This document shows, one piece after another, positions 1-64,000 of a stretch of 64,000 nt of DNA. The notes under the pieces were generated by a model. That model searched no databases. It saw only the letters and a program-made list of their open reading frames with translations, and was not told where the DNA came from. The stretch covers positions 5,360 to 69,359 of the forward strand of contig CAMNBZ010000008.1 in the NCBI GenBank assembly GCA_946533675.1, read 5' to 3'. How positions within the stretch are numbered: position 1 is the first letter of the stretch; the number at the start of each line of letters is the position of its first letter. Source of the stretch: an uncultured Verrucomicrobiota bacterium. GTDB lineage: Bacteria > Verrucomicrobiota > Kiritimatiellia > RFP12 > UBA1067. A program made the position numbers and the translations under genes.

Positions 1-3000
1 TACAAGGGGTATGCGGATGTCGTGATCACCGGCGGCACGGTGTTCCCGACACCCGGCTCCAAGGCGTCCGCCATTGGCGCGGGCTATTCCGCCGGAAGCG
101 TCACGGCCAGCGAGAAGATCGATGTCGCCGCAGTGTACACGACGGCGGACAAGGTGTCGCCGTCGGCAAAGAACAGCGCGGGCGACGCGGTCTTCCCCGT
201 CACGTTCGATTTCGGCGTCGCCGACTGCCGGATCACGGACCTCGTCATCAACAAGGTTTCCCATGCCTGCAACGACGTCTGGACGAACGAGAAGGGCGAG
301 CTCGTCCTGTGGCTGACGTCGACGTCCGGGAATCAGCGCACGATCACGATCGTCGGCGTGGACGAAGACGGGAACGAGATCAAGAAATCGTGGGGCGTGA
401 GCATCGACGGCGACGGAAACTACAAATTCACCCGCGACATCGTCACGGTCGATGGCGAACCGGTCGTGGGCGGGCTTGACGCCGACGGTTCGGGTTGGGA
501 CTACTTCGCCGACACCAGCATCATGACGTTCCGCTCGGGCAACCACACGCTTGGCGGCAGTTCGACGAACGGATCGATCCGGATTGTCGTGGCGGGCGAC
601 GATGTCGCGCTGACGGTCCAGAAACTGACGCTCAAGACGCCCTACGACCGTCTCTCGCCGTTCGTCGTCTCGAACAAATGCACGCTGACGCTCGTGGACG
701 AGAGCACGTTCGAGGGCATTTACAATCCTAATGCCAGCACCGTTTCTAAAAACGGTTCGGAGTACACCGCCGGCCTCGAGGTCCCGGCGGGCGCATCGCT
801 GACGATAGAGGGCGACGGGACCCTCACGGCGATCGGCGGCTGGTGCGGCGCGGGCATCGGCTCGCGCGGCACGGGCTCCGAGAACGCGGGGTCCATCACC
901 ATCAACGGCGGCTATGTCTACGCGGTAGGCGGCGACGGCAAATCCGGCGGCGGCGCGGGCATCGGCGGCGGGCTCGGCGGCGGCGTAGAGTCCATCACGG
1001 TCAACGGCGGCTACGTGGACGCGACGGGCGGCAAGGGATGCTGCGGCATCGGCGGCGGCTGGGGAAGCAACATCAAGCTGACGAACGGAACGTTCCGCGT
1101 GACGGGCGGCACGGTGCTTGCGGCCAAAGGCGCCGGCACGGTGCTCAGCGACTTCGTGACGGCGAGCGGCAACACGGTCGACGTGACGACGGGCAAGTCG
1201 ATCGTCATCGACGGCGCGTGCAGCGTGCGACCGAAGAACGCCGTTGTCGCGAACGCGAACCCCTGTCCCGGCCCCGTGAACTCGAACGACGTGCGGCTCG
1301 TCTTTTCCGTGATCGACGGGCTCGGTCCCGGCGACATGGTGCATCTTTCGGATGATATCTGGACGCAGTACAACGGTGCCAGTTTGCTGGCGGACGACGG
1401 CGGCGCGCTCTGTCTCTGGGGCGAAGCGACGAACGTGGAGCGCAATGTCGAGTTTGAAAGCCCGAACATTCCCGGCGGCAAGATGACGTTTGCGCTCAGC
1501 GCCGCGAGCAATACGATCTTTCATGTGTCGGACGACTACGAGGCGCCCGAGAGCCGGAAGGTCAACGGCGTGACGTGCTGGCGCGTGTCGGTGGTCGCGC
1601 TGCCGGCCAGGAAGCGTCTGCCGGTCGAAGGGATCGATGCCGTGTATTCGCGCGGCACGACCGTTTCGGACGCGACAGGCATGACCTATCTCTATCTGCC
1701 GGACGGTTCGTACGACTTCACCGTCGGCGGGTATGCGTACCATGCGGAGGTTAACGGCGGCGTGGCGACGGCGACCTTCACGGTGGGCATTCTGGTGGAC
1801 GGCGTCGATATCGGCGCATGCAGCGGCGAGGGCTGGAGCTACAGCGGCACGGACGAGATTCTGAGCCTCGGCGCGGCGAAAGAATACGTCGTGTCCGGAA
1901 CGAACGCCGAGCGGCAGGTGTCTGTTTGCGCTGCGACGCGGGGCGTCAAGATACGCGCCGACCGGCTGGAGCTTGCGCCGGCGGGCCGCGGCGCGTTCTA
2001 TGCCGCGGACGGCGTGCCGTCCTTTGAGTACGCGGGCGGAACATTGGGCACGGGGGAGATTCCGTCGCAGATGGTCGTCTCCGGCGGCACGATTGACGCG
2101 ACGATTCAGAATCCCGTCGCAGTGACTTCGTCCGGCGTTCTCACAAACGCCTATTGCGTGACGATCGACGGTCTGCCGCGTTTTGCGAAAATCGACATTG
2201 CCAACATCGAGGGTCTGGAGAATTACGACACGCAGGGCATCTACGCGAACGAATACGGTGAAGTCTATCTGTATCTTCCCGACGGCGACTACTGGTTCAG
2301 CGTCTCCGACGGCGCGACGACGAGCGAGAAGATCGCCATAGTGGACGGGGCGGAAGCGGTGGCGCTCAACTACGATCCGACGGGCGTCAGCATCAACGGC
2401 CGCGACGCCGCGCGGCTCAGGGGCGACGGCTGGCTCAACGAGGACGGTCTCGTGCGGCTTCTTGCCGCCACCGACTATGTGCTGAGCGGCACGAACGGCG
2501 GTCCGGCAGTGACGTTCCAGGCGCAGACAAGCCGCACGACGCTCGTCTTTGACAATCTCGTCATGACGAACGCCGCGATGGAGGTCTCGCCGGTTTCCGT
2601 CGGAAGCGGACAAAAGGCGACGTTTACGGTCGAGCTGAGGGGCACGAATATTCTGCACGGCGTTTCGTCCGACGCGTGGTGCGGCGTGGAAATGCTCCAG
2701 ATGACCGAACTCAACTTCACCGGCGACGGTTCTCTCGAGGCCACGGGCCAGGGGCCCGGCATCGGCATGGGACGCGGCGAGGTGGCCGACATGTCGTCCG
2801 TGATCATCCATTCCGGCACGATCGTCGCGACGGGCGGCAGCAGCGCGGCGGGCATCGGCGGCGGCGGCGGGCAGGACGGCATCCGGACGTATGTCTACGG
2901 CGGCAGCGTGACGGCGACGGGCGGCAACGGCGCGGCGGGCATCGGCGGCGGCTACAACTGCTACGGCGCGGCCGTCACGATCACGAACGGCGTCGTCGTG

Positions 3001-6000
3001 GCGACGGGCGGCGCGGGCGGCGCGGGCATCGGCGGCGGGCGGAGCGGCGGCGCCGCGCTGAGAGGGGCGTGCGAAATCTCCGGCGGCATCGTGACGGCGA
3101 CGGGCGGCGACGGCGCGGCGGGCATCGGCGGCGGCGCGGGCGGCGCGGCTGGCTATTACGTGCAGCAGGGCGGAACGGTTGTTGCGCGCGGCGGCAGCGG
3201 CGGCAAGGATATCGGCGCCGGGCAGGGCGGGACGTCGGCCGGCATGACGACGGTAATCGGCGGCTCGCTCAACGCCGCGAGCGCGAACGTCGCGCCTGTT
3301 GCGAAGAACGCCTCCGCCGAGCGCGTCTACTGCGTGACGGTTCCGATCGGGCGCGCGAACTTCGACATCGGCGCGGCAATGACCGATTTCGCCGGCTATT
3401 CGCTTTCGGGGGCGGTGACGGACGACGAGGGGAAAATCTACGTCTGGCTGCCGGACGGGAAATACTACATCAACATCGCGAACAGGCCGTTCCGCGCGAT
3501 TGTCGATGGCGCGGACACCGAGGCGGAGGTCTGGTCTGTCGGCGTCGAAGTGGATGGCGTGGATGTCGCGCTGCAGTCCGGCGAGGGGTGGACGTATTCG
3601 GTCGATACGGGGCTTCTTTCCGTCTTCGCCGACGGCTGCGTGATTTCCGGCACGAACACGGCGGGTCAGGCGTATATCGAGATAACCAACGACGTTTCGT
3701 TCGTCATCTCCAACCTTGTCCTGTCGACGAGCGGCAGCGGCGCACCCATTGCCGTCTGCTCGAACGTGGCGGCTGTTGTCGCCCTGGCAGGGGCCAACCG
3801 GCTCCAAAGCGAGGTTCTGTCCCGGCCTGGCATCCACGTGCCCTACAGTTCGTCGCTTGTTCTCACGAATCTCGATTCGGTGGTTTCCGTTTCCGATCCC
3901 GACGGCGCGATCCTCTCGCCGAGTCTTATAGCAAAGGGCGGCGGCAGTTCGGCGGGCATTGGCGGAGGAGGATACGAGAGCCACGGTACGATCACGATCG
4001 CGGGCGGCGTAATTTCGGCGATTGGCGGCTTCCGCGCCCCGGGCATCGGGAGCGGGTATTTCGCCGACAGCGGCGCCAACTCCGCCGATGCCGCCACGCA
4101 GCAAATGGGCGAGATAAGAATAAGCGGCGGACATGTGACGGCCGAAGGCGATTCCTATGCCGCCGGCATCGGCGGCGGTAACGGACATTCGGGCGGTACG
4201 ATCGGCATTTCCGGCGGCACGGTGACGGCCATCGGAGGGGAATGCGCCGCCGGCATCGGCGGCGGGTATGGCGCGCGCGGCTACGATATCCGCATATCCG
4301 GGGGCGTCGTGGCGGCTCGTGGCGGCGAAGGCGGTGCGGGCGTCGGCGGCGGGCAGGCCAGCTACAACGACTTTGCATCGAACACCGAGCCGTGCCGCGT
4401 CGCGATATCGGGCGGCCGCGTTTCGGCGAACGGCGGCGAAGGCGCTTCGGGAATCGGATCCGGCCACAAGGATAAACAGTGCGCGATCGTGGGAATAACG
4501 GGCGGAACGGTCGTGGCTGAATGCGGCGGCGCCAAAGAGGGCTATCAACTTCCGGACGATATCGGCGTCGGGGCATGCGCCGATTCGGGCAAAGCCACGT
4601 ACCCGCTCACGATCAAAAACGCGTCCGTACACGCGACGCACAGAACGGCCTCGGCGGAATACGTCTCGCCCGCGCCGTCGAACGGCACGGCGCGCGTCTG
4701 GTGCGTGACGGTTGCCACACAATCCACGAACGAGCTTGTCATGATCGAAAATCTCGCGGGCTACGACAGGGCGAACGGGCTGTACACCGACGAGGAAGGC
4801 AAGCTGTACCTGTGGCTGCCGAACGGCACGTATATATTCTACGTGGGCAAGGAACCGTTTACGGCGACCGTCGACAACGCCGACACCACGGCGGAAGAAT
4901 GGCTGACGGGCGTCACGGCGGACGGCGTGGACGTCTCGCATGTCATGGCCAGGGGCCAGAAGTGGTATTACGACATCGGAGAGAAGAGGCTGTATGTCAT
5001 AGACGACTGCGTCGTGTCCGGCACAAACACGGACGGTTACGTCAGCATCACAGCCGGGTCTCTGTCGCAAGATGAAGGCGCGGCGCTTTCCGTGACCGTT
5101 TCCAACCTTTATATCAAGTCTTCCTCCGCCTCGCCGCTCGCCGTCACGAACGGCGCGGTGACGGTGCGGCTCGCGGGCGCGAATATGTTCGATGCCACGG
5201 ATACCGGCGACTACGCGGCATTGAACGTGGACGCATCCGCCACGCTCGCGATCACGAACCTCGAGGAGAACGCGGCGCTCATGGCCAGGGGCGGCACCGA
5301 CGGCGCGGGCATCGGCGGCAACCGGGGCGAAGGCACGGGGACGATCCGCATCGAAGGCGGCATTGTCTATGCGTACGGCATAGAAGACGGCGCGGGAATC
5401 GGGAGCGGCTACAAGGGTACGTGCGGCGACATCTACATCACCGGCGGCCGGGTGACGGCGATTGGCGGCACGAGCAGCGGGCTCTTCGGTTCGGCGTACT
5501 GCGGGGCGGGCATCGGCGGCGGCGATTCGTCGGAATCGGCGGGGCGCCGAATCGAGATTTCCGGCGGAACCGTCACGGCCCTGAGCAATGAGATCGGCTC
5601 GAAGCACGCCGCCGTCATCGGCGACGGTTATTCCGCGAAGACCAAGAATGGCTACACGGTCGTGATGGCCGGCGGCAGCGTTCTGCCGGACGGCAGATCC
5701 GACGCGTCGACGTGCTTCACCGAGTCCTCCGCCAACGTGAAGACCTATCCCGCCGCCGCATCCGGCGAAAGAGCGTACGAGGTTGTGCTCGCAGGTTTCA
5801 CCGCAGGTGCAAAGGCCGATATCGAAATCGACGGCTACGGCACGAACGACATCTACGCCGATTACGGCGGCAGGATACATCTCTGGCTCGCGCCCGGCGT
5901 CTACAATGCCGCGATCGGCTCCGTCCGGTATCTCCTGAAAGCGACGGAAAGCGGCGGAACGCTCGAAGAGCTTCTCCCGACGGGCGTCCTGGTCGACGGC

Positions 6001-8025
6001 GTCGATGTCTACGAAACCGCCGGCGCGGGTTGGACGTACGATCCGGCCAAAGGCGTGCTTTCGATCGCGGGCGACGCGACGCTTTCCGGCACGAACACGG
6101 CGGGCGCGGTGCGCTGCCGCGTCGAAAGCGACGCGAACATCGTCTTCTCGAATCTCTGCCTCAAGGCGACCGGGAACCGCCAGACGCCGTTCGCCATCGC
6201 CTCGAACGCGACGGTGTCCGTTGCGTTCACCGGCACGAACACGCTTGCCGCCGGCAAGTACTGCGCGGCGCTCGAAGTGCCGTACGAGTCGGGCGTTTCC
6301 ATCGGCGGCGACGGCTGGCTCTACGCGGCCGGCGGCGGCGGGGACGGCTGGAGCTATCCCGGAATCGGCGCGAGCGCAGGGATGTATCAAGCTGTTTCCA
6401 ATGTCGTCATCAGGAGCGGCAACATCGTCGCGACGACGCCGGAGGATTTCATTGATTCGATTTCCGGCGCGCTCGTCGCGGGAGGCAATGTCAACATGCG
6501 CGATTCCAATTCCGCGGTAAATAGCGACGGCGCGCTCCTCGACCGCGTGAAAGTCGCGAATCTTCCGGCAGGCAAGGCGGTGGAGATAACGGGGCTGCCG
6601 GCCTACTATGACGTATCCAACATTTGCGCGGACGATTCCGGGAACATCTATCTGTGGCTCCCCAGGGGCAACTACGCGTTCACCGTCGACGGGACGAAGT
6701 ACTTCGCGGGCGTTGCGGGCTCGGCGACGACCGCGCTCGTGCAGGATGTGGACGTCGCGATCAACGGCGAGAACGTCTGCACGCTTTCCGGCGGCGGCTG
6801 GTACTACGACGTGGCCGACAGGACGCTCTACGTCACCAACCAGGGAACCTACACCGTGACCGGCACGAACGACGAAGGCAAGGTGGCGATCTACCTGAGG
6901 GCGGAGGACGGTCCCGTCGAACTCGTCCTGAAGGATCTGCATCTTTCCGGCTACACGCGCGAAGATCTGTATTCGCCCATCGTCCTGAGCGACATCTGGG
7001 ACCAGCAGCCCGTCACGCTGACGCTCGCGTCCTCCAATTCGCTCGTGTCGTGCGCGGACAGCACCCACCACAAGTACGCCGGCATATATGTGCCCTACGG
7101 GCGCACGCTGACGATCGCGGGCGACGGGTATCTCGCCGTCACGGGCAACAGCGGCGCGGCGATCGGCGGTCGTGAAGAATATCTGAGCAATACGAGAAGA
7201 TGCGGCAACATCAACATAACGGGCGGCCGGATCGTGGCGAGAGGATCGTCCTCCGCGATCGGCAGCTGCGACGGCCAGTCGTGCGGCGACATCGTGATTT
7301 CCGGCGGAACCGTCGAGGCGGAAACGACCAGCGGGCAGGCGATCGGAACGGGCGGCGCGAATGTGCAGCAGACCGTCGTCATCACAGGCGGTTCCGTCAA
7401 GGCGACGGACGCCGGCGCGGCGACGGTGGCGGTGAACGCCTCTGGCGCGGCGCTCTCGTGTGTCGAAGTTTCGGGGCTCTCGCCCGGCGCGGCCGTCGCG
7501 TTCAACGGGCTGCCGCCGGGCTACGGAACGGACTGCATTTACGCGGACGCGGACGGCAAGGCGTATCTCTGGCTTCCGGCGGACTGGACGACGCCGGTGA
7601 CGCCGAAGCTCATGTCCGCCGCTCCGCGCAGGCTTCTCGCCGCGACTTCCGGCACGACGCACACGTTCGTCGCGAACGGCTACAGATATACGGTCGAAAT
7701 TCCTTCGGACGGCGGCGAGGTTTTCTCTGAAAAGGGCGAGGCGCTTCAGCTGGAAAGCGTGACGATCGACGGCTTCGCGGTCGAGGACGGCTGGCTGAAG
7801 ATCCACCTGACGGCCCGCCCGGCGACGTGGCTCTACGGTTTCGCCGACACGCTGGCCGTCCGCGCAGCCGCGACGCTGCCCATCCCGGCGGACGCGACGC
7901 TCGACCTCTCCCGCGCCGAATGGCGTCTCGAGAACGGGGACGCGGCCCTGTTCGCGGTGCCGCTCGCGGCGGAGCAGCAGACGATGTTTTTCAGCGTCGG
8001 GACGGTAGACGGCGCGGGTGAATAA
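1..8025 (+). CDS. Giant secreted repeat protein, 5' partial (>2,670 aa). Glycine-rich beta-helix-like coils plus repeated YLWLPxGxY modules; adhesin/surface-protein-like, function unknown
   Basis: Frame 1 is open from nt 1, with no stop before the listed start at 22. Dozens of coils of the form I.I.GG.V.A.GG.G(A)AGIGGG. At least 7 copies of D..G.(I/L)Y(L/V)WLP.G.Y.F.V, each paired with GV.VDGVDV..GEGW.Y....L.V...VSGTNT. Confidence 0.8.
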   Translation, partial: YKGYADVVITGGTVFPTPGSKASAIGAGYSAGSVTASEKIDVAAVYTTADKVSPSAKNSAGDAVFPVTFDFGVADCRITDLVINKVSHACNDVWTNEKGELVLWLTSTSGNQRTITIVGVDEDGNEIKKSWGVSIDGDGNYKFTRDIVTVDGEPVVGGLDADGSGWDYFADTSIMTFRSGNHTLGGSSTNGSIRIVVAGDDVALTVQKLTLKTPYDRLSPFVVSNKCTLTLVDESTFEGIYNPNASTVSKNGSEYTAGLEVPAGASLTIEGDGTLTAIGGWCGAGIGSRGTGSENAGSITINGGYVYAVGGDGKSGGGAGIGGGLGGGVESITVNGGYVDATGGKGCCGIGGGWGSNIKLTNGTFRVTGGTVLAAKGAGTVLSDFVTASGNTVDVTTGKSIVIDGACSVRPKNAVVANANPCPGPVNSNDVRLVFSVIDGLGPGDMVHLSDDIWTQYNGASLLADDGGALCLWGEATNVERNVEFESPNIPGGKMTFALSAASNTIFHVSDDYEAPESRKVNGVTCWRVSVVALPARKRLPVEGIDAVYSRGTTVSDATGMTYLYLPDGSYDFTVGGYAYHAEVNGGVATATFTVGILVDGVDIGACSGEGWSYSGTDEILSLGAAKEYVVSGTNAERQVSVCAATRGVKIRADRLELAPAGRGAFYAADGVPSFEYAGGTLGTGEIPSQMVVSGGTIDATIQNPVAVTSSGVLTNAYCVTIDGLPRFAKIDIANIEGLENYDTQGIYANEYGEVYLYLPDGDYWFSVSDGATTSEKIAIVDGAEAVALNYDPTGVSINGRDAARLRGDGWLNEDGLVRLLAATDYVLSGTNGGPAVTFQAQTSRTTLVFDNLVMTNAAMEVSPVSVGSGQKATFTVELRGTNILHGVSSDAWCGVEMLQMTELNFTGDGSLEATGQGPGIGMGRGEVADMSSVIIHSGTIVATGGSSAAGIGGGGGQDGIRTYVYGGSVTATGGNGAAGIGGGYNCYGAAVTITNGVVVATGGAGGAGIGGGRSGGAALRGACEISGGIVTATGGDGAAGIGGGAGGAAGYYVQQGGTVVARGGSGGKDIGAGQGGTSAGMTTVIGGSLNAASANVAPVAKNASAERVYCVTVPIGRANFDIGAAMTDFAGYSLSGAVTDDEGKIYVWLPDGKYYINIANRPFRAIVDGADTEAEVWSVGVEVDGVDVALQSGEGWTYSVDTGLLSVFADGCVISGTNTAGQAYIEITNDVSFVISNLVLSTSGSGAPIAVCSNVAAVVALAGANRLQSEVLSRPGIHVPYSSSLVLTNLDSVVSVSDPDGAILSPSLIAKGGGSSAGIGGGGYESHGTITIAGGVISAIGGFRAPGIGSGYFADSGANSADAATQQMGEIRISGGHVTAEGDSYAAGIGGGNGHSGGTIGISGGTVTAIGGECAAGIGGGYGARGYDIRISGGVVAARGGEGGAGVGGGQASYNDFASNTEPCRVAISGGRVSANGGEGASGIGSGHKDKQCAIVGITGGTVVAECGGAKEGYQLPDDIGVGACADSGKATYPLTIKNASVHATHRTASAEYVSPAPSNGTARVWCVTVATQSTNELVMIENLAGYDRANGLYTDEEGKLYLWLPNGTYIFYVGKEPFTATVDNADTTAEEWLTGVTADGVDVSHVMARGQKWYYDIGEKRLYVIDDCVVSGTNTDGYVSITAGSLSQDEGAALSVTVSNLYIKSSSASPLAVTNGAVTVRLAGANMFDATDTGDYAALNVDASATLAITNLEENAALMARGGTDGAGIGGNRGEGTGTIRIEGGIVYAYGIEDGAGIGSGYKGTCGDIYITGGRVTAIGGTSSGLFGSAYCGAGIGGGDSSESAGRRIEISGGTVTALSNEIGSKHAAVIGDGYSAKTKNGYTVVMAGGSVLPDGRSDASTCFTESSANVKTYPAAASGERAYEVVLAGFTAGAKADIEIDGYGTNDIYADYGGRIHLWLAPGVYNAAIGSVRYLLKATESGGTLEELLPTGVLVDGVDVYETAGAGWTYDPAKGVLSIAGDATLSGTNTAGAVRCRVESDANIVFSNLCLKATGNRQTPFAIASNATVSVAFTGTNTLAAGKYCAALEVPYESGVSIGGDGWLYAAGGGGDGWSYPGIGASAGMYQAVSNVVIRSGNIVATTPEDFIDSISGALVAGGNVNMRDSNSAVNSDGALLDRVKVANLPAGKAVEITGLPAYYDVSNICADDSGNIYLWLPRGNYAFTVDGTKYFAGVAGSATTALVQDVDVAINGENVCTLSGGGWYYDVADRTLYVTNQGTYTVTGTNDEGKVAIYLRAEDGPVELVLKDLHLSGYTREDLYSPIVLSDIWDQQPVTLTLASSNSLVSCADSTHHKYAGIYVPYGRTLTIAGDGYLAVTGNSGAAIGGREEYLSNTRRCGNINITGGRIVARGSSSAIGSCDGQSCGDIVISGGTVEAETTSGQAIGTGGANVQQTVVITGGSVKATDAGAATVAVNASGAALSCVEVSGLSPGAAVAFNGLPPGYGTDCIYADADGKAYLWLPADWTTPVTPKLMSAAPRRLLAATSGTTHTFVANGYRYTVEIPSDGGEVFSEKGEALQLESVTIDGFAVEDGWLKIHLTARPATWLYGFADTLAVRAAATLPIPADATLDLSRAEWRLENGDAALFAVPLAAEQQTMFFSVGTVDGAGE

Positions 8026-8097
8026 ATGTTATACTGATCCAAAAATCGATGACTTTCTCAAGCACATCGCCAAGCCCGGCTGGTTCGAGGCGTGACG

Positions 8098-8112
8098 CCT
8101 AGAATCCTCGCG
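8098..8112. repeat. Dispersed intergenic motif CCTAGAATCCTCGCG (CTAG family)
   Basis: A perfect 15-mer also present at 46934-46948. Related copies at 28685-28746 and, inverted, at 39151-39189. Confidence 0.7.
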
Positions 8113-8122
8113 CGGCATTTTA

Positions 8123-8131
8123 TGATATACT
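8123..8131 (+). promoter_or_regulatory. Extended -10 box TGATATACT
   Basis: Matches the window-wide consensus TTTGATAtAcTA. Lies 16-22 nt upstream of the candidate ATGs and is followed by GGAGGG. Confidence 0.55.
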
Positions 8132-8153
8132 ACCGCTGAAGGAGGGAATGAGA

Positions 8154-11100
8154 ATGCGGATGAAATTCTACAGAACGGCGGCGGTGCTTGCGGCGGCGCT
8201 CGCGGCGTGCGGACCGGCCGGGGCGATCAGCGTCGAGTCGGAGGCGATGCGCGCGAAGAAGGGCGTGCTGATTCTCCAGTGCGGCAGCGACTGGTGCGTC
8301 TCGGGCGAGTCGGTGCGCGGCGTCTTCGAAAGCACCGCGTTCAAGAAGGGCAAGGTCGCCCAGAAGTACGCGCTCGCGACGTACGACGAGATGGATCGTC
8401 CGACCGAGGCGGCGAAGAAGCGGAACGAGGACTGCCGGAGCCTGCTCATCCGCACGAAGCGCTTCCCCGCGATCACCTGCTACACGCCGGAGATGAAGGT
8501 CTTCGCGCAGATTGAAAATGTCCCGTACGACGTCGACGCCGAAAAGCTGTCGCGCGCGATCGCCCGGGTGACGAAGCGCAAGGACGAGGCGGAGGCGCTG
8601 TTCAAGAAGGCGGCGACGCTCACGGGCGCGGAGGCGGCCGACGCCTACGGGCAGGGGTTCGACATCCTCGCGGCGATGATGACGTCGAAGAATCTGACCT
8701 CGTTCCATTTCCGGGAGCTGACGACGGGCCCGCACGGCTGGCGCCGGGAGTGGGACGCGCTCACGCGGCTCGACGCGGGCGACCGGTACGGCTGGCTCGC
8801 GCACTTCCGCATGGACGAGTACGAGACCGTGCGGCTCGTCGAGAAGGTGACGAATCTGAAGGAGAGCTCGCGCAGCCAGGCGGAGGCGCTCGTCAAGAAA
8901 TACAAGGCGATCCCCGACGCGCACTTCTCGCCGAACCAGAAGCAGTGCGTCAAGGTGATGGAGTATGCGCTCGGCGCGAACGGGACGAACGGTTCGCTCG
9001 ACACCGTCGGCAAGCGGCTGATGAAGGAGGCGTACGCGCTCGGCGAGGACACGTTCTGGGGCCAGTTCGCGAAGGGCCGGCTGATGATGGACGGCGAGCA
9101 GCTGGAGGCGAAGCGCCCGCCGGCGGCGAAGGTGCGCCCGCGCCCGACGACTGGCTCGACGGGCATGCCGCCGACGTACATGATGGATCAGGTCAAGACC
9201 CGCCTCCGGAGCCTCAAGCCCGGCGCGCCGCTGACGGACGCGCAGAAGCTCGACGTCGCGCGCTACGCCGCGCTGCGGCTGATCGGACCGAAGGGCTGGA
9301 CGGATCTGTGCGCGCGCAAGGGCGGCACGCGGTTCATCAAGGCGTTCATGGACGACCGCGTCTGGCTGGAGGATTTCGCGTATTCGGGCGACTTCCCGCA
9401 GAAGAGCGGCGGCTGGAACGACGCGAGCGCGGGGCCGGGCGCGGGCGCGGGCGCGGCGCTCGCGCTGGAATCGCTCGTCTTCCAGGACGGCGGGCGCTGG
9501 ACGCCGTTCGAGAACGGCGCGTTCGCGGACAACGAGGGCCGCCGCTTCATGACGGCGCTCGCCATCAACTATCCCGACCGCGACGAGGCGTGGCAGGCGG
9601 ACGTGCTGGACGCCTACCGCGCGAGCGCGCTCGCCGAGCGGCTGCACAAATCCGCCTATTCGCAGCCCGTCTGGCTGTGGCGCTACGCGACGCACACGGG
9701 CCATCCCTCGTCGGGCACGCCCGACATGGCCGCGCAGCACCGCCACCTCGAACGGTTCGTGAACCTGCCCGAGCGCGAGTACGGCGGGACGTGCTGGATG
9801 ATCGTCTACCGGCTGAAGAACTGCTTCGGCGACTCGGTGCACGGGCCGTTCTACTACAAGGCGTGGGACCGGGCGGGCGCGTGGCCCAAGCGCCGCTATT
9901 CGCAGATCGTCGGCGGCGTCTGCGGCGAGCTGTCCAAGTTCGGCAGCGCGACGTCGAACGCGCACGGCCTGCCCTCGACGACCGTCGGCCAGCCGGGCCA
10001 CTGCGCCTATTCGCGCCGCCTGACCGACGGGCGCTGGGAGATCGACTACAGCGTGACGGGCCATTCGCAGCTCCATCTGTGCTTCTGGAACCATCACGCG
10101 TGGCAGTATGTCGCCGCGCTGGAGAGCACGTTCAACACCGACCGCGAGACGCGCCTCGCCGCCGAGCGCCAGCTGACGCTGGCGGCGCTGTCGGAGGACG
10201 CGGGCCGCGACGCGAAGGTCGTCGAGAAGTTCTACCAGAGCGCGTGCGTCGCGCACCGCGGCCACTACGGCGCGTGGAAGGAGTACGGCGCGTGGCTGAT
10301 GCGCACCAGCAGCCCGCTCGACAAGGTCAAGGTGTGGGTGCGCGGCTGCGCGCGCGGCCTGAAGGCGGGGCGGCAGCCGCTGTGGGACATTCTCACGCCC
10401 TACTTCGCGCGCGTCGCCCGCGAGAAGGGCAAGGCGGCACTGAGGGACGAGCTGATCGAGTTCGCGCCGCTGCTGAAGCAGGGCAGCGACCGGCTGCAGG
10501 AGGAGGCGGACTTCTCGACCGTGCTGAAAACGTGGGGCGAGGCGCTCGGCGGCGACGCGGAGATGCGCTATGACGTGCTCAAGGCGATGATGACCGCGCA
10601 GGCGGGCACGCGCAACTACTTCAGCCAGACGATGAGCTGGGGCAGCGAATTCTTCTCGAAGACGGCGCAGGGCGTGCAGACCTTCACCAGGTGCCTCGGC
10701 GAGGCGCTGGCGGCGGCCGACGCGGCGGACGCGAAGGGGAAGAAGGGCAAGGGCGGCGGCGCGTCCATCGACTTCGGGCCGCTCATCCTCGGCGCGTCCC
10801 GCAACGGCAACCGCGAGGCGTTCCAGCAGATGGCGAAGCTCCAGGCGAAGCTGTCGCCGCCGGGAACGCGCGAATCCGGCTACGGGAAGAGCGAATTCGG
10901 CGGCGAGCTCCTCTGCACGGACGGGATGCTCCGGACGTCCTCGACGTGCGGGCACGACCATCCCCAGAACTATCCGTTCGCGCTCGATCTGCCGCAGACG
11001 ACGTCCGGCGCGGCGTTCCACACCGACAGCGAGGAGTCGCCGTGGGCGGAGGTGACGCTGGCGGGGCCGTCGACGCTCACGGGTCTCGTCATCGACAACG

Positions 11101-11336
11101 CCTTCGGGCAGAATTCGGGACGGCAGGTGCCGCTGGAGGTGGCGGTGTCCGAGGACGGCAAGAGCTGGACGAAGGTGTACGAGAACGCGTCGGTGGCAAA
11201 GACCTACCGCGTGGACCTGCGCGGCCAGGCCGCCGCGGCGCGCGTGCAGTACGTCCGCGTCTGCCGGACGAAGGGCGCGCGCAAGGACTTCTTCCACCTG
11301 AACAAGATTCTCGTCTACGGCAGGAAGCTCTACTGA
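8154..11336 (+). CDS. Secreted transglutaminase-fold (Cys-His-Asp) protein with a C-terminal F5/8 type C (discoidin) domain; function unknown
   Basis: Signal peptide MRMKFYRTAAVLAAALAACGPAGA. GVCGELSKF..(26 aa C to H)..GHCAYSRRLTDGRWEIDY resembles the transglutaminase core. The C-terminus (PWAEV..VSEDGKSW..VQYVRVCR..ILVYG) is discoidin-like. GGAGGG lies 7 nt before ATG 8154; ATG 8148 and 8160 are alternative starts. Confidence 0.8.
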   Translation: MRMKFYRTAAVLAAALAACGPAGAISVESEAMRAKKGVLILQCGSDWCVSGESVRGVFESTAFKKGKVAQKYALATYDEMDRPTEAAKKRNEDCRSLLIRTKRFPAITCYTPEMKVFAQIENVPYDVDAEKLSRAIARVTKRKDEAEALFKKAATLTGAEAADAYGQGFDILAAMMTSKNLTSFHFRELTTGPHGWRREWDALTRLDAGDRYGWLAHFRMDEYETVRLVEKVTNLKESSRSQAEALVKKYKAIPDAHFSPNQKQCVKVMEYALGANGTNGSLDTVGKRLMKEAYALGEDTFWGQFAKGRLMMDGEQLEAKRPPAAKVRPRPTTGSTGMPPTYMMDQVKTRLRSLKPGAPLTDAQKLDVARYAALRLIGPKGWTDLCARKGGTRFIKAFMDDRVWLEDFAYSGDFPQKSGGWNDASAGPGAGAGAALALESLVFQDGGRWTPFENGAFADNEGRRFMTALAINYPDRDEAWQADVLDAYRASALAERLHKSAYSQPVWLWRYATHTGHPSSGTPDMAAQHRHLERFVNLPEREYGGTCWMIVYRLKNCFGDSVHGPFYYKAWDRAGAWPKRRYSQIVGGVCGELSKFGSATSNAHGLPSTTVGQPGHCAYSRRLTDGRWEIDYSVTGHSQLHLCFWNHHAWQYVAALESTFNTDRETRLAAERQLTLAALSEDAGRDAKVVEKFYQSACVAHRGHYGAWKEYGAWLMRTSSPLDKVKVWVRGCARGLKAGRQPLWDILTPYFARVAREKGKAALRDELIEFAPLLKQGSDRLQEEADFSTVLKTWGEALGGDAEMRYDVLKAMMTAQAGTRNYFSQTMSWGSEFFSKTAQGVQTFTRCLGEALAAADAADAKGKKGKGGGASIDFGPLILGASRNGNREAFQQMAKLQAKLSPPGTRESGYGKSEFGGELLCTDGMLRTSSTCGHDHPQNYPFALDLPQTTSGAAFHTDSEESPWAEVTLAGPSTLTGLVIDNAFGQNSGRQVPLEVAVSEDGKSWTKVYENASVAKTYRVDLRGQAAAARVQYVRVCRTKGARKDFFHLNKILVYGRKLY

Positions 11337-11385
11337 GCGCACGCCGGACGGTACCCGTTCGGGCCTGTGCAGACGGCGCGGGATT

Positions 11386-11394
11386 TGATACAAT
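11386..11394 (+). promoter_or_regulatory. Extended -10 box TGATACAAT, 6 nt from the ATG (leaderless candidate)
   Basis: The -10 ends at 11394 and the ATG is at 11401. There is no room for an SD. Confidence 0.6.
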
Positions 11395-11400
11395 AGCCGC

Positions 11401-13644
11401 ATGAAACATCTGCTGCACCGCGGGGCCGCCGTCGCGCTGGCCGTCCTGTCCGTTCCGTGCGCCGTCGTCGCCGACGGCGGTTTCCGCGCGCCGCGCCTCG
11501 GCGTCGTGTGCGAGACGCCCGCGCAGGCGCGGCCGGGCGTCGCGAAGAGCCGCGCGTGGGAACAGTCGCTCCTCACCGGCAACGGCGCGATGGGCGCGCT
11601 GGTGCCGGGCGAGCTCGCGCACGAGGAAATCTTCCTTTCGCACGCGCGGCTGTTCCTCCCACGCGTCATGAACGGAAAGTATTTCGAACTCGGAAAATAC
11701 CGCGACAGGGCGCGCGCGCTCGCGCTCGCCGGGCGCGAAAGGGAAATCTGGGACGAAGTCATCCAGAAGGCGTCGGACGAAAGCGGCTATTCGTTCAGGC
11801 GCGATCCGTTCATGGGCGCCGTCAGCCTGATCATCGACACGCCGGACCTGCCGGCGTGGCGTGACGCGCAGGGCTACCGCCGCATGACGGACTTCGAGCG
11901 CGGCGAGTGTACGGTCAGGACGGACGACTACGAGCGGCGCCTCTTCGCCTCGCGCGTCGACGGCGTGATCGCGCTGCGTGTCAAGGATGCGCAGAAGCGG
12001 CCGTTCACCGCCCGGTTCGAGACGATCTCCAACGGCCGCCCGAGCGGCGATGCGGCCATCCAGCGCATCCGCGAGAAGGACGGCTACCTGTACTACCGCG
12101 TCGACTTCCGCAAGGAGAACGGGAAGAATCCGTTTCACGGCTACGAGGCGGTGGGTCTCCGGAAGGGCGACGAGGTGTTCGTCAAGATCTACCCGCTGCC
12201 GTTCGGCACCGACTCGCTGTTCGAGACGGCGAAGCGCGAACTGTCCGATGCGGCGAACATGGGCTATGCGCGGCTCCTCGAACGTCACGCGCCCGTCATG
12301 AAGGAACTGATGGGACGCGTCACGCTGGAGCTGCCCGACCGCGATCTCGTGCGCAAGTTCCACGCGGGACGCTACAACATCATTTCGTCGACCGGGCCGG
12401 GCGGCGTCCTGCCGAACTTGCAGGGACTGTGGGCGGGCAGCTGGTCCGCGCCGTACAACGGCAGCTACACCGTGGACGGCAACCTGCCGTGCGCGATCAG
12501 CTTCTGGACGCGCGGCAACACGCCGGAGTTCAACGAATCGCTTTACGCGTGGATCCGGCGCTACTACGACGACTTCCGGGAGGCGGCGCAGAAGGGGTAC
12601 AACGCGCGCGGCATCCATATTCCCGGACAGGTCACGACGACCGGGCTCGAAACCGCGTACTACCGCAACGTGGAGCTCATGTGGTGGCACGGCGGCGCGG
12701 GCTGGATGACGGGCTACCTCTGGCGCTGGTACGAGGCGACGCAGGACAGGGACGTGCTGGAGAAAGTCTATCCGCTGCTGAAGGACGCGGCGGACTACAT
12801 CTGCGACTGCCTGGAGGAGATGCCGGACGGCACGCTCGGCTTCGCGCCCGGGTATTCGCCGGAGAACGCGCCGCACGGCGACTTCCGTTCGCGGGGCGAC
12901 GTGATGGATCCCGATCTGCCGAAGGGCGGCTACTCGACCATGAACAATCCGACGATGGATATCTCCGTCGCCAAGCAGTCCATCGACTATGCGACGAAGG
13001 CCGCGCAGATTCTGAAGCGTGACGAGGGGAGTGTCCGCGAATGGGCGCAGAAGCGCGCGCGCCTGACGCCGTACAAGGTCTCGAAGGACGGCTTCTGGGC
13101 GGAGTGGCTCGTGCCGGATCCGCCGGACAACAACGCCCACCGCCACGTCTCGCACGTCTTCGCGCTCTATGACGAGGCACCGGCGGAGATTCTGACGAAC
13201 GCGGCGTTTGTCGCCGCGATCAAGAAGACGCTCGCGGCGCGCATGACGTTCCACGAGCGTGAGAAGCACATGGCGTTCGGCGTGACGCAGATCGGCTACG
13301 CGGCCGCGAAGGTCGGCGACGCGGCGGTGATGACGCGCGCGATCCGGCTCCTGCAGGAGACGTACTTCACCGACGCGCTCGGCACGCTGCACGATCCAGG
13401 CTGGCTCTTCAACATCGACATCTCCGGCGGCTTCCCCGGCATCATCGCCGACGCGCTCATCACGAAGGGACCGGACGGCGGCTTTCAGGTGCTGAACGCG
13501 AAACCCGCGTCCTGGACGAAGGGCCGCATCGCGGGGCTGCTGCTCCCGGGCGGCATCAAGGTCCAGAGTCTGTCCTGGCAGGGCGACAGCTACGAACTCG
13601 AACTTCTCCACCCCGACGGCCGCGTGACGGTCCAGCGTCGATAG
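11401..13644 (+). CDS. GH95-like glycoside hydrolase (alpha-L-fucosidase/galactosidase family)
   Basis: Signal peptide. LQGLWAGSWSAPYNGSYTVDGNLPCAISFW, NNAHRHVSHVFALYD and NIDISGGFPGIIADAL resemble GH95 conserved blocks. Size (747 aa) fits the family. Confidence 0.7.
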   Translation: MKHLLHRGAAVALAVLSVPCAVVADGGFRAPRLGVVCETPAQARPGVAKSRAWEQSLLTGNGAMGALVPGELAHEEIFLSHARLFLPRVMNGKYFELGKYRDRARALALAGREREIWDEVIQKASDESGYSFRRDPFMGAVSLIIDTPDLPAWRDAQGYRRMTDFERGECTVRTDDYERRLFASRVDGVIALRVKDAQKRPFTARFETISNGRPSGDAAIQRIREKDGYLYYRVDFRKENGKNPFHGYEAVGLRKGDEVFVKIYPLPFGTDSLFETAKRELSDAANMGYARLLERHAPVMKELMGRVTLELPDRDLVRKFHAGRYNIISSTGPGGVLPNLQGLWAGSWSAPYNGSYTVDGNLPCAISFWTRGNTPEFNESLYAWIRRYYDDFREAAQKGYNARGIHIPGQVTTTGLETAYYRNVELMWWHGGAGWMTGYLWRWYEATQDRDVLEKVYPLLKDAADYICDCLEEMPDGTLGFAPGYSPENAPHGDFRSRGDVMDPDLPKGGYSTMNNPTMDISVAKQSIDYATKAAQILKRDEGSVREWAQKRARLTPYKVSKDGFWAEWLVPDPPDNNAHRHVSHVFALYDEAPAEILTNAAFVAAIKKTLAARMTFHEREKHMAFGVTQIGYAAAKVGDAAVMTRAIRLLQETYFTDALGTLHDPGWLFNIDISGGFPGIIADALITKGPDGGFQVLNAKPASWTKGRIAGLLLPGGIKVQSLSWQGDSYELELLHPDGRVTVQRR

Positions 13645-13706
13645 CAGGGTCGGGCGCGTTGTGTATTGGTACCCGATTGGGTATTTTCAGTCCGGCTGAA
13701 ATTTAG

Positions 13707-13712
13707 TAAAAT
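13707..13712 (+). promoter_or_regulatory. -10 box TAAAAT, 6 nt from the ATG (leaderless candidate)
   Basis: TAGTAAAATAGCGGCATG; the ATG is at 13719. Confidence 0.5.
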
Positions 13713-13718
13713 AGCGGC

Positions 13719-16238
13719 ATGAAAATCAATTCTTCCTGCCTGTTTCTTTCCGCGCTGGCCGCCGTTTCTGTTTCCGTTGCCGTGTTGGCGGACGGCGGTC
13801 CCAATGCGTCTGCGGCCGTCGTCGGCGAACGTCTCGCCCTCGATGAATTCGCGGGCCGCGACACGCTCATGAACCGCGCGTGGCAGTTCCGGCTCGGCGA
13901 CGACGCGTCGTGGGCGGCGGTGGACTGCGACGACGCGCAGTGGCGGTGGCTCGACCTGCCGCATGACTTTCAGTTCGAGCTGCCGTGGGACAAGGGCGCG
14001 CGGCCGGCGCACGGCTACAAGCCGCTGAAGACCGCGTGGTACCGCCGCCACTTCACGGCCGATCCCGCCTGGCGCGGCAAGCGCGTCTTCGCGGAGTTCG
14101 AGGGCATCATGGCCGTGGGCGACGTCTTTCTGAACGGCGAGAAGATCGCCTCCACCGAGTACGGCTATCTCGGCTGCTGGGCGGAGCTCACCGCGCGGCT
14201 GAATTGGGACGGCGACAACGTGCTGGCCGTGCGCGCCGACTGCGGACGGCCGGGCGGCTCGCGCTGGTACACGGGCGGCGGCCTCGTGCGCGACGTGCAT
14301 CTCGTCGTGAAGAGCGCGGTGGCGGTCGCGCGCAACGGCTTCTCCATTACATCCGGCGTGACGGACGGCGCGGCGTTCGCGGACGTGACCGTGCAGCTCG
14401 ACGGCTATAGGGGCCAGGGCGGCCGGAATACGCTTGAAATTATACTTGAAATCTTCGATCCGGACGGCCAGCGCGTTGCGCGCGAAAGCGCCGTCGCGCC
14501 GTGGAGCAAGAAGGCGCATCAGGAGGTAGCGCTGCCGCGCGCGGCGATTCCCGCGCCGCAGCTCTGGGACATCGACGCGCCGAACCTCTACACCGCGACG
14601 GCGACGCTGAAGCTGAACGGCACGGTCGTGGACCGCGCGAAAGAGCGCTTCGGCATTCGCACCCTCGCATTCGACAGGGAATTCGGCTTCAAGCTGAACG
14701 GCCGCAAGGTGTTCCTCGCGGGAATGGCGAACCACGCGGACCTCGGCGCGCTCGGCGCGGCGGTGTTCGACCGAGCCATCGCGCGCCAGCTGCGCACGAT
14801 GAAGGCGTTCGGCTACAACGCCGTCCGCTGCTCGCACAATCCGTATTCGAAGAGCTTTCTGCGCCTCGCCGACGAAATCGGGCTGCTCGTCGTCGACGAG
14901 CTGATCGACAAGTGGACGACCGGCACGCATTACTGGAACGGACGCCGGCCGTTCATGGAGATCTGGCCGCAGCTGATCACGGAATGGGTGAAGCGCGACC
15001 GCAACCATCCGTCCGTCATCGCGTGGTCGCTCGGCAACGAGACGCAGATGCGCGAGGATCTCTGCGGCTTCGACACGGACGACTGGGGCGTCACCTCGTA
15101 CCGCATCTTCGACGCGCTCGTGAAGCGCTGGGACGCGACGCGCCCGACGACCGTCGCGATGTTCCCCGCGCGCGAAGGAGCGGTCACGCGCAAGGACCGC
15201 GGCTTCAACGACGACCCGAAGCCGCCGGAGCTGTCGCGCGTCACGGAGTTCGCGAGCTTCAACTACTGCTACGAGGACTATCCGTCCTACACGCGCCACG
15301 CGCCGGAGCTGAACATCTTCCAGTCCGAGGCGAGCGTCCACGCGCTCCAGCGCCCGTACGTCGCGATGGACCGCGCGCATGCCATCGGACTTTGCTGGTG
15401 GGGCGCGATCGCATACTGGGGCGAGTCGGACGGCTGGCCGAAGAAGGGGTGGTCGTATTCGTTCTTCGACCGGACGCTCGCGCCGTTCCCGACGGCCTAC
15501 CTCATCAAGTCGTTCCTCGTCTCCGAACCGATGGCGGAGATCGCCGTCGTCGAGCCCGCGAAGGGCGGCGAGGAAGTCGTCTGGAACGACATCAAGGTCG
15601 GGCGCATGAACGCGGTGAGCGACTGGACGTTCGACGAAGGGACGGTGCTGCCGGTCGTCTATGTCTATACGAACGCGGAGGAGGCGGAGCTGTTCGTGAA
15701 CGGTCGGTCGCGCGGCGTGAAGCGGAACAACGAGACCGATCCCAGGACGGCGCACGCGCTCCGATGGACGGATGTCGCGTACGAGCCCGGCCGGATCGAG
15801 GCCGTCGCGCGCACCGGCGGACGGGAGGTCGCGCGCCGCACGATCGAGACGGCGGGGGCGGCCGTGCGGCTCGCGCTGGCGGCGGAGAACGCGGACGACT
15901 GGACGGGCGACGGGCAGGATCTTCTCTACGTGCGCGTGACGGCGGTCGACGCGGCGGGGCGGCGCGTGCGCGCGGCGAACGCGGATGTCACGTTCGAGGT
16001 GTCCGGCGCGGCGACGCTGCTCGCGGTCGACGACGGCGACGAGCGCACGCATCTCCTCTTCCGCAACGTGAACGAAAAGCCGCTCCGCGACGGCTCGCTG
16101 CTCGTCATCCTGCGCGCGAAGACGCAGCCCGGCGCGGTGACGCTCACGGCGACCGCCGCCGCGTTCGCGCCGCAGACGGCGACCTTCACGACGAAAGAAC
16201 CGTCCGCCGCGCGTCAAACGCGCGGCCGCAGCCCTTGA
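13719..16238 (+). CDS. GH2 family glycoside hydrolase (beta-galactosidase/beta-glucuronidase-like)
   Basis: Signal peptide. N-terminal sugar-binding block (WRWLDLPHDF), NAVRCSHNPY, and the acid/base motif WSLGNETQ. Confidence 0.88.
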   Translation: MKINSSCLFLSALAAVSVSVAVLADGGPNASAAVVGERLALDEFAGRDTLMNRAWQFRLGDDASWAAVDCDDAQWRWLDLPHDFQFELPWDKGARPAHGYKPLKTAWYRRHFTADPAWRGKRVFAEFEGIMAVGDVFLNGEKIASTEYGYLGCWAELTARLNWDGDNVLAVRADCGRPGGSRWYTGGGLVRDVHLVVKSAVAVARNGFSITSGVTDGAAFADVTVQLDGYRGQGGRNTLEIILEIFDPDGQRVARESAVAPWSKKAHQEVALPRAAIPAPQLWDIDAPNLYTATATLKLNGTVVDRAKERFGIRTLAFDREFGFKLNGRKVFLAGMANHADLGALGAAVFDRAIARQLRTMKAFGYNAVRCSHNPYSKSFLRLADEIGLLVVDELIDKWTTGTHYWNGRRPFMEIWPQLITEWVKRDRNHPSVIAWSLGNETQMREDLCGFDTDDWGVTSYRIFDALVKRWDATRPTTVAMFPAREGAVTRKDRGFNDDPKPPELSRVTEFASFNYCYEDYPSYTRHAPELNIFQSEASVHALQRPYVAMDRAHAIGLCWWGAIAYWGESDGWPKKGWSYSFFDRTLAPFPTAYLIKSFLVSEPMAEIAVVEPAKGGEEVVWNDIKVGRMNAVSDWTFDEGTVLPVVYVYTNAEEAELFVNGRSRGVKRNNETDPRTAHALRWTDVAYEPGRIEAVARTGGREVARRTIETAGAAVRLALAAENADDWTGDGQDLLYVRVTAVDAAGRRVRAANADVTFEVSGAATLLAVDDGDERTHLLFRNVNEKPLRDGSLLVILRAKTQPGAVTLTATAAAFAPQTATFTTKEPSAARQTRGRSP

Positions 16239-16265
16239 CTTGGAGTGGGCTCCAAGTGGTATAAT
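16235..16265 (+). promoter_or_regulatory. Sigma70-type promoter: TTGACT, 19-nt spacer, TGGTATAAT
   Basis: -35 at 16235-16240, extended -10 at 16257-16265. A ~30-nt leader carries GAAAGGAAAA before ATG 16301. Confidence 0.55.
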
Positions 16266-16300
16266 ACACGATCACTGATTCAGACGAAAGGAAAACAGAA

Positions 16301-16897
16301 ATGAACAAACTGCTCCAAGGAGGATTGATCATGCTCGGACTCATGGCAGGCTGCTCGCCGGAAGCGGCGACGGCGGCGGAACCGGTCGCGGTGGCGAAGG
16401 GGAAGGTCGCGGTCGTCTATTTCTCGTGGAGCCCGGACGGCAACACGCGTTTCGCCGCCGAGACGATCGCGAAGAAGGCCGGAGCCGCGCTCTTCGAGAT
16501 CAAGGCCGAGAAGCCCTACGCGAGCGATTTCCGCGCGTGCTGCGACGAGGCGAAGCCGGAATGCAACGGCAAGACGCTCCGTCCGATCCAGCCCGTCGCG
16601 GGGCTCGACCTCGCGCAGTACGACGTCGTCTTCGTCGGCACGCCCAACTGGTGGGGCACGATGGCGCCGCCCGTGCGCACGTGGCTGACGCAGAATCTCG
16701 CCGCGCTCAAGGGCAAGACCGTCTGCCTCTTCCAGACGCACGGCGGCGGCGGGATGCAGCGCGTGGGCAGGGAGTTCGCGGAGGTCGTGGGCGACGCGGC
16801 GACGGTGCTGCCGCCCAAGGCATTCGCCGGTGCGTCGGTCAAGTCGAACGTCGAGGCGCTGGACGCGTTTGTCGCGGCGCGCATCGCCGTCCGCTAA
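16301..16897 (+). CDS. Flavodoxin-like fold lipoprotein
   Basis: Lipobox LMAGC. VVYFSWSPDGNTRFAAETIAKK and VFVGTPNWWGTMAPPV are typical of the short flavodoxin-like family. Confidence 0.8.
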   Translation: MNKLLQGGLIMLGLMAGCSPEAATAAEPVAVAKGKVAVVYFSWSPDGNTRFAAETIAKKAGAALFEIKAEKPYASDFRACCDEAKPECNGKTLRPIQPVAGLDLAQYDVVFVGTPNWWGTMAPPVRTWLTQNLAALKGKTVCLFQTHGGGGMQRVGREFAEVVGDAATVLPPKAFAGASVKSNVEALDAFVAARIAVR

Positions 16898-16928
16898 TCC
16901 GCAGGGCACAGCCTGCGTCAGGGAAGGC

Positions 16929-16969
16929 GCGGGGGCAGACCGCTTGCAGGGCCTGCCCCCGCGTTTTTT
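16929..16969 (+). terminator. Rho-independent terminator
   Basis: GCGGGGGCAG (16929-38) pairs with CTGCCCCCGC (16953-62) and is followed by GTTTTTT. Confidence 0.8.
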
Positions 16970-17069
16970 GGAAATGCGGCCGGTTGCCGACATTCCTGCT
17001 GCCGATGGACAAGCGGCGGAGGCTCCCGGGGAGATAAACTTTCGGGTGATTGTCCTTCCGGACGATTTG

Positions 17070-17078
17070 TGCGATAAT
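17070..17078 (+). promoter_or_regulatory. Extended -10 box TGCGATAAT, 7 nt from ATG 17086
   Basis: Leaderless candidate. ATG 17110 is preceded by AAGGAGA and is an alternative start. Confidence 0.5.
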
Positions 17079-17085
17079 CGTACGC

Positions 17086-19707
17086 ATGAACACAGGAAAG
17101 GAGAATTTGATGATGTTGGACGTGAAAGAGACGGTGCGGGCGGGGGCCGCCATCTCGGCTGCGTTGACGGCGCTCGTCGCGGCCGCCGGGCCGGCGAACG
17201 CGCCATGGCAGGACGAGACGGTGTCGTCGATCAACCGACTTCCGGCGCGGAGCGTCGTCGCGCCGCGGTCGCCGGAAGGACGCAGCTCTGTTCTGTCGCT
17301 CGACGGCGCATGGGACTTCGTGTGGACGAACGGAGACGAGCGGCGCGCCGGGACGATCACCGTGCCCGGCTGCTGGCAGCTCCAGGGCGATTACGATCCG
17401 CCGCAGTACACGAACATGACGTATCCGTTCGCGTTCGATCCGCCGAACGTGGAAAGCGAGCCGCCTGCCTGGTGGACGGCGCGGCGCTTCCGCAATCCGC
17501 ACGGCTTCTACCGGCGTTCGTTCCGCGTGCCGGCCGACTGGCGCGGACGCGACGTGACGCTCCGGCTGAACGGCTATTCGAGCGCGGTGTTCGTGCGGCT
17601 GAACGGACGCGACGTGGGCTATGGCGAGGACGGGCGGCTGCCGAGCGAATGGGACCTGACGCCGTACCTCGCCGACGGCGAGAACGCGCTTGAGATCGAG
17701 GTGCTCAAGTTCTCCGACGGCTCCTATCTGGAAGACCAGGACTTCTGGCGGCTGAGCGGACTGTTCCGGTCCGTCGAGCTCGTCGGCGAAGCGAAGGGCG
17801 GTCTGCGCGATTTTTCCGTGTCGACCGAGCTTTCCGACGATTATTCGCGCGCCGAGGTTTCGCTCGCGGTGACGGGCGGCGCCGACTGCGCATGGGAGAT
17901 TTTCGATCCTGACGGTCGGTCTGTCGGCGCGGCGAAGGGCGGAGAGAAGATCACCGTCGCGCAGCCGCGTCTCTGGAAGGGCGGCGAAGGAATTCTCTAC
18001 ACGGCCGTTGTCAAGGCGAACGGAGATGTGTTCGCGCGCCGCTTCGGGATGCGCCGGGTGTCGATCGAGGACGGCGTGCTCAAGGTCAACGGCGCGCGCA
18101 TCGTGATCCACGGCGTGGATCGCCACGAGACGAGTCCGACCGGCGGCTACGCGATGACGCGGGCAGAGATGGAGCGCGACATCGCCGTCATGAAGGAATA
18201 CGGCATCAACGCCGTTCGGACCAGCCACTATCCGAACAGCGCGTACTGGTACGATCTGTGCGACGAAAACGGCATCTTCGTCGTGGCGGAGGCGAACGTC
18301 GAGTGCCACGGCAGCGGCCATCCGTACGGCACGGAGACGATGTCGCACCGGCCGAGCTGGCGCGATGCGATCGTGGAGCGCAACCTCCGGCAGGTCGCCG
18401 TGCTCAAAGACCACCCGTCGATCATCGTGTGGAGCCTCGGCAATGAAAACGGGAAAGGGCCGAACATGCTGGACGCCTACCGGGCGGTCAAGGCGGCGGA
18501 TCCGACGCGGCCGGTGCAGTACGAAGGCGTGCTGAATCCGTACGGCGAGCAGAAGTTCGATGTCGAGGGGACGGACATCATCTGTCCGATGTACGAACAT
18601 CCCGATTCGATCAGGAGGGCGCTGGCGAAGTTCAAGTCGCGTCCGTTCATCCTGTGCGAGTTCTGTCATTCGATGGGCAACGCGGACGGAAACTTCGGCG
18701 AGTACATGGCGCTCATCGACGCGTTTCCGAATTTCCAGGGCGGCTTCATCTGGGACTTCGCGGACCAGGGGCTGGCGGGACGCGACGGGAAGCTCAAATA
18801 CGGGGGTGACTTCGGCGACCAGCCGAATGACGGGGCGTTCTGCTGCAACGGCGTTTTCGACGCTTTCCGGCGTCCGCACCCCGGCGCGTTCGAGGTCGCG
18901 TGGTGGTATCGCGGCAGAGCGCACGGCGCCACGGCGGAAAAGCTGCGTGCCGCCGCGCGTGCCGCCGGTCGCGGCGGATGTGCCGCGCCCGCGTGTCCGG
19001 GCGAAGACGTGCTGGCGTCCCTGCGTCTGAACTTCTGGCGCGCGCCGACGGCGAGCGACAACGGCTGGAACATGACGCGCGTCTGTGCGCCCTGGCGGCA
19101 GGCGACCGAGTCGCAGACGCTTCCCGAAGGATGCGTGACAAATCTTTCGGTCACCGCAACGGACGGTGGCGCGTATGACGTCGTCTTCGAGCTGTCCGTG
19201 CCCGAGGACGCGGCCTTTCTGCCGCGCGTCGGCCTGACGTTCCGCGTCCGGCGCAACGGCGACGACACGGTGTCGTGGCACGGGCGCGGACCGTGGGAGA
19301 ACTATCCCGACCGCAAGGATTCCGCGGAAGTCGGCGACTGGACGCTGCGTCTCGCGGAGCTGAACGACAGCCGCTATATCCGTCCGAGCGAGATGGGTTA
19401 CAGGACAGACGTCACGCGCCTTCGTGTCGCCGGTTTTGAATTCGCCGGAGACGGCTTCGGCTTCAACGTCTGGCCGTGGACGCAGGAAGCAATCGAAAAG
19501 GCGAAACATGCGGAGGAGCTGGCGGAAGATCCCGCGTGGCTGACCGTCAATATCGACTGCGCGATGATGGGCGTGGGCGGAGACGACGCGTGGGGCGCGC
19601 GTCCGCACGCGGCCTATCTGCTCAAAGGCGCGAAAACATACGTGCTGAAGTTTACGATTCTCCCATGCGGTACAACCTGTCGCCGGGGCTGGACAGATTC
19701 AAACTGA
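17086..19707 (+). CDS. GH2 beta-galactosidase, LacZ-like but compact (domain 4 apparently missing)
   Basis: WSLGNENGKGPN, ILCEFCHSMGNADGNF (compare E. coli ILCEYAHAMGNSLGGF), FIWDFADQG, and C-terminal NYPDR..NIDCAMMGVGGDDAWG. Start uncertain among 17050, 17086 and 17110. Confidence 0.88.
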   Translation: MNTGKENLMMLDVKETVRAGAAISAALTALVAAAGPANAPWQDETVSSINRLPARSVVAPRSPEGRSSVLSLDGAWDFVWTNGDERRAGTITVPGCWQLQGDYDPPQYTNMTYPFAFDPPNVESEPPAWWTARRFRNPHGFYRRSFRVPADWRGRDVTLRLNGYSSAVFVRLNGRDVGYGEDGRLPSEWDLTPYLADGENALEIEVLKFSDGSYLEDQDFWRLSGLFRSVELVGEAKGGLRDFSVSTELSDDYSRAEVSLAVTGGADCAWEIFDPDGRSVGAAKGGEKITVAQPRLWKGGEGILYTAVVKANGDVFARRFGMRRVSIEDGVLKVNGARIVIHGVDRHETSPTGGYAMTRAEMERDIAVMKEYGINAVRTSHYPNSAYWYDLCDENGIFVVAEANVECHGSGHPYGTETMSHRPSWRDAIVERNLRQVAVLKDHPSIIVWSLGNENGKGPNMLDAYRAVKAADPTRPVQYEGVLNPYGEQKFDVEGTDIICPMYEHPDSIRRALAKFKSRPFILCEFCHSMGNADGNFGEYMALIDAFPNFQGGFIWDFADQGLAGRDGKLKYGGDFGDQPNDGAFCCNGVFDAFRRPHPGAFEVAWWYRGRAHGATAEKLRAAARAAGRGGCAAPACPGEDVLASLRLNFWRAPTASDNGWNMTRVCAPWRQATESQTLPEGCVTNLSVTATDGGAYDVVFELSVPEDAAFLPRVGLTFRVRRNGDDTVSWHGRGPWENYPDRKDSAEVGDWTLRLAELNDSRYIRPSEMGYRTDVTRLRVAGFEFAGDGFGFNVWPWTQEAIEKAKHAEELAEDPAWLTVNIDCAMMGVGGDDAWGARPHAAYLLKGAKTYVLKFTILPCGTTCRRGWTDSN

Positions 19708-19724
19708 CGCGCATAATTGAGATT

Positions 19725-19733
19725 TGATATACT
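19725..19733 (+). promoter_or_regulatory. Extended -10 box TGATATACT
   Basis: ATTTGATATACTA consensus. A ~60-nt leader carries an 18-codon uORF (19745-19801) and AAAGGAG before ATG 19803. Confidence 0.55.
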
Positions 19734-19802
19734 ACTCCCGCCAAATGAAACGCTGCGGCAGGAAGGCGGCAGGCAGGAATATCATGGAAAGGAGCGGTTG
19801 AA

Positions 19803-22800
19803 ATGAAGATGAGACGGATGTGCAGAGGAATCATGGCGGGTGTGGCGCTGCTGGCGCTCACGGTCGCCGCCGGCGACGGCCCCGCCGAGAGAGTCAAGGT
19901 CGCCTGTATCGGCGACTCGATCACCTACGGCTACGGCCTCGCCGACCGCGACCACGAGTCGTATCCCGCACAGCTCCAGAAACTGCTCGACGCGCAGGAG
20001 CCGGGCAGATACGAGGTGCGCAACTTCGGCAACTCCGGACGCGGCATCTACCTCGATTCGATGCGCGGCGACGAGAAGCGCGGCTACCGCTGGATGGCCG
20101 AGCACAAGGCGGCGCTTGACTGGAAGCCCGACATCGTCATCTGCAACCTCGGCATCAACGACTGCGGCGAATACATCAAGGAATACACCGGCGGACGGAA
20201 GCGCGGACAGTTCGTCGACGACTATGCCGCGCTGCTGGGCGACTACCGCGACGCGAACCCGCAGGCGAAGTTCTTCATGTGGACGAAGCTTTCGCCGCTC
20301 GCCGAGGGCCAGAAGTTCTATCGCAGTCCCGAGCCGTTTCTGATGCAGACCGATCTGGAGGTGGTCGCGTCCCGTCTGGGCGCGACGGGTATCGACATGC
20401 AGGAACCCCTGCGCGAGAAGATGGACGAGATCCTCGCCCGCGACAAGATCCACCCGAACGCCGAGGGCGCGCGCCTCATCGCCGAGGCGACGTTCAAGGC
20501 GCTGACGGGCGGTGCGGGCGGACAGCCGATTCCGCGGCTCGTCACGAAGATGCGCGTCGAGACCTGGCTTTGCGCCGGGCAGTCGAACATGCAGAAGGGC
20601 TGGGGCGAGTTCAACGCGACGCCCGCCGAGAAGGAACGGGTGCGGAAGGAACTTGCGCGGCTGGACCGCGTGGACGTCCGCTTCTGGGACTTCAACACGG
20701 GTGAATGGACAAAGCTGACCCGCGAGAATGCCCTGGCAAAGAGCGCGTTCGGCGTCTCGTTCGCGATCCGCCGTGCCGAGGCGATCCACGGTCAGGTCCG
20801 CCTGCTCTACGTCGCGGCCGGTGGCGCGCCGACGGAATCGTTCCTTTCGGAACAGACGATGTGCGCCGTCGGGAAGGACGGAAAGCCGCTCTATCCGCAT
20901 CTCGCGGCGATTGCGACGAACCGCCACCGCCTCGACCAGAACAAGGACTTCCCGTGCGCCTGGGTCGCGCGTGAATATCCGCGCCGCCGCACGAACACGG
21001 AGGAGGCGTACTGGTGGCCCGTCTCGAAGATGTACGACAACGGCATCGCACGCATCAGGGAAAGCGGCCTTTCGCTTGACGGTATTCTCTGGTATCAGGG
21101 CGAGTCGAACGCGACGACGTGCGTTGCGCCCGATACGCCGACGGACCGCGACTACCAGCGCGAAACCCTCCGTGCGCTCATCTCGGAACTCTCCACTCTC
21201 AACTCTCCACTCTCAACTCTCCACTCTCAACTCTCAACTCTTCTCGTTGTGGGCTTGCCGAAGATGAACCGTCCGTGGGAGCAGTACCGCGCGGTGCAGC
21301 GCGAGGTGTGCGACGAGACGGGCGCGACATTCGTCGACACGTTCGCGGCGGGGCTCGGCGACGCGCACGACGTCCATCCGCGCGACAAGGCCGCATTTGC
21401 CGATCTCGCCGCCCGCGCGGCGGCGGCGGCGTTCCGCACGCGCGCCACGCGCGCCGCGACGACGCGCCCCCTCGGCGACGGCTGGACGTTCTCGCGCGAC
21501 GGCGCGGACTGGACGCCCGTCCGCGTGCCGCACGACTGGGCGATCCAGGGGCCGTTCGACAAGCAGCACGACATCCAGGTCGTCGCCATCAAGGAGGACG
21601 GCGAGAAGAAGGCGAACGAAAAGACGGGCCGCACGGGCGCGCTGCCGTGGATCGGGCGCGGCATCTACCGCCGCACGGTCGAGCTGCCGGCGGACGTCAC
21701 GCGCGCCGCGCTCGTGTTCAGCGGCGCGATGAGCGAGCCGGAAATCTTCTGGGACGGCGAGAAGGCGGGCGAATGGAAGTGGGGCTACACGAGCTTCAAG
21801 GTCGATCTGCCGCGGCCGACGCCGGGCGCACATGAGCTGGAGGTGCGCCTGACGAACCGCCCGGAGTCGTCGCGCTGGTATCCGGGCGCGGGGCTCTACC
21901 GGCCGGTCTATCTCGTCCTCAACGCGGACGACGCGGAAGCGGCCGTCTTCGCGCGGCCGGAGAAGCGCGCGGCGCTCCCGAAGATCGAGGTGAGCGAGAA
22001 GGGCTTTTTCGTGAACGGCGAACGCGTCACGTTCAAGGGCGTGTGCCTCCACCACGACCTCGGCTCCATCGGCGCGGAGTGGAACGCGTCGGCGTTCCGG
22101 CGGCAGGTGCGGCTCCTGAAGGAGATCGGCGTCAACGCCATCCGCACGTCGCACAACCAGCCGAACCCGGAGCTGCTGGACATCTGCGACGAGGAGGGGA
22201 TCTACGTCATGGCTGAAAGTTTCGACGCGTGGCGGCGCGTGAAGGTGAAGAACGGCTACAACCTGTGGTACGACGCGTGGTGGAAGCGCGACCTCGCGCA
22301 GCTCGTCAAGGTCTGCCGCGACCATCCGTGCGTGGTGATGTATTCGCTCGGCAACGAGATCTGGGAGTCCGTCTGCCCCGAGGGGCCGGCCATGCTCCGC
22401 GAGATGCAGGACTACCTCCATGCGCTCGATCCGTCGCGCCCGTGCACGCTCGGCAACAACCGGCCGCTCTACGCCGGCAAGATCGGCACGCAGGCGGTGC
22501 AGGACATCGCGGGCGCGAACTACCACATCTACGAGTACGAGGCGACGCGCCCCTACGCGCGGCACGGCGTCATTCTCGGCACGGAGACGGCGAGCGCGAT
22601 TTCGACGCGCGGCTTCTACCGCTTCCCCGACGTGGTGCGCAAGTACCGCGACGCGCCCGACGGCGACGGGTGCGTGTCGAGCTACGATACGGACGAGATC
22701 GACTGGAGCAACCTCGCGGACGACGACTTCGCCGCGCAGGAGGACTGGGACTGGGCGCTCGGGCAGTTCGTCTGGACGGGCTTCGACTACCTCGGCGAGC

Positions 22801-23537
22801 CCTCGCCCTACAATCTCTACTGGCCGAGCCGGTCGAGCTACTTCGGCATCTACGATCTCGCGGGGCTGCCGAAGGACCGCGCGGCGCTCTACCGCAGCGT
22901 GTGGCGGCCGGACGTGCGCACGCTCCACATCCTGCCGCACTGGACGTGGCCGGGACGCGCGGGCGAGACGACGCCCGTCTACGTCTACACCGACGCGCCC
23001 GAGGCGGAGCTGTTCGTCAACGGCGTGTCGCAGGGCCGCCGCGCGAAGGACAGGGCGAGCCGCCTCGACCGCTACCGTCTGCGGTGGCGCGAGGTCAAGT
23101 ACGAACCGGGCGAACTGAAGGCCGTCGCGTTCTATCCCGACGGCACGACGCGCACGGCGGTCGTCCGGACGGCGGGCGCGCCGGCGGCGCTGCGGCTCGC
23201 CATCGACCGGCCGCGGATCGGCCTTGCGAACGCGGACGGCACGCGCGAGCTCGCGTATGTGACGGTCGAGGTCGTGGACGCGGCGGGGACGGTCTGCCCC
23301 GATGCGGCGCTGCCGCTGTCGTTCGCCGTCACCGGCGGTGCGGCGCGCTTCAAGGCCGCGTGCAACGGCGATCCGACGTCGCTGGAGGTCTTTACCGAGC
23401 CGCACATGACGACGTTCCACGGCGCGCTCGTCGTGACGCTGGCCGCCGAGAAGGAGGGCGCGGCGACGCTGACGGTGACGGCGGACGGTCTGCCGCCCGC
23501 GACGATCGGCCTTGCGGTCGCTCCGTCGGCGCGCTGA
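19803..23537 (+). CDS. Tri-domain enzyme: SGNH/GDSL esterase + sialate-O-acetylesterase-like (SASA) domain + GH2 glycosidase
   Basis: VACIGDSITYGYG, NLGINDCG and DKIHPNAEGA match SGNH blocks I, III and V. WLCAGQSNMQKGWG and ILWYQGESNA match SASA. The GH2 part carries NAIRTSHNQPNP and YSLGNEIWE. Confidence 0.88.
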   Translation: MKMRRMCRGIMAGVALLALTVAAGDGPAERVKVACIGDSITYGYGLADRDHESYPAQLQKLLDAQEPGRYEVRNFGNSGRGIYLDSMRGDEKRGYRWMAEHKAALDWKPDIVICNLGINDCGEYIKEYTGGRKRGQFVDDYAALLGDYRDANPQAKFFMWTKLSPLAEGQKFYRSPEPFLMQTDLEVVASRLGATGIDMQEPLREKMDEILARDKIHPNAEGARLIAEATFKALTGGAGGQPIPRLVTKMRVETWLCAGQSNMQKGWGEFNATPAEKERVRKELARLDRVDVRFWDFNTGEWTKLTRENALAKSAFGVSFAIRRAEAIHGQVRLLYVAAGGAPTESFLSEQTMCAVGKDGKPLYPHLAAIATNRHRLDQNKDFPCAWVAREYPRRRTNTEEAYWWPVSKMYDNGIARIRESGLSLDGILWYQGESNATTCVAPDTPTDRDYQRETLRALISELSTLNSPLSTLHSQLSTLLVVGLPKMNRPWEQYRAVQREVCDETGATFVDTFAAGLGDAHDVHPRDKAAFADLAARAAAAAFRTRATRAATTRPLGDGWTFSRDGADWTPVRVPHDWAIQGPFDKQHDIQVVAIKEDGEKKANEKTGRTGALPWIGRGIYRRTVELPADVTRAALVFSGAMSEPEIFWDGEKAGEWKWGYTSFKVDLPRPTPGAHELEVRLTNRPESSRWYPGAGLYRPVYLVLNADDAEAAVFARPEKRAALPKIEVSEKGFFVNGERVTFKGVCLHHDLGSIGAEWNASAFRRQVRLLKEIGVNAIRTSHNQPNPELLDICDEEGIYVMAESFDAWRRVKVKNGYNLWYDAWWKRDLAQLVKVCRDHPCVVMYSLGNEIWESVCPEGPAMLREMQDYLHALDPSRPCTLGNNRPLYAGKIGTQAVQDIAGANYHIYEYEATRPYARHGVILGTETASAISTRGFYRFPDVVRKYRDAPDGDGCVSSYDTDEIDWSNLADDDFAAQEDWDWALGQFVWTGFDYLGEPSPYNLYWPSRSSYFGIYDLAGLPKDRAALYRSVWRPDVRTLHILPHWTWPGRAGETTPVYVYTDAPEAELFVNGVSQGRRAKDRASRLDRYRLRWREVKYEPGELKAVAFYPDGTTRTAVVRTAGAPAALRLAIDRPRIGLANADGTRELAYVTVEVVDAAGTVCPDAALPLSFAVTGGAARFKAACNGDPTSLEVFTEPHMTTFHGALVVTLAAEKEGAATLTVTADGLPPATIGLAVAPSAR
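21187..21246 (+). repeat. In-frame low-GC tandem array: (CTCCACTCTCAACT)x3 plus CTCAACT units
   Basis: AACTCTCCACTCTCAACTCTCCACTCTCAACTCTCCACTCTCAACTCTCAACTCTTCTC, translated ELSTLNSPLSTLHSQLSTL. Same family as 60748-60858 and 62139-62194. Confidence 0.9.
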
Positions 23538-23614
23538 CGCGCGGCGGAAGAGGCGCGTTTACTTCTGGAGGCGGCGGCCCTACACTTTCGGGTAGGGCCG
23601 CGGCGGGGGAAGTA

Positions 23615-23623
23615 TGATATACT
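23615..23623 (+). promoter_or_regulatory. Extended -10 box TGATATACT, 7 nt from the ATG (leaderless candidate)
   Basis: GTATGATATACTATTGCGCATG; the ATG is at 23631. Confidence 0.6.
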
Positions 23624-23630
23624 ATTGCGC

Positions 23631-26600
23631 ATGAAAATGAAATTCCTTGCCTTCCTGTGCGGTGTCGGCCTCGCGTCGGGCGCGTTCGCCGAGGTCTACA
23701 ACATGAACGTCGACTGGAAGTTCTCCAAGCTCAATTGGGGCCGAGGCCTTCAGGCGGCGGTCGACGGCAACCTCCAGAACGGCCGCCCCGTCTACGCGCC
23801 GGACTACGACGATTCCGCCTGGGAGACGGTCAGCGTGCCGCATCCTGTCAACGCGCACGACACGTACGACAACCACGCGAGCGACGCGGGCGAGGCGTCG
23901 ATGTTCCGCGGCTGGATGGCGTACCGCAAGCGCCTCACGATTCCCGCCGGGCGTCACTTCTTCCTCGAATTCGAGGCGATCCGCCAGACGCAGTATGTCT
24001 ACGTGGACGGCCGGCTCGTCGGCTTCTACGAAGCGGGCACCGCGCCGACGGGCTACGACCTGACGCCGTTCGTCACGCCCGGCCGCCCGGCGCTCGTCTG
24101 CGTTCTCACCGACAGTTCCTCGGGGCGCGGCATGAAGGAGTATTCCGCTGAATCGGCGGACGAGCCGGGCGACTGGAAGGGCACGGCCTACCAGTGGAAC
24201 GGCAGCGACTTCAATCCCGTGCAGGGCGGGCTCACGGGCAACGTGCGCCTCCACGTCAAGGCGAACGACGCCTACCTCACGCTGCCCTTGTGGGCGAACC
24301 TGAAGACGACGGGCGTCTACGTGTGGGCGGACGATTTCGATCTCGCGAAGGGTGCGGCGACGATCCACGTCGAAGCCGAGGTCGCGGGCGCGGCGAAGCA
24401 GATCGCGTTCGCGTTCGACGGCGGTGCCCGGCTGGGGGCGATCGACAGCCGCACGGACGGCCGCACGTTCGTCGCGGTCGCGCGGGCGACGAACCTGACG
24501 TTCTGGTCGCCGGACACGCCGTTCCTCTACGACGTCACGGTGCGGCTCCTCGCGGACGGCGCGCGCGTGCTGGACGAGACGACGGTGCGCACGGGCTTCC
24601 GCCAGGTCGGCTTCGCCCGCGACGCGGGCGTGACGATCAACGGCCGGCCGACGTGGCTGCCCGGCTACGCGCAGCGCTCGACGAGCTCGTGGGCGGCGAT
24701 CGGCGTCGCGCCCGACTGGCTGAACGACTGCGACATGGAGCTCGTGCGCCGCTCGAAGGCGAACTTCATCCGCTGGATGCACGTCACGCCCAAGCCGTCG
24801 CTCGTGCGCGCGTGCGACAAGGCGGGCGTCGTGAACGTGTGCCCCGCGGGCGACAAGGAGAACGACACGTCGGGCCGGCAGTGGGAGCAGCGCGTCGAGG
24901 CGATGCGCGAGGCGATCGTCTACTTCCGCAACGCGCCGTCCGTCTTCTTCTGGGAGGCGGGCAACAACCAGATCACGCCCGCGCACATGAGGGAGATGCG
25001 CGAGCTGAAGGAAGCGCTCGATCCGCACGGCGGGCGCTTCATGGGCTGCCGCACGCTTCAGACGGCCGAGCAGGTCGCCGAGGCGGAGTATGTCGGCACG
25101 ATGATCCACCGTCAGGACGTGAAGGCCGCCGCCGCGATGGCGAAGACGGGCCGCTGGCTGCCGATCATGGAGACGGAGTACTGCCGCGAGGAATCGGCGC
25201 GGCGGCTCTGGGACCGCTTCACGCCGCCGGACTTCAACTTCGTCTGCACGCGCCTGGCGAGCGGCGCGAAGGAGTGGATGTACAACTGCTACGACCTGAC
25301 GCAGGAGGAGTTCGCGCTCTCGAACGTCGACGCGTCGGACGGCTACAGCTACTTCTACGGCAACCGCGCGGCGGGCCGCCTCGGCCGGTACTACAGCGCG
25401 TGCGCGATGCTCTGCTGGACCGACTGCAACCAGCACGGGCGCAACTCCAACACGGAGAACTGCCGTTCGTCGGGGCGCGTCGACGCGGTGCGCATCCCGA
25501 AGGAGAACTTCTACGTCCACCAGTGCCTCTATTCGCAGACGCCGCAGATCAAGATCCTCGGCCACTGGAACTACCCGAAGAAGACGGCGGACAGCTACTG
25601 GTACAACGAGAAGGTGAACGACGGCAGGAAGATCACGTACACGGGCGCGCGCACGCAGCGCGACCCGACACGCAAGACGGTCTACGTGATCGGCTCGCTT
25701 CAGGTCGCGTCGATCGAGCTGTTCGTCAACGGCCGCTCGCAGGGCGTCGCCACCGAACCGGCGAAGGGGCTCTTCGCGTTCGCGTTCCCGGACGTGGACG
25801 TGACGGAGGCGGGCGCGGTCGAGGCCGTCGCGAAGGATGCGGCGGGCAACGAGATCGCGCGCGACCGCATCGAGACGGTCGGCGACGCGGCGAAGCTCGT
25901 CCTGGGCGCGCACGTCGGACCGGCGGGCTGGCGCGCGGACGGCGCGGACATCGCGGTCGTCGACGTGAAGCTCGTCGACGCGCAGGGCCGTGTGCTGCCG
26001 CTCGCGGACGACCGCGTGACGTTCACGCTCACGGGCGACGCGACGTTCATGGGCGGCTGGAACTCGGGCACGTTCGACGCGACCTCGCCCGTGGGCAAGG
26101 ACTGGGTGAATCTGGAGCAGGGCGTCAACCGCGTCTTCCTCAAGGCGTCGCGCACGGCGGGCAAGGTGTCGCTCGCGGCGACGTGCGCGAACGGCCTGCG
26201 CGCGGCGGTGGAGCTGACGAGCGTGCCGGTCGCGGTCGCGGGCGGGCTCGCGCGCGAGATGCCGCAGGAGCGGCCGAAGAACGCGAAGAACTACACGGTG
26301 GCGCATCCCGTGCCGCCGGTGCGCGACCTGGAGGGCCGGGCGGGCGCGGTGCCGTACGCGGTGCGCGTCAACGGCACGCCGGTCGTGTTCCCGAAGAAGA
26401 CGCAGGCGTTCAAGCCCGATGCGTCGACGGGCGTCGTCTGCCCGTACGAGCCCGTGCTCGCGGCGCTCAAGGCGGCGGGCGCGGACGTGACGTACACGTA
26501 CAGCGCGAAGAAGATCCCGGCGAACAAGAAGTATCTCCGCCGGCTCTCGCCCTCGCCGTACCGGCCGACGCTGACGTACACGGCGGGCGGCAAGGAGATC

Positions 26601-26786
26601 GACGCGGTCGCCGGGCTGACGGTGCTCTTCGAGGACAACGGGCGGGAGAAGAACCTGACCAACTTCGAGATGACGGGCGAGCACGGCGTGCTCGCGGGCG
26701 AACTGGGGCCGCTGCTCGGCTACATCCCCGGCCTGAAGGTCGAGACGGACGAGAACAACCGCCGCGTGGACATCACCGTTCAGTAG
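23631..26786 (+). CDS. Large GH2-family glycoside hydrolase (about 1,050 aa)
   Basis: Signal peptide MKMKFLAFLCGVGLASGAFA. GH2 N-terminal sugar-binding block (DWKFSK..DDSAWETVSVPHP..), FIRWMHVTP and FFWEAGNNQ. Confidence 0.8.
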   Translation: MKMKFLAFLCGVGLASGAFAEVYNMNVDWKFSKLNWGRGLQAAVDGNLQNGRPVYAPDYDDSAWETVSVPHPVNAHDTYDNHASDAGEASMFRGWMAYRKRLTIPAGRHFFLEFEAIRQTQYVYVDGRLVGFYEAGTAPTGYDLTPFVTPGRPALVCVLTDSSSGRGMKEYSAESADEPGDWKGTAYQWNGSDFNPVQGGLTGNVRLHVKANDAYLTLPLWANLKTTGVYVWADDFDLAKGAATIHVEAEVAGAAKQIAFAFDGGARLGAIDSRTDGRTFVAVARATNLTFWSPDTPFLYDVTVRLLADGARVLDETTVRTGFRQVGFARDAGVTINGRPTWLPGYAQRSTSSWAAIGVAPDWLNDCDMELVRRSKANFIRWMHVTPKPSLVRACDKAGVVNVCPAGDKENDTSGRQWEQRVEAMREAIVYFRNAPSVFFWEAGNNQITPAHMREMRELKEALDPHGGRFMGCRTLQTAEQVAEAEYVGTMIHRQDVKAAAAMAKTGRWLPIMETEYCREESARRLWDRFTPPDFNFVCTRLASGAKEWMYNCYDLTQEEFALSNVDASDGYSYFYGNRAAGRLGRYYSACAMLCWTDCNQHGRNSNTENCRSSGRVDAVRIPKENFYVHQCLYSQTPQIKILGHWNYPKKTADSYWYNEKVNDGRKITYTGARTQRDPTRKTVYVIGSLQVASIELFVNGRSQGVATEPAKGLFAFAFPDVDVTEAGAVEAVAKDAAGNEIARDRIETVGDAAKLVLGAHVGPAGWRADGADIAVVDVKLVDAQGRVLPLADDRVTFTLTGDATFMGGWNSGTFDATSPVGKDWVNLEQGVNRVFLKASRTAGKVSLAATCANGLRAAVELTSVPVAVAGGLAREMPQERPKNAKNYTVAHPVPPVRDLEGRAGAVPYAVRVNGTPVVFPKKTQAFKPDASTGVVCPYEPVLAALKAAGADVTYTYSAKKIPANKKYLRRLSPSPYRPTLTYTAGGKEIDAVAGLTVLFEDNGREKNLTNFEMTGEHGVLAGELGPLLGYIPGLKVETDENNRRVDITVQ

Positions 26787-26892
26787 CGCGACACAAGATG
26801 TTGTGGGGTGCGCAAAGCCCTGAAAACACTAGACTTTGTGCACCTCACCCCCGCGACACCTCAATATTTATTGATTTTTTTTAAATACCCCC

Positions 26893-26921
26893 TTGCGCAA
26901 CACCAATTTTATTGGTATATT
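26893..26921 (+). promoter_or_regulatory. Sigma70-type promoter: TTGCGC, 17-nt spacer, TGGTATATT, with an AT-rich upstream tract
   Basis: -35 at 26893-98, extended -10 at 26913-21. The T-run and AT tract at 26861-26890 resemble an UP element. Confidence 0.6.
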
Positions 26922-26976
26922 ATGCGCATACCCACCAAGGAACAGTTCTGCGGGGGTTCAAAAAGGATCAAAAATC

Positions 26977-27279
26977 ATGGCGAAGAAAGAAGTCATCCCG
27001 ACAACCAAGAGCGGTATCATGGCGGCCCTCGCGGAGGCGGCCGGCATCAGCAAGAAGCAGGCCGTCGCGGTCTACGAGAAGCTCGTCGACATCGCGATCA
27101 AGGGCGCGAAGCAGGAGGAGAAGGGCCTCATGCTCCCCGGCGTCGGCAAGGTCAAGCTGATCAAGCGTCCGGCGCGCATGGGCCGCAACCCCGCGACCGG
27201 CGAGCAGATCAAGATCAAGGCGAAGAAGGTCGTCAAGATCGTCGCGTGCAAGGCGTTCAAGGACGCGGTCCTTGGCTGA
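26977..27279 (+). CDS. hup: HU/IHF-family nucleoid DNA-binding protein
   Basis: 100 aa. MAKKEV..KSGIMAALAEAAGISKKQA..LPGVGKVKLIKRPARMGRNPATGEQIKIKAKKVVK matches the HU fold signature R.GRNP.TGE.I.I. Confidence 0.9.
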   Translation: MAKKEVIPTTKSGIMAALAEAAGISKKQAVAVYEKLVDIAIKGAKQEEKGLMLPGVGKVKLIKRPARMGRNPATGEQIKIKAKKVVKIVACKAFKDAVLG

Positions 27280-27302
27280 TTTCTGCGCAACGACGCAAAA
27301 GG

Positions 27303-27334
27303 AGTGGGGGCCGGAACGGGCCCCCACTTGGTTT
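27303..27334 (+). terminator. Rho-independent terminator hairpin
   Basis: AGTGGGGGCC (27303-12) pairs with GGCCCCCACT (27319-28) and is followed by TGGTTT. It ends 2 nt before the murC ATG. Confidence 0.7.
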
Positions 27335-27336
27335 AG

Positions 27337-28554
27337 ATGAAGCACCATTTGATCGGCATCGGCGGCGTGGGGATGAGCGCGCTCGCGACCGCGCTCGTGA
27401 AGCTCGGCGAGAAGGTTTCGGGCAGCGACCGCAACCTCGACACGAACAACATCACGTTTCTGCGCCGTCTGGGCGTGACGTGCACGCGGGACGACGGCCG
27501 CGCCTTTGCGCCGGGCGCGGACCTGCCCGACGAAGTGATCGTCTCGACGGCGATCGAGGACGACAACCGCGATCTCGTGGCGGCGCGCGCGCAGGGCATT
27601 CCCGTCGTGCACCGCGCGCAGGCGCTCGCCCGCGCGCTCGCGCCCTACAAGCTCGTCGCGGTCGTGGGGACGTGCGGCAAGTCGACGGTGACGGCGATGC
27701 TCGGCCACGTGCTCGCGGAATGCGGGCTCGATCCGCTGTGCGTCAACGGCGCGAACGTCCCCGGCTGGGAAGGGGCGGTGCGGTTCGGGCGCGGCGATTA
27801 CGCCGTCGCCGAGGTGGACGAGAGCGACAAGTCGCTCGTGGCGTTCAAGCCGTACGCGGCCGTCGTCACGAACGCGTCCGCCGATCATTATTCGAAGGAG
27901 GAGATGGACGAGGTCTTCGACGCGTTCATCCGGGATCTGCCGGGGCCGCTCGTGGACGGACGCGCGCCGGCCGGCGACGCGCCGGCGGCCGTCGCGACGT
28001 CGGTGCCGGGCGCGCACAACCGCGCGAACGCGGCGATGGCGCTCCGGATGGCGGTCCGGCTCGGCTGCGACGAGGAGAAGGCGCGCGCGTCGCTGCTCAA
28101 TTTCGTCGGCGTGGAGCGCCGGCTCGAGCGCCACGGCGACAACGTGTACGACGACTACGCGCACAATCCCGAGAAGCTGCGCGCGATGTGGACGACGCTC
28201 GCGGAGGAGCATCCCGAAGGGGGACTGTGCGTCGTGTGGCGGCCCCACGGCTATGCGCCGCTGAGGAAGATGCTGGACAATCTCGCGGCGATGTTCAACG
28301 CGGTGATCCGGCCGCAGGACCGGCTCGTGCTGCTGCCGGTTTACGACGCGGGCGGGACGACCGACCGGTCGATCAACTCGGACGCGCTGGCGGAGAAGCT
28401 GGGCGATGACAAGTGCGTGCTCGTGTCGGGCCACGCCGAGGCGCTGGACTGGGTCGCCGCGCACGCGGCGGATTTCGCGGCGTTCGCGACGTGCGGCGCG
28501 CGCGATCCCGACCTGCCTGCGCTCGCCTCGGCCATCGCCGCCCGCCTGGGCTGA
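27337..28554 (+). CDS. murC: UDP-N-acetylmuramate--L-alanine ligase (short MurC/Mpl-type Mur ligase)
   Basis: HLIGIGGVGMSALA, GTCGKSTVTAML, AEVDESDKSL..VVTNASADH, GAHNRANAAMA, VGVERRLE and DDYAHNPEK. Confidence 0.75.
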   Translation: MKHHLIGIGGVGMSALATALVKLGEKVSGSDRNLDTNNITFLRRLGVTCTRDDGRAFAPGADLPDEVIVSTAIEDDNRDLVAARAQGIPVVHRAQALARALAPYKLVAVVGTCGKSTVTAMLGHVLAECGLDPLCVNGANVPGWEGAVRFGRGDYAVAEVDESDKSLVAFKPYAAVVTNASADHYSKEEMDEVFDAFIRDLPGPLVDGRAPAGDAPAAVATSVPGAHNRANAAMALRMAVRLGCDEEKARASLLNFVGVERRLERHGDNVYDDYAHNPEKLRAMWTTLAEEHPEGGLCVVWRPHGYAPLRKMLDNLAAMFNAVIRPQDRLVLLPVYDAGGTTDRSINSDALAEKLGDDKCVLVSGHAEALDWVAAHAADFAAFATCGARDPDLPALASAIAARLG

Positions 28555-28684
28555 CGGCCGCGCCGTGCGCGTTGTCCTCAACGCGCCGCAGTGCCGAATT
28601 GTGCGCCGCACGGCGGGGCAATTCGAGGTGGGCTAGACCGCTCGCGTTGCTCGCTCCGCGAGACCGCCCGCTCACGCGGGCTCA

Positions 28685-28746
28685 TCTAGAATCCTAGACA
28701 TCTAGAATAGCGCGCGTCGCGCGCGGTCTAGCTAATCTAGAATAGC
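28685..28746. repeat. CTAG-rich repeat cluster (TCTAGAATCCTAGA, ATCTAGAATAGCG x2)
   Basis: Six CTAG tetramers in 62 nt, plus one more at 28633. The direct repeat ATCTAGAATAGCG occurs at about 28699 and about 28734. Confidence 0.75.
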
Positions 28747-28964
28747 GGGGTGAAGGACGCGCAGAGCGCCCGGCCTGACATCGTGAGCACCGTTGAATAT
28801 CACCCGCGGCCGCAGGCCGAGCCGCCGAAGGCGGCACGAGCGGTGTGCGAAACAAGCCGCACGCTGGACGGTCAAACACAACCACATACGATACAACCGC
28901 ATTCATCGAATGAAAACTGGAAATATTCCACCATCCCTTGGGGGTGGCGGGGAGCGCGGAGATT

Positions 28965-28973
28965 TGGTATAAT
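28965..28973 (+). promoter_or_regulatory. Extended -10 box TGGTATAAT, 8 nt from the dnaX ATG (leaderless candidate)
   Basis: GATTTGGTATAATTACCGCACATG; the ATG is at 28982. Confidence 0.6.
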
Positions 28974-28981
28974 TACCGCAC

Positions 28982-30430
28982 ATGGAAGAAGTGCAGCACA
29001 TCGCCCTGCCGCTCAAGTACCGCCCGATGACGTTCGACGACGTGATCGGGCAGGAGCATGTCGTCAAGACGCTGCGCCACGCGATCGAGGCGAACCGCAT
29101 CGCCAACGCCTATCTCTTCATCGGCCCGCGCGGCATCGGCAAGACGACGATGAGCCGCATTTTCGCGAAGGCGCTCAACTGCCTCAGCCCCAACGGCGTG
29201 GAGCCGTGCGGCGCGTGCGTCAACTGTCGCGAGATCGCGGCGGGCCGCTCGCTCGACGTCACCGAGCTCGACGCCGCCTCGCACAACAAGGTCGACGACG
29301 TCAAGCCGATCATCGAGTCGGTGCAGTTCAAGCCCGCGAACGGGAAGTTCAAGATCTTCATCATCGACGAATGCCACATGCTCTCCAACGCGGCGTGGAA
29401 CGCGCTCCTGAAGACGCTCGAAGAGCCGCCGCCGCACGTCCGGTTCATCTTCGCGACGACGGAGGGCGACAAGGTGCTCGCGACGATCGTCAGCCGCTGC
29501 CAGCGCTTCGACCTGCGGCGCATCCAGACGAACGACATCGTTTCGCGCCTGAGGTACATCTGCGAAAAGGAGAAGATCGACGCGGAGGAGGATGCGCTCC
29601 TCGCCATCGCGCGCGGCGCGGAAGGCGGCATGCGCGACGCGCTCTCGTCGCTCGACCAGCTCATTTCCTTCAAGGGCGACAAGGTGACGGAGGCGGACGC
29701 GCTCGGCGTGTTCGGGCTCGTCTCGCGCCGCGCGCTCGAAACGCTCGCGCAGGCGATCCTGACGGGCGACGTCGCGCAGATCCTCTCGTCCATCGAGATG
29801 TTCGATTCGTCGGGCAAGAACATGCGGCGGCTCGCGGGCGAACTCCTGCAGCACTTCCGCAACCTTGTCGTCGTGCAGGCGCTGGGACCGGCGTCCAAGT
29901 CGCTGACGGCGACGCCCGACCAGGTGAAGGTGCTCGTCGAACAGGCCAAGGGCATCGACGCGGGGCGCGTCTTCCGGATCTGCGATCAGCTCGCGGACAT
30001 GGAGGACAAGCTCCGCTACGTGCTGAGCGTGCGCACGCTCATTGAAATGTCGCTCATCCGCGCGAGCCGCATCGCGACGACGGCGACGATCGAGGAGCTG
30101 CTGCGCGTCGTGCGGGCGCTGAAGAACGCCGGCGGCGGCGCGGTGGAGCTGCCGACGGCGGCACCGGCCGCGCCGGTCGCGCCCGTGGCGAAGCCGGTGC
30201 CGGTCGCGCCGAAGCCCGCCGCTGCATCGCCTGCGCCCGCTGCATCGCCTGCGCCCGCTGCATCGCCCGCGCCCGCTGCGCCGGTCGCGCCGCAACCGCC
30301 GCCCGCGCCGGAACCGCCGGCCAAAAGTTTTGCCAACCGAAGCGATATCCTGAACGACCCGGTGCTGAACGAGCTGCTGAATTCGCTGCCGGGCGCGACG
30401 ATCGCCGACATCAAGGAGAAAAGACCATGA
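28982..30430 (+). CDS. dnaX: DNA polymerase III subunit gamma/tau (short, 482 aa)
   Basis: FDDVIGQEHVVKTLRHAIEANRIANAYLFIGPRGIGKTTMSRIFAKALNC, a Zn module (CGACVNC), and IIDECHML. Confidence 0.92.
   Translation: MEEVQHIALPLKYRPMTFDDVIGQEHVVKTLRHAIEANRIANAYLFIGPRGIGKTTMSRIFAKALNCLSPNGVEPCGACVNCREIAAGRSLDVTELDAASHNKVDDVKPIIESVQFKPANGKFKIFIIDECHMLSNAAWNALLKTLEEPPPHVRFIFATTEGDKVLATIVSRCQRFDLRRIQTNDIVSRLRYICEKEKIDAEEDALLAIARGAEGGMRDALSSLDQLISFKGDKVTEADALGVFGLVSRRALETLAQAILTGDVAQILSSIEMFDSSGKNMRRLAGELLQHFRNLVVVQALGPASKSLTATPDQVKVLVEQAKGIDAGRVFRICDQLADMEDKLRYVLSVRTLIEMSLIRASRIATTATIEELLRVVRALKNAGGGAVELPTAAPAAPVAPVAKPVPVAPKPAAASPAPAASPAPAASPAPAAPVAPQPPPAPEPPAKSFANRSDILNDPVLNELLNSLPGATIADIKEKRP
30221..30274 (+). 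repeat. 18-bp in-frame tandem repeat x3 (AASPAP) in the dnaX linker
   Basis: GCTGCATCGCCTGCGCCC repeated three times, with one substitution in the third copy. Confidence 0.85.
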
Positions 30431-30876
30431 ACGGAATCTTCAGCTGCGGCTGGCTGTGGCTCTACGCCGGCGCGATTTTGATGTTTCTGGAGCTCCTCGC
30501 GCCGGGCTTCGTGATCTTCTTCTTCGGCCTCGCGGCGGCGACGGTCGGGCTCCTGCGCTTCGCGTTCGGCGACGCGTTCACGCTCGCCGTGCAGCTCGCC
30601 GCGTTCTCGGCGTTCTCCATCGTCTACATCCTCGTGCTGCGGCGGTGGATGAAAAGCGTCTTCTCGGGCCGCGAGGTCGCGTCGGCGGAGGATTTCGACA
30701 ACGGTTCCGTCGGCCGCACCGGTCGCGTGACGGTGCCGATCGCGCCGCCGGACGCGGGGCGCGTCGAGATCGGCGACGCCGAATGGACGGCGCGGGCGGA
30801 CGCGCCGATCGCGGCGGGCACGCTCGTGAAAGTCATTTCCCAAAACAACCTAACAATGAAAGTGGAGGTCATCTAA
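30427..30876 (+). CDS. NfeD-family membrane protein
   Basis: Three N-terminal TM segments and a C-terminal OB-like tail (GRVTV..GRVEIGDAEWTARAD..GTLVKVI). The ATGA overlap with the dnaX stop and the SPFH gene just downstream fit the classic nfeD-SPFH pair. Confidence 0.8.
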   Translation: MNGIFSCGWLWLYAGAILMFLELLAPGFVIFFFGLAAATVGLLRFAFGDAFTLAVQLAAFSAFSIVYILVLRRWMKSVFSGREVASAEDFDNGSVGRTGRVTVPIAPPDAGRVEIGDAEWTARADAPIAAGTLVKVISQNNLTMKVEVI

Positions 30877-30877
30877 C

Positions 30878-31792
30878 ATGAGTCCGGCACTCGTATTCTT
30901 CGTCATCGTCACCGCCGTGGTGCTGGTGACAATCCTCAAGACGGCGGTCATCGTTCCGCAGAAGACGGCCTACATCGTGGAGCGGCTCGGCAAGTACCGC
31001 TGCACGCTCGACGCGGGCTTCCACATCCTGATCCCGTTCCTCGACCGGATCGCCTACCGCCACACGCTCAAGGAGCAGGCGATCGACGTGCCGCCGCAGG
31101 AGTGCATCACCAAGGACAACATCGCGGTGTCGGTCGACGGCATCCTCTACATGCAGGTGATGGATCCGGCGAAGGCGAGCTACGGCATCGGCAACTACCT
31201 CTTCGCGACGACGCAGCTCGCGCAGACGACGATGCGTTCGGAGATGGGCAAGCTCGACCTCGACCGCAGCTTCGAGGAGCGCACGTCGATCAACGCGGCG
31301 ATCGTCGCGGCCGTCGACAAGGCGTCTGATCCGTGGGGCATCAAGGTGACGCGCTACGAGATCAAGAACATCACGCCGCCGCGCACGATCCGCGACGCGA
31401 TGGAGAAGCAGATGCGCGCCGAGCGCGAGAAGCGCGCGATGATCGCGGAGTCGGAGGGCGAGCGCCAGGCGAAGATCAACCGCGCCGAGGGCGAGCGCCA
31501 GGAGGCGATTGCGCTCTCCGAAGGCGAGCGCATGCGCAAGATCAACGAGGCCGAGGGCCGCGCGAAGGAGATCCTGCTCGTCGCGGAGGCGCAGGCGGCG
31601 GGCATCCAGAAGGTCGCCGAGGCGATCACCGGCAAGGGCGGCGCGGAGTCGGTCAACATGCAGCTCGCGCAGCAGTACCTGACGCAGTTCGGCAATCTGG
31701 CGAAGACGAACAACACGATGATCATCCCGGCCAACCTCGCGGACGTGGCGGGCGTGCTCAAGGCGTGTTCGACCGTCATCAAGAACGCGTAA
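30878..31792 (+). CDS. SPFH/band-7 (stomatin/prohibitin-like) protein
   Basis: N-terminal TM segment, ERLGKY...LDAGFHILIPFLDRI, RYEIKNITPP, and a coiled-coil AEREKRA..EGERQA region. Confidence 0.9.
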   Translation: MSPALVFFVIVTAVVLVTILKTAVIVPQKTAYIVERLGKYRCTLDAGFHILIPFLDRIAYRHTLKEQAIDVPPQECITKDNIAVSVDGILYMQVMDPAKASYGIGNYLFATTQLAQTTMRSEMGKLDLDRSFEERTSINAAIVAAVDKASDPWGIKVTRYEIKNITPPRTIRDAMEKQMRAEREKRAMIAESEGERQAKINRAEGERQEAIALSEGERMRKINEAEGRAKEILLVAEAQAAGIQKVAEAITGKGGAESVNMQLAQQYLTQFGNLAKTNNTMIIPANLADVAGVLKACSTVIKNA

Positions 31793-31825
31793 CATCCACA
31801 CGAAAACGCAAAGGGGGAACAACAG

Positions 31826-32737
31826 ATGAAACCAACATTGGTCGTACTGGCGGCGGGCATGGGATCGCGCTACGGCGGGCTGAAGCAGGTCGATCCCGTC
31901 GGTCCGAGCGGCGAGGCGATCCTCGACTATTCGGTGTTCGACGCGGTGCGCGCGGGCTTCGGCAAGGTCGTCTTCATCATCCGCCACGACTTCGAGGCGG
32001 AGTTCAAGGAGAAGGTCGGCAAGAAGTACGAGGGGCTCATCCCCGTCGACTACTGCTACCAGGACATCAACGACCTGCCCGCGCCGTACAAGGTGCCGGA
32101 AGGGCGCACGAAGCCGTGGGGCACGGGCCACGCAACGCGCGCGGCGCGCGGCGTCGTCAAGGAGCCGTTCGCGGTCATCAACGCCGACGACTTCTACGGG
32201 CGCGATGCGTTCGAGCAGCTCGCGAAGTTCCTGTCGCACGCGACGGACGGCGCGACGCTCGGTTTCGCGATGGTCGGCTACAAGCTGGAGCTCACGCTGA
32301 GCGAGAACGGTTCGGTCGCGCGCGGCATCTGCGACGTGGCGGCGGACGGCACGCTCAAGGGCGTCACCGAGATGACGAAGCTCGTCCGGGCGGGCGACGT
32401 CGCCGAGAACCGCGAGGATCCGGCCGCGCCGGTCCAGGTGCCGCTTGACGCGCGCGTGTCGATGAACCTCTGGGGCTTCACGCCCGGCCTCTTCACGGAG
32501 CTGGAGGCGCGCTTCCCGAAGTGGCTCGCCGAAAACGGCGCGAAGGAGAAGAGCGAGTGGTACATCCCGTTCGTCGTCGACGAGCTCATCAAGGAGGGTC
32601 GGGCGACGTGCAAGGTGCTGCCGACGGAATCGAGCTGGTTCGGCGTCACCTACCGCGAGGACAAGCCGTTCGTGATGGCCGAGATCAAGAAGCTCGTCGA
32701 CGCGGGCGAATATCCCGTCAATCTGCTCGGCGCGTGA
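31826..32737 (+). CDS. Sugar-phosphate nucleotidyltransferase family protein
   Basis: LAAGMGSRYGGLKQVDPVG (NTP-transferase G-loop), WGTGHA, and VINADDFYG. Confidence 0.7.
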   Translation: MKPTLVVLAAGMGSRYGGLKQVDPVGPSGEAILDYSVFDAVRAGFGKVVFIIRHDFEAEFKEKVGKKYEGLIPVDYCYQDINDLPAPYKVPEGRTKPWGTGHATRAARGVVKEPFAVINADDFYGRDAFEQLAKFLSHATDGATLGFAMVGYKLELTLSENGSVARGICDVAADGTLKGVTEMTKLVRAGDVAENREDPAAPVQVPLDARVSMNLWGFTPGLFTELEARFPKWLAENGAKEKSEWYIPFVVDELIKEGRATCKVLPTESSWFGVTYREDKPFVMAEIKKLVDAGEYPVNLLGA

Positions 32738-33447
32738 TTGAACGTCTGCTCGATCTGGTCTGGCCGCGCACGTGCGCGGTCTGTTCACGCCCGGTGGATC
32801 GCCCCGGGCGTCATCTTTGCGCCGACTGCCTCAACCGCGTCCCGTTCATCGCGCAGACGGGCGCGTGCGCGATCTGCGGCCGCGCGATCGAGGACTCGGC
32901 ACACGAGTTCACGTGCGACGACTGCCGCGCGGCGCGTCCCGCGTTCGACCGTGCGGCGAGCGCGGTGCGCTTCGAGGGGCGGATGCGCGAACTGATCCTC
33001 GGCTACAAGTTCAACCGCCACCTGTGGCTCCTCGCGGACTTGGCCGATTTTCTCGAGGCGGCGGTGCGTGCGCGCTTTGACGTCGCGGCCGTCGACGTCG
33101 TGCTGCCGATGCCGACGACCTGGTTCCACCGCATGGACCGCGGCTACAATCCCTGCGTGTACCTCGCGCGGCAGCTCGCCCGGCGCATCGACCGGCGTCT
33201 GGACGCGCGCGTGCTCGCGCGGCAGGGGTCGCCGCGCCGCCAGTCGGACCTCGCGGCGGACGAACGGTTTGAAAACGTGAAGGGGACGTTCGCCGTCCGC
33301 CGCGCCGAATGGATCCGCGGCCGCACGGTGCTCGTCGTGGACGATATTCTGACGACGGGCGCGACACTTTCGGAGGCGGCGAAGACGCTGAAGGCGGCCG
33401 GTGCCGCGCGCGTCTGGGCTGCGACGCTGGCGCGAAGCATTTTATAA
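32734..33447 (+). CDS. comF: ComF-family phosphoribosyltransferase-like protein
   Basis: N-terminal Zn-finger cysteines (CAVC..CADC..CAICG..CDDC) and a PRTase motif VLVVDDILTTGATL. The GTG start overlaps the upstream stop (GTGA). Confidence 0.78.
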   Translation: MIERLLDLVWPRTCAVCSRPVDRPGRHLCADCLNRVPFIAQTGACAICGRAIEDSAHEFTCDDCRAARPAFDRAASAVRFEGRMRELILGYKFNRHLWLLADLADFLEAAVRARFDVAAVDVVLPMPTTWFHRMDRGYNPCVYLARQLARRIDRRLDARVLARQGSPRRQSDLAADERFENVKGTFAVRRAEWIRGRTVLVVDDILTTGATLSEAAKTLKAAGAARVWAATLARSIL

Positions 33448-33509
33448 GTTGCTAATTTTATCTATTTAGCGACTAATTTTTGATGATAAATTTTTATCTC
33501 ACTTTCCTG

Positions 33510-33538
33510 TTGCAACGCGGTGGGGAAAAGTGTATAAT
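33510..33538 (+). promoter_or_regulatory. dcw (mraZ) promoter: TTGCAA, 17-nt spacer, TATAAT, preceded by a ~60-bp AT-rich tract
   Basis: -35 at 33510-15, -10 at 33533-38. The ATG at 33550 lies 11 nt downstream. The AT-rich tract with repeats spans 33448-33509. Confidence 0.65.
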
Positions 33539-33549
33539 AGTGTCACAAA

Positions 33550-34035
33550 ATGTCAAAGGTAGGCAGCCAGAGTGTCGCGTTGTCGACTCCCGCGAGTTCG
33601 GGCGTTCTTGTCGGACGCTACGACTACGCGATGGATCCCAAGAAGCGCTTCACCATTCCGTCGGGATGGCGCGCGGTGATGGGCAATCCGGAGTACGTCT
33701 ACGTGATGCCCGACCGCAAGGAGCGGTGCCTCAATCTCATCCCCCGGGCGGAGATGGAGGCGCGGCTTGAGAAGCTTCGCGAAAAAGCGCTCTTTGATCC
33801 GGCGCTCAACGCGGCGCTTCAGACGATCGGCGCCAACTCCGAGCAGCTGACCTTGGACAGCCAGGGTCGAATCCGCGTCTGCGACAAGCTCCTTCAGTTT
33901 GCGAACTTGACGACGACGGTCGCGATGGTGGGTTCGGTCCGCATGGTGAAGCTCTGGGATCCGAAGGCGCTCGCGCCGGAGGACAAGGTCGAACAGTCCG
34001 CGCTCGACGCGGCGCTGGAATCGGCCGGTTTCTAG
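33550..34035 (+). CDS. mraZ: Transcriptional regulator MraZ
   Basis: Two SpoVT-AbrB-like halves (DPKKRFTIPSGWR and DSQGRIRVCDKLL). It sits first in the mraZ-rsmH-ftsL-ftsI order. Confidence 0.85.
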   Translation: MSKVGSQSVALSTPASSGVLVGRYDYAMDPKKRFTIPSGWRAVMGNPEYVYVMPDRKERCLNLIPRAEMEARLEKLREKALFDPALNAALQTIGANSEQLTLDSQGRIRVCDKLLQFANLTTTVAMVGSVRMVKLWDPKALAPEDKVEQSALDAALESAGF

Positions 34036-34050
34036 CGGAGGGACGGGAAG

Positions 34051-34992
34051 ATGGAAAGCACGATCGCGAGCCACGTTCCTGTCCTTCTGAAAGAGACGAT
34101 CGACGCGCTCGGCGTTCGCGCCGGCGGACGGTACGTGGACGGCACACTCGGGCGGGCCGGCCACACGCGCGAGATTCTGGCCCGGGGCGGGGAGGTGCTG
34201 GGGATCGATCGCGACGACCAGGCGCTCCGCGAGGTGGCGGCGCAGGTGCAGGCCGAGCCGGACCGCTTCAAGGGACTGACGGTCGCGAAGGGCAACCACG
34301 GCGATCTCGAACGGGTCGCACGGGAAAACGGATGGGAGGATGTCGATGGAATCTTGCTGGATCTGGGTGTCTCAAGTCCTCAGCTGGATGAGGCCGGACG
34401 TGGCTTCAGCTTTCTCAGGGACGGACCCCTTGACATGCGGATGGATCGGTCGGGCGGCGTGACCGCCGCGGACCTGGTGAACGGCGAAAGCGCGGAACGG
34501 CTGGAGGCGATCTTCCGCGAGCTGGGCGAGGAGCGGGATGCGCGGCGGATCGCGCGCGCGATCGAGAAGGCGCGGACGGCGCACGCGATCGCGACGACGG
34601 CGGAGCTGGCGGATCTGGTGGCGCGGACGGTCGGACGGCACGGCGCGCACCACCCGGCGACGCGGGTCTTCCAGGCGCTGCGCATGGCGGTGAACGACGA
34701 GCTGGGGGAGCTGGAACGGGCGCTCGACGGCGGCCTCCGGCTCCTGAAGGGCGGCGGACGGTTCGCGGTGATCACGTTCGAGTCGCTGTCGGACCGGATG
34801 GTCAAGCGCTTCTTCGCCGCGCATGTCGGGCGGAACGTGTCGCTCCAGCAGGGGGGCGAACGGTGGGAAGGCGCGGCGCCGCGCGCGACGGCGGTGACGC
34901 GCAGGGCGGTCGTCGCAACGGATTTTGAAACAAAGAGCAACCCGAGGGCGCGCAGCGCGAAGCTCCGCGTCATCGAAAAGGAAAGGAACTGA
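34051..34992 (+). CDS. rsmH: 16S rRNA (cytosine1402-N4)-methyltransferase RsmH
   Basis: HVPVLLKETIDAL..YVDGTLGRAGH, LLDLGVSSPQLD, GPLDMRMD and HPATRVFQALR. Confidence 0.93.
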   Translation: MESTIASHVPVLLKETIDALGVRAGGRYVDGTLGRAGHTREILARGGEVLGIDRDDQALREVAAQVQAEPDRFKGLTVAKGNHGDLERVARENGWEDVDGILLDLGVSSPQLDEAGRGFSFLRDGPLDMRMDRSGGVTAADLVNGESAERLEAIFRELGEERDARRIARAIEKARTAHAIATTAELADLVARTVGRHGAHHPATRVFQALRMAVNDELGELERALDGGLRLLKGGGRFAVITFESLSDRMVKRFFAAHVGRNVSLQQGGERWEGAAPRATAVTRRAVVATDFETKSNPRARSAKLRVIEKERN

Positions 34993-34995
34993 AGG

Positions 34996-35406
34996 ATGCG
35001 CAAGAACCGCAAGATGTCGAAGCGGATGTCGGTCATCGCGGTGCAGTCGATGCACATCGGGGCCGTGATGTTCTCGCTGTTCATCATGGTCATCCTCAAC
35101 CTGCTCGCGGCGTCGAACTGCAGTCATCTGATGAAGTCGATCGGCGAGAAGGAGAAGGCGCTGAGCCGGCTGGAGGACGCGCGGCGGAGGGAAGAGTCGC
35201 GCTGGGAGGAGATGAAGACGCCGCGCCGGCTGGAGGCGGCGCTGCGCGACAACGGGATGTCGATGCACTACCACAAGTCGTCGCAGGTCGTCCGCATGAC
35301 CGCGGCGGGCGAGCCCGCCGTCGGCCAGATCTCCGTCGCGCGCGCGGCGATGCGTTCGCGCGCGGGCGCGACCGCGTCCGTCGGCCGCACCGCCCCGCGC
35401 CGCTAG
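34996..35406 (+). CDS. FtsL-like small bitopic cell-division protein
   Basis: Called from position between rsmH and ftsI, a single TM segment (GAVMFSLFIMVILNLLAA), and a following coiled-coil. No diagnostic sequence motif. Confidence 0.5.
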   Translation: MRKNRKMSKRMSVIAVQSMHIGAVMFSLFIMVILNLLAASNCSHLMKSIGEKEKALSRLEDARRREESRWEEMKTPRRLEAALRDNGMSMHYHKSSQVVRMTAAGEPAVGQISVARAAMRSRAGATASVGRTAPRR

Positions 35407-35413
35407 CCGCCCG

Positions 35414-37252
35414 ATGACGATGCGCGGCGAGAATTGGCGTTTCTGGCTGCCGGTCGTCGGTCTGGTCGGCTTCGCCGCATTCGTGTCGCAGAAGCTGATC
35501 CGCTCGCACGTCGACGCCGACGTCACCGCCCCGCGCTACGAGTTCGAATCGAAGCTGCCGGGCCGCCGCGGATCGATCTACGACGCGAGCGGCGCGGCGT
35601 ATCCGCTCGTCAAGTCGGTGCCGGTCTGGGAATACCATCTCGATCCCGTGGCGCTCACCAACGCCGTCGTGCGCAAGCGCGGCGAGCCGCGCCGCAAGCC
35701 GGCGGCGATCGTGCGCACGATCGCGGACGCGCTGGGGCTCGACTATCGGAAGGTCAAGGCGATGGCGGCGAACCCGTCGAAGCGCTACCAGTATCTCGCG
35801 CAGTCGACCGACCCCGAGGCGCACCGCGTGCTCGCCGATTCGCACCTCGTCGCGGGCGTCGCGATCGAAGACCGGCAGATCCGCCAGTACCTGCACGGCC
35901 GCTTTCTCTCGCACGTGCTCGGCTCCGTCAACACGCAGGGCGACGCGTCGGCGGGGCTGGAGCTCAAGTTCAATTCCGAGCTCGCGGGCGTGCCGGGCCT
36001 CGTGCGCGGCAAGCGCGACGCGCGCGGGCGCGAGCTCTACGACAAGCGCATCGAGAAGGTCGCGCCGATCCCGGGCGCGGACCTTCACCTGACGATCGAC
36101 CACAATCTCCAGTACGAGGTCGAAACGGGCCTTGCGGACGGACTGAAGCAGTTTCACGCGGGCTCCGGCTGGTGCGTCATTCTCGACGCGCAGACGGCGG
36201 CCGTGCTGGCGATGGCGTCGCTCCCGGACTTCCACCCGCTCGCCTACGGCAAGGCGACGGAGTCCGCGCGCATCAACCGCGTGACGAACTACACGTACGA
36301 GCCCGGCAGCGTCATGAAGGTCATCACCGCGGCGGCCGGCATCGACACGGGCCGCGTCCGCCCCGATTCGCTCTATTCCACCGACCGCCACGAGGACGGC
36401 TACTACCGGCTGCCGGGCGACGGCTCGCACGTCTGGGAGCCGCGCATGACGGTGACGGACGCGATCGTCCATTCATCGAACATCGTCATGGGCAAGCTCG
36501 GCTTCGATCTCGGTCAGAAGGTGCTGGGCGGCTATTTCAAATCGTTCGGCTTCGGCGCGCGCACGGGCATCGAGCTGCCGGGCGAGGAATGCGGCATCCT
36601 GCCGCGTCCGATCCGCGGCACGACGGACTGGGACCTCGCCACGCGCAGCCGCGCGCCGATCGGCCAGGCGATCTCCGTCACCGCGCTCCAGCTCGCGTCG
36701 GCGTACCAGGCGATCGCGAACGACGGCGTGCGGATGAAGCCGTATCTCATCGAGAAGATCGTCGACGCGGACGGCGGCGAACGCTACCGCCACAAGCCGG
36801 AGGTGCTGGGCCGCCCCGTCAAGCCGGAGACGGCGCGGACGGTGCGCGAGATGATGCTCGGCGTCGCCGCGAACGGCGGCACGGCGCGGCGCGCGGCGAT
36901 CCGCGGCTATTCGATCGCGGGCAAGACGGGCACGGCGCAGAAGTCGGCGGGCAGGCGCGGCTACATTCCCGGGCTCTACCGCGCGACGTTCTGCGGCATC
37001 GTGCCGTCGGGCGTCGTCAAGCGCCATCCCGAGGATGAAGAGCCGGTGCCGCCGCGCATCGTCGTGCTGGTGACGCTCGACTTCGATACGAAGGAACTTT
37101 ACCACCAGGGCGGCAACTCGGCGGGACCCGTCTTCAAGCGGATCACGACCGCCGCGCTGCGCTACCTGGCCGTCGAACCCGACAGGCCCGAGGAAGTCCC
37201 CGAGGGCATCGACGACGAGTTCGACAAGATCATGGACAGCCGCGGCGCTTAG
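35414..37252 (+). CDS. ftsI: Peptidoglycan D,D-transpeptidase (class B PBP, FtsI-type)
   Basis: N-terminal TM segment, SxxK (GSVMK), SSN and KTGT motifs, in dcw context. Confidence 0.9.
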
Positions 37253-39051
37253 TTCGCCGCGACTTCGCTGCCCGTGCCGCGGATCTTGATGTGCAGTTCG
37301 CGCAGCTGCTGCTCGGTGACGTAGTTGGGCGCGCCCATCAGAAGGTCCTGCGCCTTCTGGTTCATCGGGAACGCGATCACCTCGCGGATGTTGGGCGTGT
37401 CGGTGAGGAGCATCACCATGCGGTCGACGCCCGGCGCAATGCCGCCGTGCGGCGGCGCGCCGAACTGGAACGCGCGGTGGAGGGCGCCGAACTTCTTGAC
37501 GACATCCTCCTTCGTGTAGCCCGCGATCTCGAACGCCTTGTACATCACCTCGACCTGATGGTTGCGGATCGCGCCCGAGGAGAGCTCGATGCCGTTGCAG
37601 ACGACGTCGTACTGGTACGCCTCGATCGTCAGCGGATCCTTGGTGTTCAGCGCCTCCAGCCCGCCCTGCGGCATCGAGAAGGGGTTGTGCGAAAAGATGA
37701 TCTTGCCCGTCTCGGGATCCTTCTCGAAGAACGGGAAGTCGACGATCCAGCAGAACCTGTAGCAGTTCTTCTCGCGGATGTCGTTCGTCAGGTGGTCGGC
37801 GATATCCGTGCGCACGAGCCCCGAGAGGCGGTTGCACTCGTCGACGTCCGCCGCCATGAAGAAGAGCGCGTCGCCCGGCTCCATGCCGGCGAGCTGCTTC
37901 ATCTCCTCGAGCTGATCGGCCGAGAGGAACTTCGCGATCGGGCCCTTGAGCTCGCCTTCCTTCGTCCAGGAGATGTAGCCGAGGCCCTTGCCGCCGTTCT
38001 CCTTGACGAAGTGCTCGCGCTTGTCGAACCACGTGCGCGTCTCGACGCCGACGATGCCCTTGACGAGGAGGCCCTTGACGAGCCCGCCGTTCGCGACGCA
38101 CGCGGCGAACGCCTTGAAGTCGGCCTTCGCGAAGAAGTCGGACATGTTGATCCACTTCAGCGGATTGCGCAGATCCGGCTTGTCGCTGCCGTACGTCATC
38201 ATCGCGTCGCGGTACTTGATGCGCGGCCACGGCGCGGCGTTGCAGTCCCACGTCGAGAACTTCCTGAACGTCGCGGAGACGACGTCTTCGACGACGGCGA
38301 AGATCTCGTCCTGCGTGACGTAGCTCATCTCGATGTCCATCTGGTAGAACTCGCCCGGCGAGCGGTCCGCGCGCGCGGCCTCGTCGCGGAAGCACGGCGC
38401 GATCTGGAAGTACTTGTCGAAGCCCGAGACCATCAGGAGCTGCTTGAACATCTGCGGCGCCTGCGGCAACGCGTAGAACATGCCGCGGTGGATGCGGCTC
38501 GGCACGAGATAGTCGCGCGCGCCCTCGGGCGACGAGGCCGTGAGGATCGGCGTCTGGAACTCGTTGAAGCCTTTCTCCCACATTTTCTCGCGCAGGAAGC
38601 GGATGACCTGCGAACGCAGGATGATGTTCTTGTGGAGCTTCTCGCGGCGGAGGTCGAGGAAGCGGTACTGGAGGCGCACGTCCTCGGACTCGTCGGCCTT
38701 TTCGTCGGGGATGTAGAGCGGCGTCACCTGCGAGGCGGACTCCATCACGAGTTCGTTCGCCTCGATCTCGATCTCGCCGGTGGGCAGGTCGGGATTGATC
38801 GTGTCGGGCGTGCGCAGCTTCACTTCGCCCGTCACGGTGATGACGGATTCGAGGTGGGCCTTTTCGACGAGGCCGAAGAAGCTGCGCGACGGGTGGACGA
38901 CGATCTGCGTCAGGCCGTAGTGGTCGCGCAGGTCCACGAAGAGGATGCCGCCGTGGTCCCTGAGGCGGAACATCCAGCCGGACAGTCGAACGGTTTTGCC
39001 CGCGTCGGAGGCGCGGAGCTCATTGCAGGTATGCGTACGATAGGGATGCAT
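37249..39051 (-). CDS. aspS: Aspartate--tRNA ligase
   Basis: [35 protein letters not shown], class II motifs ([19 protein letters not shown]). The stop overlaps the ftsI stop (TTAG). Confidence 0.95.
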
Positions 39052-39079
39052 TTTCTTTCTTCTCCAAATTTAGCCATAT

Positions 39080-39088
39080 AGTATATCA
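39080..39088 (-). promoter_or_regulatory. Extended -10 box TGATATACT for aspS (minus strand)
   Basis: The reverse complement reads GAATTTATGATATACTATATGG, followed by a leader with GGAGAAG and then the ATG at 39051. Confidence 0.55.
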
Positions 39089-39150
39089 TAAATTCGGTGC
39101 AGCGGGGGCGTCGAAGGGGCGGCGCGCGGCTCCGGGAGCCGCTCATGGGG

Positions 39151-39189
39151 CCTAGGATTCGAGGCATCTAGGATTCTAGACTTCTAGAC
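39151..39189. repeat. CTAG-rich motif cluster (CCTAGGATTC, TCTAGGATTCTAGA, TTCTAGA)
   Basis: Four CTAG tetramers in 39 nt. It is the inverted orientation of the TCTAGAATCCTAG motif seen at 28685 and lies in the aspS/gspG divergent region. Confidence 0.7.
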
Positions 39190-39203
39190 GCCCCCAGGCG
39201 ATT

Positions 39204-39233
39204 TTGACGGCGGGGGCGGAAAAATGGTATAAT
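39204..39233 (+). promoter_or_regulatory. Sigma70-type promoter: TTGACG, 18-nt spacer, TGGTATAAT, for the pseudopilin operon
   Basis: -35 at 39204-09, extended -10 at 39225-33. TAAGGAGC SD precedes ATG 39266. Confidence 0.65.
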
Positions 39234-39265
39234 TTCCCTCAACAGCTAATCTAAGGAGCAACGAA

Positions 39266-39694
39266 ATGAAGAGCAACGAGGAAAAGTCGGTCGCCGCCGC
39301 ACTGCGCGCGGGCTTCACGCTGATTGAGATTCTGGTCGCGGTCGCGATCATCGGCATCCTGGGCACGGTCGCGGTGATGAACATCACGTCCAACCTCGAA
39401 AAGGCCAAGGTGACCGCCGCGAAGGAAGCCGTCAACAACATCAAGGCGGCCGTGACGAACTACTACCTTCAGTACAAGAAGTACCCGAGCGACCTCAACG
39501 CGCTCATCGAGGCCAAGGGCGACGACGAGCCGGTCCTCGACGGCGGCGAAGGCGCGCTCGAGGATCCGTGGGGCACCGAATACAAGTACGAGAAGAACGG
39601 CAAGAAGTTCGCCGTCATCTCGGCGGGCCCCGACGGCGACTTCGGCACCGAGGACGACATCCGCAGCGACAAGGTCGCGAAGTCGTCGAACTAA
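39266..39694 (+). CDS. gspG: Type II secretion major pseudopilin GspG
   Basis: Prepilin motif AG/FTLIEILVAVAIIGIL; DPWGTEYKYEKNGKKFAVISAGPDGDFGTEDDI is typical of the GspG C-terminus. Confidence 0.9.
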   Translation: MKSNEEKSVAAALRAGFTLIEILVAVAIIGILGTVAVMNITSNLEKAKVTAAKEAVNNIKAAVTNYYLQYKKYPSDLNALIEAKGDDEPVLDGGEGALEDPWGTEYKYEKNGKKFAVISAGPDGDFGTEDDIRSDKVAKSSN

Positions 39695-40498
39695 GTGCGC
39701 CGCGCCTTCACCCTCATTGAACTGCTCGCCATCGTCGCCATCATCGGCATCATGGTGACGGCGGGCGTGGTCAGCCTCGGCGCCGGCCAGGGCGCGGCCC
39801 GCACGCGCGGCGCGACGCGCGACATCTTCGCGACGATCCGCCAGGCGCGTTCGACCGCGCTCGTCACCCAGCAGCCGTGCGTCCTGTCGTACTCGACCGT
39901 CACCGTCGACGGCGAGACGTGCGCCAAGGTGGAGATCACCTCGGCGCGCATCTTCAGCGGCTCGTCGGTGACGGAGGCGGAGACGCTGTCGGGCGAGCGG
40001 GTGAACCTCGCCGATCCGAACGGCACGGCCGCGGCGGCCGAATCGGGCGACGGCGCGGGCGCGGAAGACGGCGCGGGCGGCGGCCAGGCGATCGAGGACA
40101 TCCTTTTTGAGCCGATCGCGGCCGATGTCGTTAAGGGCATGGCCATCCAGGTGAAGATGGCGGACGAGCTTATCGAGGTGGAGCAGAACGAGGAGAAGTC
40201 GCGTTCGATGATCTCCGCGTTCTCGAACGTCGACGCGCTCCTCGGCCTCTACAAGGAGTCGACGAAATCCGCCACAGAGAAGGAGGCGGACGAGACGGAC
40301 GCCGCGCGCGAGGCGGCGCCGGCGGCGGGCGACGACGTGCAGGAGCCCGTCAGCGTCGTCTGGGAGGTGAACGGCCGCTGCGAGCCGCACCGCGTCTACG
40401 TCTATCCCGCGGGCAAGTCGCCCGACAGCGGGCTGTGCATCAAGATCGACCGCTTCGGCGCGGCGAAGGTGCTGTCGTTCGGCGAGGAGGACGACTGA
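39695..40498 (+). CDS. Prepilin-type minor pseudopilin (GspH-like position) with a long acidic C-terminal extension
   Basis: N-terminus MRRAFTLIELLAIVAIIGIM, with Ala instead of Gly at -1. The GTG start directly abuts the gspG stop. Confidence 0.7.
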   Translation: MRRAFTLIELLAIVAIIGIMVTAGVVSLGAGQGAARTRGATRDIFATIRQARSTALVTQQPCVLSYSTVTVDGETCAKVEITSARIFSGSSVTEAETLSGERVNLADPNGTAAAAESGDGAGAEDGAGGGQAIEDILFEPIAADVVKGMAIQVKMADELIEVEQNEEKSRSMISAFSNVDALLGLYKESTKSATEKEADETDAAREAAPAAGDDVQEPVSVVWEVNGRCEPHRVYVYPAGKSPDSGLCIKIDRFGAAKVLSFGEEDD

Positions 40499-40944
40499 TG
40501 CGGCGCGGCTTCACGCTTCTGGAAGTGCTCCTCGCCGCGCTCATCCTCGGGCTGGGGCTGACGACGATCCTCGTCTCCATGACGCAGGCGCAGAAGACGA
40601 TGCTCGGCTCGGCGTATCTGGAGACGGCGCAGGAGGTGATGGATCTCGGCGACATGGCGTATCCGCTCTCCTACGTGACCGATCCCGAACTGCAGCTCGA
40701 CGTTCCCGAGACGAAGGCGACGGAGCTGTGGGAGATCATCTCGGACGAGCGGCTGACGAACGCGCAGGAGGAGAAGCTGCACGGCTACACGTGGGAGCGC
40801 GAATGCCTGAACCTGCACGACGACGAGGAGATCGAGCGGCTCGGCGGGCTCTACGTCGTGCGCGTCACGGTGCGCTGGGGCGACCGGTTCCGCGGCCACG
40901 GCGAGAGCGAAAGCTACATCACGTTCTGGAGGAAGCCGGAATGA
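40498..40944 (+). CDS. Prepilin-type minor pseudopilin (GspI-like)
   Basis: MRRG/FTLLEVLLAALILGL. ATGA overlap with the upstream stop. Size (148 aa) fits. Confidence 0.7.
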   Translation: MRRGFTLLEVLLAALILGLGLTTILVSMTQAQKTMLGSAYLETAQEVMDLGDMAYPLSYVTDPELQLDVPETKATELWEIISDERLTNAQEEKLHGYTWERECLNLHDDEEIERLGGLYVVRVTVRWGDRFRGHGESESYITFWRKPE

Positions 40945-41768
40945 GACGCGCCGGATTCACGCTGGTCGAGATCATCTGCGCCGTCGTGCTCGTCGGCGTC
41001 GTGACGACGATCTCCCTTGCGACGTTCAACGCCGTCAGCCGCGGCTGGGAGATCTCCACCGACTACATCGACAAGATGCAGCGGACCGACTACGCGCTCA
41101 ACCAGGTCGTCTCGGCGCTCAGGTCGATGTACTATCCGCACGACGGCCGGCAGAGCGAGGACTACGGCTTCATGCTGACCGACAACGGCGCGGGCGAGGA
41201 CCCCGACGACAGCGACGTGATCGAATGGAGCCGCCTCGCGTCGATCGGCGACAAGAACAAGCATTCCTCCACGATCCACCGCGTGCAGCTGATGGTGCTG
41301 GAGGAGGGCGACACGACCTACGGGCGGCGCAACGAGATCGGCGTGACGGGGCTCTACATGCGGCGGCGGCCCGACTCCGCGCTGATGCCGAAGGATGGCG
41401 GCGACGAGGACGACTACACCTTCGGCAACGAGGAGTTGTACGAGCCGACGCTCGTGGCGGACGGGATCGTCGGCTTCAACTGCCGCGTGCTGAAGGAGGA
41501 GCCGTCGCCGTCGGGCACGAAGGCGTCGTACGAGAAGGACGATTTCGAGGACACGTGGGACAGCTCGAACTCGGTGCCGTACAAGGTGGAGCTGACGTTC
41601 CGCATCGCGGACCCGGAAGGGCGCAGCTACCGCACCAACACGGCGCCGGTCATGCGCATCGTGCGCATCCCCATCTACGAGCAGAGCCAGGACGGCGCGA
41701 CGACGCCGACCGAGGCGGCGGAGGGCGCGAAGGGCGGCGGCCGGTCGGGAGGAGGGCGGCGGCGATGA
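40941..41768 (+). CDS. Prepilin-type minor pseudopilin (GspJ-like)
   Basis: MRRAG/FTLVEIICAVVLVGV. ATGA overlap with the upstream stop. Confidence 0.65.
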   Translation: MRRAGFTLVEIICAVVLVGVVTTISLATFNAVSRGWEISTDYIDKMQRTDYALNQVVSALRSMYYPHDGRQSEDYGFMLTDNGAGEDPDDSDVIEWSRLASIGDKNKHSSTIHRVQLMVLEEGDTTYGRRNEIGVTGLYMRRRPDSALMPKDGGDEDDYTFGNEELYEPTLVADGIVGFNCRVLKEEPSPSGTKASYEKDDFEDTWDSSNSVPYKVELTFRIADPEGRSYRTNTAPVMRIVRIPIYEQSQDGATTPTEAAEGAKGGGRSGGGRRR

Positions 41769-43027
41769 GGCGCGGCAGTGCACTTCTGATGGCGCTCGTG
41801 ACGATCGCGGTCCTCTCGATCATGGTCATCTCGTTCGTGTACGAGGCGCGCCAGCAGGGCGGGATCAACGTCTACGTGCGCGAGCGCAACCGCGTGATGC
41901 GCTTGATCGAGGCGGGCCAGGCGATCGCGGAGATCGTCATGACCTCCTATTCCTCGGCACCCGAGTGGAGCGAGGACCAGGACACGGAGAAGCTGCTGGA
42001 GGACGACCGCTGGCTCCTCGCGAAGCAGGATCTGAAGAGCGCCGGGCAGTGCACGATCGGGCCGATCCTGCTGGACGAGGCGCGCGACGAGGACGGGTGG
42101 TTCGTCAATCCCGCGACGGTGACGGTCGAGATCGGTTCGGCGAACGACGACGGCAGGATCAACATCAACACGCTCTGGAAGGGCGCGAACGATCCGAAGT
42201 ACATGGAGCGCTGGTGGATGATCTTCAAGGACCACGGCATCCCCGAGGAGCTCGCGACGCCGAAGGACGGCAAGATCAACCTCTGGAACATCCTCATCGC
42301 GTCGTGGGACGACTGGCGCGACGAGGACGACGCCGTCACCAACATCGAGCTGGAGGAGGCGGGCGCGGAGGCGCAGTGGTACGAAGAGTACGAGGCCGAC
42401 AACGACCTCGACCGGGACGAGTACCGCGAGTACCGGCGGCGGCCGCGCAACGGCCCGATCCCCGACATCCACGAGCTGGAGAACCTGCGCGGCTGGCGCG
42501 AGTATCCGCAGGTGCTGACGGGCGGCGTCATCAATCCGTGGGAGGACCGCAAGGAGGACCAGATCACGGTGCGCGGCGTCTCCGACGTGCTGACGGCGGA
42601 CGGCCCGGCGAAGATCAACATCAACAACTGCAAGAACCTCGGCGTGCTCGTCACGATCCCCGGCATCTACGAGAACGTCGAGGACGACGACGCGCTCGAA
42701 GTGGCGCAGGCGGTGGCGCAGGCGGTGCTGGCGGCGAAGGCGATCGAGCCGGAGGGGCGCGAGGTGGATCCGACGAAGAGCGAATGGCCGTTCAAGGATT
42801 TCGAGGATCTGCGCGCGCGCGTGGACGAGGCGGACGAGGACATCGGCACCGAGGCGGGCAACTATCTGCAGTACACGACCGACGACTTCACGATCAAGAT
42901 CACCGGCGAGTCGATGGGCATGACGCACACGGTCGAGGCCAAGTGCTACGTGAAGGACGGCAAGGTGCGCTACTACAAGTGGTGCGAGAATCCGATCCAG
43001 TCGGGCTCGCCGGCGGGGGTGCGGTGA
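41765..43027 (+). CDS. GspK-like minor pseudopilin
   Basis: N-terminus MRRGSALLMALVTIAVLSIM lacks Glu5, as in GspK. Size is 420 aa. ATGA overlap with the upstream stop. Confidence 0.65.
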   Translation: MRRGSALLMALVTIAVLSIMVISFVYEARQQGGINVYVRERNRVMRLIEAGQAIAEIVMTSYSSAPEWSEDQDTEKLLEDDRWLLAKQDLKSAGQCTIGPILLDEARDEDGWFVNPATVTVEIGSANDDGRININTLWKGANDPKYMERWWMIFKDHGIPEELATPKDGKINLWNILIASWDDWRDEDDAVTNIELEEAGAEAQWYEEYEADNDLDRDEYREYRRRPRNGPIPDIHELENLRGWREYPQVLTGGVINPWEDRKEDQITVRGVSDVLTADGPAKININNCKNLGVLVTIPGIYENVEDDDALEVAQAVAQAVLAAKAIEPEGREVDPTKSEWPFKDFEDLRARVDEADEDIGTEAGNYLQYTTDDFTIKITGESMGMTHTVEAKCYVKDGKVRYYKWCENPIQSGSPAGVR

Positions 43028-43920
43028 TGGCGGAGCGGCTCGACGTCGTGCTCGCGGCGCGCTACCCCGACTTCACGCGCTCGCGTCTGAAGGGGCTCGT
43101 CGACGCGGGGTTCGTCACCGTCAACGGCGCGCCGGCGCAGAAGGCGGGGATGAAGGTGTCGCCGGACGACGCGATCGAGGTGACGATTCCGCCACCCGTG
43201 CCCGCCGTGCCGGAGCCGGAGGCGATTCCGCTCGCGGTCGTCTACGAGGACGACGATCTGATCGTCATCGACAAGGCGCCGGGCATGGTCGTCCATCCCG
43301 CGCCGGGCCATGCGTCCGGCACGCTCGTCAACGCGCTTTTGTACCGCTGCCCGACGCTCGGCGGCATCGGCGGCGTGGCGCGGCCGGGCATCGTGCACCG
43401 CCTGGACCAGGACACGTCGGGGCTGATCGTCGCGGCGAAGACGGAGGCGGCGATGGCGGGCTTGAGCCGCGCGTTCGCGCGCCACGCGGCCGTCGAGAAG
43501 ACGTACCTCGCCGTCTGCCACGGGCGGCCGCGGCTGGACGCGGGCCGGATCGAGAACCTGATCGGCCGCCATCCCGTCGACCGCAAGCGCATGGCGATCG
43601 TCGACACGAACGGGAAGGTGGCGATCACCAACTGGCGGCTCGCGGCGTTCGACGCGGCGCGGGGCGTCTCGACGATCGAGTGCCGGATCGAGACGGGGCG
43701 CACGCACCAGATCCGCGTGCACATGGCGTCCCTGGGCTGTCCCGTCGCGGGCGACAGGGTGTACGGCAGGGCGGCGCTGGACAGGCGGCTCGCGCCCGTG
43801 CCGGCGCGGCAGCTGCTGCATGCGTGGCGGCTGGCGCTGCGCCATCCGGTGAGCGGCGCGCCGCTGTCGTTCGAGGCCCCGATCCCCGCCGACATGGCCG
43901 CCTACTGCGCGTCGCTCTGA
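43027..43920 (+). CDS. rluD: RluA/RluD-family 23S rRNA pseudouridine synthase
   Basis: S4 domain (RLDVVLA..SRSRLKGLV), the catalytic motif GIVHRLDQDTSGLIV, and GRTHQIRVH. ATGA-type overlap with the upstream stop. Confidence 0.9.
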   Translation: MAERLDVVLAARYPDFTRSRLKGLVDAGFVTVNGAPAQKAGMKVSPDDAIEVTIPPPVPAVPEPEAIPLAVVYEDDDLIVIDKAPGMVVHPAPGHASGTLVNALLYRCPTLGGIGGVARPGIVHRLDQDTSGLIVAAKTEAAMAGLSRAFARHAAVEKTYLAVCHGRPRLDAGRIENLIGRHPVDRKRMAIVDTNGKVAITNWRLAAFDAARGVSTIECRIETGRTHQIRVHMASLGCPVAGDRVYGRAALDRRLAPVPARQLLHAWRLALRHPVSGAPLSFEAPIPADMAAYCASL

Positions 43921-43953
43921 CCGGGCGGGAGGCTGGCGTTTGGGCGGGGAATT

Positions 43954-43962
43954 TGGTATACT
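43954..43962 (+). promoter_or_regulatory. Extended -10 box TGGTATACT
   Basis: AATTTGGTATACTA consensus, with a ~30-nt leader carrying CAGGAGC before ATG 44000. Confidence 0.55.
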
Positions 43963-43999
43963 ATGCACATCGTTTGATTCACCCCAACAGGAGCAACAG

Positions 44000-45097
44000 A
44001 TGGCAACGGCAAGTTATGACGTCGTCGACTTCGGCACGACCAAGTACGGCGAGCACGCGAAGAAGTACATCCTCAAGGGCGCCGGCGGCGTCGTCCTCGA
44101 AGTGAGCGACTACGGCGGGAAGGTCGTGCGCCTCTTCACCCCCGACCGCGACGGCCGGATGAAGGACGTCGTCGTGGGCTTCGACGATCCGTCGGGCTGG
44201 GACAACGGCGACCCCTACTGGGGCTGCATCATCGGCCGCTACGGCAACCGCATCGCGGCCGGCAAGTTCACGATGGGCGGCGTCGAGTACCGGCTCCCCG
44301 CGCTCAACAACGCGCCCGCCGGCATCGGCTGCAACCTGCACGGCGGCGCGCGCGGCTGGGACGCGTACGTGTGGGGCGCGGAGCCGTTCGTCAAGGGCGA
44401 TGACGTGGGCGTCGTCTTCACGCACGTCTCGCCCGACGGCGACGAGGGCTTCCCCGGCCGCGTCGCGGTCAAGGTGACGTACACGCTGACGGCGGCGAAC
44501 GTCTGGCGCGTCGACTACGAGGCGGTGCCGGACAGGGAGACGCCCATCAACATGACGCAGCACGTCTACTTCAACTTCAAGGGCGAGGCCGGCGGCACGA
44601 TCGAGGATCACGTCCTGACGATCGCGGCCGAAAGCTTCACGCCGACCGACCCGGGCCAGATCCCGACGGGCGAGGTGCGCAAGGTCGCGGGCACGCCGTT
44701 CGATTTCCGCAAGGGCATGCGCATCGGCGAGATGATCAACGCCAACGACGCCGACCTCGAGATCGGCAAGGGCTACGACCACAACTGGGTGCTGGACGGC
44801 GGCATCATGGCGGGCGGCGCGGGCGGCCTCATCTTCGCGGGCTCGCTCGTCTGCCCGCTCAACGGCCGCTCCGTCGAGGTCTGGACGACCGAGCCGTGCC
44901 TGCAGGTCTACACCGCGAACTGGGCGAGCTACGACCAGAAGGCGAAGGGGGGCGAGCACCTCTCCTTCCGCTGCGGCGTGGCGCTCGAGACGCAGCACGC
45001 GCCCGACTCGCCCAACCGCCCCGAGTGGCCGACGACGTTCGTCAAGGCGGGCGCGACGTACCGCACGACGACGGAGTTCCGCTTCGGCGTCGCCTGA
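44000..45097 (+). CDS. galM: Aldose 1-epimerase (galactose mutarotase)
   Basis: GRYGNRIAAGKFTMGGVEYRLPALN..NLHGG, FPGRVAVKVTYTL, and VALETQHAPDSPN. Confidence 0.9.
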   Translation: MATASYDVVDFGTTKYGEHAKKYILKGAGGVVLEVSDYGGKVVRLFTPDRDGRMKDVVVGFDDPSGWDNGDPYWGCIIGRYGNRIAAGKFTMGGVEYRLPALNNAPAGIGCNLHGGARGWDAYVWGAEPFVKGDDVGVVFTHVSPDGDEGFPGRVAVKVTYTLTAANVWRVDYEAVPDRETPINMTQHVYFNFKGEAGGTIEDHVLTIAAESFTPTDPGQIPTGEVRKVAGTPFDFRKGMRIGEMINANDADLEIGKGYDHNWVLDGGIMAGGAGGLIFAGSLVCPLNGRSVEVWTTEPCLQVYTANWASYDQKAKGGEHLSFRCGVALETQHAPDSPNRPEWPTTFVKAGATYRTTTEFRFGVA

Positions 45098-45269
45098 GGC
45101 GGCGCGGAAAGGCACGGCGGTGGCGGACGGCACGTACGAGCGGCGCGGCCCGCGCGAGGCGGAGCTCAAGCGCATCCAGCGGTTTCTGGACGAACGGGCG
45201 AAGGGCGCGCCGCCGCGCGTCCGCCCGGCCGTTTCGCCCGATCCGCCGTCGCCCGCCCGCGGACAGATT

Positions 45270-45278
45270 TGATATACT
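45270..45278 (+). promoter_or_regulatory. Extended -10 box TGATATACT, 7 nt from the ATG (leaderless candidate)
   Basis: ATTTGATATACTACGCGCAATG; the ATG is at 45286. Confidence 0.6.
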
Positions 45279-45285
45279 ACGCGCA

Positions 45286-46335
45286 ATGGAGCTGAACGGC
45301 ACAAAGCGCACCTCGTACACCTACGAGCTGACGAACGACCAGCAGGAGATCCTGCTCGGCATCATGGTGAACGGCAACTACCGCAGGCGGGAGGTGCCGT
45401 ATTCGCTGTGGTCGATCGAGGGCGAGGGTTTCAACGCGACCTTGTACCAGAAGGAGAAGCACGGCAGGCGCAAGCTCTGCGTGCAGGGGTCGCGCGCGGA
45501 GGACTTCGTGCTCTTCGTCCTTGAGCCGAATGTGCTGATGACGGCCGGCCTCGGGTACGAGAGCGTCCTCAACCCCGACGCCCTGAAGCCCCACGCCGGC
45601 AGCGACGAATCGGGCAAGGGCGACTACTTCGGGCCGCTCGTCGTCTGCTGCGCGTACATCGACGAATCGATTGCGGAGGCCATCGACGGCTTCACCTACT
45701 TCAATAAGAACGACAGGCGCGTCAAGCTGGAGGTGAAGGACTGCAAGCAGATGAGCGACGCGCAGGTGCTGGAGGCGGGGCGGCAGCTGCGCGCGCTCCT
45801 CCAGCCGCGCGGCGGCTATGCGGTCGTGAAGATCGGCCCGGCGGCGTACAACAGGCTCTACGCGAAGATCCGGAACGTCAACCGGCTGCTCGCGTGGGCG
45901 CACGGCTCGGCCATCGAGGAGTTGCTGCAGAAGCAGCCCGCGTGCCGGAAGGTCGTCGTGGACCAGTTCGCGCGCACGGAAGACGTGATCAAGCGCGCGC
46001 TCAAGCCCCTCGGCAGGAAGGCGGAGATCGACCAGCACCACAAGGCGGAAAGCGACCTCGCCGTCGCCTGCGCCTCCGTGATCGCGCGCGAGCTCTTCCT
46101 CCGCGACATGCTGAAGATGGGCGAGGAGACGGGGCTCAGGATGCCGATCGGCTCCAGCGACCCGAAGGTGCGCGAAGTGGCCGAGGCGATGGTGCGCAGG
46201 GAAGGGGCCGTCTGGATCATGAACCATGCGAAGGCGCATTTCCAGACGACGGACAAGGTGCTGGCGGCGTGCGGCCGCTCGCGCGCGGATCTGCCGACGG
46301 AGGGCCAGGTCACCTCGGCGGCGGCAAGGGAGTGA
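45286..46335 (+). CDS. rnhC: Ribonuclease HIII
   Basis: N-terminal ~85-aa TBP-like domain, then GSDESGKGDYFGPLVVCCAYI (the DESGKG catalytic block) and HKAESDLAVACAS. Confidence 0.82.
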   Translation: MELNGTKRTSYTYELTNDQQEILLGIMVNGNYRRREVPYSLWSIEGEGFNATLYQKEKHGRRKLCVQGSRAEDFVLFVLEPNVLMTAGLGYESVLNPDALKPHAGSDESGKGDYFGPLVVCCAYIDESIAEAIDGFTYFNKNDRRVKLEVKDCKQMSDAQVLEAGRQLRALLQPRGGYAVVKIGPAAYNRLYAKIRNVNRLLAWAHGSAIEELLQKQPACRKVVVDQFARTEDVIKRALKPLGRKAEIDQHHKAESDLAVACASVIARELFLRDMLKMGEETGLRMPIGSSDPKVREVAEAMVRREGAVWIMNHAKAHFQTTDKVLAACGRSRADLPTEGQVTSAAARE

Positions 46336-46339
46336 AGAC

Positions 46340-46915
46340 ATGACGGCGATCATCGACTACAAGGCGGGGAATCTGACGAGCGTCCGGCTGGCGTTCGCGG
46401 CGCTGGGCGAAGAGGCGACGGTGACGCGCGACGCGGCGGTGATCGCGGCGGCGGACCGCGTGGTGTTTCCGGGCGTGGGTGCGGCGAAGAGCGCGATGGC
46501 GAACCTGCGCGCGCTCGGGCTCGAGGAGAGCGTGAAGGCGGCGGCGGTCTCGGGCCGGCCGTTCCTCGGCATCTGCCTCGGGATGCAGATCCTCTTCGAG
46601 CGGAGCGAGGAGGACGGCGGCGTGGAGACGCTCGGCCTCCTGCCAGGCGCGGTGCGGCGCTTTCCGGACGCGGCGGGTTGCAAGATTCCGCAGATCGGCT
46701 GGAACCAGTGCGTGACGGCGCGCGCGGCGGTCGACTACTATTTCGTCCATTCGTACTACGCGGAGATCTGCCCGTACACGATCGGGCGCACCTCGTACGC
46801 GGGCGTGGAGTTCACGAGCCTGGTGCGGAAGGGCAACCTGCTCGCGTGCCAGTTCCATCCCGAGAAATCGGGCCGCTGCGGCCTGGAGCTTCTGAAGGGC
46901 TGGCTCGCGCTGTGA
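46340..46915 (+). CDS. hisH: Imidazole glycerol phosphate synthase, glutamine amidotransferase subunit
   Basis: IIDYKAGNLTSV, GVGAAKSAM, the nucleophile block FLGICLGMQIL, and FHPEKSG. Confidence 0.9.
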   Translation: MTAIIDYKAGNLTSVRLAFAALGEEATVTRDAAVIAAADRVVFPGVGAAKSAMANLRALGLEESVKAAAVSGRPFLGICLGMQILFERSEEDGGVETLGLLPGAVRRFPDAAGCKIPQIGWNQCVTARAAVDYYFVHSYYAEICPYTIGRTSYAGVEFTSLVRKGNLLACQFHPEKSGRCGLELLKGWLAL

Positions 46916-46923
46916 CAGGGGAG

Positions 46924-46948
46924 ATTCTAGGCTCCTAGAATCCTCGCG
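46924..46948. repeat. CTAG motif copy: ATTCTAGGCTCCTAGAATCCTCGCG
   Basis: Contains the same 15-mer CCTAGAATCCTCGCG as 8098-8112. Confidence 0.7.
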
Positions 46949-47007
46949 TTTCGCCTGAACGCAGAAGCGGGCGGCGGCGTTTAACTGCATGGAAGGAGGG
47001 CCGCCGC

Positions 47008-48402
47008 ATGAATACGCAGATCGAACCCGGAACTGAAGAAATCGTCGCGCGTCCGTCAATCGAGGAAATCGGCGCGCGCTACGAATCCGTCACCCTTGGA
47101 CAGCGGCTGAAGACGCTCGTGCGCGGCCTCGGCCAGCCGCACGGCACGCGCGCGTACAAGGCGGCGCGGATTGAGCTCCAGCGTCTCGCGGCGCCGCTCG
47201 CGGCGGTCGTGCTGGTCGTCCTTCTCGTGGCCGTGCTGATCGTCGTCACGGCGGTGTCGGCGCAGAAGAAGGACGTGATCGAGGTCCAGATCGCGACGCT
47301 GGAGCCGGACCCTGTCGTGATCGATCCGATCCCCGAAGAGCCGGACGAGCCGCCGGACGTCAAGATGGACGAGCCGCTCGACGCCTTTGCGATGGACACG
47401 ACCGACCTGTCGCCGCCGTCGCTGGAGACCGTGGCGCCGCCTTCGCCCACGCCCGGCGGCGAGCCGACCCGGCTGGTCGCGGCCGTGCCCAGCCCCGTGA
47501 CGATGGCGGCGGTCGTCGGCACGACCAAGCCGCGCGGCCTCGGCGACGGCAGCGGATTCGGCACGGCGCTGGGCAGCGGCGCGGGGCGCAAGGGCCTGCC
47601 CGAAGGCGCGCTCCTCGGCGAGATCATCGACCTGAAGCGCAACGCGAAGGGCGAAGACCGTACGGCGGCGCTGGGCAGCCTCCACGCGACGCGCGACTAC
47701 TGGGAGCGCGTGAACGAGATGTTCCGGGGGCGCTTCAGCCCGGAAGCGTGCCGCGAGGTCTACCGCCTGCCGATGCGCGTGGCGCTGACGAGCCTGTGGG
47801 TGCCGCCGCAGAGCGCCGACAACGGGCCCGCGGCGTTCGGCGCCGACAAATTGATGGAGCCGAAATACTGGGTCGCGCACTACTGGGGGGGCCTCACGCC
47901 GACGAAGGACATGCGCTGCCGCTTCATCGGCTACTTTGACGACCTTCTCGTGGTCGCCGTCGACGGCAAGGTGGTGCTGGACGTCCACTGGGCGATGGAT
48001 CCGGCCGCGCGGTCGGTGACGACGGGCTGGAAGTCGCCCGATCCGGCGGCGAGCCGGTTCGCCGCGCCGCAGGCGGCGTGCCGGATGATCGTCGGCGACT
48101 GGGTGACGTTCAAGGCGGGCCGGACGGTGCAGCTCGACATCGCGTGCGGCGAGAAGCCGGGCGGCGCGGTCGGCGGGCTCCTGTGCATCGAGGAGGAGGG
48201 CGCGGCCTACGACCGGATGCCCGACGGCCGTCCGAAGTGGCCGATCTTCACGACGGTGCCGCTCTCGGAGCGCCAGAAGCAGACGTTCGAGAAGGTCGGC
48301 TACGGCATCGGCATCAACCCGCCGCGCTTCAACTACCGGCCGAAGGTCGACGCGCGCGAAGTCCTGAAGAAGACCGACGTCGGCGTGGACGTGAACATCT
48401 GA
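47008..48402 (+). CDS. Hypothetical bitopic membrane protein: cytoplasmic N-terminus, TM segment, Pro/Glu-rich spacer, C-terminal beta-rich (PA14/fibro-slime-like?) domain
   Basis: GGAAGGAGGG SD. TM segment AAVVLVVLLVAVLIVVTAV. Spacer EPDPVVIDPIPEEPDEPPDVKMDEP. No recognisable catalytic motif. Confidence 0.7.
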   Translation: MNTQIEPGTEEIVARPSIEEIGARYESVTLGQRLKTLVRGLGQPHGTRAYKAARIELQRLAAPLAAVVLVVLLVAVLIVVTAVSAQKKDVIEVQIATLEPDPVVIDPIPEEPDEPPDVKMDEPLDAFAMDTTDLSPPSLETVAPPSPTPGGEPTRLVAAVPSPVTMAAVVGTTKPRGLGDGSGFGTALGSGAGRKGLPEGALLGEIIDLKRNAKGEDRTAALGSLHATRDYWERVNEMFRGRFSPEACREVYRLPMRVALTSLWVPPQSADNGPAAFGADKLMEPKYWVAHYWGGLTPTKDMRCRFIGYFDDLLVVAVDGKVVLDVHWAMDPAARSVTTGWKSPDPAASRFAAPQAACRMIVGDWVTFKAGRTVQLDIACGEKPGGAVGGLLCIEEEGAAYDRMPDGRPKWPIFTTVPLSERQKQTFEKVGYGIGINPPRFNYRPKVDAREVLKKTDVGVDVNI

Positions 48403-48420
48403 CCGCCGCGGGCGTAATTT

Positions 48421-48429
48421 TGATATAAT
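48421..48429 (+). promoter_or_regulatory. Extended -10 box TGATATAAT
   Basis: TTTTGATATAATA consensus. A 13-codon uORF (48441-48482) overlaps the hisF ATG. Confidence 0.55.
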
Positions 48430-48475
48430 ACGCGCTACTTATGCGCACAGACATTTCTCTCCGGGAGATCCGCCC

Positions 48476-49252
48476 ATGCTGACCAAGCGCGTGATACCGT
48501 GCCTGGACGTGCGGCAGGGGCGCGTCACCAAGGGTGTGAAGTTCAAGAACAACATCGATCTCGGCGACCCCGTGGAGATGGCCGTCCGCTATTCCGACGG
48601 CGGCGCGGACGAGCTCGTCTTCTACGACATCACCGCGTCGGCGGAGCGGCGGCCGATCGACATCGGCATGGTCGCGGCGGTCGCGCGCGCGATCCGCATC
48701 CCGTTCGCGGTCGGCGGCGGCATCTCGACGGTCGCGGACATGGAGCGCGTCATCCTCGCGGGCGCGGAGAAGGTGAGCGTCAATTCGCTCGCCGTGAAGA
48801 ATCCGTCGATCATCGCCGAGGGCGCGCGCGCGTTCGGCCGCCAGTGCATCGTCCTCGGCATGGATCCCGTCAAGAGCGACAACCCCGCGTGCCCGTCGGG
48901 CTACGAGATCACGACGCGCGGCTTCCGCGAGTTCACCGGCATGGACGCGGTCGACTGGGCGCGGCGCGCGGCGGACCTGGGCGCGGGCGAGATCGTCGTC
49001 AATTCCGTCGACGCGGACGGCACGCGCGCCGGCTTCGCGTTGGAGCTGACGCGGCTCATCGCCGAGGCGGTCGGCGTGCCGGTCGTGGCGTCGGGCGGCG
49101 CGGGAAGGCCCGAACATCTCGTCACCGTCTTCCAGGAGGCGGCGGCCGACGCGGCCATCGTCGCGGGCATGATCCACACGGGCGAATACACGATCGCCGA
49201 CATCAAGCGGGTGATGCACGCCGCGGGCGTGCCGACGCGCCTGAGCTACTGA
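48476..49252 (+). CDS. hisF: Imidazole glycerol phosphate synthase, cyclase subunit
   Basis: LTKRVIPCLDVRQGRVTKGV, DELVFYDITAS, and IPFAVGGGI. Confidence 0.95.
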   Translation: MLTKRVIPCLDVRQGRVTKGVKFKNNIDLGDPVEMAVRYSDGGADELVFYDITASAERRPIDIGMVAAVARAIRIPFAVGGGISTVADMERVILAGAEKVSVNSLAVKNPSIIAEGARAFGRQCIVLGMDPVKSDNPACPSGYEITTRGFREFTGMDAVDWARRAADLGAGEIVVNSVDADGTRAGFALELTRLIAEAVGVPVVASGGAGRPEHLVTVFQEAAADAAIVAGMIHTGEYTIADIKRVMHAAGVPTRLSY

Positions 49253-49270
49253 TCTGAAAGGACGTGAACA

Positions 49271-50827
<1,557 letters not shown>

Positions 50828-50875
50828 CCGCGCGCCGCCCCTCCCCGATCGGGTAGGACGCCGCCGGCTCGCTTT

Positions 50876-50884
50876 TGATAAACT
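50876..50884 (+). promoter_or_regulatory. Extended -10 box TGATAAACT, 6 nt from the ATG (leaderless candidate)
   Basis: CTTTTGATAAACTATCGTCATG; the ATG is at 50891. Confidence 0.55.
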
Positions 50885-50890
50885 ATCGTC

Positions 50891-52774
50891 ATGAATGCGA
50901 AGATTCTTTTGGGGACGCTGTGCCTGCTGCCGTGCGCGCTCGGCGCGGCGGTGACGACGGCGGTGGATCATCCGGCGGCCGCGCGCGCGGTGCAGCTGCT
51001 CGAGGGCAAGACAGGCGACGCGGCCGTGCGGCTGGAGGTCGCGCCCGCTCTCGCGTCCACGCTCGCCGACGGCTACGAGGTGCGGCGCGCGCCGGACGGG
51101 ACGCTCGTCGTCGCGGGCGCGCGGCCGCGCGCGCTCCTCTACGCCGCGTACGAGCCGCAGCGCTGGCTGGGCGCGGGCGACGCGCCGGTCCGCCGCGTGC
51201 CGCATTTCCGCCGGCGCCTGCTGAACTTCACGGGCAAGGGCCATTCGGTCGCGGACTGGGTGGCGGCGACGGGCGCGAACAGCGTGCACCTGGCGCGCAA
51301 TGCGGCGGGGCGGCTGGTGCAGGCGTGCCGCGACGCCGACGTGGACGTGTATGCGTTCCTCTACGGCTGCGACGCGTCGAAGTGGAACCGCGGCCGGTTC
51401 GCCGCGTTCATCGCCGCGCATCCCGAGGCGAAGGGCGTCGATCCGGGCCGCAGCTGGGAGAAGGGCGTCCTGTGCCCGTCGTCGCCGGCGACGTGGGCGT
51501 TTTTCGCGCAGACGATCACCGAGCTCGCCGAGTCGGGCGATTTCGACGGCGTGGTGGTGACGTTCTGGGACGACTACGGCCTCAACTGCTGCTGCGAGAA
51601 GTGCCGCACGGGCGGGCGGGACAGCTTCGGCGCGCGCAACGTGGTCCTCGTCAACTGCTTTGAACAGGCGCTCAAGGCGATCGGCAAGCGGCTCATCGTG
51701 CGCACGTGGGCGAGCGGCGCGCCGCATTTCCTCGGCGACGAGTGGGTGCATGCGCCCGGCTACGCGGGCCGCGAGGATGCGCTCGCGACGTGGGCGCGCG
51801 CGTTCGAGGCGAGCGACCGCGCGACGGTCTTCGTCACGAAGGTCTACAACGCCGACTGCCAGCCAGATCCGCCGTTCTCGAACCTGCTCGGCGCGGCCGC
51901 GGCGGCGGGCCGCACGGAGCTCGCCGAGTGGCAGATCACGGGGCAGACGGTGGGGCTCAACTACCTGCCGTATTCCAACGTCGAACACACGGCCCGGACG
52001 ATGAAAAAGGCGGCCGCGCTCGTCGGGCGCGACAACGGCGTGTGCCTCTACGCGGGCGGCTACAAGCGCGGCGACTACGAGGCGCTGGACGACGACGTCA
52101 ATTCCATCAACATCCATGCGTGGCGGCAGCTCGCGTGGGATCCGGACGACGACGTGGCGGCGATCTGGCGCGAATGGGCCGAGCCGCGCTACGGCGCGGA
52201 CGCGCCGGCGGCGGTGGCAGCCCTGCAGGCGTGCGAACGCGCGGCGGTCGTCGCGTTCTCGCCGCTCGGGCTCGGCGCGCCGACGGAATCGAAGGCGGCG
52301 AAGACGGTGCAGCGGCGCGAAGACCTCTTCCGCTACACGAACCGCCAGTATCTGCCCGAGGGCCGCGCGGCGCTGATGCCGACGGAGGCGAACATCCAGG
52401 CCGTCGTCGACGAGAAGAACGCGGCGATCGCGGCGCTCGAGGCGGCGCGCCCGGCGGCCGCGGAAGGGCCGACGGCGGAACTGGCGCGGCGGATGGACCT
52501 TCTGATCGCGCATCTGAAGACGTACCGCGCGGTGGACGGGGCGATGTGGCGCTTCCGGCGGCTCCGCTTCCTGAAGGACATGGGCGTGAGCGACGCGCGG
52601 CTCATGCGCGAGATCGAGGCGGACTTCGACTTCCTGCGCCACAACCCGTATCCGCTGTCGGAGGAGCTCGGCAGTCCCGTGCCGCTCATGCGCGACATCC
52701 ATTCCAACGCGCTCGAATGCGTCGAGCGCATCCTCGGCCCGGAGCGGGCGGCGGCGGACCGGCCCGCGCGGTGA
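50891..52774 (+). CDS. Hypothetical secreted protein, possibly a glycoside-hydrolase-like TIM barrel (family unassigned)
   Basis: Signal peptide MNAKILLGTLCLLPCALGA. The codon usage matches neighbouring genes. The Cys cluster NCCCEKCR has no motif I can assign. Confidence 0.65.
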   Translation: MNAKILLGTLCLLPCALGAAVTTAVDHPAAARAVQLLEGKTGDAAVRLEVAPALASTLADGYEVRRAPDGTLVVAGARPRALLYAAYEPQRWLGAGDAPVRRVPHFRRRLLNFTGKGHSVADWVAATGANSVHLARNAAGRLVQACRDADVDVYAFLYGCDASKWNRGRFAAFIAAHPEAKGVDPGRSWEKGVLCPSSPATWAFFAQTITELAESGDFDGVVVTFWDDYGLNCCCEKCRTGGRDSFGARNVVLVNCFEQALKAIGKRLIVRTWASGAPHFLGDEWVHAPGYAGREDALATWARAFEASDRATVFVTKVYNADCQPDPPFSNLLGAAAAAGRTELAEWQITGQTVGLNYLPYSNVEHTARTMKKAAALVGRDNGVCLYAGGYKRGDYEALDDDVNSINIHAWRQLAWDPDDDVAAIWREWAEPRYGADAPAAVAALQACERAAVVAFSPLGLGAPTESKAAKTVQRREDLFRYTNRQYLPEGRAALMPTEANIQAVVDEKNAAIAALEAARPAAAEGPTAELARRMDLLIAHLKTYRAVDGAMWRFRRLRFLKDMGVSDARLMREIEADFDFLRHNPYPLSEELGSPVPLMRDIHSNALECVERILGPERAAADRPAR

Positions 52775-52777
52775 CGC

Positions 52778-53935
52778 CTAGCGGCGGCCGCCGGGCGCGG
52801 CCGTCTGCTGCGCCCGCCAGGCGCGCGGCGTCAGGCCGGTGCGCTTCTTGAAGAAGCGCTTGAGGTAGCTGTCGGATTCCCAGCCGCACAGGCCGGCGAG
52901 CTGACCGATCGGCAGATCGGTTTCGCGGAGCAGCTGCAGGACCCGGGCGAAGCGCACTTCCTGGATTTCGCCGAGGATGGTCCGGCCGGTCGCCGCGCGG
53001 AAGCGCTTTTCCGCGAGGCGGCGCGACAGGCCGATCTCGGCGAGGACGTCGGCAGCCGTGAGGCCCGAGCAGGCGTCGCGGCGGATGCGTTCGACCGCCC
53101 GGATGATGCGCGTGTCGTTTGAGTTGACGATGCGCGTGGACTGGCGGCGGTAGAGGCCGAGCGGACCGAATGGCAGCCGCCGGGGCGGCAGCTGCGGATC
53201 CCGGATGAGGTCTGCCAGCAGGTCGGCGGCGAGGCAGCCGGCCGCCTTGAAGTCCGGCTGGATGGACGTCAGCGTCGGAAAGGAGTTTTCACAGAGCAGT
53301 TCGTCGTTGTCCACGCCGACGATGGCGACGTCGCGCGGCGATTCGAGCCCGGCGAGCGTGCAGGCGCCCGCGACCTGTTCGGCGGCGTAGTCGTTGGCGG
53401 CGAAGACGCCGAGCGGCCGGGGTTGCGCCGCGAGCCAGCGGGCGAGCCGCTTCTGGACGGCGAAGGTGTCCTGCCAGGGCGTGTCGTAGAGCGCGCACGC
53501 GCCGTGGCGCGCGGCGATCTCGTGCCGGAAGGCCGTGCCGCGGTCGATGCTCCAGCTGGTGGGACTGCACCACCCGACGTAGGCGTAGGCGGCGGGCCGG
53601 AGCGCGGCGAGCTCGGCCGCGGCGCGGCGGGCGAGGGCCGCCGCGTCGTTCGTGACGGCGTGGCAGGGTCGGCGCAGCGTGACGGGGTCGGGGTCGATGT
53701 AGACGATGGGGATGTTGAAGCGGCGCGTGTCGACGGGCTCGGTCAGCTTGCCGCATTCCATGATGCAGCCGACGGGACGCCAGGTGGCGACGAATTCCCG
53801 GAGTGGGCGCGTCGTGCGGTCGCGTTCGATCTCGATCACCCGCCAGTTGTGCGCGGCGGCGCGCGCGTAGACGCCCGCCAGCGTGACGACGTGCGAGCCG
53901 GTATGGAGGTCGGTGATGAAAAGAACGGTATCCAT
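52778..53935 (-). CDS. XylR-like regulator: periplasmic-binding-protein (LacI-type) sugar sensor fused to an AraC-family HTH
   Basis: VGVDNDELLCENSFPTLTSIQPD in the PBP domain. C-terminal AraC HTH (IGLSRRLAEKRFRAATGRTI..LAGLCGWESDSYLKRFFKKRTGLTPRAWR). Confidence 0.88.
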   Translation of the reverse strand: MDTVLFITDLHTGSHVVTLAGVYARAAAHNWRVIEIERDRTTRPLREFVATWRPVGCIMECGKLTEPVDTRRFNIPIVYIDPDPVTLRRPCHAVTNDAAALARRAAAELAALRPAAYAYVGWCSPTSWSIDRGTAFRHEIAARHGACALYDTPWQDTFAVQKRLARWLAAQPRPLGVFAANDYAAEQVAGACTLAGLESPRDVAIVGVDNDELLCENSFPTLTSIQPDFKAAGCLAADLLADLIRDPQLPPRRLPFGPLGLYRRQSTRIVNSNDTRIIRAVERIRRDACSGLTAADVLAEIGLSRRLAEKRFRAATGRTILGEIQEVRFARVLQLLRETDLPIGQLAGLCGWESDSYLKRFFKKRTGLTPRAWRAQQTAAPGGRR

Positions 53936-53943
53936 CGCTCGGT

Positions 53944-53973
53944 ATTTTACTCTATTTGCGTCCGCGCGGTCAA
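53944..53973 (-). promoter_or_regulatory. Minus-strand promoter: TTGACC, 18-nt spacer, TAAAAT, 8 nt from the regulator ATG (leaderless candidate)
   Basis: The reverse complement reads CTTGACCGCGCGGACGCAAATAGAGTAAAATACCGAGCGATG. Confidence 0.55.
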
Positions 53974-54028
53974 GCGCAAAAGGTCATCTTTTTGGCGCGC
54001 GATCGGGTAGGTCGCCGACGCGAAAATA

Positions 54029-54037
54029 TGATAGACT
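54029..54037 (+). promoter_or_regulatory. Extended -10 box TGATAGACT, 8 nt from the ATG (leaderless candidate)
   Basis: ATATGATAGACTATTCGTTGATG; the ATG is at 54046. Confidence 0.55.
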
Positions 54038-54045
54038 ATTCGTTG

Positions 54046-55845
54046 ATGAACACACATTCCCTTTTTGTCCGTCTCCTTTCGGTTCTGACGTGCGCCGCCT
54101 GCGTGGCGCCGGGCGCGGTCGCGGCCGCGCCTTCGGTCGTGACGGTCGACGGCCGGCCGGGCGCGTGGCGGCTGGTGCGCAACGGCCAGCCCTATTTCGT
54201 CTGCGGCGCGGGCGGCGGCGCGTCGAAAAAGCTGCTGGCGAAGATGGGCGGCAACTCGTTCCGGACGTGGGGCGCGGACCGCCTGGACGCGGACTTCGCC
54301 GAGGCGCGGAAATACGGCCTCACGGTGATGGCGGGCTTTTGGCTGGGGCACGCCGAGCACGGCTTCGACTACACCGACGCGGCGGCGCTCGCGCGGACCG
54401 AGGCGGAGGTGACGGCGGCGGTCGCGAAGTTCAGGGACGACCCGGCGCTCCTGTGCTGGGCGCTCGGCAACGAGATGGAGATGAACAATCCGCACCGCAA
54501 GGAGATGTGGGCGTTCATCGACCGGCTGGCGGAGAAGGTGAAGGCGCTCGATCCGCACCATCCCGTCTGCACCGTCGTGGCGGAGATCCCCGACGAGACG
54601 CTGGCGGAGTTCAAGACGCTGGCGCCCCATCTGGACTTCCTCGGCATCAACAGCTACGGCGGCTGCCCGACGCTGGGCGCGCGGTGGCGCGCGGCGGGGA
54701 TGACGCGGCCGTATCTCGTCACCGAGTTCGGCGCGCGCGGCAGCTGGGAGGGGCCGAAGGACGCGAACGGCATTCCGCTGGAGCAGACGTCGACGGAGAA
54801 GGGCGCGTTCTTCGCCGACAGCTACGCGCGGGGCATCGCCGCCGAGAAGGGAAAGATGTGCCTCGGCTCGTATGCGTTCACGTGGGGCTGGAAGGTGGAG
54901 GCGACGCCGACGTGGCACGGGATGCTGCTGCCGGACCTGTCGGTGCTGGCGAGCGCGCAGGCGGTGCAGGAGGCGTGGGGCCGGGTCAAGGTGCGCAACC
55001 GCTGCCCGGTGCTGGAGCCGCTGGACGTCGCGGGCGGCCTGACGGGGCGGGCGGAATGCCGCGCGCACGATCCCGACGGCGACGCGCTGACCTACTCGTG
55101 GGTGCTGCTCAGCGACACGGGCGACTACGACACGATCGGCACGGGGCTCGCGATGCCCGAAGGCTGGGACGGGGCGATCCTCGAGGGGCAGGGGACGGCG
55201 AACGTGACGTTCCGGCTGCCGGGCGGCGGCGTCTACCGGCTGTACTGCTACGTGTTCGACGGCAAGGGCCATGCGGCGTGCGCGAACGTGCCGCTGAAGG
55301 GCGAGGGCGCGACGCCCCGGCGCGCACGCAAGCCGGTGCCGATGCCGGTCGCCGTGCTGTCGGACGCGGATGCGGGCGCGGCGCGCGGCCCGTGGGTGCC
55401 GTCGGGCTACATGGGCAACACGCGCGCGCTGAAGGTGGACGAGCGGTGCGCCGACCGGCCGTTCGCGGGCGAGACGTGTCTGCGCGTTGAATACACCGAC
55501 CACATCGGCTGGGCGGGCATCTTCTGGCAGGATCCGGCGAACGACTGGGGCGAGAAGCCGGGCGGGCGCAACCTGGCGCAGGCGACGACGCTTGTCTTCC
55601 GGGCGCGCGGCGAGAGGGGCGGCGAAAAGGTCGATTTCTTCGTGGGCGGGCTGAAGGACAAGCCGCACGGCGACAGCGCCGAGGCGAAACTGGCGGTGAC
55701 GCTGAAGAAGGAGTGGACGCGCTACCGCATTCCGCTCGACGGCAAGGATCTTTCGCAGATCAAGACGGGCTTCGGCTTTTCGCTGGCGTCCTCGGGCGAT
55801 CCGGTCGTTTTTTACCTTGACGAGATCATCTACACGGCGGACTAG
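54046..55845 (+). CDS. Clan GH-A (beta/alpha)8 glycoside hydrolase with Ig-like and CBM-like C-terminal domains; possibly an endo-beta-1,3-glucanase (GH158/GH2-TIM-like)
   Basis: Signal peptide. SFRTWGA, the acid/base block CWALGNEMEMN, and LVTEFGARGSW as nucleophile candidate. Neighbours are GH81 and GH3. Confidence 0.7.
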   Translation: MNTHSLFVRLLSVLTCAACVAPGAVAAAPSVVTVDGRPGAWRLVRNGQPYFVCGAGGGASKKLLAKMGGNSFRTWGADRLDADFAEARKYGLTVMAGFWLGHAEHGFDYTDAAALARTEAEVTAAVAKFRDDPALLCWALGNEMEMNNPHRKEMWAFIDRLAEKVKALDPHHPVCTVVAEIPDETLAEFKTLAPHLDFLGINSYGGCPTLGARWRAAGMTRPYLVTEFGARGSWEGPKDANGIPLEQTSTEKGAFFADSYARGIAAEKGKMCLGSYAFTWGWKVEATPTWHGMLLPDLSVLASAQAVQEAWGRVKVRNRCPVLEPLDVAGGLTGRAECRAHDPDGDALTYSWVLLSDTGDYDTIGTGLAMPEGWDGAILEGQGTANVTFRLPGGGVYRLYCYVFDGKGHAACANVPLKGEGATPRRARKPVPMPVAVLSDADAGAARGPWVPSGYMGNTRALKVDERCADRPFAGETCLRVEYTDHIGWAGIFWQDPANDWGEKPGGRNLAQATTLVFRARGERGGEKVDFFVGGLKDKPHGDSAEAKLAVTLKKEWTRYRIPLDGKDLSQIKTGFGFSLASSGDPVVFYLDEIIYTAD

Positions 55846-55880
55846 GCGCGCGGCGGATTCGGTTCGCGGCTGGTTCGGCA

Positions 55881-55910
55881 GTGGCGGATTCAGCAGTGGC
55901 GGATTCAGCA
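55881..55910. repeat. Perfect 15-bp tandem duplication GTGGCGGATTCAGCA x2 inside a GRATTCRG-rich tract
   Basis: The two copies are at 55881-95 and 55896-910. Further GGATTCGG/TGATTCGG/GAATTCGG copies span 55853-56041. Confidence 0.8.
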
Positions 55911-56126
55911 TACGATGAATTCTGTGCGCGGCTGATGAAGCGTGCGTGGGGCTCGATAGGCGCGCGGCGATTTTGACGCGCGCCGGATTCGGCATTGCCT
56001 GATTCGGTCCACGGCGGATGCAGTATGTTGCGAATTCGGCACATGGCTTTTGCCGCGACGAGATCAACGACAGGAAAGTATCAATACTGACAAGAAACAC
56101 CAGAAATGGGTGTTAGAAATGCTTTT

Positions 56127-56151
56127 AAGAATTTCCGCATAGAATTCTCAT
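56127..56151. repeat. Direct repeat copy A: AAGAATTTCCGCATAGAATTCTCAT
   Basis: Near-identical to 57244-57269 (AAGAATTTTCCGCATTGAATTCTCAT). Confidence 0.8.
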
Positions 56152-56155
56152 TTTA

Positions 56156-56164
56156 TGATATACT
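56156..56164 (+). promoter_or_regulatory. Extended -10 box TGATATACT
   Basis: TTTTATGATATACTG consensus. It would give a ~160-nt leader containing the 22-bp repeats. Confidence 0.5.
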
Positions 56165-56213
56165 GTTCTTGTCCGCGGGTAGAAGGGGTGCCGCTTGTCT
56201 CGGCGAGAGGTGC

Positions 56214-56330
56214 GTCAATCCGTGGCGAAAGGAGCATCCAATCCGTCGTGAAAGGAGCTCCAATTCAGCGAATGAAACGTCCATTCAAGACAAAGGGAAC
56301 GTCAATTCAAGGCGAAAGGAGGGTCAAGTC
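56214..56330 (+). repeat. Five tandem ~22-bp repeats (TCCAATNCNNNGNGAAAGGAGN) ending at the start codon
   Basis: Units at 56214-36, 56237-58, 56259-79, 56280-301 and 56302-23, plus a partial TCAAGTC. Unit lengths of 21-23 nt are not multiples of 3. Confidence 0.85.
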
Positions 56331-57299
56331 ATGAAAAAAGAGTCGAGAACATATCAACATTCGGCCTATTGGTATGCCGCGCAGTATGGCTGGTCGCGGA
56401 GTGACGCGCAAAGTTATTCCGGCACCTATCTGGATATCCATACCTATTATCCGCGGGGGACCGGCAGGAAGGGCGCGGACGGGCGGGAGGCAGGCTGGTG
56501 CTTCGACTCGACCTTCAACCCGATCGTCCTGGGCGTGTGCCTCGCAACGGATATCGGGCTGGCGCTGCGCGACACGGTGCGCAAAATCACCGATCCCGTC
56601 GAGCGGGACCGAATGAAGCGCGAACTGATGCGCGATCTGCGCAGTCTCCGCCGTCCCGTCTATTACGAGCGGGAACGCGCGCGACGCCGCCAACTCGCCC
56701 TTGAACGGCGCAAAGTGACCCGACGCGAAATGGACGCGCCCATGCCCACGGCGGACGAAATCCGCGCGGCATGGGATCGCCGCACGAACTCGCGCGCAGA
56801 TGCCATCCGCCTGGGCGGTCTCCTCGATACGCTCGCCTGCCACGTTGACAGCTGCCTCAAATTCGACGAATACGGGAATGTTGTCGGACGAAACGGCGGC
56901 ATTCGCGGCTGGCTGCGGCTGTGCCTGCCCGAACTCGCGCCGAAATACAAGACGCTCATGCGCTACAAGGCGCTGGCGACTCGCCTGCGGCAGCTGACGC
57001 AGACGCACGACCCCGTGCCGACGTCGCGCCTGCTGGAGGAGCCGCTGGACGAGAAGGTGGCGGCGCTGCTCGGTGCGCCGTCCAGGACGTTTTCGCAGCT
57101 ATTCGCCGATGTCGACTATCAACTGTCGCCCGAAACCGTTTTTCTCGATCCGCCAAGATGCACCGCGCGGCCGGGCCGGATGGCCGACCAGATGGTGAAA
57201 CGGGTGAAGAAGCGACGCGACAAGAAGCGTGAGAAAATCAGACAAGAATTTTCCGCATTGAATTCTCATAAACGAAGCTGGAGGTTGGTGGGGCGTTGA
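56331..57299 (+). CDS. Hypothetical protein (322 aa, Arg-rich, no recognisable domain)
   Basis: AAGGAGGG SD lies 7 nt before the ATG. The ORF continues upstream to 56106, but that part lies upstream of the -10 box and within the non-triplet repeats. Confidence 0.6.
   Translation: MKKESRTYQHSAYWYAAQYGWSRSDAQSYSGTYLDIHTYYPRGTGRKGADGREAGWCFDSTFNPIVLGVCLATDIGLALRDTVRKITDPVERDRMKRELMRDLRSLRRPVYYERERARRRQLALERRKVTRREMDAPMPTADEIRAAWDRRTNSRADAIRLGGLLDTLACHVDSCLKFDEYGNVVGRNGGIRGWLRLCLPELAPKYKTLMRYKALATRLRQLTQTHDPVPTSRLLEEPLDEKVAALLGAPSRTFSQLFADVDYQLSPETVFLDPPRCTARPGRMADQMVKRVKKRRDKKREKIRQEFSALNSHKRSWRLVGR
57244..57269. repeat. Direct repeat copy B: AAGAATTTTCCGCATTGAATTCTCAT
   Basis: Matches 56127-56151 and lies inside the 3' end of the 56331-57299 ORF. 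Confidence 0.8.
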
Positions 57300-57491
57300 G
57301 TTTTGGGGGCGAGAGCAGGGGATCGGCGATCGCTGAAGGGCCGAAGGTTGGTTAGAAGAGCCGAAGGTTGGTCAGGAAAGAAGATTTCTGATCGGAAGTC
57401 GATCTTGGCGGGGTGCGGGAGCTTGGTAGAAGGGGTGCGCAAACGGTCATGTTTTAGGTGCGCGAAAGGCTCCGTGTTGAGTTGGGTGAAA

Positions 57492-57500
57492 TGATATAAT
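57492..57500 (+). promoter_or_regulatory. Extended -10 box TGATATAAT
   Basis: AAATGATATAATATTGG. The ~95-nt leader contains TCTCTCAA x2 and AAAAGGAGAAAGGAAG before ATG 57603. Confidence 0.55.
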
Positions 57501-57602
57501 ATTGGAAACTTGATCTAAGGAAAATCTCTCAATCTCTCAATCAAGAACACCTTCAAACAGTTTCTCTACCAACTATCCGAAAAGGAGAAAGGAAGCAACA
57601 AC

Positions 57603-59627
57603 ATGAAAAGAATCTTACTCGCCGCGCTTGTCGCCGTCGCAACCACAAGTCTGTGGGCCGACACCATCACATGGACGGGCGGAGGTGATGGCGAGTCATG
57701 GAAAGATTTGGCGAACTGGAAGGTTTCGTCTACTGATGCTGCACCATCGCGAATTCCTTTGTCCGTCGAAAACTCCGGCGAAGCGGTCGTGATTTCCGGT
57801 GCGGGAGTCGTAGTCAAATACAACGCAGAGGATCCGCGTATCAATGGCACGGAATCGCTCACGATTTCAGATGGCGCGAAACTGGTGCAGACCGTTGCCA
57901 GCTGGTGGTATGGTGATGAAGGCTCGGTGACGATCGATGGTGGCACATTTGATACCGGCCTCTGCTCGGGTACGCATACGTGGCCGAGCTTCAATGTCCA
58001 GAACGGCGGGACGCTGATTGCGCGGACGGATATTTCGGACGCGAACATTACTCTTGATGCGACGGCGACATATGAAAAGACGAGCGCCAACAATTATGTT
58101 CATACCGGTACGGAAAAATTTACGAAGTTTACCGCAACGGGTCTGAATGTCGAACTGTCTGCTACTGCCGAAACGGCGACTTTCGATCAAGACATTACGT
58201 GGACGTGCAAGCTTTTTTCGGCGGCCGATATCCCTATTTCCTGGAAGGCCGGTTCGCTTGTCACATGGGATACGAACTGGGGTGGCTACTACAATGCAGC
58301 CGGAACCATTGACATCGCTGAAGGATGGACGGGTTCGTTTACGTTCGCGTATGCGCCGAGTGCCGTTTTCGCCAGTTGCTTCAGCGGCAAGATCAAATAC
58401 AAAGGTAAGGTGTTGACGGCCGAGACCTTCGCAGATTTGTTTACTGTTGAGGCAACGACGGTGATAGATCCAAGCGAGACGGTTCATGCGGCGTCAAAGG
58501 TGTATCTCACGCCTGCGACGGACTGGAAGGTTGGAATGCTGACGGTGAGCGACAGGACGGCGAGCGGCGCGACTGTTTCGGCCACGCTCGCGCAGGCAGG
58601 TGAAGGCGCGTATTCCGTCTATATGGCATATGGAACGGATGCAATTACAGAGGCTAACATTCTTTCTGTCGGCACTGAAGTGACGGAATCAGATGATGCA
58701 TATACCAAGTCCCTTACGGGATTGACGGAAGACACCGTTTATAATTATGCATTCGCGATCGTGACGAACGGAGCAGTCGCTGCATTTAAGGCAGATAGCT
58801 TTGTCGCAAGCGATTATGACTACATCTACAAGGATGGTGCGTGGGTGGGGAGCAACGAGCCCGTGAACCTTCCGGCGTCCACCGACAGTGTCCTTTTTGC
58901 AAGTGACTATACGACGGCTGGCGAACTGCGTCTGGATAACAAAAAGGTGAAGAATGCCGTCTTGACGTCGAGCACGATGCTCTACGGTACGCTTCAGGTT
59001 GTCAACTCTGCTGTTGTGAACAGGCGCAAGAACATGATGAATCAGGCATCTTATGGCTTCTACGGTGACAATGCCACGCCGCTCAACTTCGTTTCGGAAA
59101 GCGGAAACGGAACCATTTATCGTGCTTCGTCCTATACCTGCCGTTGCAATGACTCTCAGCTTGACGCTTTCGATGATTTCTTCAAGTGCCAGACGGCCAA
59201 GAAGATTCTGCACAATGGCGTTCAGATCGACGCAACCGATTACGCGGCAAATTTCAAGCGCACGGTCGCCACGGACAAGGAAGCGGGAACATTTGACTAT
59301 GGCGACGGTGAAGTTTCAGTTGAAATGAATGTTGTAACGCTGACTCTCTGGGACTCCCTCCCTGCGGATGCCTCCGGGGCCTGGACGGTCAAGGACGGGG
59401 CGCGGGTCAAGCTGACGGAGAATGTGAAGCTTGATTCGCTGACGGTGGAAGGAACGGGCGCGGTGATCGATCTGAACGACCACACGCTCAAGGTCCCGGC
59501 CAACGCGCTGACGGTCAACGGCGAGGTGATCGCGAAAGGGACATATACAGGTGAAACGCTGCCGACCGGTTTCACGAACGGCACCGTGGAGGTTCTCTCG
59601 CCCGGTCTCGTTCTCGTGTTCCGCTAA
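57603..59627 (+). CDS. Lower-GC secreted beta-strand repeat protein (autotransporter-associated-repeat-like N-terminus); function unknown
   Basis: Signal peptide MKRILLAALVAVATTSLWA. ITWTGGGDGESWKDLANWK opening. The codon usage is visibly A/T-richer than in flanking genes. Confidence 0.72.
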   Translation: MKRILLAALVAVATTSLWADTITWTGGGDGESWKDLANWKVSSTDAAPSRIPLSVENSGEAVVISGAGVVVKYNAEDPRINGTESLTISDGAKLVQTVASWWYGDEGSVTIDGGTFDTGLCSGTHTWPSFNVQNGGTLIARTDISDANITLDATATYEKTSANNYVHTGTEKFTKFTATGLNVELSATAETATFDQDITWTCKLFSAADIPISWKAGSLVTWDTNWGGYYNAAGTIDIAEGWTGSFTFAYAPSAVFASCFSGKIKYKGKVLTAETFADLFTVEATTVIDPSETVHAASKVYLTPATDWKVGMLTVSDRTASGATVSATLAQAGEGAYSVYMAYGTDAITEANILSVGTEVTESDDAYTKSLTGLTEDTVYNYAFAIVTNGAVAAFKADSFVASDYDYIYKDGAWVGSNEPVNLPASTDSVLFASDYTTAGELRLDNKKVKNAVLTSSTMLYGTLQVVNSAVVNRRKNMMNQASYGFYGDNATPLNFVSESGNGTIYRASSYTCRCNDSQLDAFDDFFKCQTAKKILHNGVQIDATDYAANFKRTVATDKEAGTFDYGDGEVSVEMNVVTLTLWDSLPADASGAWTVKDGARVKLTENVKLDSLTVEGTGAVIDLNDHTLKVPANALTVNGEVIAKGTYTGETLPTGFTNGTVEVLSPGLVLVFR

Positions 59628-59742
59628 GCGCGGCCGCGTTTTAAGTCCGTGGCACTGTGCGTGAAGGATTCTCTCTCTCATCCTTTTCGTGCGGTGCCGC
59701 GGTCTCTTTTGATCGATTGATGCCAGAGGAGGTGAAGAGGTG

Positions 59743-62700
59743 ATGAACATCCGTATCAAATGCGCCGCGGCGGCGCTGGGCGCAGCCGCTGTTTTCACGG
59801 TCGGCGCGCAGGAGATCGTCACGTGCGGCGGCGGCAGCTACGCATCCTACGCGCCGTGGCGGCTCGCGCGCTCGACGCGCCATTGGGGCGACCAGAGCCG
59901 CATCATGCAGACGCGTCCGCTCTACTTGACCGAGCGCCGCACGGGCGACCCGATCCCGACGAACGACTGGTGGACGGATGCGCTCGTCAGCCGCTGGACG
60001 GGCAACCTCTGGAGCTATCCCGCGAAAGTGCGCATCGACCCGGACGGCGTGCGCGTCGCCTTCCCCTCGTACTGGATCGATGACGGCACGGAAATGAAGG
60101 AGCGCTCGGCGCTCGTCGTCTCCGCCGTCGGCGACTTCAAGCCCGAGGCGACGGAAGTGGACGACTGGCACGACTGGGACGTGGAGATGGTGCTGCGCGA
60201 CGGCGACGCGAGCCTTCGGACGACGCTCGTGCACGGCTCGCCGTTCACCTGGATCGAATCGAAGGGCGTCGCGCTCAAGATTTCAATCGACAGTAAAGGC
60301 GAGGCGGAGCCACGCCGCCGCGCGAAGGGCGGGGGCGAGCTGATCGCGGTCGGCGACGAGCGGTACGGCGTGTGGCGCGGAAAGCGCGCGGACGGCGAGT
60401 GGATCGCCATCGGCCTTCTGCCCGACGAGGCGTCGTTCGAAAAGCTCGCGCCGTATGCGACGGCCGTCATCCGGTCGACCCGCGTCGACTGGAAGTACGA
60501 CGAAAAGAAGGCCGAGCTGACGACGACGTGGCGCGTGACGACGGAGGATCTGCGCGGCCAGACGGAAAACCCTGTCGCGCTTCAGGGATTCCAGCCGCAC
60601 CACCTGAAGCGGACGAAGGTTGGCTTCCAGACGCTCGACGGCCTCGTGTGGCAGACGCCGCGCGGACAGCAGCGCGTCGCCGCAGGAAACTCGCTTTCGA
60701 TCACGTACAGCTTTCCGGGAATGCTGCCGTACTGGGCCGCACCGGGGGAGTTGAGAGTTGAGAATGGAGAGTTGAGAGTTGAGAATGGAGAATCGAGAGT
60801 GGGGAAGAAAACGAGTGGGCGGAACTCTCAACTCTCAACTTTCAACTCTCAACTCTTCAAGGATCTGCTCGCGGACTACGCCGCGCGCGGCAGCTTCGGC
60901 GGCGACACGTACTGGGGCGGCAAGGGGCTTCTGCAGATGGCGTTCGCGATGATGGGCGCGCGCGAGATCGGTGACGGGAAGACGTTCCGCGACGCGCACG
61001 CGAAGCTGCGCGCGAAGTTCGAGGACTGGCTCACGTGGACGCCAGGCGAGGAACGGTTCTTCTTCTCCTACGTGCCGCGCTGGGGTGGACTCGTCGGCGA
61101 AGGGACGAGCTACGATTCCGATGCGTTCAACGACCATCACTTCCACTACGGCTACTTCACCTACGCGGGCGCGCTCCTCTGCCTCGTGGACGACGACTTC
61201 AAGGCGAAGTTCGGCCCGATGCTGACGCTCATCGCGCGCGACTACGCGAACTGGGACCGCGCGGAGACGCGCTTCCCGTTCTTCCGCACGTTCGACCCGT
61301 GGGCGGGCCACTCCTTCGCGGGCGGCGTCGGCGACGGCGGCGGCAACGGGCAGGAATCGACCTCGGAGGCGATGCAGGGCTGGGGCGGGCTTTACCTCCT
61401 GGGCTTGGCGCTCGGCGACGACGCGATGCGCGACGCGGCGATCTTCGGCTATGTGAGCGAGGCGCGCGGCGTGGCCGAATACTGGTTCGACCGCGACCGC
61501 GAGAACATCGACTACACGAAGTTCAAGCACCCGTACAACTCCAACCTCACCTGTCACGGCGTCGGCTGGTGGACGTACTTCTCGGGCGATCCCGTCTGGA
61601 TGCATTCGATCCAGTGGCTGCCGAACACGCCCGCGCTGGACTACCTGAGCGAGGACCTGAAATTCGCGAAGTGGGACTGGGAGCAGATGTGGGCGACCAA
61701 GGAGATCGGCGGCTGGTTCGAGAAGGGCCGCACGCGCGACGGACACGAGACGAATCCTGTCGGCAACGAATCGCTCGGCAACGTGCTGCTCTCGTACCTC
61801 CAGCGCCACGACCCGCAGCAGGCGGCCGACATCTTCGACCGGCTGCGCGCGAAGAAGATGGGCGCGGCCGTGAACGCCGACACGGGCCACATGACGTACT
61901 GGGCGACGCACAGCCACCTGACGTGGGGCGAGCTCGATTTCGGCGTCCGCGCCGATTACCCGTGCGCGCGCGCCTTCCTCAAGAACGGCCGGCGCACGCT
62001 GATGGTCTACAACGCGGCAGAAGTGCCGCGGACGGTCACGTTCTTCGATGCGGTCACGCACGCGGCGGTCGGCATGGTCGCCGCCGCGCCGCGCCGCCTG
62101 ACGGTTCAGCAGGCTGACGGCAAAATCCTGACAACACCCAACTCCACGCTCAACTCTCCATTTTCAACTCTCAATTCTCAACTCTCAACTCTCGTCCCCG
62201 CCGGCGTGATGCTGCCGGACCTCGCGCGCGGGCGGCCGACGAAAGTCTCGTCGCAGGAGAACGGCGCTCTGGCCGGCGCGAACATGACCGACGGCGACGA
62301 CACGACGCGCTGGGGCAGCGCGCATGACGAGACGGAGCTGACGGCGGCGGTCGACCTCGGCGAGGAAGTCGCGCTCTACGGCGTGGAACTGAAATGGGAG
62401 AATGCGTATGCGGCCAGGTTCCTCGTCCAGGCGTCGATGGACGGCGCGAGCTGGAAGACGCTCGGCGGCGAACGCAACGGGTTCGAGGGCGTCCAGAAGC
62501 TGCCGCTCAACGGCGAGAAGGCGCGATGGGTGCGCGTGAAGGGGCTGGAGAAGGCGACGCAGTACGGCATTTCGCTCTTCCGCTTCTCGGTCTACGGCCG
62601 GCCGCAGGGCGCGACGGGCGCGCTCGGCCTGAAGATCGACGCGGACCGTGCCGTTCTGAAGGAGGGCGTGCCGTGCGCGGTCACCGCGTCGCTGTGGATG

Positions 62701-63519
62701 GGCGGCGACCGGTTCAAGCCCGTGGAGCCGGAATGGTCGAGCGCGGATGGCGTTTTTGGCGCGCGCGGCTTCACGCCGACGACAAACGGCTTTGCGACGG
62801 TCACTGCGCAGAGCGGCCGGCTCGCCGTCACGAAGCGGCTGCCGGTCGAAGAGGCGCTGTGCGTCTCGACGTTCGCCTTCACGCCGACGAACGCGGTGGC
62901 GATCGCGGGCGAGGGCGTGAAGATCGGCCTTGCGGCGACCGACCAGTTCGGCGCGGCGATGAAGACGAAAGGGCTCAGGCTCGACATCTTCACGGCCGAC
63001 GGGAAGAAGGTGAAGACATCTGATTATCTGAAAAAGGGAGGCCTGTTCGTCGCCACGCAGCCGGGCGACTACACGCTCACGGCGGCGGTGGACGGTGTAA
63101 CGGCGACGTGCACGATCGCGGCGCGCGCGCGCGGGGATGTGAACCTCGCGCGGCTCGCGACCGTGACGGCGAGCGGCGAGGAGAACGGCGGGCTGAAGCC
63201 GGCGTTCGCGGCGGACGGTTCGATGAAGACGCGCTGGAGCAGCCGCCACCGCGACGGCGAATGGATCCAGTTCGACTTCGGACGGGAGCGCGAGGTGTCG
63301 AAGATCGCGATCGATTGGGAGAACGCGCGCGCGGAGGCGTATACGGTGGAGCTGTCGCGCGACGGCGCGACGTGGAGCACGGTCGCGACGGTGACGCACA
63401 ACGAGGGCGGGCGGCAGACGCACCACTGGAACAGGCAGAAGGCGCGCTGCCTGCGCCTCACGGGCGTGACGCGCAACACCGGCTACGGCATCTCGATCTT
63501 CGAGACCGACATCCGCTAG
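59743..63519 (+). CDS. GH81 endo-beta-1,3-glucanase with Ig-like and two F5/8 type C (CBM32-like) C-terminal domains
   Basis: PIPTNDWWTDAL, FNDHHFHYGYFTYAGALL, FDPWAGHSFAGG and GQESTSEAMQGW match GH81 signature blocks. Two discoidin-like modules end in GISLFRFSVYG and GISIFETDI. GGAGG SD; GTG 59740 is an alternative start. Confidence 0.85.
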   Translation: MNIRIKCAAAALGAAAVFTVGAQEIVTCGGGSYASYAPWRLARSTRHWGDQSRIMQTRPLYLTERRTGDPIPTNDWWTDALVSRWTGNLWSYPAKVRIDPDGVRVAFPSYWIDDGTEMKERSALVVSAVGDFKPEATEVDDWHDWDVEMVLRDGDASLRTTLVHGSPFTWIESKGVALKISIDSKGEAEPRRRAKGGGELIAVGDERYGVWRGKRADGEWIAIGLLPDEASFEKLAPYATAVIRSTRVDWKYDEKKAELTTTWRVTTEDLRGQTENPVALQGFQPHHLKRTKVGFQTLDGLVWQTPRGQQRVAAGNSLSITYSFPGMLPYWAAPGELRVENGELRVENGESRVGKKTSGRNSQLSTFNSQLFKDLLADYAARGSFGGDTYWGGKGLLQMAFAMMGAREIGDGKTFRDAHAKLRAKFEDWLTWTPGEERFFFSYVPRWGGLVGEGTSYDSDAFNDHHFHYGYFTYAGALLCLVDDDFKAKFGPMLTLIARDYANWDRAETRFPFFRTFDPWAGHSFAGGVGDGGGNGQESTSEAMQGWGGLYLLGLALGDDAMRDAAIFGYVSEARGVAEYWFDRDRENIDYTKFKHPYNSNLTCHGVGWWTYFSGDPVWMHSIQWLPNTPALDYLSEDLKFAKWDWEQMWATKEIGGWFEKGRTRDGHETNPVGNESLGNVLLSYLQRHDPQQAADIFDRLRAKKMGAAVNADTGHMTYWATHSHLTWGELDFGVRADYPCARAFLKNGRRTLMVYNAAEVPRTVTFFDAVTHAAVGMVAAAPRRLTVQQADGKILTTPNSTLNSPFSTLNSQLSTLVPAGVMLPDLARGRPTKVSSQENGALAGANMTDGDDTTRWGSAHDETELTAAVDLGEEVALYGVELKWENAYAARFLVQASMDGASWKTLGGERNGFEGVQKLPLNGEKARWVRVKGLEKATQYGISLFRFSVYGRPQGATGALGLKIDADRAVLKEGVPCAVTASLWMGGDRFKPVEPEWSSADGVFGARGFTPTTNGFATVTAQSGRLAVTKRLPVEEALCVSTFAFTPTNAVAIAGEGVKIGLAATDQFGAAMKTKGLRLDIFTADGKKVKTSDYLKKGGLFVATQPGDYTLTAAVDGVTATCTIAARARGDVNLARLATVTASGEENGGLKPAFAADGSMKTRWSSRHRDGEWIQFDFGREREVSKIAIDWENARAEAYTVELSRDGATWSTVATVTHNEGGRQTHHWNRQKARCLRLTGVTRNTGYGISIFETDIR
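60748..60858 (+). repeat. In-frame low-GC palindromic repeat element (inverted arrays of CTCAACT/CTCCATTCTCAACT units)
   Basis: The left arm (60748-60800) is the reverse-complement orientation of the right arm (60823-60858). Two 14-nt perfect complementary blocks. Translated GELRVENGELRVENGESRVGKKTSGRNSQLSTFNSQLF. Confidence 0.9.
62139..62194 (+). repeat. In-frame low-GC tandem array of the same CTCCAYNCTCAACT / CTCAACT family
   Basis: CAACTCCACGCTCAACTCTCCATTTTCAACTCTCAATTCTCAACTCTCAACTCTCG, translated NSTLNSPFSTLNSQLSTL. Confidence 0.88.
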
Positions 63520-63539
63520 CCGCGCGGCGGTTTCGCCGC
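63520..63539 (+). terminator. GC hairpin after GH81 (weak terminator candidate, no U-tract)
   Basis: GCGCGGCG-GTTT-CGCCGCGC directly after the stop codon. Confidence 0.35.
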
Positions 63540-63618
63540 GCACGGTGCGCGCAGGTGGCCGGTTCGCAAACCGTCATGTTTGGATGACGGAAACGGCAAC
63601 GCCGCCGGCGCAGAAATT

Positions 63619-63627
63619 TGATAAAAT
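63619..63627 (+). promoter_or_regulatory. Extended -10 box TGATAAAAT
   Basis: AAATTTGATAAAATACC, then a leader with AAAGGAGA before ATG 63662. A palindrome CCGTCATGTTTGGATGACGG lies ~45 nt upstream. Confidence 0.5.
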
Positions 63628-63661
63628 ACCGAATACGGAATTGCAAAGGAGAACGGAACGC

Positions 63662-64000
63662 ATGAACATGAAGAGGAGTCTGAAGAAAAAACTGTTTCCG
63701 GCGCTAGCCGCGTGCCTGGCGGCGGGTCTGGCCGCGGCGGTCCTGCCGCTCGGCGCCGCGACGTTCGCGGACGTCGCCGCCGCCGAACGCGACGCCGCGC
63801 TCGACCGCGCACAGGCGCGCCTCGCGACGCTGACGCTGGACGAGAAGGTGCGCCTGACGGGCGGCTCGGGCACGATGTGCCTGGAGGTGCCGGGCAGCGA
63901 CGTCGAATGGCAGTTCAGCGACTCGTCGCACACCGTGCGCGCGAACATGGAGCGCTGGACGTGGGACTGCACCGACACGGGCGACGAAGCGACGGTGCTG
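63662..64000 (+). CDS. Secreted glycoside hydrolase, probably GH3 beta-glucosidase (3' partial, runs off the window)
   Basis: My own translation: MNMKRSLKKKLFPALAACLAAGLAAAVLPLGAATFA..LTLDEKVRLTGGSG..FSDSSHTVR. This is a signal peptide plus a GH3-like N-terminal LTLxEKV motif. Not in the ORF track because no stop is reached. Confidence 0.55.
   Translation, partial: MNMKRSLKKKLFPALAACLAAGLAAAVLPLGAATFADVAAAERDAALDRAQARLATLTLDEKVRLTGGSGTMCLEVPGSDVEWQFSDSSHTVRANMERWTWDCTDTGDEATVL

Follow-up and report, generated by a model that had tools for sequence, protein, structure and literature searches.

In the metagenome-assembled genome (MAG) of an uncultured rumen or gut Kiritimatiellia bacterium (2.6 Mb, 65% GC, 12.5% intergenic), an extended -10 box at about 240 genes appears to drive leaderless mRNAs, while the leadered units use the same box together with a Shine-Dalgarno (SD) sequence. 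We infer the transcription start and the leaderless translation from sequence and put the probability of this reading at roughly 0.85. At these genes 6-13 nt separate the end of the box from the start codon. RNA polymerase would start on, or a few nucleotides from, the A of the ATG and produce an mRNA that is either leaderless or has a leader of up to about 5 nt, in both cases lacking an SD, and the ribosome would recognise the 5'-terminal AUG directly. Where the box lies only 6-10 nt before the ATG, messages should thus begin at the ATG without a ribosome-binding site. The roughly 100 genes with spacings of 9-13 nt likely have a 2-6 nt leader rather than a strictly leaderless mRNA, and additional leadered isoforms could result from read-through of promoters further upstream. 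The remaining promoters would place the box 20-100 nt upstream and rely on an AGGAG Shine-Dalgarno. The leaderless interpretation put forward in the original prediction is supported by the bimodal spacing, the absence of SD, a C(-1)A(+1) signature, signal peptides at the box-proximal ATGs and conservation at orthologous loci.

The starting point were nine box-to-ATG sites in the window, that is, the whole stretch of 64,000 nt that was analysed. All nine are present with spacings of 6-8 nt, but the extended -10 that had been assigned to each of them is complete (TGnTAnnnT) in only six. On the plus strand, TGATACAAT (box 11386-11394) is followed after 6 nt by the ATG of a GH95-family glycosidase (11401-13644; feature 11386..11403), whose N-terminus MKHLLHRGAAVALAVLS resembles a signal peptide and for which public gene calls give the same ATG. 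TGATATACT, the sequence of about half of the box sites, stands 7 nt before the ATG both of a GH2-like protein (23631-26786; box 23615-23623, feature 23615..23633) and of RNase HIII (45286-46335; box 45270-45278, feature 45270..45288). The cluster of the latter has 50 members; of the 15 listed, 13 are 349 aa long, among them the NCBI-annotated MBQ8125905.1, and 2 are 348 aa. TGGTATAAT precedes dnaX (28982-30430; box 28965-28973, feature 28965..28984) by 8 nt, TGATAAACT a putative glycosidase (50891-52774; box 50876-50884, feature 50876..50893) by 6 nt, and TGATAGACT a 599-aa protein (54046-55845; box 54029-54037, feature 54029..54048) by 8 nt. Back to back with this last promoter, on the minus strand (53933..53949), a TAAAAT hexamer without TG lies 8 nt before the ATG of a PBP-AraC hybrid regulator (52778-53935). 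The TG is also missing from the TAAAAT found 6 nt before the ATG of a GH2-family enzyme (13719-16238; feature 13707..13721, plus strand), where public gene calls again agree with the ATG. The ninth site (17070..17112, plus strand) is ambiguous: TGCGATAAT, with a GATAAT hexamer, stands 7 nt before ATG 17086 of a GH2 beta-galactosidase, and AAGGAG then leads to an in-frame ATG 24 nt downstream, at 17110, which is an equally good start. Many of the window's leaderless units are glycoside hydrolase genes.

This beta-galactosidase, for which public calls record 17110 and not 17086, raises the question of whether the box is a promoter whose true translation starts lie further downstream, on short-leadered or SD-less leadered mRNAs. 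Public calls bypass the box-proximal ATG in 3 of 8 window genes, which would fit such an arrangement. As a general explanation we nevertheless regard it as quite unlikely. A downstream in-frame start with SD within 90 nt was found in only 31 of 242 box-proximal genes (13%), below the 22% of SD-led controls. Furthermore, signal-peptide-like N-termini amount to 40% when the proteins are read from the box-proximal ATG, comparable to SD-led genes (35%), and a shift to the next in-frame ATG cuts this share to 13%. The N-terminus of the dnaX product, whose KYRP motif occupies residues 12-15, roughly as in other DnaX proteins, requires the proximal ATG, and no start codon precedes this ATG in the ORF. 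Finally, if the box-proximal ATGs were unused, their sharp accumulation precisely 6-7 nt from the box, with C at -1, would remain unexplained.

The prediction of two coexisting promoter classes held in the window. The same box, accompanied by AGGAG, was found 22-102 nt upstream of 8154/8160, 16301/16331, 26977, 39266, 44000, 57603 and 63662, all on the plus strand. In detail, TGATATACT is combined with AGGAGG and ATG 8154/8160 (8123..8162), and TGGTATAAT either with AGGA and ATG 16301 or with AGGAGG and ATG 16331 (16257..16333). A leader of 55 nt with AGGA separates TGGTATATT from ATG 26977 (26913..26979). In the remaining units AGGAG is located within leaders of 32 nt between TGGTATAAT and ATG 39266 (39225..39268), 37 nt between TGGTATACT and ATG 44000 (43954..44002), 102 nt between TGATATAAT and ATG 57603 (57492..57605) and 34 nt between TGATAAAAT and ATG 63662 (63619..63664).

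A genome-wide histogram of box-to-ATG distances, which had been suggested along with the original prediction, revealed a sharp peak at 6-10 nt. There are 1163 TGNTANNNT boxes in the genome, 854 of them intergenic. Counted without any gene caller, 56, 63, 31, 34 and 28 sites fall at 6, 7, 8, 9 and 10 nt, with about 5 per bin elsewhere; the distances from the box to the next gene start in our own gene calls gave 57, 65, 30, 34 and 29 sites. Our simple gene caller awarded a bonus for the box and is therefore partly circular, which is offset by the same peak in the caller-free histogram. The spacing is bimodal throughout the genome, with 239 boxes at 6-13 nt (peak at 6-7 nt), only 5 at 14-19 nt and a broad mode at 20-70 nt.

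Short AT-rich intergenic regions, which measure 60-110 nt in the window and are relatively AT-rich there, should enrich any AT-rich word near gene starts, and in a genome of 65% GC such words could cluster near ATGs by composition alone. The controls refute this explanation, and we consider its probability negligible. The profiles of the same-composition word TGNTANNNA and of the reversed motif were flat, and a reversed-pattern control yielded 0 sites compared to 184 for the box. When the window was simulated 300 times with a first-order Markov model, the number of boxes with an ATG at 6-8 nt had a mean of 0.37 and a maximum of 3, whereas 6 were observed; the total number of boxes in the window is 28, with 15.4 expected. 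Moreover, the genome G123, which belongs to the same family and has the same GC content (66%), shows hardly any signal (0.7% versus 19%).

Shine-Dalgarno usage follows the spacing: the SD is nearly absent at 6-13 nt, and about 75% of the genes in the 20-70 nt mode have one. An SD 4-mer is absent in 241 of 242 box-proximal genes, and 981 of the 1597 other genes carry an SD 4-mer or 5-mer. We judged SD use from the positional peak of GGAG, which is sharp at -12/-11, because a 16S rRNA gene was not found in this MAG; five family members gave only a 5' fragment. The box-proximal arrangement applies to 188 of 755 first genes (about 25%) and to 54 of 1084 internal genes (5%). According to estimates with our simple gene caller, the leaderless type accounts for about 13% of genes and for about 46% of the recognisable extended -10 promoters that have a gene within 300 nt.

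Extended -10 (TGn) sigma-70 promoters, like the Gram-positive -16 TRTG promoters, have a TG (at -15/-14) one base upstream of the -10 hexamer and a weak or dispensable -35. The box shares these properties and is, judged by its sequence, the predicted extended -10 of housekeeping sigma-70 promoters. Its consensus is wTnTGaTAtAmTa with T-A---T plus TG invariant, which includes the TAnnnT hexamer, and the -35 is weak: only about 20% of the boxes have a TTG 20-21 nt ahead of the TG, at a spacer of 17-18 bp. The RpoD of this genome contains the TG-contacting region 3.0 motif with its His/Glu pair, IPVHMIETINR (IPVHMIETINK in the four relatives compared), and has kept the -35-contacting motif RERIRQIE. 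What sets the genome apart from extended -10 promoters elsewhere is that the box is its dominant promoter type and that leaderless starts are predicted at about half of the recognisable promoters. Among genes with a spacing of 6-7 nt, 84% have a C and 94% a pyrimidine directly before the ATG, compared to 36% with C for SD-led genes (Fisher p = 6e-23), and CATG is the top tetramer at the start position (59 and 60 occurrences versus about 4 expected). C(-1)A(+1) is the usual pyrimidine/purine signature of transcription starts. A discriminator, A-T/C-n-C-G-C, is common to leadered and leaderless promoters.

Being A/U-rich and placed where a ribosome-binding signal would be, the box might also be a non-SD translation signal within a longer 5' UTR transcribed from further upstream, as in group B of GeneMarkS-2 or in Bacteroidota, with which this genome shares many genes that lack an SD and have an A/T-rich word close before the start. 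The group B signal, however, is present upstream of every gene, also inside operons, and is not compatible with a promoter, whereas the box is five times more common at first genes than at internal genes, where a translation signal would be expected too. It is also found, identical and with the same discriminator, 20-100 nt upstream of genes with their own AGGAG, and the rest of the genome clearly uses SD, in contrast to group B. The invariant sigma-70 positions, the TTG at -35 spacing and the near absence of spacings of 14-19 nt argue in the same direction, and we rate a translation signal as very improbable compared to a promoter giving leaderless mRNAs.

The arrangement is conserved at dnaX. 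By a stricter count, 49 of 79 loci of other gut Kiritimatiellia have a box 4-13 nt before an in-frame dnaX start codon, 43 of them at 6-9 nt; among the tree rows, window included, a box is kept 4-13 nt before the ATG in 52 of 80. These boxes are TGnTATAAT, occasionally the weaker TGnTAnnnT, in flanking sequences that differ between loci, and at other dnaX loci an SD takes the place of the box. Within Kiritimatiellia, only some genera and families of a single order show the trait. The original prediction was not aware of a description of leaderless translation as a major mode in the PVC group, and we found none published for Kiritimatiellia; the mode is neither PVC-wide nor class-wide. A complete 3.1-Mb genome of another order (G034) gave 119 pattern matches, which we treated as compositional noise because of its GC content of 44% and the lack of a spacing peak in a 240-kb sample. 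An altered RpoD in the leaderless-rich clade was considered and rejected: regions 3.0 and 4.2 are identical between the leaderless-rich genomes (our own, G113 and G133) and the leaderless-poor ones (G123 and G027), except for one Lys/Arg exchange at the end of region 3.0.

Leaderless architecture has been established computationally for about one bacterial genome in five (GeneMarkS-2 group C, Lomsadze et al. 2018, PMC6028130; Zheng et al. 2011, PMC3160421). In group C, 25-50% of operons are leaderless (PMC6028130), and orthologues of the 'TA-led' genes switch between SD-led and leaderless (Zheng et al. 2011, PMC3160421). The genome described here resembles such genomes (Mycobacterium, Streptomyces, Deinococcus) in its Pribnow-type box, which at first genes lies 6-8 nt (about -10) before the start codon, in the use of SD at internal and leadered genes and its absence at box-led first genes, in its high GC content and in the switching of orthologues. 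With about 25% of units predicted to be leaderless, it lies at the lower edge of the group C range. There are also differences. Kiritimatiellia, as a PVC lineage, are named in the main text of neither study; the extended -10 is near-perfect, unlike the weaker TANNNT typical of Actinobacteria; and the trait is patchy within one order, in contrast to lineages that are leaderless phylum-wide. The only paper found that mentions both 'leaderless' and Kiritimatiellia does not connect the two, and a search on Verrucomicrobia, Planctomycetes and transcription start found no relevant description of a leaderless mode. What we predict is a known architecture, that of leaderless group C genomes, in a lineage for which no published description was found.

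No new mechanism is revealed by this finding. Gene finders that expect SD can misplace starts in such MAGs, and the box offers a promoter model that is simple and testable for an uncultured gut lineage that degrades polysaccharides. On balance, we tend to assume that a sub-clade of one gut/rumen Kiritimatiellia order has linked a near-perfect extended -10 (TGATATAMT) to leaderless expression of one quarter of its transcription units, that both features are missing from sister genera, which belong to the same family, match the sub-clade in GC content and are identical to it in their RpoD DNA-recognition motifs, and that orthologues such as dnaX have changed at least a dozen times between the leaderless and the SD-led state, which would represent a recent and phylogenetically sharp gain or loss outside Actinobacteria and Deinococcus. 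As the trait is patchy among close relatives with the same sigma factor determinants, these bacteria are a possible comparative system for the gain and loss of leaderless expression and, if the sharp gain or loss is true, would be a natural one for what drives the switch between leaderless and SD-led genes.

The original prediction of nine -10 boxes lying 6–8 nt before an ATG was confirmed in the sequence for all nine positions (G000:C8:5360-69359 of a 2.61-Mb assembly with 93 contigs and 65% GC), but the boxes are not equally complete. Six sites carry the full extended -10 element TGnTAnnnT, which ends 6–8 nt upstream of the ATGs at 11401, 23631, 28982, 45286, 50891 and 54046, whereas TAAAAT without the TG precedes the ATGs at 13719 and 53935 (minus strand). 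The ninth site, ATG 17086 (window 17070-17112), is ambiguous: downstream of TGCGATAAT come AAGGAG and a second ATG in the same frame, at 17110, so that the gene could begin at either ATG; 17110 is the one chosen in public gene calls. These leaderless-type and Shine-Dalgarno (SD)-led starts of a GH2 beta-galactosidase gene are 24 nt apart in the same frame, a possible dual start, and public calls of related sequences include both lengths (873 aa and 865 aa). The window holds 6 boxes with an ATG at 6–8 nt, whereas in 300 Markov simulations their number averaged 0.37 and never exceeded 3. The second proposed class, with the identical box, a 22–102-nt gap and AGGAG, was also recovered in the leadered units of the window. 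The nine genes encode a GH95-family glycosidase, three GH2-family enzymes, two other putative hydrolases, DnaX, RNase HIII and a PBP-AraC regulator. For three of eight leaderless-type genes (23631, 28982 and 54046) the protein beginning at the box-proximal ATG is absent from the public protein collection, and public gene callers therefore picked a different start. In addition, TGTATAAT at 33531-33552, in which the TG directly abuts the hexamer 11 nt before ATG 33550 (161-aa ORF), could be a short-leader promoter; it belongs to an intergenic stretch around 33440-33500 that is unusually AT-rich.

To describe the spacing independently of any gene caller, all 1163 TGNTANNNT boxes of the genome were paired with the first ATG opening an ORF of 80 codons or more, and the distances were plotted. 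The genome-wide histogram suggested by the original prediction has a clear peak at 6–10 nt, highest at 6 nt (56 sites) and 7 nt (63) and followed by 31, 34 and 28 sites at 8, 9 and 10 nt, while nearly all remaining bins contain about 0–10 sites; the control words TGNTANNNA and the reversed motif gave flat profiles without a spacing peak. A second test used a simple home-made codon-usage gene caller (1839 genes, 87% of the genome), with which 854 of the 1163 boxes are intergenic, although intergenic sequence makes up only 12.5% of the genome. Gene-based counts are partly circular because the start choice of this caller carried a bonus for the box, which does not apply to the caller-free histogram, and with this restriction box distances measured to the next gene start are bimodal, with 239 boxes at 6–13 nt, only 5 at 14–19 nt and a second mode at 20–70 nt, in which an SD precedes about 75% of the genes. 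At 14–19 nt the spacing exceeds what a leaderless start allows yet leaves no room for an SD. Under the same box-favouring start choice, 242 genes (13%) have a box 4–13 nt from the start and 241 of these are without any SD 4-mer, and 188 of the 755 genes that come first in a unit show the arrangement, versus 54 of 1084 internal genes. Outside the leaderless-type set, GGAG peaks sharply at -12/-11, and the SD mechanism is therefore in use; a 16S rRNA gene was not found in this MAG.

The box has the consensus wTnTGaTAtAmTa, and roughly half of the leaderless-type sites read TGATATACT. About 20% of cases have a TTG 20–21 nt upstream of their TG (17–18-bp spacer to the hexamer), but otherwise the -35 region is nearly featureless, which fits extended -10 promoters. 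RpoD contains the TG-contacting motif IPVHMIETINR (IPVHMIETINK in four relatives compared) and the -35-contacting motif RERIRQIE. Transcription by sigma-70 usually starts at a purine preceded by a pyrimidine, 7–8 nt past the -10 hexamer. Where the box is 6–7 nt from the ATG, 84% of the preceding bases are C and 94% are pyrimidines, compared with 36% C in SD-led genes (Fisher p = 6e-23), and CATG is by far the top tetramer there (59 and 60 of 1163 boxes versus about 4 expected). The six bases that follow the box (A, T/C, n, C, G, C) are common to both promoter classes, leadered and leaderless, and in the leadered set A increases at positions 7–9, where the leaderless set carries the ATG. At spacings of 9–13 nt a very short leader (a few nucleotides) would be more likely than no leader.

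Upstream of some boxes we also observed the 14-mer CCCGwwCGGGTAGk, which contains the short palindrome CCCG-nn-CGGG and is present in about 10 promoters genome-wide, in the window at 50844-50857, 53998-54011 and 23583-23596. Its CGGGTA begins exactly 26 nt upstream of the extended -10 TG in 9–10 promoters, which places the centre of the 14-mer near -42. The three promoters in the window belong to glycosidase-type genes and adjoin the PBP-AraC regulator gene, and the 14-mer looks like the site of a class II activator that controls a small regulon.

The box-proximal ATGs also seem to be the correct starts. Signal-peptide-like N-termini are seen in 40% of proteins starting there and in 35% of those from SD-led genes, and the proportion falls to 13% when the former are read from the next in-frame ATG. 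Only 31 of 242 genes offer an SD-led alternative start in the same frame within the next 90 nt, a smaller share than in SD-led controls. In dnaX, no earlier start codon of the ORF precedes the box-proximal ATG, which places the KYRP motif at residues 12–15, close to its usual position in other DnaX proteins.

The MAGs that contain relatives of DnaX are from rumen, horse and human gut and are labelled Kiritimatiellae/Kiritimatiellia or, more loosely, Verrucomicrobia/Lentisphaerae. A TGnTAnnnT box 4–13 nt before an in-frame start codon is present at 49 of 79 orthologous dnaX loci (65–99% protein identity), nearly always as TGnTATAAT and in 43 of the 49 at 6–9 nt, and the non-coding flanks of these loci differ. 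Other loci, for example L016, L023, L050 and L076, have an SD-type leader in place of the box. On a DnaX tree of 80 rows including the window's own copy, 52 were classified as leaderless-type, 11 as SD and 17 as neither, using a slightly looser classification than for the 49 of 79, and at least 20 state changes are required. Three loci (L042, L048 and L063), with record titles naming Lachnospira hominis, Azospirillum sp. 51_20 and a Lachnospiraceae bacterium, have a dnaX that is 67–69% identical to the window gene and nested among Kiritimatiellia on the tree, and the bins behind them are probably mislabelled or contaminated.

The whole-genome pattern TGNTATAMTN{6,10}ATG, with the reversed pattern as control, matched 184 times in the own genome versus 0 in the control. 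In the same family we found 57–161 matches in genera g10, g11 and g96 and 6–16 in g12, g97 and g98; in other families of the order, 38–74 in f10 g13, 39 in f10 g100, 88 in f9, 3 in f10 g14 and 10 in f6. Nothing comparable was found in other orders of the class (~130 genomes) or other classes of the phylum (~170), with the exception of G239 (family f62, genus g109). This genome has 43 matches versus 1 in the control and is the only one outside the class with a clean excess; its genus-mates are far lower. In 200-kb samples, 19% of genes have a box 4–13 nt upstream in the own genome, 10% and 8% in the leaderless-rich genomes G113 and G133, and 0.7% and 1.6% in the leaderless-poor genomes G123 (same family, 66% GC) and G027, and the RpoD recognition motifs of all five are identical apart from one Lys/Arg difference. 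G123 (genus g12; loci L093-L102) has 41 loose TGnTATAAT matches in 200 kb and 0 of the consensus, despite matching RpoD recognition motifs and the same GC content. Judging from match counts and box shares across genomes, the predicted leaderless-type trait is specific to a sub-clade. It is not a mode of the PVC group as a whole.

Taken together, bimodal spacing, SD absence, CATG context, signal-peptide starts and dnaX conservation support two coexisting classes, and the leaderless interpretation of the window promoters is supported at the level of sequence. Computational work has thoroughly documented leaderless genes whose Pribnow box precedes the start by about 10 nt, in 207 of 953 bacterial genomes, and switching between SD-led and leaderless orthologues is described as well; Verrucomicrobia, Planctomycetes and Chlamydiae are not among the lineages named in the available part of that study (Zheng et al., 2011, PMC3160421). 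GeneMarkS-2 assigned 1028 of 4769 bacteria to its group C, mostly Actinobacteria and Deinococcus-Thermus (PMC6028130), and 717 of 4930 human-gut species bins fall into this group. We found no literature linking Kiritimatiellia with leaderless expression or TSS mapping. As a mode of expression the architecture is ordinary and already known; we found no published description of it for this lineage, in which its phylogenetic boundary is sharp.

Follow-up and report, generated by a model that had tools for sequence, protein, structure and literature searches.

Among the long simple-sequence repeats of prokaryotes, those with a 7-nt unit are the most abundant, according to the papers that cite the original survey (Mrazek 2007, cited in PMC4679880 and PMC4692102). 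Described families include the STRR sequences of cyanobacteria, the TAACTGA repeats of Beggiatoaceae, Cyanobacteria, and Bacteroidetes, and the GGGAATC repeats of Xanthomonas. These are dispersed tandem arrays of 7-nt units whose copy number differs between strains, they occasionally form inverted pairs able to fold into hairpins, and they are occasionally found inside ORFs because one orientation is free of stop codons and encodes a heptad peptide; the locus described here resembles them in each of these respects (PMC4679880, PMC4692102, PMC2670836). In neuO, a gene of the Escherichia coli K1 prophage CUS-3, 3–53 copies of AAGACTC lie at the 5' end of the gene; the heptads are translated only at unit numbers divisible by three, and switching is frequent, with 42 of 64 genomes OFF (PMC13001214). 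The locus described here likewise carries a heptanucleotide repeat within a coding region.

Judging by the title of a 1997 paper by Vioque, an STRR is said to lie inside a functional RNA gene. Palindromic sequences within genes have a second precedent in the Rickettsia palindromic elements (RPEs), which Ogata et al. reportedly described in 2000 as ~100-nt palindromic DNA in frame in conserved genes, encoding a surface peptide with the function of the host protein kept. Each RPE family has a full-length consensus that its copies share, and RPEs are known only from Rickettsia. REP/BIME and REPIN sequences form inverted pairs with long hairpins, a fixed internal orientation, and many dispersed copies; REPs are specific 20–40-nt sequences that are tied to the RAYT transposase, extragenic, and genome-specific.

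Here, we describe a two-armed array of 7-nt units in a GH81 gene within a 64,000-nt stretch of DNA (“the window”) from an uncultured gut bacterium of the Verrucomicrobiota. Its units belong to the family (YTCMAYT)n, which reads (RRTKGAG)n on the opposite strand. Arrays of this family are scattered through this Kiritimatiellae lineage and occur widely in other phyla and phage contigs, and our literature searches found no description of the family. Like other heptanucleotide simple-sequence repeats, it consists of head-to-tail 7-nt tandem units in many dispersed arrays, with unit-number polymorphism between strains. It differs from them in that most arrays of the lineage fall within conserved protein domains and linkers rather than being intergenic, and in that a complete two-armed hairpin appears to be translated. 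Like an RPE, the element is palindromic, hairpin-forming, and in frame in a conserved gene at a predicted surface position; unlike an RPE, it has no full-length consensus (about 100–150 nt), its arm lengths drift, and its repeat type spans many phyla. It shares a fixed arm orientation with REP and REPIN sequences, but its arms are simple 7-nt arrays of a type found in many phyla, and the GH81 copy is intragenic. We consider it probable that the element is a slippage-driven heptanucleotide simple-sequence repeat, tolerated and filtered by selection as a surface loop, and not a discrete mobile element.

A two-armed heptamer array in a GH81 gene

The product of the host gene (Table 1) matches Pfam PF17652 (GH81; E = 2e-43) and the PDB entries 6fop and 5t49 by sequence and by fold (TM 0.78–0.86). 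It ends in two F5/8 type C (discoidin) domains (PF00754) and is identical to a database protein (P0122). At 60748–60858, the gene contains eight heptamers of the GAGTTGA/GAATGGA type, followed by a spacer of 19 nt and by five AACTCTC heptamers that are complementary to the first set. The left arm is made up of the units GAGTTGA GAGTTGA GAATGGA GAGTTGA GAGTTGA GAATGGA GAATCGA GAGTGGG, with a 21-nt higher-order unit (GAGTTGA GAGTTGA GAATGGA) that encodes GELRVEN heptads, and the right arm of AACTCTC AACTCTC AACTTTC AACTCTC AACTCTTC. The whole element is open in the frame of the host gene and reads GELRVENGELRVENGESRVGKKTSGRNSQLSTFNSQLF. TRF assigned periods of 7 and 21 nt to the left arm and 7 nt to the right arm; its period-7 calls in the window have 4.9–7.9 copies with 82–92% matches. 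The tracts are broken up, with at most ~2 identical units side by side and higher-order periods of 21 and 14 nt.

Table 1. Positions of the host gene, the parts of the two-armed element, and the one-armed arrays in the window
Feature	Positions	Strand	Content and basis
Secreted GH81 endo-beta-1,3-glucanase gene	59743..63519	+	1258 aa from ATG; ORF, Pfam, PDB matches
Left purine-rich arm	60748-60803	+	8 heptamers; direct reading, inverted-repeat search, TRF
Spacer / hairpin loop	60804-60822	+	GAAGAAAACGAGTGGGCGG; with flanking bases encodes GKKTSGR
Right pyrimidine-rich arm	60823-60858	+	5 AACTCTC-type heptamers encoding NSQLSTFNSQLF
One-armed heptamer array in the GH81 gene	62142-62193	+	Encodes NSTLNSPFSTLNSQLSTL; TRF, 14-mer search, translation
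One-armed array, period 14 (AACTCTC CACTCTC)	21187-21241	+	In frame, encodes ELSTLNSPLSTLHSQLSTL

An inverted repeat of 33 nt with 91% complementarity and a perfect core of 15 nt spans the two arms. The predicted RNA fold of the element has an energy of −53.9 kcal/mol (z = −5.67), equalled by none of 200 shuffles, and the DNA fold has an energy of −26.4 kcal/mol (z = −5.5). The GC content is 0.46 at 60750–60849 versus 0.667 for the whole window. An earlier note made from the sequence had described an A/T-richer, palindromic heptamer-repeat element at 60748–60858, in frame in the GH81 gene, with reverse-complementary arms that could form a long imperfect hairpin; the coordinates, the sequence, and each of these properties hold. 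The mismatches in the hairpin coincide exactly with those left-arm units in which TGA would be in frame. TGA is carried by none of 12 left-arm units at the in-frame position but by 23 of 30 elsewhere (Fisher p = 4.6e-6). Together with the intact alleles described below, this stop avoidance indicates, if indirectly, that the arrays are translated.

The insert peptide is predicted to be a surface loop, modeled at low confidence, at a hypervariable site. The AF2 model of the GH81 protein has a mean pLDDT of 85.6 overall but 43–52 across residues 341–360. In the model, ELRVE-NG-ELRVE forms a small beta-hairpin, and the end of the right arm starts the first helix of the helical domain (residues 369–382). 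The solved structure 6fop can be aligned up to the insert and again after it, the insert itself being skipped.

Alleles, orthologues, and related arrays

Among conspecific GH81 alleles (≥96.6% identical), the left arm alone varies in length, and only in 21-nt steps; all 11 alleles are in frame. The proteins are 1258, 1265, 1279, or 1293 aa long (i.e., +7, +21, or +35 aa), corresponding to 3, 4, 6, or 8 heptads; at the DNA level, the left arm has 8, 11, or 23 units. DNA was checked for two of these alleles (L001 and L369), the remaining length differences being taken from protein. The copy numbers come from metagenome assemblies, in which tandem repeats can be collapsed or mis-sized, and the allele set consists of clusters of intact proteins, such that frameshifted alleles may be under-sampled. 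The right arm is equally long in all conspecific alleles, with two Pro substitutions in one of them (P0130). The repeat-number polymorphism anticipated by the earlier note is therefore real, in the left arm.

Across 120 GH81 orthologues, the insert site is hypervariable and is flanked by conserved GH81 segments, bearing out the proposal of a lineage-specific, hairpin-forming repeat between such segments. Lag-7 periodicity is significant in four of seven non-conspecific orthologue loops, and the units differ between distant lineages; this periodicity suggests repeat turnover in situ rather than one insertion. The last eight codons of the right arm align to ancestral orthologue codons: one orthologue (L124) has TCC ACA TAT AAC TCA TCG CTC TTC (STYNSSLF) where the window has TCA ACT TTC AAC TCT CAA CTC TTC.

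Arrays of the same family are not limited to this site. With up to two mismatches allowed, the 14-mer has 20 matches in the window versus 0.19 expected; lag-7 arrays (four arrays) are confined to three sites, and scans of the window at lags of 4, 5, 8, 10, 11, and 13 nt found no arrays. The two one-armed, in-frame arrays reported earlier exist (Table 1). The array within the GH81 gene encodes the linker that joins the GH81 catalytic module to the first discoidin domain, and it has the same length across conspecific alleles, with point changes only. The other lies in the SASA esterase domain of a GDSL-SASA-GH2 protein (ORF 19803–23537), where it enlarges a short loop that varies among homologues. 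Further in-frame arrays of the same heptamer family are present in the neighboring GH3 gene. A 12-kb high-GC contig (L193) from the same sample as one GH81 allele carries seven arrays, including in-frame arrays in nspC-like and saccharopine-dehydrogenase genes. The two-armed in-frame copies in GH81 and nspC are alike, with left arms ending GAGAGTGGGGAA, right arms ending CAACTCTCAACTCTT, and spacers of about 20–34 nt. All arrays in the window and most of those on L193 are intragenic. Further in-frame copies, which the earlier note had proposed to look for, are present in other genes of the lineage: arrays are often in frame in GH81, GH3, and SASA-GH2 genes and probably also in nspC. Members of the protein cluster are named “Kiritimatiellae bacterium” by NCBI, consistent with the PVC-type host that had been supposed. 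Arrays here also coincide with split ORFs, contig ends, and spurious “prefoldin” annotations.

Origin of the array

The most probable course of events, in our view, is as follows. The arrays would have arisen, and would turn over, by slipped-strand mispairing at a permissive, hypervariable loop of GH81, with the complementary arm probably originating from template switching or from fold-back copying. With a 7-nt unit, the frame is kept only by changes of three units (21 nt), and since GAGTTGA places a TGA in frame in one unit out of three, the only surviving variants are those that have GAATGGA or GAGTGGA there. The product is predicted to be a disordered or beta-hairpin surface excursion between the N-terminal beta-sandwich and the helical domain. 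If there is a benefit, it would not exceed what a flexible loop or linker provides, and the strong nucleic-acid hairpin is probably a by-product of the inverted arrangement rather than a selected feature.

An alternative origin is a discrete, non-autonomous palindromic mobile element (RPE-, MITE-, or REPIN-like) acted on by a hairpin-recognising enzyme, with the copies that land in frame in surface loops surviving. Several genes of the lineage do hold in-frame one- or two-armed copies, the GH81 and nspC copies have their layout and arm ends in common, the repeat is found in phage contigs, and purine-rich arms come first in 70 inverted pairs versus 1 of the opposite order, a strict polarity such as a defined element is expected to have. 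However, these 70 two-armed copies have nothing but the heptamer unit in common: their spacers, of 4 to 276 nt, are unrelated to one another, and we found no conserved internal sequence among them. Unlike a MITE, the GH81 element has no conserved internal sequence and no visible target-site duplication, with no direct repeat at the borders of 60748–60858. Its arm lengths vary freely (8 to 23 units versus 5), its right-arm end is homologous to ancestral codons, and the orthologous loop has heptamer periodicity with other units in distant lineages. In a carA-like gene of another phylum (locus L119), the arms are separated by 108 nt that we take to be native coding sequence, judged against typical CarA linkers. 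The RPE-like discrete element put forward by the earlier note is therefore not supported, and we regard mobile-element origin as unlikely.

It is less likely again that the arrays are contingency loci, in which 7 or 14 nt gained or lost would turn secreted glycosidases OFF and ON in the manner of AAGACTC in neuO. The unit length is not divisible by 3, the arrays lie inside ORFs, and the genes encode secreted glycan-degrading enzymes. Yet the GH81 arrays are internal, two-armed, and interrupted, with no more than ~2 identical neighbors, and all 11 alleles are ON, their lengths differing by multiples of 21 nt; neuO, by contrast, has 3–53 copies of one heptamer and is out of frame in 42 of 64 genomes (PMC13001214). 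The array at 21187–21241 has a constant length in seven alleles, and one of ~8 alleles is out of frame: on one scaffold (L371), a 28-nt (four-unit) contraction shifts the frame and splits the ORF exactly there. However, the same scaffold carries an 8-nt duplication that causes a second frameshift elsewhere, as well as a run of N, and may represent a pseudogene or an assembly problem. Three database proteins begin just 3' of this array, but one of them (L370) starts at a contig end or rearrangement. Phase variation, as the earlier note had raised it, is thus not supported for GH81; for the 21187 array, the one out-of-frame allele, on a scaffold with other defects, may be a sign of it.

A further reading gives priority to the peptides: Ser/Thr/Asn/Gln-rich NSQLSTL heptads and the ELRVENG beta-hairpin would be selected as linkers or loops, the DNA repeat being merely their generator. 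The position of the 62142 array exactly between the catalytic and discoidin domains fits this idea, as does the beta-hairpin modeled for the left arm, and neuO activity is reported to increase with repeat number (PMC13001214). Nevertheless, the loop sequence is not conserved even in close orthologues, the series of 3, 4, 6, and 8 heptads suggests drift, model confidence across the insert is low, and the same peptides occur in unrelated housekeeping enzymes, making selection for the peptides a very improbable cause. Least probable of all is a functional intragenic hairpin (a ribosome pause between domains, an RNase site, or an internal terminator or promoter): the fold is very stable and placed at a domain boundary, the left arm contains a sigma-70-like match (TTGAGA-N17-GAGAAT), and two orthologues (L368 and P0068) have a different palindrome at the same loop, but five of seven orthologue loops have no folding beyond that of shuffled sequence (z = −0.4 to +1.6), L368 with its different hairpin being an exception, so that a conserved hairpin is rejected; some alleles have very unequal arms (23 versus 5 units); the mismatches lie at the positions needed for an open frame, meaning that coding takes priority over the hairpin; there is no T-run 3' of the stem or terminator-like site at the element; and an Rfam search of the hairpin gave nothing at gathering score, only generic miRNA-like matches far below threshold.

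Arm polarity and wider significance

The repeat type extends far beyond the lineage. It is present at 120 or more loci in GTDB genomes from many phyla, against a chance expectation of ~17 in the whole collection by our own arithmetic; at least 120 phage contigs match it, and the exact 21-mer is found in at least 120 metagenome contigs. The repeat type is hence not special to PVC bacteria. Among loci sampled from genomes, period-7 arrays number 177 versus 0–5 for periods of 5, 8, 10, and 11 nt. In the cross-phylum sample, ~87% of arrays are outside long ORFs; in other phyla, in-frame arrays also lie in genes for SufS-like, Mfd, UvrA, GcvT, AcrB, DcuC, CarA, and GlcNAc-epimerase proteins. The orientation of arrays relative to the downstream ATG-ORF shows no clear bias. 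Since the pyrimidine-rich orientation has no stops in any frame, a second, crude gene caller placed too many arrays within genes; of its output, only the nearest-gene distances were used. Searching a protein database with (LSTLNSQ)6 was useless as a census of in-frame copies, returning only short, spurious ORFs over intergenic arrays. Many of those spurious matches are in Microcoleus and Planctomycetaceae.

The strict arm polarity of the heptamer family across phyla and phages is the wider point, and we found no earlier report of it in the literature. For the repeat sequence itself, literature searches with the exact 14-mers found no bacterial paper, and those with 7-mers gave noise only. Stop codons are rejected as its general cause, since TGGAG-type pairs are stop-free in both directions and keep the same order. 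An attC-like reading of GTTRRRY/RYYYAAC was dropped as well: in integron attC sites, the two motifs stand in the opposite order. Neither the polarity nor the occurrence of the family in phages and in genomes of 31% to 70% GC is predicted by plain slippage, and a sequence-specific process may be involved. It is conceivable, though on balance rather unlikely, that (RRTKGAG)n...(CTCMAYY)n hairpins are footprints of such a process common to bacterial phyla and phages. Candidates may include templated repeat addition or fold-back synthesis at 3' ends in break repair, or hairpin-specific mobilization. If true, this would explain the spread of the family from 31% to 70% GC and its nearly invariant arm order, the anchoring of single arrays beside gene ends, and the seeding of new loops and linkers in conserved proteins; the GH81 element would be one translated footprint.

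Slippage tempered by selection remains the reading that we prefer for the GH81 element, which shows that non-triplet simple-sequence repeats can be domesticated within genes. A 7-nt unit yields the same heptad peptide in every frame, and selection allows only three-unit steps and stop-free variants. In this way, secreted glycosidases, and even housekeeping enzymes, acquire loops and linkers of variable length. Heptamer arrays are also likely to be trouble spots for metagenome assembly and gene calling. Lastly, a dedicated mechanism behind arm polarity, if there is one, would be relevant to a long-standing question, the strong over-representation of heptanucleotide repeats in prokaryotes.

A heptamer hairpin in the frame of a GH81 glucanase gene

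The element at 60748–60858 consists of two arms of heptamer units separated by a spacer. Its arms are 91% complementary across 33 nt, its repeat periods are 7 and 21 (TRF), and its GC content is 0.46 versus 0.667 window-wide. The predicted fold is strong for both RNA (−53.9 kcal/mol, z = −5.7) and DNA (−26.4 kcal/mol, z = −5.5). A 1258-aa ORF continues uninterrupted through the element and, by sequence and structure matches, encodes a GH81 glucanase with two discoidin domains. Arms, fold, GC content and ORF thus all agree with the earlier note, which had described a low-GC hairpin lying in frame and had proposed RNA folding; the one-armed arrays that it placed in frame near 21187 and 62142 are also there. 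Of the non-triplet lags compared across the window (4, 5, 7, 8, 10, 11 and 13), only lag 7 shows tandem periodicity, and it is confined to the element and these two arrays. The array near 21187 is an expansion of a short variable loop.

Coordinates of the element, its arms and related arrays (window positions unless a locus is named)
Feature	Position	Description
Left arm	60748–60803	GAGTTGA GAGTTGA GAATGGA GAGTTGA GAGTTGA GAATGGA GAATCGA GAGTGGG (8 heptamers)
Spacer	60804–60822	19 nt
Right arm	60823–60858	AACTCTC AACTCTC AACTTTC AACTCTC AACTCTTC (5 heptamers complementary to left arm)
One-armed array	62142–62193	In frame, linker after GH81 catalytic module; same heptamer family
One-armed array	21187–21241	In frame, SASA domain of GDSL-SASA-GH2 protein; same heptamer family
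GH3 neighbor gene	L001 6933–9563; L161 1993–4836	Carries in-frame heptamer array
Arrays on contig L193	5741–5860, 6232–6266, 7370–7390, 7839–7866	Polyamine-synthesis operon

Two side observations concern the window. Because of the 21-nt higher-order repeat, purine-orientation arrays match a sigma-70-like pattern, TTGAGA-N17-GAGAAT/GAAAAT (9/12), at 60758–60786 (+) and 62188–62160 (−). Tandem repeats of other kinds, with no relation to the heptamers, lie at 56202–56340, 57335–57372, 39152–39189 and 2827–3136, with periods of 22–23, 20 and 16 nt at or beside low-GC stretches and of 87 nt in a very GC-rich, Gly-codon-rich region.

In an alignment of 120 GH81 homologues, mainly from Kiritimatiellae MAGs, the element sits in a hypervariable loop between the motifs LPYWAAP and Y-x-x-x-LF-x-x-L-x-DYA, and only the window protein and its 96–97% identical relatives carry it. 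The orthologue comparison and structure modeling proposed earlier both single out this segment, as lineage-restricted between conserved motifs and as a low-pLDDT stretch. The AlphaFold2 model (mean pLDDT 85.6, pTM 0.89) matches GH81 crystal structures at TM ~0.8; the alignment with one of these, 6fop, covers both flanks but omits the element, and residues 341–360 have a pLDDT of only 43–52. The left-arm peptide ELRVE-NG-ELRVE is modeled as a small beta-hairpin, and helix 369–382 starts inside the right-arm peptide FNSQLF. The final eight codons of the right arm (TCA ACT TTC AAC TCT CAA CTC TTC) align with those of orthologue L124 (TCC ACA TAT AAC TCA TCG CTC TTC); thus, the right arm grades into ancestral sequence, without a clean insertion border.

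We compared loop DNA of seven orthologues outside the species. Four of them (L002, L124, L126 and L367) show significant lag-7 periodicity (p ≤ 0.003); it is borderline in L123 and absent from L125 and L368. The units differ, being GAATGGA/AAATGGA in L002, and none of the seven loops except that of L368 folds better than shuffled sequence. This combination argues against a conserved structure or a single insertion, and marks the loop, as judged from sequence, as an old hot spot of heptamer repeats with shifting sequence. The L368 loop (orthologue P0029, ~1450–1480; fold z = −3.0) holds a perfect GC-rich 11-bp palindrome, CCGCGAGATGA-CC-TCATCTCGCGG, which encodes SCREMTSSRG and differs from the heptamer element. 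Protein P0068 likewise carries a GC-rich palindrome in this loop that differs from the heptamer element.

Allele length, stop codon avoidance and the proposed phase variation

Members of the 90% protein cluster around the window protein are ≥96.6% identical, with lengths of 1258, 1265, 1279 and 1293 aa. The change in length is confined to the left arm and occurs in steps of 7 aa (three units, 21 nt), with no length change in the right arm or in the linker array. In the DNA of three alleles, there are 8, 11 and 23 units on the left and always 5 on the right. The unit GAGTTGA produces an in-frame TGA at each third position. TGA is found in 0 of 12 left-arm units at that position versus 23 of 30 at the other positions (Fisher p = 4.6e-6, with alleles that are not independent), and hairpin mismatches coincide exactly with the units at risk. 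Together, these patterns indicate that the left arm has been kept open by selection, with pairing sacrificed. They are indirect evidence that the left arm is translated, and that the hairpin would not be the selected feature.

The earlier note had also raised phase variation, for which neuO, from E. coli K1 prophage CUS-3, offers a comparison: it has 3–53 AAGACTC repeats, with 42 of 64 genomes out of frame (PMC13001214). By contrast, none of 11 GH81 alleles is out of frame, and the tracts are interrupted; phase variation is not supported for this element. No GH81 cluster member starts directly after the element, whereas the cluster for the array at 21187 does retain such fragments. In a 98% identical GDSL-SASA-GH2 allele (L371, JGI 3300011002 scaffold), the loss of 28 nt (four heptamers) corresponding to 21182–21209 splits the ORF at the array. 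Further irregularities of this allele are an 8-nt tandem duplication, GGCGAGCC, at 23053 and a run of N; possible readings are a pseudogene, an OFF allele and an assembly collapse. In a second locus (L370 1–165), homology to the window (97.8%) begins within the array, at ~21190; the upstream 90 nt are unrelated and hold a purine-rich arm and an 8-nt spacer, and the protein is called from just past the array (MNRPW...). The array here is the breakpoint of a rearrangement or of the assembly. Given the contraction and the breakpoint, repeat-driven inactivation is possible at 21187.

A heptamer family across phyla and phages

More in-frame copies, for which the earlier note had proposed a search, occur in the lineage. 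In the GH3 beta-glucosidase gene just past the window's right end, purine-orientation heptamers encode ELRVESGELKVGGGELKV directly after the conserved GHGLSYTTF motif. A 12-kb, 67% GC contig (L193), from a JGI sample shared with one GH81 allele and putatively from the same organism, has seven arrays. Its nspC-like decarboxylase gene contains a two-armed in-frame element (RVESEEWRVESGE...NSQFSTLNSQLF; fold −57 kcal/mol, z = −5.4); one-armed arrays lie in this gene and a saccharopine-dehydrogenase-like gene, and two further arrays are intergenic.

A degenerate three-unit pattern, CTCMAYTCTCMAYTCTCMAYT, matches at least 120 GTDB loci, against ~17 expected by chance (arithmetic) for the entire collection, and at least 120 IMG/VR phage contigs. 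The GTDB matches listed include Bacteroidales, Acidobacteriota, Planctomycetota, Verrucomicrobiota, Cyanobacteria, Oscillospiraceae, Fibrobacterota relatives, Chloroflexota and Desulfobacterales. The exact left-arm 21-mer occurs on at least 120 metagenome contigs, some labeled human gut. Among listed loci, period-7 arrays far outnumber those with periods of 5, 8, 10 or 11, and other heptamer units are present alongside. In the GTDB sample, ~87% of arrays are outside long ORFs; clear in-frame arrays occur in SufS-like, Mfd, UvrA, GcvT, AcrB, DcuC, GlcNAc 2-epimerase and CarA genes. Short ORFs over intergenic arrays (e.g., proteins P0131, P0138 and P0161; >12 in one Microcoleus MAG alone) carry the JGI annotation “chaperonin cofactor prefoldin,” probably an artifact of the heptad pattern.

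Two-armed copies have unrelated spacers, ranging from 4 to 276 nt, and in a carA-like gene the stretch between arms resembles what we take to be the native CarA linker. Both argue against a discrete element like a MITE or a Rickettsia palindromic element (RPE), the precedent proposed earlier. The RPE comparison is partly borne out for the phenomenon, in that protein surfaces tolerate in-frame palindromic DNA, but is not supported for mechanism or family membership: RPEs are defined by a conserved consensus that the heptamer element lacks. Passages in PMC4679880 and PMC4692102 citing Mrazek 2007 describe heptanucleotide repeats as the commonest long simple-sequence repeats in prokaryotes. The STRR, TAACTGA and GGGAATC families have occasional hairpins and occasional intragenic, heptad-encoding copies. 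The present unit family, of which we found no description, is frequently in frame in conserved proteins, and the GH81 case differs further in its entire, presumably translated hairpin, its 21-nt allele steps and its strict arm order. On balance, we favor the view that the GH81 element is slippage-driven heptanucleotide repeat DNA, tolerated and filtered by selection as a disordered loop.

Polarity of the arms

In inverted pairs, the purine-rich (RRTKGAG)n arm precedes the pyrimidine-rich (CTCMAYY)n arm by 27:0, 26:1 and 17:0 among the listed matches of three independent samples (loci L003–L366, from GTDB, metagenomes and IMG/VR). The window element obeys this order. TGGAG-type units, stop-free in both orientations, keep it too, so stop codons cannot be its cause. 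For single intergenic arrays (the same loci, with GC ≤0.56), the closer of the two flanking genes is more often the one lying 3′ on the CTCAAYT strand (80 versus 36, p = 5e-5), with median distances of 27 versus 118 nt, and the gene's stop codon faces the array more often; all three observations rest on crude gene calls. The order might arise from fold-back or 3′-end-templated synthesis on the purine-rich strand, or from a hairpin-specific enzyme. The GH81 element itself is of moderate interest; arm polarity that spans phyla is the observation most worth pursuing.
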